Assembly (NCBI GenBank): GCA_002104945.1
Contig: MCFH01000152.1
Span: 1 to 23,444, forward strand
Direction of reading: 5' to 3'
Length of the DNA: 23,444 nt
Origin: Piromyces finnis finn
Lineage: Eukaryota; Fungi; Neocallimastigomycota
A program made the position numbers and the translations under genes. The notes below the pieces were generated by a model. It made no database searches and was not told the DNA's origin. It saw nothing but the letters and a program-made list of their open reading frames with translations. This document shows, in pieces, positions 1-23,444 of this stretch (positions are counted from its first letter, which is position 1; each line of letters begins with the position of its first letter).

Positions 1-1496
1 TTTTAATAAAGATGATTCTTTAATTAATTCTATTCTATGTTCCTTAAAAAATGATGATTTATATAATAAAGTTTGTGTATTTCTTAATGATAAAATTCTT
101 CGTCCCCTCCGATTAGGAATATTAATAAAGTTAAAATTGATAAAGAAGGATTTTTACTTTATGATAATTTAATTTATGTTCCTTCTTCACTAAGAACTAG
201 GGTCTTAGAATTACATCATGATTCTATTTCTGCTGGTCACTTTGGTGTTAATAAAACTATTGAATTAATTAGTAGAAATTTTTGGTGGCCAAAGTTTAGT
301 TATGATGTTAAAAAGTTTATAAAGTCTTGTGAAACTTGTTGTAAAGCTAAAGTTCCAAGACATAAACCATATGGTTTGCTTTCTCCTCTTTCCACACCTA
401 ATAGAGCTTGGTCGGAATTGTCAATGGATTTTATTGTCGAGCTTCCTAAATCCAAAGACATGACTACCATTATGGTTATAGTTGATAGGTTAACAAAAAT
501 GGCTCATTTTATTCCTTTAAGATGTTTGCCTACTGCTTCTATAGCAGCTGATGTTTTTGTTAACAATATCTTTAAATTACATGGTTTTCCTGATTCCATC
601 ATTTCTGATCGAGGTACTCAATTTACCTCAGACTTTTGGAATCGTTTATGTAATTTGTTAAATATTAAACTTGCTTTTTCTACTGCAAACCATCCTGAAA
701 CTGATGGTCAAACGGAGAGGGTAAACGGGATATTGGAACAATATCTCCGTTGTTTTATTAACGAAAAACAGAATAATTGGGTTGACTTGTTACCTTTTGC
801 TGAATTTGCTTATAACAATACTTTACAGCAATCAATCAACCAATCTCCGTTTTTCGCTAATTATGGGTTCAATCCAAAATTTAACCCTGAAATCCCTTCA
901 GCGAATAGACCAAATAGAGCTGAACAAAGAATTTTGGATATTAATGAAAACATTAAATTTTTAAAAGTAAAATCTTGATCAAGCAAAAGAAACCTACAAA
1001 AAGTATGCTGATCAAAAGAGAATGGAATCCCCAGTTTCGAAGTTGGTAAAAAAGTTTGGTTATTAAAAGGTATTAATCCTTCAAATAAAAATATCAAAAG
1101 AAAACTTGCTGATCAAATGCTTGGACCTTTTGAAATAATCAAGAAGGTAAGCCCTTTAGCATTTGAATTAAAATACCAAACAATTTACGTTGCCACCCTG
1201 TTTTTCATGTTTCGTTATTAGAACCTTATAACGAAAATGAATTTGTAAATAGATCAGTAATGAATAAAAGAAAAAATGTTAAGTTAACTACTGATACTAT
1301 TGATAGGATTCCTGATAAGATTATTCAAGAAAGAAATTATCATGGAAAGAAATCTTTCTTGATGACATGGAAAAATCTTGACGAAAATACTTGGATCCCG
1401 GAAGATCAAATTACAGATGTACAATTGATCCAAGAATTTTATAGAAAAATAAAAAGTCTAGAAAAGAAAGTCAAGATCAAGTCATACAAGGAATAA
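1..1496 (+). pseudogene. pol: pol 3' part: integrase (HHCC, DDE core, GPF/Y) plus chromodomain, broken by single-base indels
   Basis: ORF 376-978 is the IN core and ORF 1260-1496 is the chromodomain (KIIQERNYHGKKSFLMTWKNLDENTWIPEDQI). Frameshift at aaagtaaaatctt versus aaagtaaatctt in the other arm. Confidence 0.9.
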
Positions 1497-1575
1497 CAAT
1501 GGTATGATCAAACATAGATATCAACCATTTGTAATTGATATTCCTTCAAAGAAAAATCTCGCAGGAGCTCGACTT

Positions 1576-1586
1576 AAAGGGCGAGA
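1576..1586 (+). other. Polypurine tract of copy A'
   Basis: AAAGGGCGAGA followed by T and then TGTAAAGATATAAAG (1588), which is identical to the outer end of the 5' LTR at 8117 (minus strand). Confidence 0.8.
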
Positions 1587-1587
1587 T

Positions 1588-1972
1588 TGTAAAGATATAA
1601 AGTATATCTTTAAATTATTTTAATATAAAATTATTAATATAATTTGATATTTTATGAAATTTTATAAATTTATTGTATAAATTTATGAATAAAATAAATT
1701 TAATTTAAAATAAATTAATAAATTTGATAATATTATTAATGAAATAAATTAAATTTAATAAATATAAAGTTAATAATGAATATTTAAATATTTAAATTAA
1801 TATTAATTATAATTATAATTATTTAATATATTTAAATTATATTTATTTAATTATTCCATAAAATTTATACAATAAATTTTATAAACAATTTTTTCATTAA
1901 AATATCAAAATTATTATTCAATAATTATTAATTAATTATTAAATAATTTAAAGATATACTTTATATCTTTCA
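1588..1972. repeat. Two head-on truncated 3' LTRs (+ from 1588, - from 1972) meeting near 1780
   Basis: 1839-1972 matches 7985-8117 almost exactly. From 1588 the sequence matches the reverse complement of the LTR start, accumulating deletions toward the centre. Each LTR remnant is about 190 bp of the 722-bp LTR. Confidence 0.8.
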
Positions 1973-1973
1973 A

Positions 1974-1984
1974 TCTCGCCCTTT
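1974..1984 (-). other. Polypurine tract of element A
   Basis: The reverse complement reads AAAGGGCGAGA, immediately before the 3' LTR start at 1972. Confidence 0.8.
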
Positions 1985-2003
1985 AAGTCGAGCTCCTGCG
2001 AGA

Positions 2004-5000
2004 TTATTTCTTTGAAGGAATATCAATTACAAATGGTTGATATCTATGTTTGATCATACCATTGTTATTCCTTGTATAGACTTGATCTTGACTTTCTTTT
2101 CTAGACTTTTTATTTTTTCTATAAAATTCTTGGATCAATTGTACATCTGTAATTTGATCTTCCGGGATCCAAGTATTTTTCGTCAAGATTTTTCCATGTC
2201 ATCAAGAAAGATTTCTTTCCATGATAATTTCTTTCTTGAATAATCTTATCAGGAATCCTATCAATAGTATCAGTAGTTAACTTAACATTTTTCTTTTATT
2301 CATTACTGATCTATTTACAAATTCATTTTCGTTATAAGGTTCCAATAACGAAACATGAAAAACAGGGTGGCAACGTAAATTGTTTGGTAGTTTTAATTCA
2401 AATGCTAAAGGGCTTACCTTCTTGATTATTTCAAAAGGTCCAAGCATTTGATCAGCAAGTTCTCTTTTGATATTTTTATTTGAAGGATTAATACCTTTTA
2501 ATAACCAAACTTTTTTACCAACTTCGAAATCTGGGGATTCCATTCTCTTTTGATCAGCATACTTTTTGTAGGTTTCTTTTGCTTGATCAAGATTTACTTT
2601 TAAAAATTTAATGTTTTCATTAATATCCAAAATTCTTTGTTCAGCTCTATTTGGTCTATTCGCTGAAGGGATTTCAGGGTTAAATTTTGGATTGAACCCA
2701 TAATTAGCGAAAAACGGAGATTGGTTGATTGATTGCTGTAAAGTATTGTTATAAGCAAATTCAGCAAAAGGTAACAAGTCAACCCAATTATTCTGTTTTT
2801 CGTTAATAAAACAACGGAGATATTGTTCCAATATCCCGTTTACCCTCTCCGTTTGACCATCAGTTTCAGGATGGTTTGCCAGTAGAAAAAGCAAGTTTAA
2901 TATTTAACAAATTACATAAACGATTCCAAAAGTCTGAGGTAAATTGAGTACCTCGATCAGAAATGATGGAATCAGGAAAACCATGTAATTTAAAGATATT
3001 GTTAACAAAAACATCAGCTGCTATAGAAGCAGTAGGCAAACATCTTAAAGGAATAAAATGAGCCATTTTTGTTAACCTATCAACTATAACCATAATGGTA
3101 GTCATGTCTTTGGATTTAGGAAGCTCGACAATAAAATCCATTGACAATTCCGACCAAGCTCTATTAGGTGTGGAAAGAGGAGAAAGCAAACCATATGGTT
3201 TATGTCTTGGAACTTTAGCTTTACAACAAGTTTCGCAAGACTTTATAAACTTTTTAACATCATAACTAAACTTTGGCCACCAAAAATTTCTACTAATTAA
3301 TTCAATAGTTTTATTAACACCAAAGTGACCAGCAGAAATAGAATCATGATGTAATTCTAAGACCCTAGTTCTTAGTGAAGAAGGAACATAAATTAAATTA
3401 TCATAAAGTAAAAATCCTTCTTTATCAATTTTAACTTTATTAATATTCCTAATCGGAGGGGACGAAGAATTTTTATCATTAAGAAATACACAAACTTTAT
3501 TATATAAATCATCATTTTTTAAGGAACATAGAATAGAATTAATTAAAGAATCATCTTTATTAAAAGAATTAATTACATTACATGAAATAAAATTACAACT
3601 AAAATTACTACATTCAATATTTTCATTAATCCTATCATTATTATAAATATTACAGATATGATCACTACGTCTGGATAACAAATCAGGTTTACCAGACTTT
3701 TTTCCAGCTCTATAAATTAACTTAAAATCAAATCTTGATAAAAATTCATACCATCTTATCTGTCGTTGTGAGAGCATCTCAGGCTTTCTTGGAAAGGTTA
3801 AATTCTTATGATCAGTATAATGATGAACTGATGCTTTGCACCTTCCAGATAATGCCTCCATTCTTCAAGAGCCACTTTGATAGCGAGCAACTCTTTATCA
3901 TAAATTTGATAGTTCCTTTGAGACTTGGTTAAGCTAGATGAAATAAAAGCAATAGGGTGCAATTGCCCTTCAAATTCTTGTGAAAGAATTGCACCGACAG
4001 CAAAGTTACTAGCGTCAGTCTCAACAATAAAAGGTTTGTTGCTATCAGGGTTCATTAAGATAGGAGCTGAAGTAAAAGCCTTTTTAAGTGTAACAAATGC
4101 ATTTTGACACTCAGAAACCCAATTAAAAGGAACATTTTTCCTAGTAAGTTTGTGTAGAGGACTAGCAATTTTCGCAAAGTCTTTAATAAAAATTCTATAA
4201 TAATTACATAATCCAATAAAGGATTGAACTTCTTTAACGTTTGTAGGAACAGGCCAGTCGAGGATAGCTTTAACTTTATCTCTATCCATTTTCAGACCAT
4301 CTTTGGATAATACATAACCAAGGAAAGTGGTTTCTGAAACATCAAACTCACACTTCTCTAACTTAACATATAAATTATTTTCTAATAATTTTTTCAATAC
4401 TTTTTTAACATGTTCATGATGTTCTTCTAGGCTATTTGAATATATTAGAATATCATCAATATATGATATAGCAAAATCATCTAAATAATCACTAAGGACA
4501 TCATTTATGAAATGTTGAAACGTAGCTGGTGCATTCTTTAAACCAAAAGGCATGACAAGATATTCAAAATGCCCATATCTTGTTCTAAAGGCAGTTTTGT
4601 ATTCATCACCCTCTTTGATTCTAACTAAATTATAAGCAGACTTTAAGTCCAACTTAGTAAAGTATTTTGCACCTTTCACTCTATCCAATAAGTCACCAAT
4701 TAACGGAAGAGGATATGAATTTCTAATTGTCATGTCATTAAGTTTCCTATAATCAACGCAAAGTCTTAATGACCCATCTTTCTTTTTGACAAATAAAACT
4801 GGTGCTCCGGCAGGAGATGAAGATTTCCTAATGAAAACCTTTTTCTAAATTTTCATTGATATAATTTTTTAATTCATCTCTCTCTGCCTCAGTTAAAGGA
4901 TAAAGAGGACCATAAAACAAGTTAGCATTATCCTTTAATCGGATTTCACAATCGTATTCACGATGTGGAGGTAAAATATTACAATTCTTTTCATTAAAAA

Positions 5001-5893
5001 CCTCTTTAAATAATAAATATTGTTTTGGAATTTCAATAGATTTTTTATCTTTATTCAATTATCACTTTCACTTTTACATTTATTAATAATATTACAAAAT
5101 AAATCATAACAGTTACTAACTGAATTTAATACACGAGAATTATTATTATTACACACGTTTTTTGAAAATGAGTACTGTTTTGGTCCAGTGACCGAATTAT
5201 TATCTTTATTTAAATTTTCATCAATACAATTAATGCTATTACATATACATTTAAAATTACAATTATTATCATTATTTAAACTATTACTAAATTTAATTTT
5301 ATTAAAACTATCTAGGTTACTAATGGTTTTGACGGAGGTTCTACGGCCTCTAATACTTAATGTTTCTTCATCATCACTGGAGTCGCTATAAGAGTATTCA
5401 TAATGATTGTATGAACCAAGTTCACTATAAGAGGATTGATCATCTTCATCATCTGAATAACTTCTTTTCCTTTTCTTGATGATATTTTTTCTTTCTTGGT
5501 TTCCTTTGTGCTACTCTTGTTCTTTCTTCTTCCCACATTACAATGTCTGGCACAGTATGTAGAGTTAAATGCAATTTTGGAAGAATCGTGGTAGTAAACA
5601 GGGCAATGTTTATCAATCCAAGGTACACCAAGAATTATATCAACTTCAGGAATTCTAAGTGCATATAATTGAATGACTTCGTAATGATTTCTCAAACGAA
5701 GGATGCACTTTCGGATTCCTTTTTCACGGTAGATGTACCTTGCCCTAAACCAGAAACCTTGAAAGATTCAGCAATATTTGAAAGTTTAATATTATTGATT
5801 CGGGCGAACTCGGGGTGGATGAAATTAAGATCGGAACCAGAATCAATAAGTACCTTAGCTTTGACTTCATCAATATCATTGGTTTTGATATAA
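2004..5893 (-). pseudogene. pol: pol of element A (aspartic protease, RT, RNase H, integrase, chromodomain), split by several single-base indels
   Basis: VLIDSGSDLNFI (DSG 5836-5844) and DIILGVPWI; RT KLDLKSAYN, MPFGLKNAPATFQ, YIDD (4452-4463); RH ETDAS, YDKELLAI, YTDHKNL; IN in ORFs 2866-3861 and 2277-2894; chromodomain ending in ORF 2004-2186. Confidence 0.93.
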
Positions 5894-6860
5894 AATCAAT
5901 AATATTTTTCTTTTCACCTTTATGAATTTCGAATATGTTTGAAGTTCCCTTGGAATTAAGATTATCCTTTTTAATTTTCTTGATTGAAGGGCTAGCTTCG
6001 TCTTCTGAATAGCATCTCTTGATAATTTTTACATTTTTTGGTTTCTTTTTGTTTGGACAATTGAATTGAAAGTGTCCAGACTTTCCACAAGTAAAGCAAA
6101 CTCCATTCTTCTTAGCCTCAGTGCGATTTATTTTATTTTCGTCATAATTACTTCTATGAGGAGGGAAGTAATTAACCTTTCTTTGACCTAAACTGATCCT
6201 ATATAAATCCACATCCATAGGATCATTTTGGTTATAATTTCTTCGGTCTTGATGCGTCATGTAATATTCACTGATATCATTTCTCTTAGTAAGATTTTCA
6301 ATACTAAGGACATCAGAATAAAGACGCTCTAATTGAGAGGGATTTGGATTCACTACAGCTAAATGTTCACGCATTTTCGGATGTAATCCCTTTGTGAACA
6401 TGTATATTTTAGCTGCTTCATTAAAATTCGAATTTTGGCTAACGCGTTGGAATTCGTTAATGTATTCGAACACCTTGCCAAATTTTCTTTGTTTAATGTT
6501 GCAAAGTCTTCCATTTGCAACAATCGTATCATTATTCGGATCCCCGAAATTGGTACGAAGAGCAGCAATAAACCGATCATAGTTTCTTAGAACGGCGTCG
6601 TTATTTTGTCTTAAACGAGCGGCCCATTCTAAAGGTCTATTGACAAAGTAAGATATTAAGAATCGAACTCTTGCCTCATCATTAACAAATCTATCAGGGT
6701 TGGCTTCAATGGCTAGTTCAACCCTGGTCAAGAACCCATCTAGTTCTTGTCTTCTTCCTGAAAAGGTTGGAGGATCATTAACTATCCTCAAAGACGCCCC
6801 TTGACGGTCCATATTTTCGTTTAAGTGGAGGTTAGATAAGAGTTGGTTGATTTCCTCCAA
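5894..6860 (-). CDS. gag: gag of element A (retrotransposon capsid domain plus CCHC zinc knuckle)
   Basis: PPTFSG..LDGFL, EWAARL..YDRFIAALRTNFG, FEYINEFQ, DPMDVD and CFTCGKSGHFQFNC (6057-6098). The start reads ATTGGAG, probably ATGGAG with an extra T. One extra T at ~5897 (TTTT to TTTTT) would fuse gag in frame to the protease. Confidence 0.9.
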
Positions 6861-7030
6861 TATGCTTAATATTTTACTTATTTAATTTTTTACAATATTT
6901 TAATTAAGATGTCGTCGTAACTCTATCCTATCAAACGGTGTTAGACGAGCTCTTAAAAATATAGTAACAAAATTAAATACAGTAACCAAATAGTGTTGGA
7001 AGCTTGAATGATACTAAAATAATAATCTAA

Positions 7031-7310
7031 ACGCGGTAGATATTTCCTAAGACACGGTAGATCGCCTTTAAAACACAGTAGATATTCCTTTAGACGCGGT
7101 AGATATTTCCTAAGACACGGTAGATCGCCTTTAAAACACAGTAGATATTCCTTTAGACGCGGTAGATATTTCCTAAGACACGGTAGATCGCCTTTAAAAC
7201 ACAGTAGATATTCTTTTAGACGAGGTAGATATTTCCTAAGACACGGTAGATCGCCTTTAAAACACAGTAGATATTCTTTTAGACGAGGTAGATATTTCCT
7301 AAGACACGGT
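7031..7310. repeat. Tandem array in the 5' UTR of element A: ~4.4 copies of a 63-bp unit built from three related 21-bp subunits
   Basis: Units start at 7031, 7094, 7157, 7220 and 7283. Subunits are acgcggtagatatttcctaag / acacggtagatcgcctttaaa / acacagtagatattcctttag. Confidence 0.97.
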
Positions 7311-7384
7311 AAGTAAGAAAAAAAATATAAATATGTTTTATTAAAAAAAAAAAAATTTTATAACGTGTTTTATAAAAAAAAAAG

Positions 7385-7395
7385 GTAATTGTTAT
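7385..7395 (-). other. Self-priming primer-binding site of element A (ATAACAATTAC)
   Basis: Directly abuts the LTR end ...TTTTACA (7396). It is perfectly complementary (11/11) to GTAATTGTTAT at 7553-7543 inside the LTR. Confidence 0.85.
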
Positions 7396-8117
7396 TGTAA
7401 AAGTTTTATAAATGTAAAACAGATTATAAAATTTTTTACAATAAAACAACAACACAAAATAAAGAAAAAACAAGAAAATAAATTATATTTAAAAAATATC
7501 TCTTTTATTAATTTTATTTAGTTATTAACTAAATAATAGTCAATAACAATTACATCGTTTAATCAAGAAATTTTACATGCATTATATTTTTCGTAAATAT
7601 ATTTTAATATACTATTCTATTTAATTATACATATATTCAATATAAAATAAACAAAACTAATTTAATACTAATTTAATTAAATAATAAAATAATAAAACTA
7701 AACTAAAACTAATTAAATACACTTTTGATTCAATTTGAGTAAACTGCAAATTGAATACAGTCCATGTATTACCTATATATTAATTAAATATTAATAATAC
7801 TATTTATTATATATTTATAATTAAAAATGCTAATTTAAAACTACGCTAAAGTTATTAAACTAATTTTAATTAAATAAAAACTTTTTAAGATTTAATTTGA
7901 ATATTTAAAATATTTAAATTTAATTATCCATTAATTTAAATATTTATCCAAATTTCATTTCTAACTTTGATATTTTAAAATTAATATTTATTTAATTATT
8001 CCATAAAATTTATACAATAAATTTTATAAACAATTTTTCATTAAAATATCAAAATTATTATTCAATAATTATTAATTAATTATTAAATAATTTAAAGATA
8101 TACTTTATATCTTTACA
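7396..8117 (-). repeat. 5' LTR of element A (722 bp, TGTAAA...TTTACA)
   Basis: The outer end matches the sequence following both PPTs. The inner end has a TGTAAA terminal inverted repeat and is followed by the PBS. Confidence 0.85.
7543..7586 (-). promoter_or_regulatory. Predicted TATA (TATAAT, 7586-7581) and transcript 5' end / self-primer (7553-7543) of element A
   Basis: The self-primer complement should mark the transcript 5' end, and a TATA-like hexamer lies about 30 nt upstream. The AT-rich background weakens the TATA call. Confidence 0.55.
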
Positions 8118-8242
8118 CAAATATAAACTATTTAATTTAAAAATAAGTAAACAATTAAATAAACAAAAAGTTTACATTTATAATTTTAATTTAATAATTT
8201 TATACAAGTTAATTATTTTAATTTTAACTATCTGTGTTTTAA

Positions 8243-8277
<35 letters not shown>
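8243..8277. repeat. (TTA)n microsatellite
   Basis: Uninterrupted tattattat... run of about 11 units. Confidence 0.95.
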
Positions 8278-8279
<2 letters not shown>

Positions 8280-9903
8280 TCATAATTTATAAATTTAATT
8301 ATTTATCAACAAACTGACACACGTTCAAGTATACCTTAATTCTAAATAAGCTTAGAAAGTGGTATATTTGGTATGTATTTGAATGACTTATTTTTACTTG
8401 CTCATTCTACAAGTTTATATAATTATTAAATATAATTTAAAGTTTTAAAAACACATCTTGTTTTATAATATTAATTTATTTATTTAAAATAAATGTATAA
8501 TACATCTCGCTATGTATTATAAAAAAAATATATTAATTTATTATAATTTTAAAATATTCTAATTTTCTTGGCTAATTAGTAACAATCTTTAAAAATAATA
8601 TTTTCTATTTCTATTTATAATAAATAATTACATTTAAGTTTGTTTATAAACAAAAGTTGTTTATATTTTACATTTTTAAAATTTAATTAAACATTATATT
8701 TTATATTATTTTGATTATTTACTATTATTTTAATTTATATTAAGTTTATATAATTTTAAAATCAGCTATTCTATTAATCATTATTTATAAATTTCATTCT
8801 TTATCAAAACTAATGTAAAAGGTTTTTTATATTATTAGTTAATAAGTTATAATTAGTTAATTAAGTTAGTTATTACCTCTCTATACGAGTTAATAACTAA
8901 ATAAAGTTTTATAAAAAATAATAAAAGAAAGAAAATAAATATTATAACACTAAAATAAATATAAACACTGATATAAATATTTTATGAAATAATTCTTACT
9001 TAAATAATTATTTTTAATTATATCTTTTATTTATTTATTATAATATCATACATTAATTATTATTATAGTTATTAATTTACTTTAATACTAACGCTAAAGT
9101 ATTTAACGTTAGTTTAAACTATACTATTTAACTATATTAGTTTATTTTTTTTACCACTTGATTGGGTAAAGCAAATAAACTTCCTATTTAATTAATAACC
9201 ATTAATATATGGTTATGCACATATCTGGCCAATAAATGGTGACCAGAATATATGGTTTCAATTGAAATATTTGTGGGCAAACTTATGGCCACTGTAAAAT
9301 AAACTATACTACAGTTCAGGTTTGTATACACTAAATTAAACTAACACAAACTATGTTTTATTTTTAATAATACTTTTATTTATTTTAAACTATATTAACA
9401 ACCGTTGATTACTTTACCGTGAAGGTTATTTTACCAGAGCCCTTACTAGGTAATCAATTTATTTTTATTTAAAACTAAAATTATTAATCTAAACTATAAA
9501 CTAATGTTAATTTATACTAAATTAACCTATACGATTTTCCAACTATCGTTTCAATAGTTGAAAATTTTTCTTTATTTATACTTTTTAAATAAATTGAATA
9601 AATTCTAATATACATGTTTTAATATTATAATTTTACATGTTTACATTTATACATTTATTAAAAGAAATTATTTGTATTAAACTATTTAAATTCAATTTAT
9701 TTACTAAAGAATTTTCTAAACTTAAAATAAAGTTTTGATTTATTTACTATATGGTTGATTATATTTCAAACATATATTCAATTTATTTATTTCTAATTTG
9801 AGGCTTAGTTTATAAAAAAATTTTTTATTATCTAAAATATTATTGGTTAAAAATTATTTAATTTAAAATTTTATTTTATCATCAAAAACTTATCTTATCA
9901 TAA

Positions 9904-10009
9904 AATAAATTTTACATAATTTATGTTAATGTATTGTGATATAAATTTTTGTAATTAAAGAATAAAATTTACATAAATTTATGTTAACGTATTGGATATA
10001 AATTTGTAA
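9904..10009. repeat. Degenerate tandem duplication, period about 57 bp
   Basis: aataaattttacataatttatgttaatgtattgtgatataaattt versus aataaaatttacataaatttatgttaacgtattggatataaattt. Confidence 0.75.
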
Positions 10010-10140
10010 AAATTTACGGTACATTAATTTAATACATTATACATTATTTTAAATATGTATTAATACATTGTTCTATTAATACAATATTTACAGCCACAAA
10101 TATTTCTTACATGGTACAACCTGTTTGTTTTGTTTGTACC

Positions 10141-10413
10141 TTTATATGGATCAATACAACTAGAATGAATAAAACAATTATTATATTATAATGAAATAAC
10201 ACAACAATAAAATGATTTTTATATTTATGTATTATGTATATTCTTTTTATTTATCTTTGATCAATAATGTACTATTTATATGGATCAATACAACTAGAAT
10301 GAATAAAACAATTATTATATTATAATGAAATAACACAACAATAAAAATGATTTTTATATTTTATGTATTATTGTATATATTCTTTTATTTATCTTTGATC
10401 AATAATGTACTAT
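10141..10413. repeat. Tandem duplication, 134/138-bp units
   Basis: tttatatggatcaatacaactagaatg...tttgatcaataatgtacta starts at 10141 and again at 10275. Differences are mostly indels in A/T runs. Confidence 0.95.
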
Positions 10414-11334
10414 TAATGATTTAAACTCTTATAATAGAAATAAATAAGTATAATTCACTAGATTATAATCTGAATATCACTATTAATTCCTACTTAAATC
10501 TAATAAATATATTTATCTATCTAGTATTATCACTTATGCCTATTTTCTTATTATTATTTCTTATTATCTTTATATCGTTTCTTCTCTTTTAATATTTATT
10601 AATTCTCTTTTATTAAATACTCTTTGTTGTAATTAAGGTTTTTAGTCTTTTTTAATTAATTTATTTATAATTTTATTTTAGTTATTGCTATAAGTGTTAT
10701 TAATTAAATCAATAATTGTTAGCTTATAAATTTATATATTAAATTTTTATTAAACCTAAAATACTTAAAGTAGAATATTATTAGTAAAATTAAAGGTTAA
10801 ATAGGAATTCCTATGCTCTTACATTTTCTGAATCAGTCGTACCATACTGTAAGAAACATAGATAATTCTATATAATTTACCTATTTTCTTATTAATTAAT
10901 ATTATTATAATGTTTATTATTATTTATTGTTTAATACATTAATTTAACACATTATTTAATACACTATTAATACATAATTTGATACATTAATTAAATACAT
11001 TAATTAAATACATTGTTTTATTACATTAATTAGTTGTATCATTTTAACCAATCCATGTATAATGTATTAAATTACTATAAAAGAATAATCTTGATTCTCT
11101 TGAGAAATCAGAGTTATATTATATAAATTATTAATAAATAAAGTTAATATTATTTTAAAAATAATGTTTATTAACGTGTGTTTTAATGTTAATATTATAT
11201 TTTGTTTATTAGTATTTTTATAAAACTCGACATTAATGTTTTATTTCTTTCTCAAATTAGTAATATTTAATTATTATTAATTTGTAGAAGAATTATTTAT
11301 AATTTATTAAAGTAACTTCTTACACATACAACTA

Positions 11335-11893
11335 TGTCACAATAAATTAAAAATTTAAAAAATTTGGACACATGAAAAAAATTAAAAATTTTTTTAAAAT
11401 TGAAAATTTGAAAATTTGAAAAATTTCAAATTATAAAATTTCTAATATTCGAAATTATTAAATTTTTTTAATAATTATTAAAATTTATTAAAAAATTTTT
11501 ATTTTTAAATTATTAACTATTACAATAATTATAATTATATTATAAAAATTAAATATTTATAATTAGATAATAATAATTAAAATTAAAAAATGTAATAATT
11601 AAATTGTTCATTATAAAAAGAACAAAATTGACAAAAATTACGAATTTTAGCATTAGTAATTTTAACTTAAAGTTAATAAAATTATAAACTCCTATAAACC
11701 TAAAACTTTAAAAATTTTAATATTTTTAATAACTTAATATATGCTGATATTAAGTTATTGCTAAATAAAAATATTATTTAATTTCTTTATATAAATTATA
11801 GCTTTACGCCTTCAATAGGAAAGCGTATATATTTGTTAATTAATATAACTAGTGTCTTACCACACTTTCTTTAATAAAAAAATCGCTTTGACA
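11335..11893 (+). repeat. Candidate 5' LTR of element B (559 bp, TGTCA...TGACA)
   Basis: Perfect 5-bp terminal inverted repeat, followed by a self-complementary PBS and then the gag ATG at 11972. TATAAAA at 11612-11618 lies about 30 nt before the PBS complement. There is no second LTR in the window to confirm it. Confidence 0.6.
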
Positions 11894-11904
11894 TTACTAA
11901 CGCT
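11894..11904 (+). other. Candidate self-priming PBS of element B (TTACTAACGCT)
   Basis: 10/11 complementary to AGCATTAGTAA at 11649-11659 inside the candidate LTR. Confidence 0.55.
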
Positions 11905-11971
11905 TATATAAAAGTCGCTAAGCACCAATTAGTTAGTAATTATAATAACTAAATATAATAATTAAAGTTTA

Positions 11972-13420
11972 ATGGAAAATCTCCACTTACACCTATAAAG
12001 TGATACAAAAGAATTTTTAACCGCCTACAAACTACCAAGAGAGAACGTTCCCCAGAAATACTCCCGAAGAAAATCAAAGATGCCTATCATTCCGGACAAA
12101 TTAATGCTTCTACGAGTAATCCTACTCAGAAGCCAACTACTAATGAGGATCTCAAGGCCCTCATTGATCTTTAATGCTACCTTACTGGGATATCAATCAG
12201 TTAAAGGTTGATATTCAAGCTACCAGAAGGGAAAACGAAAGCTCAATGATCGTTTGACTTTTGGAAAACTCTACTCAAGTTATTATGGGTAAGATGGCTA
12301 CTTTAGAAGTCAACGATGCTAGGAAAGACAATCAACTCGCTGATATCAAAGCTCATATCAGCAAAGCTACTCAAGAGTTGATGAGTTGTTACTCCCGTAC
12401 TCCTTCTACTACACCCTCACGAACCTGACGGTGACGTCATCATGGAGATGCTTCCCTCCAAACGTCGCTGAAAAAAATGCTTTCTTACTCAGAGAAATTC
12501 AACTACGCAGTTCATCCGTCGATGCGAACACCACTCTTAAGACACATCAATTCTATGGAAACAATGAAGCTATGAAAGTAAACTTCATTGAAGATTGTCT
12601 ACTGGTGATGCTGCAGATTGGTACGTTGTTGAACAAGCAGACTTCCAGGAATTCATCCGAATAGAAAAGTTCTTTACGAAGCTTTGAGTAAGAGATTCCT
12701 TAACCCGAAGGATATCAACATCACCAAAATCGACCTGATGAAGCTCAGACATAGTTGGGGAAAAGCTTCCGAATACTTAGGAAAATTCTCCCAATATGTC
12801 AAATTAATTGGATGTCCGAAGACATTCAATTAACCATCATGCTTTTCCAATTAGACCTACCGTGAACCACGCCTTTAGTAAGTAACTTCTGATAGACAAA
12901 CGTTAGAAAACTGAAGAATCTCTAATCAAATATGATGCTTCCAAGGATACTTATACGATGATACTTTGGAAAGACAAGCTAACTACAAGGACAAAGAGCC
13001 CTTAATAGTAATTATTAGGTATTCATGGCAGTCTTTATTCCAAAAACCCTAACAAGAATAACAATCGAATAACAACCAAAGGAACAACAATAACAGCAAT
13101 CGCCCGTCTAACCAAAAAGGAAAAGGCTCCAGTAACTGGATAGCAATCGTACTAAAAATCCCAATAAAAGTACTAAACCTAATAATGGTACTTCATACTC
13201 CAGCTATCTCTGTGAGTAGAAGAGCAAGATATCTTAGAGCTACCAAATCCTGATCCGGAGAAGTATCCCATCGTGAAGACTAGTGTAAAAACTTCTAAAG
13301 GATCTAGACAGGTTATCAACTTCGTCTCTCTTAGATTCTGGCTCTACTACCAATGTATCCATATGGATTTAGTGAAGAAACAGGAATAAGACCATACCAG
13401 CTGATACTGTTGTAAAGGTC
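11972..13420 (+). pseudogene. gag: Frameshifted gag and protease N-terminus of element B
   Basis: Fragments in shifting frames: coiled-coil-like LENSTQVIMGKMATLEVNDARKDNQLADIKAH, TGDAADWYVVEQ, LYEALSKRFLNPKD..LMKLRHSWGKASEYLGKF, and protease SLLDSGSTTN (LDSG 13331-13342). No CCHC knuckle was seen. Confidence 0.75.
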
Positions 13421-16400
13421 ATGGGAGGTAATGTCCTAATGCATTACATCACAGAAGAGTTCAACATTGTAATGAACTTATCTTCTTTAGGAAGAACTCG
13501 AGAAGAAGTTCGTCAATACAAACTTCGATGCCACGTAGCTGATCAGCTTCCTTCTTCGATTCTCCTAGGTTCTAAGTTCATGAAAACCAACTTCTTCTGT
13601 ATCTTTACACAACCTGACCATTCCTTTACAGTTAAAATTGGTCCTGTTCCTTTCTCCAACCATAATGGATCTGAGATTAAATCTCCTAACTTTAGGAATG
13701 ATTTGAAGAAATCTACACCTCTTCATGAATTACGCGAAGTCCTCCAAAAGAGACAGTTCGTCTTAGACGAACAATGGGACAAAGAACATTTGAACGATCG
13801 AGGAAGAATCGTGATCAAGAAACAATCAAGCAAGAAACCCAATAATAACCATGTCCACAACACAGAAACGATAACCCTATCCAACGAAGAAAAACTGAAA
13901 ATCGAACAAAGGCTTCTTAAACAAAAACAAAACAATCAAAGTTTTATAATCTCAACTGACCATAAAGAAGGACTCGACGAATACATTATCAAGGAAATAC
14001 AAAACCTCCCTCAAGAATTACAAGAATTCAAGCAAGTTTTCGGACCACCACCAAAGGGCAAGATATTTAATAGGAAAAACGAAAATTTAAATTCATACTT
14101 ACCTTATGATAAGGAAAAAGTTAAGAGGCTACCCATGATGCCTCACATCAAATTAGACAAAAACCAAGAAGACGCTCTTGAACAAGAATTTCATGAACTT
14201 GAACAGAACGGAAAAATCGAGAGAACTCGATCCAGTTCGGCTTGCAACGTCTTTAATGCACCTAAGAAAGATGGTACATTCAGAACTGTGTTTAATTACG
14301 TTATGGTTAATAATTGCCTACACCATAACAACTACCCAATACCTAAAATAATCGAACTTGTACACAGAGCTGCCCAGTATAAGTTCCATATTTTACTAGA
14401 TTTAAGAAATGCCTATAACCAAATCTATCTCGAGCCCAAATATCGTTTCCTTACAAGCTTTAGATTTAAAAACCAAACCTATCAATGGAAAGTTCTTCCC
14501 TTTGGACTCTCCACTGCCCCATCCATTTTCCAATCCATTCTCAACCTCTTATTAAAAATATACTTGAATAAAGGTATTGATATCTACCTAGATGATATAC
14601 ATATTTATGCCCAAGATAAGCAAGAATGCCTCAGACTTTGTGCTTACACTTTAAAGAAGTTCAAAGAAAATAATTTCTTTTGTAAACTTGAAAAATGCTT
14701 ATTTTTCCCAGAAGAATTCGAATATTTAGGGTACAAAATTGGATATGAAAAAATACGTCCTATTTCTAATAAAACTTTAGACATTAAAGAATGCAAAACA
14801 CAAAAGGAATATCAGCAACTATATGGCTTTCTTAATTATTTCAAAGACTACGTAAATAACTTTACCGAAAGAACAAAATATATCTCTATGGGACTATCAA
14901 ATAAAACCACTACTTGGACTAAAGAAATGAATGACGAACTAAATTATTTTAAGAAATTAATTCCTAACCTTCCAAATTTAGCACCGTTTAAACCTAACCA
15001 CGATATCTTTATCCTAACCGACGCATCGGAAATCGGAATTGGCGCCGCAATTTTTCAAGCGGGGGCCCCCAATGTACATATTCAAAATTACATTTTAAGT
15101 AACGTATACAAGAATAATATTAATCGTGAAATCATCGAAAACTTATTTGGTCATAAAAATTGGACATTAAACGGACATTCTGAAGTAAATGGACGTGAAA
15201 ATAAGAAAATCGATAAAGCCAAGAATCGTGAAGATATCAATCCACCAATTAAATTGAATGAAGCAATGAATACATTTGAAATAAAAAACAATAGTTTATC
15301 CGAATTAAAAAAGTATTTAAAACCCATAGGCTTTTTCTCCAGAAAATTGAATTCTACAGAAAGAAAATATTCAACATTCGACAGAGAATTATTAGCTCTC
15401 TCGGACACCTTACAACACTACCGGTTACTTCTCCAACAAGGACAAAAAATATACTGTGCGACGGACCATAAGAATTTGGTAATCTACATAAATTCCGGAT
15501 CCAAAGTCGAAACTAATCGTAAGTTAAGATTATTTGAAAATATTTGCAATTACAATATAATACCTTATTATATCGAAGGAAAAGACAACAAGATTGCAGA
15601 TCTACTCTCAAGATTTATTAAAATGGAAAACGAAACCGAAAATACTAGCAACAGAAGAAACCCACAGCAGGTCAACAATATTGAAGAAACAAATTCTTTG
15701 GATTTCTTAGTAAATGCCATTGAACTCAAGGACTTAGAATCTACCAACAAAGAAGAAGATAACGAGGAACCAGACTTAAAAGTCTTTAAGACTACCATAA
15801 GTTCGCTAATGGAAAATAATAAACAAAAGGAACTAAAAAATTATCTTATCAATTGGTACAAGAACCAGGATATGTTATTCAAATCATTGAAGGAACAAAT
15901 AGTAAACCTACTAGAAGAAAACACTTTCTTCGAAAAACAATATAAAAAACAAGTTAATCTCAGATGTCAAGACCTAAAAGATGTATTGGATAAAAGAGAA
16001 CATTTTAGTTCAGAAATAAAAAAGGTGAAAGATGAATTACAACTTCTACAAACTGGCAACACCCAAGGAGAAACTAAAAGAAAATTTGATAGACTTAATC
16101 AAAAAATAAACGATTTAAGGTATGACCTCAATCCAAAGGCTGAAAGAATAGAACTCACTAAGAAAGTAAACCATTCGGAAAAACAGATAACTGCCCAATG
16201 GAAAGAGATAGAAAACCTCAAGAAAATAATAGAAAAAATGGATAAAAGGATAACTGCCCTAATCATTGACAACGAAGAAGACTCAAATCTGGATAAATCA
16301 ACTTCCATTCCAACAGAAACAGTCTTCATAGTCGATGATCAGAATCCTGAACTAGTAGAATCTATCAACGGTATACCTTTGGAATATGAAGATTTATATG

Positions 16401-19336
16401 AAGCCTTCAATGAAGAACGAGCCGATGAACTTCCTGAACATCGTGTATATGATTGTTCTATTGATTTGAAACCTAATGCTTCATTATTTTATGGGCCAAT
16501 TTATCCAACTACTCCTACTGAACGTCAATTTATTAAGGAGTATATTGAAGAAAACTTGAATAAAGGATTCATTAGAAAATCCCGATCTCCTGCTGGACAT
16601 CCAGTTCTACTCCAAGATAAGAAGGATGGTAGTCTCAGATTTTGCGTTGACTATCGCAAGCTCAACGACCAAACTATCAAGAATGCCTATCCGCTACCTT
16701 TAATCCTATCAGTCTTTGAATCAATGAAAGGTGCTAACTATTTCACTAAGTTAGACCTCAAGTCAGCTTATAATTTAATTAGGATTAAAGAAGGTGACGA
16801 ATACAAGACTGCATTTAGGACGGCATTTGGTCACTTTGAGTACTTAGTCATGCCTTTTGGACTAACTAATGCTCCTGCAGTTTTCCAAGCTTTCATTAAT
16901 GATATCTTTAGTGATCAAATTAATAAGTACGTTCAAGTGTAATTGGATGATATCATTATCTACTCCAAGACCCTTGAAGAACATGTTCAACATGTTAGAA
17001 ATGTTCTTCAATTAATCATTGAAAACAACTTAGTTGCGAAACTCAAAAAATGTGAGTTTCACAAAGCTGAAATCGAATTTTTGGGTCACGTAATCAGTAA
17101 GGAGGGAATCAAAACTGATCCTCACAAAATTGAAGCAGTTAAGAACTGGCCTATCCCCACTACTGTGAAAGAAGTTCAGTCTTTCTTAGGGTTATGCAAT
17201 TACTACCGTCGCTTTATCTCTAACTTTTCTAAAATTGCAAAACCATTATACAACTTAACTAAGAAAGGCGTCACTTTCATATGGACAGACGAGTGTAATA
17301 GAGCATTTAATCAACTTAAAGAATTTCTTACTTCAGCTCCAGTTTTACTTTGTCCTGATCACGATAAACCATTCATAGTTGAATGTGACGCAAGTGACTT
17401 TGCTATCGGGGGAGTACTTTCACAAAAAGGTGATGATGGAGACCTGCATCCAGTTTATTACTTTTCTAAAACCCTTCATGATGCAGAACTTAATTACTCT
17501 ATCACCGAAAAGGAACTCTTAGCAATTCGTCAAGCTTTTATCGAATGGCGTCACTTACTTCAAGGTGCAAAATATCCTATTACCGTTTATTCAGACCATC
17601 GAAACTTGCTTTTTGCTACCAAACCGCAACTTCTATCCCAAAGACAAGCTCGTTGGCAAGAATACTTTGCTACTTTTGATTTCAAGATTATCTATCGACC
17701 AGAAAAGAAAAATGGTAAAGCTGATGCTCTCTCTCGTAGATCCGACCATATGCTCACAGTTGGTAAGGATATAAGTGAATCATCCTTACTTAAACCAACT
17801 CAATTAGAAGGATTCAACGAAGATGAATGCTACTTCTCTATGGAAACTAGCTTCATTGACGACATTAAGCAGTGCTACCTTCAAGATGAAACCGCTTGTC
17901 AGATTCTTAAGGATCTTGAAGTTCCAAATAGTGATCATCCTTGGATTCTTCAAGATGGCCTTTTAATAAGAACCAAACATCCGGAGCAAGTATATGTTCC
18001 AAGTCAACTAAGACTCTTAGTTATTAAGCTCAACCATGATGCACCCACTGCCGGTCACTTGGGAGTCGATAAGACTTATGACATTCTTAAACGTAATTTC
18101 TATTGGGTTAATATGCGTCAAGATGTCGAGTCTTATATTCGAAGCTGTAGTGTATGCAAGGCAATGAAAACCGATCACCATGCTCCTTATGGTAATATGA
18201 TCCGTGTCCCTCTTCCGGAACTTCCATGGCAACATCTACAAATGGACTTTATCACGGACTTACCATCAAGACCTTGTAACTCTACCTTACCATTCGACTC
18301 TACCAATCCGAACCACTATCAAGGTACCATAATGGTTACTACTTGCTACTTAACTAAGATGATACACTTAGTTGGGTTCAAACATTTATCCACTGCTAAG
18401 GAAACTGCTACTGCTTTTCTTAACCATATTTTCAAACTGCACGGATTCCCCTTATCTATTGTTACAGACCGTGGTACTCAGTTCGAAAGTCGTCTTTGGT
18501 TCCACTTGATGGAATTCTTTAATATCGATCACCACTCTGCTACTACTGGCCATCACCGCACTGTTGGACAAGTAGAACGTAACAACGACTACGTCGAAAC
18601 TTATCTTCGTTGCTACTTAGCTCAATTTGATGATCTCAGTTGGATGGATCATTTGTACTTAGCTGAATTTTGCTACAACAATTCCATCCATGCTTCCACC
18701 AAGCAACCACCATTTCTCTCCGTCTATAATTATCAAGTTCACGCAAACCCACAAATTGCAGACCTTGTTTCTTCTTTAGGACTTCATCCCCTCATCGATA
18801 GCTTCTCCCATAACTTAGCTGACCTTAAGCATACTCTCGAAGTCAGTCGTACCCGTTATCTCGATGAAAAGGATAAGCACCTTTATCACAACTTTAAGCG
18901 CTTCAAGGTCCACGATCTTGTTTGGCTTCGCAAACCCGCTAATTATCATCCTCCATTAGCGTTCAAGCTCCAAACCCGCAAGTATGGTCCATACAAGGTC
19001 ACTGGTGTCGATGAATCTAAGCTCAACTACCGCCTTGATTTATCTACCTCACCTTTCCCTCGTGTCTACCCCGTATTCCACATCAGTGAACTCGAACCAT
19101 ATCATCCCACTCCTCACCATCTATTGCTCAACCATCCCAACTCCAATGAAATCACCAAGATCCTTAGTTCTCGTAAATCGGGTCATTTTTACGAGTACTT
19201 AGTCACTTTTACTGACTTATCTCAACGTTGGATCAATGCTGACACCATTGATAAGGATGACTACTACAGCACCCTTTTAGCTGATTACCAACGTCGCGCT
19301 TACCAACAATTCACCAATTCCGTCCCAGATTCTTAA
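13421..19336 (+). pseudogene. pol: Chimeric pol: PR C-half, RT1, RH1, coiled coil, RT2, RH2, integrase and chromodomain-like tail, in one frame with a single internal TAA (16940-16942)
   Basis: ORFs 13421-16942 and 16943-19336 are contiguous and in frame. PR ILLG; RT1 YLDD (14585-14596); RH1 TDAS/DRELL/ATDH; RT2 V*LDD; RH2 ECDAS/TEKELL/SDH; IN HDAPTAGH..CSVC, MDFI, TDRGTQF, GQVERNN, GPY; tail ITKILSSRK..YEYLVTF. Confidence 0.92.
13730..16276 (+). mobile_element. Inserted fragment of a second retroelement family: RT - RNase H - coiled coil (2547 bp, 849 codons)
   Basis: Switch from C/T-rich to A-rich sequence near 13727-13733. Similarity to the copy at 22033-23444 stops exactly at IIDNE (16276). 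The ends are flanked by GAA/GAA. The left junction is uncertain by a few bases. Confidence 0.85.
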
Positions 19337-19675
19337 TCTGGACCCCACTTATTAGTATCCCACCTACTAGTGTCTACCACCCTTACTCCTTCACTACCCA
19401 CCTATCGCCACTACCCCACCTACTACCCACAACTCCGCTACCCACTAGTCGCCACCACTACAACTACCAACCACTATTCCGCTACCCAACCACCCTCTTT
19501 CGCCTTTGCCCTCAACCCTCAAATTCCGCAACCTTTTCCGCATCCCAAAATCCGTATCCCCTCGAGTCATATCATTTCCCTAACCTTCACGTGTAGTCTC
19601 CATTTCTGAAGAATCCACGTGATACCCTCACAACTTTTCTTTGAACACTTTTACACCTCACTTTTTCAACACTTA
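19337..19675 (+). other. C-rich, G-poor low-complexity 3' region of element B (ccactac/cctac motifs)
   Basis: Strong strand asymmetry is visible directly, with repeated ctacc/ccact words. Confidence 0.8.
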
Positions 19676-19683
19676 GAAAAATT

Positions 19684-20886
19684 TTGAGAATTTTCAAAAA
19701 ATGGAAATTCTCAATTTTTGAAAAAAAATCTAAGGTAGCACGTAACGTATTACGAAGAGCAATGAGAAATAGAATGGTGCATAATAAAGCAAGACAATTG
19801 GCTCAAAATTTAGGACGTAGAGCAAGAGATAGGATTGTACGAAGAAATCGTAGGATTGGCAATAGACAATTCGAATCAGTTAAAGGAAATGCTGCTGGTA
19901 CAACCCATACTACAACACGTATGATAGTACGTAGAACACCACGCGAACAACGATTTTTACGCAAATTGTTTAAAACAAACCCTACTAAAAACAAATATAT
20001 AAACAGATTTGGTTTTTCTTGGATGGGTGCTGGTGCAGCCTCAAAAACTATTTGGTATAGTGTTTGTCATTTAAAGTTCAATAATTTATGTAATTATTTA
20101 CAAGGTCGTAAAATCTTACCGACACAGAGTATAGAAGGAGTTTCTGCTACAGTAACCAATGATAAAGCCGTGGGAAATTCCCCATCAGCTGGTATTTACG
20201 TTGGTAAATGTACATTCCATTACGAATTGTATAACCCAACTAATTATTTAATGACCGTATACATTTACGATTTAATTTGTAAATGTGATACACCACATCA
20301 AATAGCATATTCTGATGCTAATAATGATGGTAATAGTGCCCCTGAAGCTTGTATGCAAAAGGGTTCAAAATCCATGACCGATGGAGGTTCTGCCCCAACA
20401 TGGCAAGTTGCAGACCCTACACTCGAAATGGGTACATATTGGAATACTGTTGGTATGAAACCAACGGACTATCATTTATTTAATACGATTTGGAAAGTCA
20501 AAGGAATGAAAAAAATCATTTTACCACCTGGATCATCACACCATCACGTGGTTATATACAACCCAAAAAAGAAGATAACCAATGCTAGTTTATTATACCC
20601 TAGAGAAACTAGACATACTAATAATAAAATGGGTATTGGTGGTATTACACAAGCAACTTTATTTGGTTTTGAAGGTCAAGTTGCAACTGAAGACAATCAA
20701 CGTAGTGATGGTACAATTGTAGGTACATTACCTGGTAAATTATTAGTTAAATGTATTAAAAAGGTAAATATATGGGATCTTCCATGTAACTATCAATCAG
20801 TAACATCTGAAGATGATTTAGTAGCAACATGGACTAAACCAACTATATTCTCTGATTTAGTAGAAGTCAATGCAAGCTCTACATAA
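19684..20886 (+). CDS. cap: CRESS-DNA (circular ssDNA) virus-like capsid protein, uninterrupted; first in-frame ATG at 19762
   Basis: Arg-rich N-arm (RNVLRRAMRNR..GRRARDRIVRRNRR) followed by a beta-rich body. Segments ELYNPTNYLMTVYIYDLICK and GMKPTDYHLFNTIWKVKGMKKIILPPGSSHHH resemble single jelly-roll capsids of environmental CRESS viruses. It converges on a Rep remnant. Confidence 0.85.
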   Translation: MRIFKKWKFSIFEKKSKVARNVLRRAMRNRMVHNKARQLAQNLGRRARDRIVRRNRRIGNRQFESVKGNAAGTTHTTTRMIVRRTPREQRFLRKLFKTNPTKNKYINRFGFSWMGAGAASKTIWYSVCHLKFNNLCNYLQGRKILPTQSIEGVSATVTNDKAVGNSPSAGIYVGKCTFHYELYNPTNYLMTVYIYDLICKCDTPHQIAYSDANNDGNSAPEACMQKGSKSMTDGGSAPTWQVADPTLEMGTYWNTVGMKPTDYHLFNTIWKVKGMKKIILPPGSSHHHVVIYNPKKKITNASLLYPRETRHTNNKMGIGGITQATLFGFEGQVATEDNQRSDGTIVGTLPGKLLVKCIKKVNIWDLPCNYQSVTSEDDLVATWTKPTIFSDLVEVNASST

Positions 20887-20887
20887 G

Positions 20888-21086
20888 AACACGTGACATA
20901 CAACTAAGTTAACGTGTTTGATCCCTGTGAGCCGCAGGCTCTAGACCCTGGCCGTTGACTATCACATGTTTATATCTCATGGTGATCATGTGATGAGTCA
21001 CACCCTCCCACTTATCCATAGCCAAGTGGTTCTGAGAGGATTGTTTCCTACTCTGGACGGACGGCTCTGGGGGAGTAGGAGGAACA
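20888..21086. other. GC-richer intergenic region tiled by five stem-loops
   Basis: aacacgt/acgtgtt (20888-20918); gagcc/ggctc (20929-20941); tgact-atcacatg/catgtgat-g-agtca (20956-21000); cctc-ccactt/aagtgg..gagg (21004-21039); tgtt-tcctactc/gagtagga..aaca (21042-21086). Confidence 0.75.
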
Positions 21087-21156
21087 GATTTTTTTATTAT
21101 TTTTATTTAACACAAAATGTATACAACACAAATATAATGTAATGTAATGTAAATAT

Positions 21157-21169
21157 AATAAACTTTATT
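21157..21169. terminator. Back-to-back polyadenylation signals AATAAA-c-TTTATT for convergent cap and rep transcripts
   Basis: AATAAA on + at 21157-21162 and on - at 21169-21164, the latter overlapping the rep stop codon. Confidence 0.6.
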
Positions 21170-21303
21170 TAATATAATTTATTTTGTAAAACAATACAAG
21201 TACAATTTTTTTTTAAAAAGTTTAAGTGTTCAATATTTAAATTCTTATATAAATCTTCATTGGATAACCAAATCATTGGTTTTCCCCAATGAACCGTTCT
21301 TTT
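21169..21303 (-). pseudogene. rep: C-terminal remnant of a geminivirus/genomovirus-like Rep (end of the SF3 helicase domain)
   Basis: KRTVHWGKPMIWLSNED...LNFLKKNCTCIVLQNKLY* matches the WGKP-x-IWL-x-N...W/FL-x-x-NC C-terminus of gemini/genomo-type Reps (WGKP at 21288-21277). No Walker A/B or HUH motifs are recognisable upstream. Confidence 0.8.
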
Positions 21304-21765
21304 AAAATTAAATTGCCTGTTCGTTTTAGTAAAAACTAACGGGGGCCTTTTCTTCAATGGTAACTAGATAATATGTAGCTATGGCTATATACTATTTCGG
21401 GTATTGGCCTACTTATCTTAGGAAATCTAAAATACTTAAACCAATGTATATGTAGTATTGACGTTAAAGAGCCTACTTTAAGGAATTTTCACGTAAGTAA
21501 AACTCGTTTGTGATTTATGCGTTTTATATAATAATTTTATTTAATATGTTTTATTATAAGTTTATTTATAAGATCAAAGTTATTTAAAAGTTTGTTGTTT
21601 TATTAATTCTTTATCCTCTGTTGCTATATTGTCGAGGAAGACTATCTTTTTCTAGTGATTAATAATAACTAACAAATACTTTTAAAAGTTATAAAGTTTT
21701 ATAAATAAATGAATTTTTTCGAATTAATACGTTTGAGTTTAAAATTTTCGTTACAAATTTTATAT

Positions 21766-21869
21766 TACGAATTTAAATTACGAATTTTAACTACGAATTA
21801 AAACTACGAATTTTAACTACGAATTAAAACTACGAATTTTAATCACGAATTTTAACCACGAATTTTAAA
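21766..21869. repeat. Eight tandem copies of a 13-bp unit, consensus [t/c]acgaattttaac
   Basis: Units start at 21766, 21779, 21792, 21805, 21818, 21831, 21844 and 21857. Confidence 0.95.
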
Positions 21870-22032
21870 TTAGAAAAAACTAAAGTTTTAAAATAATACA
21901 TTTAGATGATATTTATACATGATTATTAAATTTAGCTATAATATTATTAATAAACTATTACTAATAGAATTTTTAAAGTTATATTAAATATAAATAATTT
22001 TAACTAATTAGATTCATTTTTTGTGTTTAAAG

Positions 22033-23444
22033 TTAGTCAAATGTTTCTTGGTTCTTTTTCATTGGTTCATTTGTTAAATCGATTTCTATTTGAAAGTTCG
22101 AAAGTTTTCTTTTCTTAAGTTCATTACTAATTACGGCTTCGGAAGCGGGGAAGATTTCCTTTAATTCGTTATCAATTATCAAAGCATTGATTCTTTTACT
22201 AATACTTTCGATTTTATTTCTAAGTTCTTCTGTTTCCTTCCATTGGGCAGTTAATTGTTTTTCCGTTTTATTAACCTTTCTAGTAAGTTCGATGCGTTCG
22301 GCCTTTGGGTTTAGATCATATCTAAGGTCGTTGATTTTTTGATTTAATTTGTTGAATTTTCTTTTAACTTCTACTTGAGTGTTTCCTGTTTGAAGAAGTT
22401 GAATTTCGTCTTTTACCTTTTTAATTTCTTGATTAAACTGTTCCTTTCTGTCCAAGACTTCTTTTAAGTCTTCGCATCTTAAATTAATCTGCTTTTTATA
22501 TTGTTTTTCATAATAAGTGTTTTCTTCTAATAGGTTAATAATTTGTTCTTTCAAGCTTTTGAATAGTTTATCCTGATTTCGATACCATTTGTATAGGTAA
22601 TCCTTTAATTCTTCTTGTTTATTGCTTTCGATTAATGAATTGATTGTAACTTTAAAGACTTTGAAGTCGGTGTCTTCTTTCTTTTCATTATTGTTTGATG
22701 ATTCCTTATCTTTTAATTCAATTGTGTTGATTATAAATCTAGTGAGTTCATTTCCTCTATGTTGTTTATCTGTTGTGGATTAGCTATAGTATTATTGTTT
22801 ACTTCATTACTTTGTTCCATTTTGATAAATCTTGATAATAGGTCCGCTATTTTGTTATCTTTTCCTTCTATGTAGCAAGGTATAACATTAAAATTGCAAA
22901 TATTCTCGAATAGTCGTAGCTTTCTATTTGTTTCGACTTTGGAACCAGAGTTGATATAGATTACTAGGTTCTTGTGGTCCGTGGCGCAATAGATTTTTTG
23001 TCCCTGTTGAAGTAATAATCTGTAGTGATGAAGAGTATCTGAAAGGGCTAGCAGTTCACGATCAAAAGTCGAGTATTTTCTCTCAGTTGAATTTAGTTTT
23101 CTTGAAAAGAAACCTATTGGCTTTAAATATTTTTTAAGTTCTGTTAAACTATTATTCTTTATTTCAAATGTATTCATAGCCTCATTTAATTTCATTGGAG
23201 GATCGATATCTTCACGATTTTTGGCTTTATCGGATTTATTATTTTTGCGTCCATAATGTCCGTTATACGTCCACTTCTTATGACCAAATAGATTTTCGAT
23301 TGTTTACGATTGACATTATTCTTGTATACGTTACTTAAAATGTAATTTTGAACATGTACATGGGGGCCCTCCGCTTGGAAAATTGCGGCACCAATTCCGA
23401 TTTCCGAGGCGTCGGTTAGAAAAAAAATGTCATGGTTAGGTTTG
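22033..23444 (-). pseudogene. Second copy of the RT-RNase H-coiled-coil family (RNase H plus coiled coil to the natural stop), frameshifted, running off the window end
   Basis: The reverse complement encodes KPNHDIF..TDASEIGIGAAIFQ, PIGFFSRKLNSTERKYSTFDRELLAL, ATDHKNL, IADLLSR, then LKEQIINLLEENT...INALIIDNELKEIF...ETFD*. It is homologous to ~14990-16276. Confidence 0.92.

Follow-up and report, generated by a model that had tools for sequence, protein, structure and literature searches.

A reverse transcriptase–RNase H module of a second retroelement family within the pol frame of a single Ty3/gypsy copy in Piromyces finnis

Results

A Foreign Polymerase Module in a Gypsy Element

The stretch of DNA analyzed here (the window: 23,444 nucleotides, contig MCFH01000152.1 of Piromyces finnis) contains a chimeric retrotransposon in which 2547 bp of one retroelement family, A, stand in place of 21 bp of a Ty3/gypsy element, B, in the linker between protease (PR) and reverse transcriptase (RT). 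The junctions can be placed to the base, both parts can be assigned to their families, the chimera is single-copy, and its second RT carries a stop codon (Table 1). The origin was most likely a one-off illegitimate recombination, and on balance we favor two template switches during reverse transcription as the way in which the A sequence came to replace that of B.

Table 1. Features of the chimeric element, in window coordinates
Feature	Position	Strand	Description
5' LTR of B	11335–11893	+	TGTCAC...TTGACA, ~0.6 kb; window version with 1-bp deletion errors
B leader, gag and protease	11894–13729	+	Protease tail and PR–RT linker end at 13729; frame broken in the window by contig errors only
5' junction	13727–13732	+	B ...CATGAA / TTACGC... 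A; GAA is possible microhomology (≤3 nt)
Family-A fragment	13730–16276	+	849 codons; A PR–RT linker, RT1, RNase H 1 (RH1), helical tail
RT1 YLDD motif	14585–14596		Within the A fragment
RH1	~14918–15526		Within the A fragment
Helical tail	~15770–16273		Within the A fragment
3' junction	16274–16279	+	A ...AACGAA / GAAGAC... B; 0 nt microhomology; 21 bp of B before GAAGAC gone
B pol resumed	16277–19336	+	RT2, RH2, integrase (H2C2 zinc finger, rve), SH3-like domain, C-terminal tail
TAA stop in RT2	16940–16942	+	Immediately 5' of the LDD motif; upstream of RH2 and integrase
B 3' internal region	19337–19734	+	Last feature is the left arm of a ~66-nt palindrome; the copy breaks off there

Outside the insert, the sequence is that of family B. 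From leader to protease, at least 15 B copies match the chimeric copy at 96% identity and its twin in another contig, the 911-kb C57, does so at 97%; for the resumed pol the figure is 99%, with at least 14 B copies. The chimeric copy lies ~0.6% from the B consensus. B has the gag-PR-RT-RH-IN order with matches to RVT_1, RT_RNaseH, Integrase_H2C2 and rve, and TG...CA LTRs, the ~0.6-kb repeat flanking other B copies at both ends. It shares the LTRs and the domain order with Ty3/gypsy chromoviruses, and its RT groups with fungal and vertebrate Tf2-like elements, whereas its chromodomain is unconfirmed by Pfam. At least eight ordinary B copies retain intact open frames of 1629 aa, and contigs from sequencing runs guessed to be RNA contain the ordinary B joint; the family is young, active-looking and probably transcribed.

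The domain order along the chimera is gag-PR-[RT1-RH1-helical tail]-RT2-RH2-IN. Pfam confirmed the two pairs of RT and RNase H domains that had been read from the sequence (two RVT_1 and two RNase H matches, followed by the integrase zinc finger, rve and a Tf2-type SH3 domain), but their frame, described as single, is broken by the TAA in RT2: the 2471 codons are open except for this one stop. The stop is also found in the C57 twin, where 1673 codons open from gag precede it and 797 follow, and is missing from the eight B copies with 1629-aa frames. The translation of the twin also matches Ty3_capsid and Asp_protease_2. The window contig is an error-ridden duplicate of C57, and its 1-bp deletions create both the stops upstream and the apparent start of the reading frame at 13421; the ATG earlier taken as the start is thus an artifact, C57 being open through gag. 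The predicted coiled coil agrees with long helices predicted over the last ~170 residues of the insert. The chromodomain placed at the C terminus remained unconfirmed, with no match to PF00385 and a sub-threshold one to Tudor-knot (E 0.08).

The insert is in sense orientation, in frame and stop-free, with Pfam matches to RVT_1 and RT_RNaseH. The YLDD motif of RT1 and the acidic residues of RH1 are intact, and the GC content is 31–32%, versus 36–45% in B. The two RTs of the chimera are only ~31–32% identical and separate in trees, as the original prediction had suggested examining: RT1 falls within a separate A clade, RT2 with other P. finnis gypsy and Tf2-like elements. The insert derives from a retroelement family different from B. 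It matches all other A copies over its full length at 72–81% identity, extending from just past the A protease to ~45 codons before the A stop and lacking the 5' 3.2 kb and the conserved 3' end of the family. As had been noted, it has no LTRs or terminal inverted repeats of its own; it is an internal piece of A, without termini and without a target-site duplication. Compared with other A copies it has a dN/dS far below 1; this and the fully open frame indicate that the donor was a working A lineage.

The match to other B copies ends at the last base before the insert and restarts at the first base after it, without exception, while each A copy matches only the inner side of either junction. 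These boundaries agree with those originally proposed, exactly 849 codons in the same sense. Removing the insert, however, does not restore an ordinary pol as had been claimed: ordinary B copies have 21 additional bases at this point, encoding the seven residues VMFITEL, and the event was therefore a replacement and not a clean insertion. The GAA reported to flank the insert provides no more than 3 nt of microhomology at the 5' junction, and the 3' junction has none. Both breakpoints fall in PR–RT linkers, so that the whole RT-RH module sits between domains.

A Real but Dead Copy at One Locus

The chimera is real DNA. Both junctions are present in C57 and in C60, an unpolished fold-back contig, and probes of 121 bp spanning the joins match these two contigs only, other B and A copies matching one half. 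A short-read contig of 1338 nt begins 30 nt inside B and crosses the 5' junction into the insert with zero differences and at single-copy depth; among the short-read contigs listed, none bridges the 3' junction. Depth in the short-read contigs is ~200 over the insert, the single-copy level, versus ~3200 over B. The original prediction had called for a search for other copies sharing the junctions, a lone copy marking a one-off recombinant; both junctions occur at one locus only, and by this rule the chimera is such a one-off.

The 3' end of the chimeric copy, at 866.7–876.6 kb of C57, is split by ~9 kb of other elements. Other B copies match up to ~19734 only; the right arm of the palindrome, the polypurine tract and an LTR follow in C57 after a gap of ~9 kb. 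This candidate 3' LTR, behind nested elements, is 93.7% identical to the 5' LTR counting gaps (7 mismatches and 32 gap columns), and the flanks, AACTA and ATGTA, do not match. A 400-aa open reading frame at 19684–20886 had no match in Pfam or PDB sequence searches. The suggestion that the chimera may have been viable finds no support, given the single locus, the single-copy depth, the stop in RT2 and the split 3' end: this is a dead, single-locus copy with no sign of ever having transposed.

The Donor Family

Family A is a ~6-kb gag-PR-RT-RH-helical element. Its 1928-aa polyprotein matches RVT_1 and RNase H only in Pfam, with no integrase. Self-comparison of five loci revealed no LTRs, the sole repeat being 95 bp around an antisense copy, and none of three full-length copies showed flanking direct repeats. 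The earlier argument that nested LTR insertions bring their LTRs along is therefore inapplicable. The A RT is of gypsy type but sits on a separate long branch. All genomic copies are singletons, 71–82% identical to one another, with saturated synonymous sites and conserved proteins. Many are 5'-truncated, and the conserved 3' end is common to those other copies whose 3' end was available. One further copy lies 5.6 kb downstream of the insert, within the same B copy.

The assembly contains no A donor more than 81% identical to the insert, the closest being a copy in contig C168 (81%). A mosaic of known A copies was ruled out, as a sliding window showed no patch of high identity anywhere. No free copy of the insert's lineage was found in the short-read contigs, and in the runs guessed to be RNA the insert had no coverage except for one 210-nt piece at depth 2.9. 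Protein searches with the insert returned one metagenomic relative at 61% identity, which is A-like, 5'-truncated and located on a different AT-rich fungal contig, and otherwise generic gypsy elements at ~30%. Exact-pattern scans of public metagenome contigs found neither a junction nor a free donor. Two apparent parallels were rejected. In contig C204, an A copy had seemed to be lodged in a gypsy element, with gag on one side and RT on the other, but its 3' end is the normal one and it merely adjoins a gypsy fragment. In C13, the break in a copy falls no more than 6 bp from the site corresponding to the 3' junction, a candidate for a breakpoint hotspot, but is due to a solo LTR of 365 bp that is unrelated and has a 5-bp duplication of its own.

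Discussion

How the A fragment entered B is inferred. The balance of the evidence leans toward an RNA-level route, in which two non-homologous switches would have taken place during minus-strand synthesis in a B particle with co-packaged A RNA. The RT would have copied B RNA from its 3' end to the position of the 3' junction, jumped onto A RNA ~45 codons before the A stop, copied A back to just beyond the A protease, and returned to B RNA 21 nt upstream of the exit point, perhaps guided by GAA. The in-frame outcome is taken as chance, since a chimeric cDNA would be integrated by the proteins of the parent particle and need not function. In LTR-mediated retroposition, two template switches let a partial foreign transcript replace part of an element's ORF (PMC5131818), and the replacement, not duplication, of a stretch of the B ORF is the published signature of that process; the insert is likewise in sense orientation. 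Template-switch chimeras have also been described elsewhere (PMC1950507). Against this, the junctions offer weak microhomology, 3 nt on the 5' side and 0 nt on the 3' side, compared with a published median of 6 bp at switch points (PMC5131818); a target-site duplication around a clean pair of LTRs could not be demonstrated; and a donor closer than 81% is absent from the assembly, as is the free lineage from the short-read contigs. The out-and-back switch of the original prediction thus fits the junctions and has published parallels, but a DNA-level event would yield identical ones: capture of A cDNA or DNA at a break in a B copy, with the same 21-bp loss and 0–3 nt of microhomology, would account for them just as well.

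We regard such capture as the main rival, though a rather unlikely one. A break in an integrated B copy, or in unintegrated B cDNA, would have been end-joined with the loss of 21 bp and with A cDNA or DNA as filler. A small deletion combined with an insertion, microhomology of 0–3 nt, and a fragment truncated at both ends without a target-site duplication are all as expected, and breaks are known to take up retrotransposon cDNA (PMC4516963, PMC11372161, PMC1976456). For family A, which has no integrase, break repair may be the general way into DNA. Random capture would give the sense orientation with both junctions in frame only about once in 18 events, which weighs against this explanation without excluding it, and an empty allele has not come to light, the species being represented by a single genome.

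Insertion of A by its own machinery, followed by trimming, we consider improbable. The frequent 5' truncation of A copies and the second copy further along the same B element are in its favor, but the insert lacks the 3' end that A copies otherwise share where it could be seen, the 5' 3.2 kb is missing as well, 21 bp were lost where a duplication would be expected, and two later deletions that both preserved the frame are a needless assumption. The case for a working dual-RT lineage, in which the chimera was, or descended from, a transposition-competent element whose frame was kept by selection, is weaker still, and we think it very improbable. It would account for a frame open but for one stop, for breakpoints that set a whole RT-RH module between domains and for the intact YLDD motif of RT1 and acidic residues of RH1. 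The junctions, however, occur at one locus with single-copy depth and were not found in the metagenome contigs, RT2 is interrupted upstream of RH2 and integrase, and in a copy as close to the B consensus as this one an open frame needs no selection. A long-read assembly chimera, to which the poor quality of C60 and the missing bridge of the 3' junction might point, is scarcely credible given two separately built contigs with both junctions, an error-free short-read contig across the 5' junction at single-copy depth, and joins that are in frame at both ends.

Among the closest comparisons are the retrocopies found in LTR elements of Drosophila and vertebrates, maize Bs1 and the Ty1-mRNA chimeras of yeast (PMC5131818). 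Like these, the chimera holds a partial foreign transcript in sense orientation, has lost a stretch of its own ORF, and shows no target-site duplication around the captured piece and little likeness between the sequences joined. Unlike them, it captured the pol of another retroelement and not a host mRNA, carries two RT-RNase H modules in frame, lost only 21 bp of B, has less microhomology than usual (3 and 0 nt), and shows no further transposition. The complex LTR elements of the Triticeae ascribed to template switching (PMC1950507) and other inter-element recombinants either have LTRs at or near their points of joining or exchange homologous segments among members of one family, whereas here an internal piece of a family only ~31% identical in RT was added and not swapped. 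Filler capture of cDNA at breaks (PMC4516963, PMC11372161) resembles the chimera in the truncated fragment, the small target deletion, the 0–3 nt of microhomology and the lack of LTRs and duplication; it differs in that random orientation and frame are expected there, while the target here was a retrotransposon ORF and neither a break nor an empty allele is documented. Ordinary nested insertions of transposable elements, unlike this one, bring their own termini and do not keep the frame.

A more speculative reading, to which we give little credence at present, makes A a virus-like element without integrase or LTRs that has no copy-and-paste cycle in the genome and enters DNA only by accident. 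Diverged singletons, saturated synonymous sites alongside conserved proteins, and the absence of a donor from the assembly and the short-read contigs would fit it. Entry might then occur by co-packaging and recombination with chromovirus cDNA or by break repair, with the chimera as a direct snapshot of it.

In this chimera, the capture of one retroelement's polymerase module by another is laid out cleanly, to the base. It shows that unrelated retroelement families encounter each other as RNA or cDNA in anaerobic gut fungi, and it illustrates a way in which families could, in principle, exchange pol domains. Accidents of this kind are already known, and one broken copy adds little to them. Of greater interest is a by-product, the donor family: it has gag, protease, RT and RNase H, neither integrase nor LTRs were found in it, and it exists only as singletons that have diverged deeply while their proteins are conserved. 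The chimera may bear on how A-type elements enter and persist in genomes.

A chimeric pol at a single locus

Within the pol of its family-B element, a Ty3/gypsy LTR retrotransposon, the window carries a fragment of a second family, A, as a replacement of a short stretch of B (see table). Pfam recognized in one frame two RVT_1 and two RT_RNaseH domains, followed by Integrase_H2C2, rve and a Tf2-type SH3 domain. The dual-RT pol of the original prediction is thus present, but its frame is interrupted by a single TAA. The upstream part, taken from the twin of the locus on the 911-kb contig C57, matches Ty3_capsid (weakly) and Asp_protease_2. Of the two further domains predicted, the coiled coil fits the modeled tail of the insert, with helices of up to 77 residues (pLDDT about 70–77), but the chromodomain is unconfirmed, its region giving only a Tudor-knot match (E 0.08). 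The two RTs are about 31–32% identical, and their separate placement in the RT tree agrees with the proposed chimera: RT1 shares a long, fully supported branch with every family-A copy and a single metagenomic relative, and RT2 groups with other gypsy elements of the genome, amid fungal and vertebrate Tf2-like sequences.

Features of the chimeric locus and of family A (window positions unless a contig is named)
Feature	Position	Strand	Remarks
Inverted repeat	1-3565		96.7%
Second gypsy family	2277-6860	-	RT about 68% identical to B (DNA level)
B 5' LTR	11335-11893
5' junction	13729/13730		B ...CATGAA / TTACGC... A, by comparison with A and B copies
Insert from A	13730-16276		2547 bp, 849 codons
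3' junction	16276/16277		A ...AACGAA / GAAGAC... B, by sequence comparison
Stop	16940-16942		TAA, immediately 5' of RT2 LDD
400-aa ORF	19684-20886		in 1.6-kb repeat
1.6-kb repeat	19735-21304		other copies at C176:391359, C24:270769, C13:793749 (94-98%)
95-bp direct repeat	21301-21395; C57:875031-875125		97% identical
Family A copy	21867-23444	-	part of the copy; family A elements roughly 6 kb, with one ORF of about 1930 aa and a gag-like N-terminal part
Right palindrome arm, polypurine tract, LTR	C57:875856-876611
Family A loci L030, L031, L032	C13, C176, C181

The window is an entire contig (C60) of an AT-rich assembly of 56.46 Mb in 232 contigs. It corresponds, from 1822 to 23444, to C57:848657-870428, with 5 mismatches only and 152 one-base deletions in the window, concentrated at 9500-13500. 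Given also the inverted repeat at its start, C60 looks like a redundant long-read contig of the C57 locus, folded back and unpolished, rather than a second copy, and apparent frameshifts within it are therefore untrustworthy. The stops upstream of 13421 are contig errors, and so is the ATG start placed there: in C57 an open stretch of 1673 codons from the gag start is followed, after one stop, by 797 more.

Probes for both junctions match C60 and C57 only, and a search for further copies sharing them thus ends at one locus. Read depth in a DNA run from the same organism was about 190–200 for the insert against about 3200 for B, indicating a single copy. The 5' junction is bridged by a 1338-nt short-read contig that begins 30 nt inside B and continues into the insert with zero differences, so the junction k-mers exist in independent short reads. 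Support for the 3' junction comes from the two long-read contigs; no bridging short-read contig was found among the matches listed, where gaps prove nothing and the read depth would allow for one. That the chimera is an assembly artefact is very improbable.

Host, donor and junctions

At least 14 other copies match the B flanks (11890-13729 and 16277-19400). Identity is 99% for the downstream flank and 96% for the upstream one, or about 99% after allowing for the window's deletions. Eight B copies have an intact frame of 1629 aa, and the RT2 stop is in none of them. Every ordinary copy has 21 bases between the equivalents of 13729 and 16277, so the insert replaced 21 bp. Read from short-read contigs, whose depth at the ordinary joint is about 16-fold that of the insert, these are seven codons, VMFITEL, and the frame lengths give 1673 + 1 + 797 = 2471 and 2471 − 1629 = 842 = 849 − 7. 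Excising the insert would therefore leave a pol lacking VMFITEL, not the ordinary one originally predicted. Compared over 1154 bp with the high-depth B consensus, the window copy shows 7 differences, of which six are C>T or G>A changes in the window copy; a single stop from changes of this kind calls for no special explanation.

The C>T/G>A skew, found at 13200-13729 and 16277-16900, may point to a mutation bias of the deamination type acting on repeats. The LTRs of B differ by roughly 8% between the window and other copies and the internal parts are about 99% identical, reflecting either LTR-subfamily exchange or many indel errors in the AT-rich LTRs of a long-read assembly. The second gypsy family of the window has many copies elsewhere with open frames of 1626–1635 aa; together with young B, this gives the genome several young gypsy families.

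Full-length matches to the insert occur at about ten other loci (72–81% identity), and the A copies have about 6 kb in common. The C13 copy has a single frame of 1928 aa: a long N-terminal part without a Pfam match, then the protease motif LLDSGS, RVT_1, RNase H and a helical tail, with no integrase found in it. No LTRs were found flanking three full-length copies; a conserved 3' untranslated end (motif CTAGTTTTTTCTAG) is common to the 7 copies with the 3' end in hand. The insert ends about 45 codons upstream of A's stop and thus lacks that end. Including the insert, the copies are about equidistant, the roughly ten being all singletons at 71–82% pairwise identity, with saturated synonymous (pS 0.71–0.86) and low nonsynonymous differences (pN 0.07–0.13). 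The insert is thus one further singleton lineage of a family under strong selection at the protein level. Its donor was not found in the assembly, nor was a free copy (a loose end at 13730 into A-type sequence) seen in short-read contigs.

The hexapeptide ALIIDN, a putative protease processing motif, occurs twice in the A protein of C13, once at the protease's N-terminal edge (about residue 940) and again where the insert end would fall (about residue 1920). In the same copy, a 365-bp solo LTR (TG...CA) with its 5-bp duplication, ATAGA, interrupts the element about 6 bp away from the position corresponding to 16276, a closeness we judge coincidental.

Both junctions lie within the PR–RT linker of B, 130 residues past its protease aspartate, and the insert starts in that of A, 117 residues past the corresponding aspartate. 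Breakpoints of both families in these linkers, with a complete RT–RH module set between domains, could be coincidence, having surfaced in a scan that seeks oddities. GAAGAA precedes the 5'-junction equivalent in most A copies, with at most 3 nt shared with B. At the 3' junction, GAAGAC is preceded by CTC in ordinary B, and AACGAA continues into TTA in A, leaving zero shared sequence; the GAA described as flanking the insert is thus shared at the 5' junction only.

State of the chimeric copy

The internal 3' end of the chimeric copy is interrupted in a ~66-nt palindrome at about 19734, whose arms are separated by ~9 kb; these hold an unrelated repeat and, in antisense, a full-length A copy with 76% identity to the insert. 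Aligned to the 5' LTR, the candidate 3' LTR shows 7 mismatches and 32 gap columns, the flanks of the two LTRs do not match as a target-site duplication, and no sign of transposition after chimera formation was seen. One locus, a stop in RT2 and no descendants speak against the suggested viability, and they rule out a novel class of dual-RT element.

The 400-aa ORF of the repeat in the palindrome has no match in Pfam or PDB sequences. The 95-bp direct repeat encloses the antisense A copy plus about 0.2–0.4 kb on each side; it could represent a large target duplication or else a short terminal repeat belonging to that A lineage.

Origin of the chimera

In LTR-mediated retroposition, RT leaves the element RNA for a co-packaged RNA and then returns (PMC5131818; related chimeras in PMC1950507). 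Here, RT would have switched from B RNA to co-packaged A RNA and back. We somewhat favor this out-and-back route, as originally proposed, because the features match the published process: the insert is part of a foreign transcript, internal and in sense orientation, it replaces a short ORF stretch of B, no duplication surrounds it and junction similarity is small. But end-joining repair of a break, capturing A cDNA or DNA, would give identical junctions; it is documented (PMC4516963, PMC11372161, PMC1976456) and appealing for a family that, like A, lacks its own integrase, though we consider it the unlikelier origin. By either route, the probability that a fragment lands in sense with both junctions in frame is about 1 in 18, and as neither selects for function, we treat the frame as chance.

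The chimera is a fresh instance of a known accident, an LTR retrotransposon capturing foreign sequence. Unlike in the usual captures, the piece is another element's polymerase and the frame is kept. The donor family A merits separate study.

Follow-up and report, generated by a model that had tools for sequence, protein, structure and literature searches.

The genome of the anaerobic gut fungus Piromyces finnis very probably carries an endogenous, partial, rearranged, and non-functional copy of a genomovirus-like CRESS-DNA virus. The window analysed here is a whole 23,444-bp contig of the P. finnis assembly GCA_002104945.1; it is very AT-rich (12–45% GC) and contains many frames of Ty3/gypsy-type retrotransposons. 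Its virus-derived stretch begins with a capsid part at position 19735, and DNA likeness to other copies in the genome extends up to position 21304. A sequence-only reading had claimed an endogenous CRESS-DNA virus segment that provides a host link, and this claim is upheld by the relatives of the encoded proteins, the predicted fold of the capsid, the Rep tail, and the presence of the same DNA in a 911-kb fungal contig.

P0001, the annotated product of the capsid frame, has cluster mates that carry the name Piromyces finnis and is present on two contigs, the 23,444-bp window contig and the 911,805-bp contig MCFH01000015.1. The second copy of the window locus (L001) lies inside MCFH01000015.1, ~45 kb from the contig end; it extends past the end of the window, and its coordinates are offset by 10022 at the virus-derived DNA. 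Across 13.4 kb, the window and L001 are 99% identical and differ by 2 mismatches and 117 small gaps. The two contigs are one locus assembled twice, of which the window is the rougher version, and do not count as independent evidence. Because the 99% identical copy sits inside a 911-kb contig, the virus genes of the window are most readily taken as integrated DNA rather than a stray virus contig. At the assembly level, which is where the evidence for integration comes from (one P. finnis assembly), the virus-derived DNA is continuous with host DNA, with retroelements on both flanks and one nested inside.

The capsid gene remnant

The ORF list, database relatives, and a structure model identify the remnant of a capsid gene at 19684..20886 on the plus strand, where the uninterrupted, capsid-like ORF of ~400 codons described from the sequence is indeed present (400 codons). 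The listed start of this ORF is a TTG, called under the bacterial table, and an ATG first occurs in frame at codon 27 (window 19762). When the frame was compared with a complete paralog (P0110, 412 aa), residues 30–412 of the paralog were matched at 99%, and the first 17 codons of the frame were unrelated to it; the same N-terminal offset was seen against a free relative, P0002. By likeness to the paralog and to free relatives, the capsid-derived part comprises codons 18–400 (19735–20883, plus strand). The capsid is thus not intact, as had been proposed: although the frame is open, it lacks the native 5′ end of ~29 codons, start codon included, and unrelated sequence stands in its place. An inverted 55-nt copy of the leader and first codons of the Rep 5′ part (19659..19713; inverted repeat I5, 93% complementary, L001 9637–9691 and 18853–18907) directly precedes the capsid frame and runs into its 5′ end, and the left junction is therefore rearranged.

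A word search with the capsid returned 104 relatives, mostly on contigs of 2.0–3.0 kb. The best free relatives (~416 aa) are 63–66% identical over 96% of the query, and codons 18–400 are 65% identical to ~416-aa proteins on contigs of 2.6–2.9 kb. The few named matches are "capsid protein [Cattle blood-associated gemycircularvirus]" (P0074) and "MAG: capsid protein [Cressdnaviricota sp.]" (P0077). The anticipated similarity to CRESS viruses was therefore found, both in relatives on virus-sized contigs and in named matches called capsid protein. Searches of the ORF against Pfam and against PDB sequences gave no family and no match, respectively.

The capsid was modelled with AlphaFold from an alignment (A1) of 46 of the relatives, left unedited and excluding the cattle-blood virus capsid P0074; the pLDDT of the model is 82.4. 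Among solved structures, Foldseek matched the model only to jelly-roll virus capsids, namely those of satellite tobacco necrosis virus (STNV), circoviruses, a geminivirus, and picornaviruses; the probability for the STNV, circovirus, and geminivirus capsids was 0.97–1.0, with modest TM-scores of 0.4–0.5. Comparison with predicted viral structures gave matches to the capsids of unclassified CRESS-DNA viruses (E down to 3e-26, TM 0.5–0.65). A single jelly-roll had been expected, and the model agrees with this in matching both jelly-roll capsids and CRESS-virus capsids. The Arg-rich arm noted from the sequence is also real, with 15 Arg and 2 Lys in the 53 residues from 18 to 70, versus 11% Arg+Lys in the remainder. 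The product of the frame is thus predicted to be a single jelly-roll capsid protein with a basic N-terminal arm, the type of capsid by which Cressdnaviricota are recognized.

The spacer and the broken Rep gene

Fold and composition mark the 282 nt between the two convergent stop codons (20887..21168) as a spacer that corresponds to the short intergenic region of the virus. None of 200 shuffles folds as well as the spacer (z = −4.2), which substantiates the structured intergenic region claimed earlier. The left 204 nt are structured and have 49% GC, the right 78 nt have 13% GC, and the spacer is 96.6% alike to a copy elsewhere in the genome (L004, see below). AATAAA hexamers occur once on the plus strand and three times on the minus strand, all within the 13%-GC part; the background in the window is 3.2–3.4 per kb per strand. 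The opposed poly(A) signals of the sequence-only reading are therefore present as hexamers, but at chance level for the window; their evidential value is nil, and they were dropped as evidence. The 3′–3′ junction of the capsid and Rep genes of a CRESS virus, claimed at the same place, is borne out by the capsid relatives, the fold, and the Rep tail. The gemini/genomovirus consensus of the origin nonanucleotide allows Y at the last base. A pattern search with the nonamer of another genomic copy (L003), its last base widened to Y accordingly, found no origin nonanucleotide in the virus-derived stretch of the window.

The Rep gene lies on the minus strand and is broken; judged by the match of its tail and by pieces in L001, it runs from 21169 off the end of the window (21169..23444). 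A minus-strand ORF of 62 codons (21169..21357) has its stop at 21169. Rep likeness is limited to its last ~44 codons (window 21172–21304), which include motif C, and the ~18 codons upstream of them are part of a 95-bp repeat of non-viral origin. The end of the segment had been placed at 21303, within one base of 21304, the point at which DNA resemblance to the other genomic copies ends. Searches of the 62-codon tail and of short Rep pieces against Pfam and PDB sequences returned nothing significant. The tail was therefore compared with proteins exhaustively, since the word search misses those much longer than a 62-residue query. Among 1.84 billion proteins searched, the best match was to the last 53 residues of P0105 (343 aa; 68% identity, E 2.9e-17), and a more distant match, P0109, carries Gemini_AL1 and Gemini_AL1_M. 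Comparison with known proteins thus supports the claim of a Rep C-terminus on the opposite strand, in that the tail matches the C-terminal end of ~340-aa gemini/genomovirus-type Reps. Within the window itself, only motif C and the C-terminal end of Rep are found.

The remainder of Rep is displaced by a nested retroelement of ~6.8 kb in minus orientation. The window holds the part of its coding region with RNase H and coiled-coil ORFs (22033..23444, minus strand), a gag-like ORF and PR-RT follow further on in L001, and Pfam RVT_1 and RT_RNaseH were detected on its ORFs in L001. The element is 76–77% identical, in inverted orientation, to window 13766–16276; it is a neighbour and not virus-derived. 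The Rep gene had been described as amputated, but it is interrupted by this element, and its 5′ part lies beyond the end of the window. Amputation at an integration boundary is ruled out, because the 5′ part was found past the nested retroelement in L001. The 95-bp repeat was also considered as a target-site duplication of Rep sequence, which is ruled out by its lack of a counterpart in the uninterrupted L004 copy.

Taken singly, the minus-strand pieces of L001 align to residues 1–66, 129–200, and 200–249 of P0105 and are colinear; they carry motifs I and II and the Walker A loop, with motif I in the N-terminal piece. In the translated comparison, the Rep 5′ part of L001 is bounded by 18125–18853 and falls into four stretches in three frames, with no stop within the aligned stretches and 239 of the 343 reference residues covered. 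The whole gene, set against P0114, covers 285 of its 345 residues in five stretches that use three frames and change frame three times. Approximately 150 nt that contain the Walker B region in the L004 Rep have no counterpart in the Rep of the window and L001. The damage to Rep thus amounts to one large insertion, one deletion, and three frame changes. Because Rep is broken and without its Walker B region, and the origin nonanucleotide is absent from the stretch, the window copy is expected to have no autonomous function: it could neither make Rep nor be replicated.

Genomic setting and other copies

At least three further loci in the same genome hold copies of the virus, each truncated differently. 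L003, on contig 11, has a complete 412-codon capsid gene and an intact intergenic region, in which a stem-loop with a 14-bp interrupted stem carries TAATATTAT in its loop. This stem-loop lies between the Rep start and the capsid start, and L003 therefore shows the origin typical of Cressdnaviricota, a stem-loop with a conserved nonanucleotide between the gene 5′ ends. Rep pieces flank L003 on both sides, which indicates that this virus genome opened within Rep. L004, on contig 48, has an uninterrupted Rep frame of 330 codons that is 54% identical to P0105, bears motifs II and III, Walker A, Walker B, and motif C, and reaches 24.5 bits against Pfam Gemini_AL1_M (cut-off 24); its capsid gene has one stop. 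Together, the L001 pieces and the L004 frame supply the HUH motifs I–III and the superfamily-3 helicase that characterize Cressdnaviricota Reps. L005, ~50 kb from L001 on the same 911-kb contig, holds capsid codons 1–188 with one stop, and this fragment abuts a small Rep N-terminal piece. Public annotation has gene models on the virus copies. The automatic UniRef names "Capsid protein" and "CRESS-DNA virus Rep endonuclease..." indicate that these genes had already been machine-flagged. The flanks of L001, L003, and L004 differ, and so do the virus break points between copies. L005 is colinear with L001 in the upstream LTR and the downstream flank; it may be a segmental duplicate of L001, and the integrations are therefore counted as at least three.

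These copies bear on the idea of an assembly artefact, in which unintegrated virus DNA present in the culture or sample became fused to fungal sequence. The window contig is short and error-rich, with its 117 small gaps relative to its twin, and chimeras can arise in long-read assemblies. However, a 911-kb contig shows the same arrangement ~45 kb from its end, Rep contains a nested host retroelement, truncations and frameshifts mark the virus genes, and differently decayed copies lie at three other loci on other contigs. Contamination or a misjoin was rejected on these grounds, with only a negligible probability left to it.

The DNA around the virus genes is rich in transposons. Upstream, Pfam identifies the pol ORF of a Ty3/gypsy-type retrotransposon (16943..19336, plus strand), which comprises the end of the RT, RNase H, integrase, and SH3 (RT_RNaseH_2, RT_RNaseH, Integrase_H2C2, and SH3_Tf2-1) and ends 348 nt upstream of the capsid frame. 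Between the pol stop and the virus-derived DNA is a tract that is C-rich by composition (19337..19658; 49% GC, strongly negative GC skew); it has no likeness to L003, L004, or L005 and is probably the 3′ untranslated region of the gypsy retrotransposon. Direct repeats place a 5′ LTR (TG...CA) at 11335..11893 on the plus strand, and the block that it opens encloses both the gypsy pol and the virus-derived DNA. The partner LTR is outside the window (L001 18987–19607), 17.8 kb away, and the pair shows 8 mismatches in 616 aligned bases plus small gaps. In L001, the virus-derived DNA precedes a purine-rich tract that abuts the 3′ LTR.

This layout raises the question of whether an LTR retrotransposon took up the virus genes as cargo between its pol and its 3′ LTR, in the manner of env-like genes, and spread them by retrotransposition. 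Such capture would account for virus DNA lying between the gypsy pol ORF and the purine-rich tract at the 3′ LTR, within a TG...CA pair 17.8 kb apart, and the capsid fragment of L005 is preceded, at a comparable distance, by an LTR from this family. The LTR context is absent at L003 and L004, however, and the virus break points differ among copies, for which reasons capture was judged very unlikely. Moreover, the flanks that were read contain no matching target-site duplication at the LTR pair, the presence of two further, inverted retroelement copies makes the block a nest of insertions rather than a single element, and L001 and L005 are possibly segmental duplicates. We read the virus-derived DNA as nested in a transposon-rich region rather than captured by a retrotransposon.

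Comparison of the loci gives an indication of age. Over 1149 nt, the capsid-derived part of the window and that of L003 are separated by 19 substitutions (14 synonymous, 5 non-synonymous; dN/dS 0.095), without any indel. Relative to L004, 7 synonymous and 16 non-synonymous substitutions give a dN/dS of 0.62. Between loci, the capsid–spacer–tail module is 96.6–98.4% alike, and the Rep 5′ modules are 75–85% alike. When each Rep piece is compared singly with the L004 frame, synonymous sites are near saturation and pN is far below pS; the Rep modules therefore diverged as working genes and stem from clearly distinct viruses. The capsid/Rep mosaic could reflect recombinant viruses that share a capsid module, gene conversion between loci, or retention by the host; simple independent integration alone does not account for it. 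The sequence-only reading had offered recent integration or retention of cap, and the 19 substitutions without indels relative to L003 favour the former over the latter. The capsid frame is most likely open because the insertion is young.

Retention would mean that the fungus has kept the capsid module, as a co-opted gene or as a template for antiviral small RNAs, by way of selection or gene conversion. The open frame across 383 homologous codons with an in-frame ATG, the low dN/dS versus L003, the closeness of the capsid modules at four loci next to more divergent Rep modules, and the public gene models on these copies are all consistent with it. Nevertheless, we consider it unlikely: the window copy has lost its native start, its annotated model begins only at residue 114, a stop or truncation to 188 codons affects 2 of the 4 copies, and the dN/dS relative to L004 is 0.62. 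With just 19 substitutions, an open frame is expected by chance, and divergence in the virus before integration explains the low dN/dS equally well. As a separate observation, the dN/dS of 0.095 between the two open capsid copies also fits selection at the level of the host and counts against a plain fossil. There is also a small chance that the capsid has been kept alike and open through host use and that the insertions record an ongoing association between anaerobic gut fungi and DNA mycoviruses; if true, some unassigned CRESS contigs in the gut viromes of herbivores would belong to a diverse, recombining family of DNA mycoviruses.

The reading that we prefer is a non-functional endogenous copy whose source would be an unclassified genomovirus-like lineage with a genome of ~2.8 kb, a capsid of ~412 aa, and an unspliced Rep of ~340 aa. 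The double-stranded replicative form of such a small circular, Rep-encoding ssDNA virus may have given rise to a partial, rearranged copy in the nuclear genome, joined into a transposon-rich region by illegitimate recombination. A host retroelement would have landed in Rep later, leaving the 5′ remainder of Rep ~6.8 kb away. Endogenization was probably repeated and fairly recent, and the fungus is a likely natural host of the virus, at least in the past; uptake of foreign DNA by a gut fungus without infection is formally conceivable as well.

Place among known virus families and the host link

Genomoviridae are fungus-associated CRESS-DNA viruses with SsHADV-1 as the type member and genomes of ~2.0–2.4 kb. 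The P. finnis lineage resembles them in having two convergent genes, capsid and Rep, a Rep of the Gemini_AL1/Gemini_AL1_M type with Walker A, Walker B, and motif C, the L003 nonanucleotide in the origin stem-loop, and a fungal host. A word search with the L004 Rep found ~27 unnamed clusters at 53–64% identity on contigs of 1.2–3.5 kb, and the close relatives carry precomputed Gemini_AL1 matches; below 41% identity, it found named genomoviruses, "gemycircularviruses," and basidiomycete Rep-like genes. Unlike members of its own cluster (53–64%), the named Reps ("Genomoviridae sp." and several gemycircularviruses) are 30–40% identical. Contigs with close capsid and Rep relatives, which stand in for the genome here, are mostly 2.6–3.0 kb, and the capsid (412 aa) and Rep (~340 aa) together already need 2.26 kb; judged indirectly in this way, the genome would exceed the size range of Genomoviridae. 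The lineage differs further in its capsid of ~412 aa that belongs to no Pfam family and in its unspliced Rep, which is one uninterrupted frame in L004 and in free-living relatives. The sole capsid match named as a gemycircularvirus is P0074, and the literature searched contains no paper that names "Cattle blood-associated gemycircularvirus." The Rep type and the nonanucleotide are thus as in Genomoviridae, but the genome size, the capsid size, and the low Rep identity would speak against membership.

Another close counterpart is a metagenome lineage whose nearest named members are P0074 and P0077. Its capsids, in ~100 clusters, are 46–66% identical over nearly the full length, and a matching Rep cluster (~27 clusters, 53–64%) is found on similarly sized contigs; its members are free, virus-sized contigs, whereas the P. 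finnis copy is integrated, truncated, and interrupted. Endogenized Reps of the basidiomycetes Serpula lacrymans, Laccaria bicolor, Flammula alnicola, and Trametes sanguinea belong to the same Pfam families and likewise reside in fungal chromosomes. However, they are only 33–47% identical and came up as Rep alone, in contrast to the capsid, spacer, and Rep of P. finnis, which belongs to another phylum, Neocallimastigomycota.

Endogenous CRESS elements as a kind are already known, and CRESS-virus insertions in the genomes of Entamoeba and Giardia have served host assignment (PMC7493932; follow-up PMC9615429). As in that case, integrated capsid and Rep remnants link a CRESS lineage from gut metagenomes to a gut eukaryote, although the hosts (protists versus a fungus) and the virus families differ. 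Anaerobic fungi are not mentioned in PMC9615429, and no paper in the literature searched links Neocallimastigomycota or Piromyces to CRESS viruses, genomoviruses, or geminiviruses. To judge from this literature, the link to Neocallimastigomycota as hosts appears to be unreported.

Most CRESS-DNA virus contigs from gut and faeces have no known host. The present lineage, which is represented in public data by ~100 clusters of capsids and 27 of Reps, nearly all unnamed, has so far been known only from unnamed metagenome contigs, and P. finnis now offers a likely host for it. The lineage is found in the chromosomes of an anaerobic gut fungus at no fewer than three places, evidence of the same type as for Entamoeba and Giardia. 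Such contigs in surveys of cattle blood or rumen may accordingly stem from gut fungi and not from the animal, which calls for caution, and genomovirus-type DNA mycoviruses would extend to an early-diverging fungal phylum, the Neocallimastigomycota.

Quality of the window contig and an inverted integrase duplication

The window from 10140 to 23444 was aligned with positions 1-13424 of L001, the twin of this locus on the 911,805-bp contig MCFH01000015.1, and the two differ by 117 small gaps but just 2 mismatches; in addition, the window contig is one copy short of a 139-bp tandem repeat (L001 2-279). The window contig looks like an unpolished redundant contig and, because of this unpolished appearance, its broken transposon frames may be sequencing errors. 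Near the contig start, an identical integrase amino-acid sequence is encoded on both strands (376-978, plus strand; 2277-3861, minus strand). Either a genuine rearrangement or a palindrome created during long-read assembly could account for this inverted duplication.

Retroelements around the virus-derived DNA

Two retroelement ORFs occupy window 13421-19336 on the plus strand. The first is a single 1173-codon frame with two reverse-transcriptase (RT) domains, in which RT/RNase H and a coiled coil are followed by a second, gypsy-type RT; a 797-codon RNase H-integrase ORF continues from it. The 1173-codon ORF represents either a chimeric retroelement or a nested one, with the frame preserved. 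An integrase-less retroelement is present in two mutually inverted copies that are 73-80% alike (window 13766-16276, plus strand, and 22165-23443, minus strand; L001 3819-6254 and 12143-14571), one on each side of a stretch with the gypsy pol and virus-derived sequence.

The nested retroelement of about 6.8 kb that splits Rep is bounded by a 95-bp direct repeat (window 21301-21395 and L001 18028-18122), whose copies share 97% identity. No counterpart of this repeat was found in the uninterrupted Rep of L004, another virus-derived copy in this genome. Target-site duplications are usually shorter than this repeat, which might instead be an LTR of very small size.

Composition and small motifs

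Between the pol stop and the virus-derived DNA lies a C-rich, repeat-like tract (window 19337-19658; 49% GC, GC skew about -0.4), for which a retrotransposon 3' UTR is one candidate origin among others. Window 7500-11300, about 4 kb with one retrotransposon on each side, is extremely AT-rich (12-17% GC). The palindrome CACGTG occurs twice shortly before the capsid frame (19590-19630) and once shortly past its stop (20890-20920), with one additional ACGTG close by; the occurrences could reflect a putative binding site or chance.

Differences among the virus-derived copies

The spacer between capsid and Rep is about 570 bases longer in L003, a further copy, than in the window and L004, the extra bases being L003 11309-11878. 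When L001 9713-11282 was compared with L003, L004, and L005 (also virus-derived), the capsid-spacer-tail module was 96.6-98.4% alike across loci, whereas the adjoining Rep 5' modules were 75-85% alike with saturated synonymous sites. Such a closely similar module beside diverged Rep 5' modules suggests a mosaic history of the virus-derived copies.
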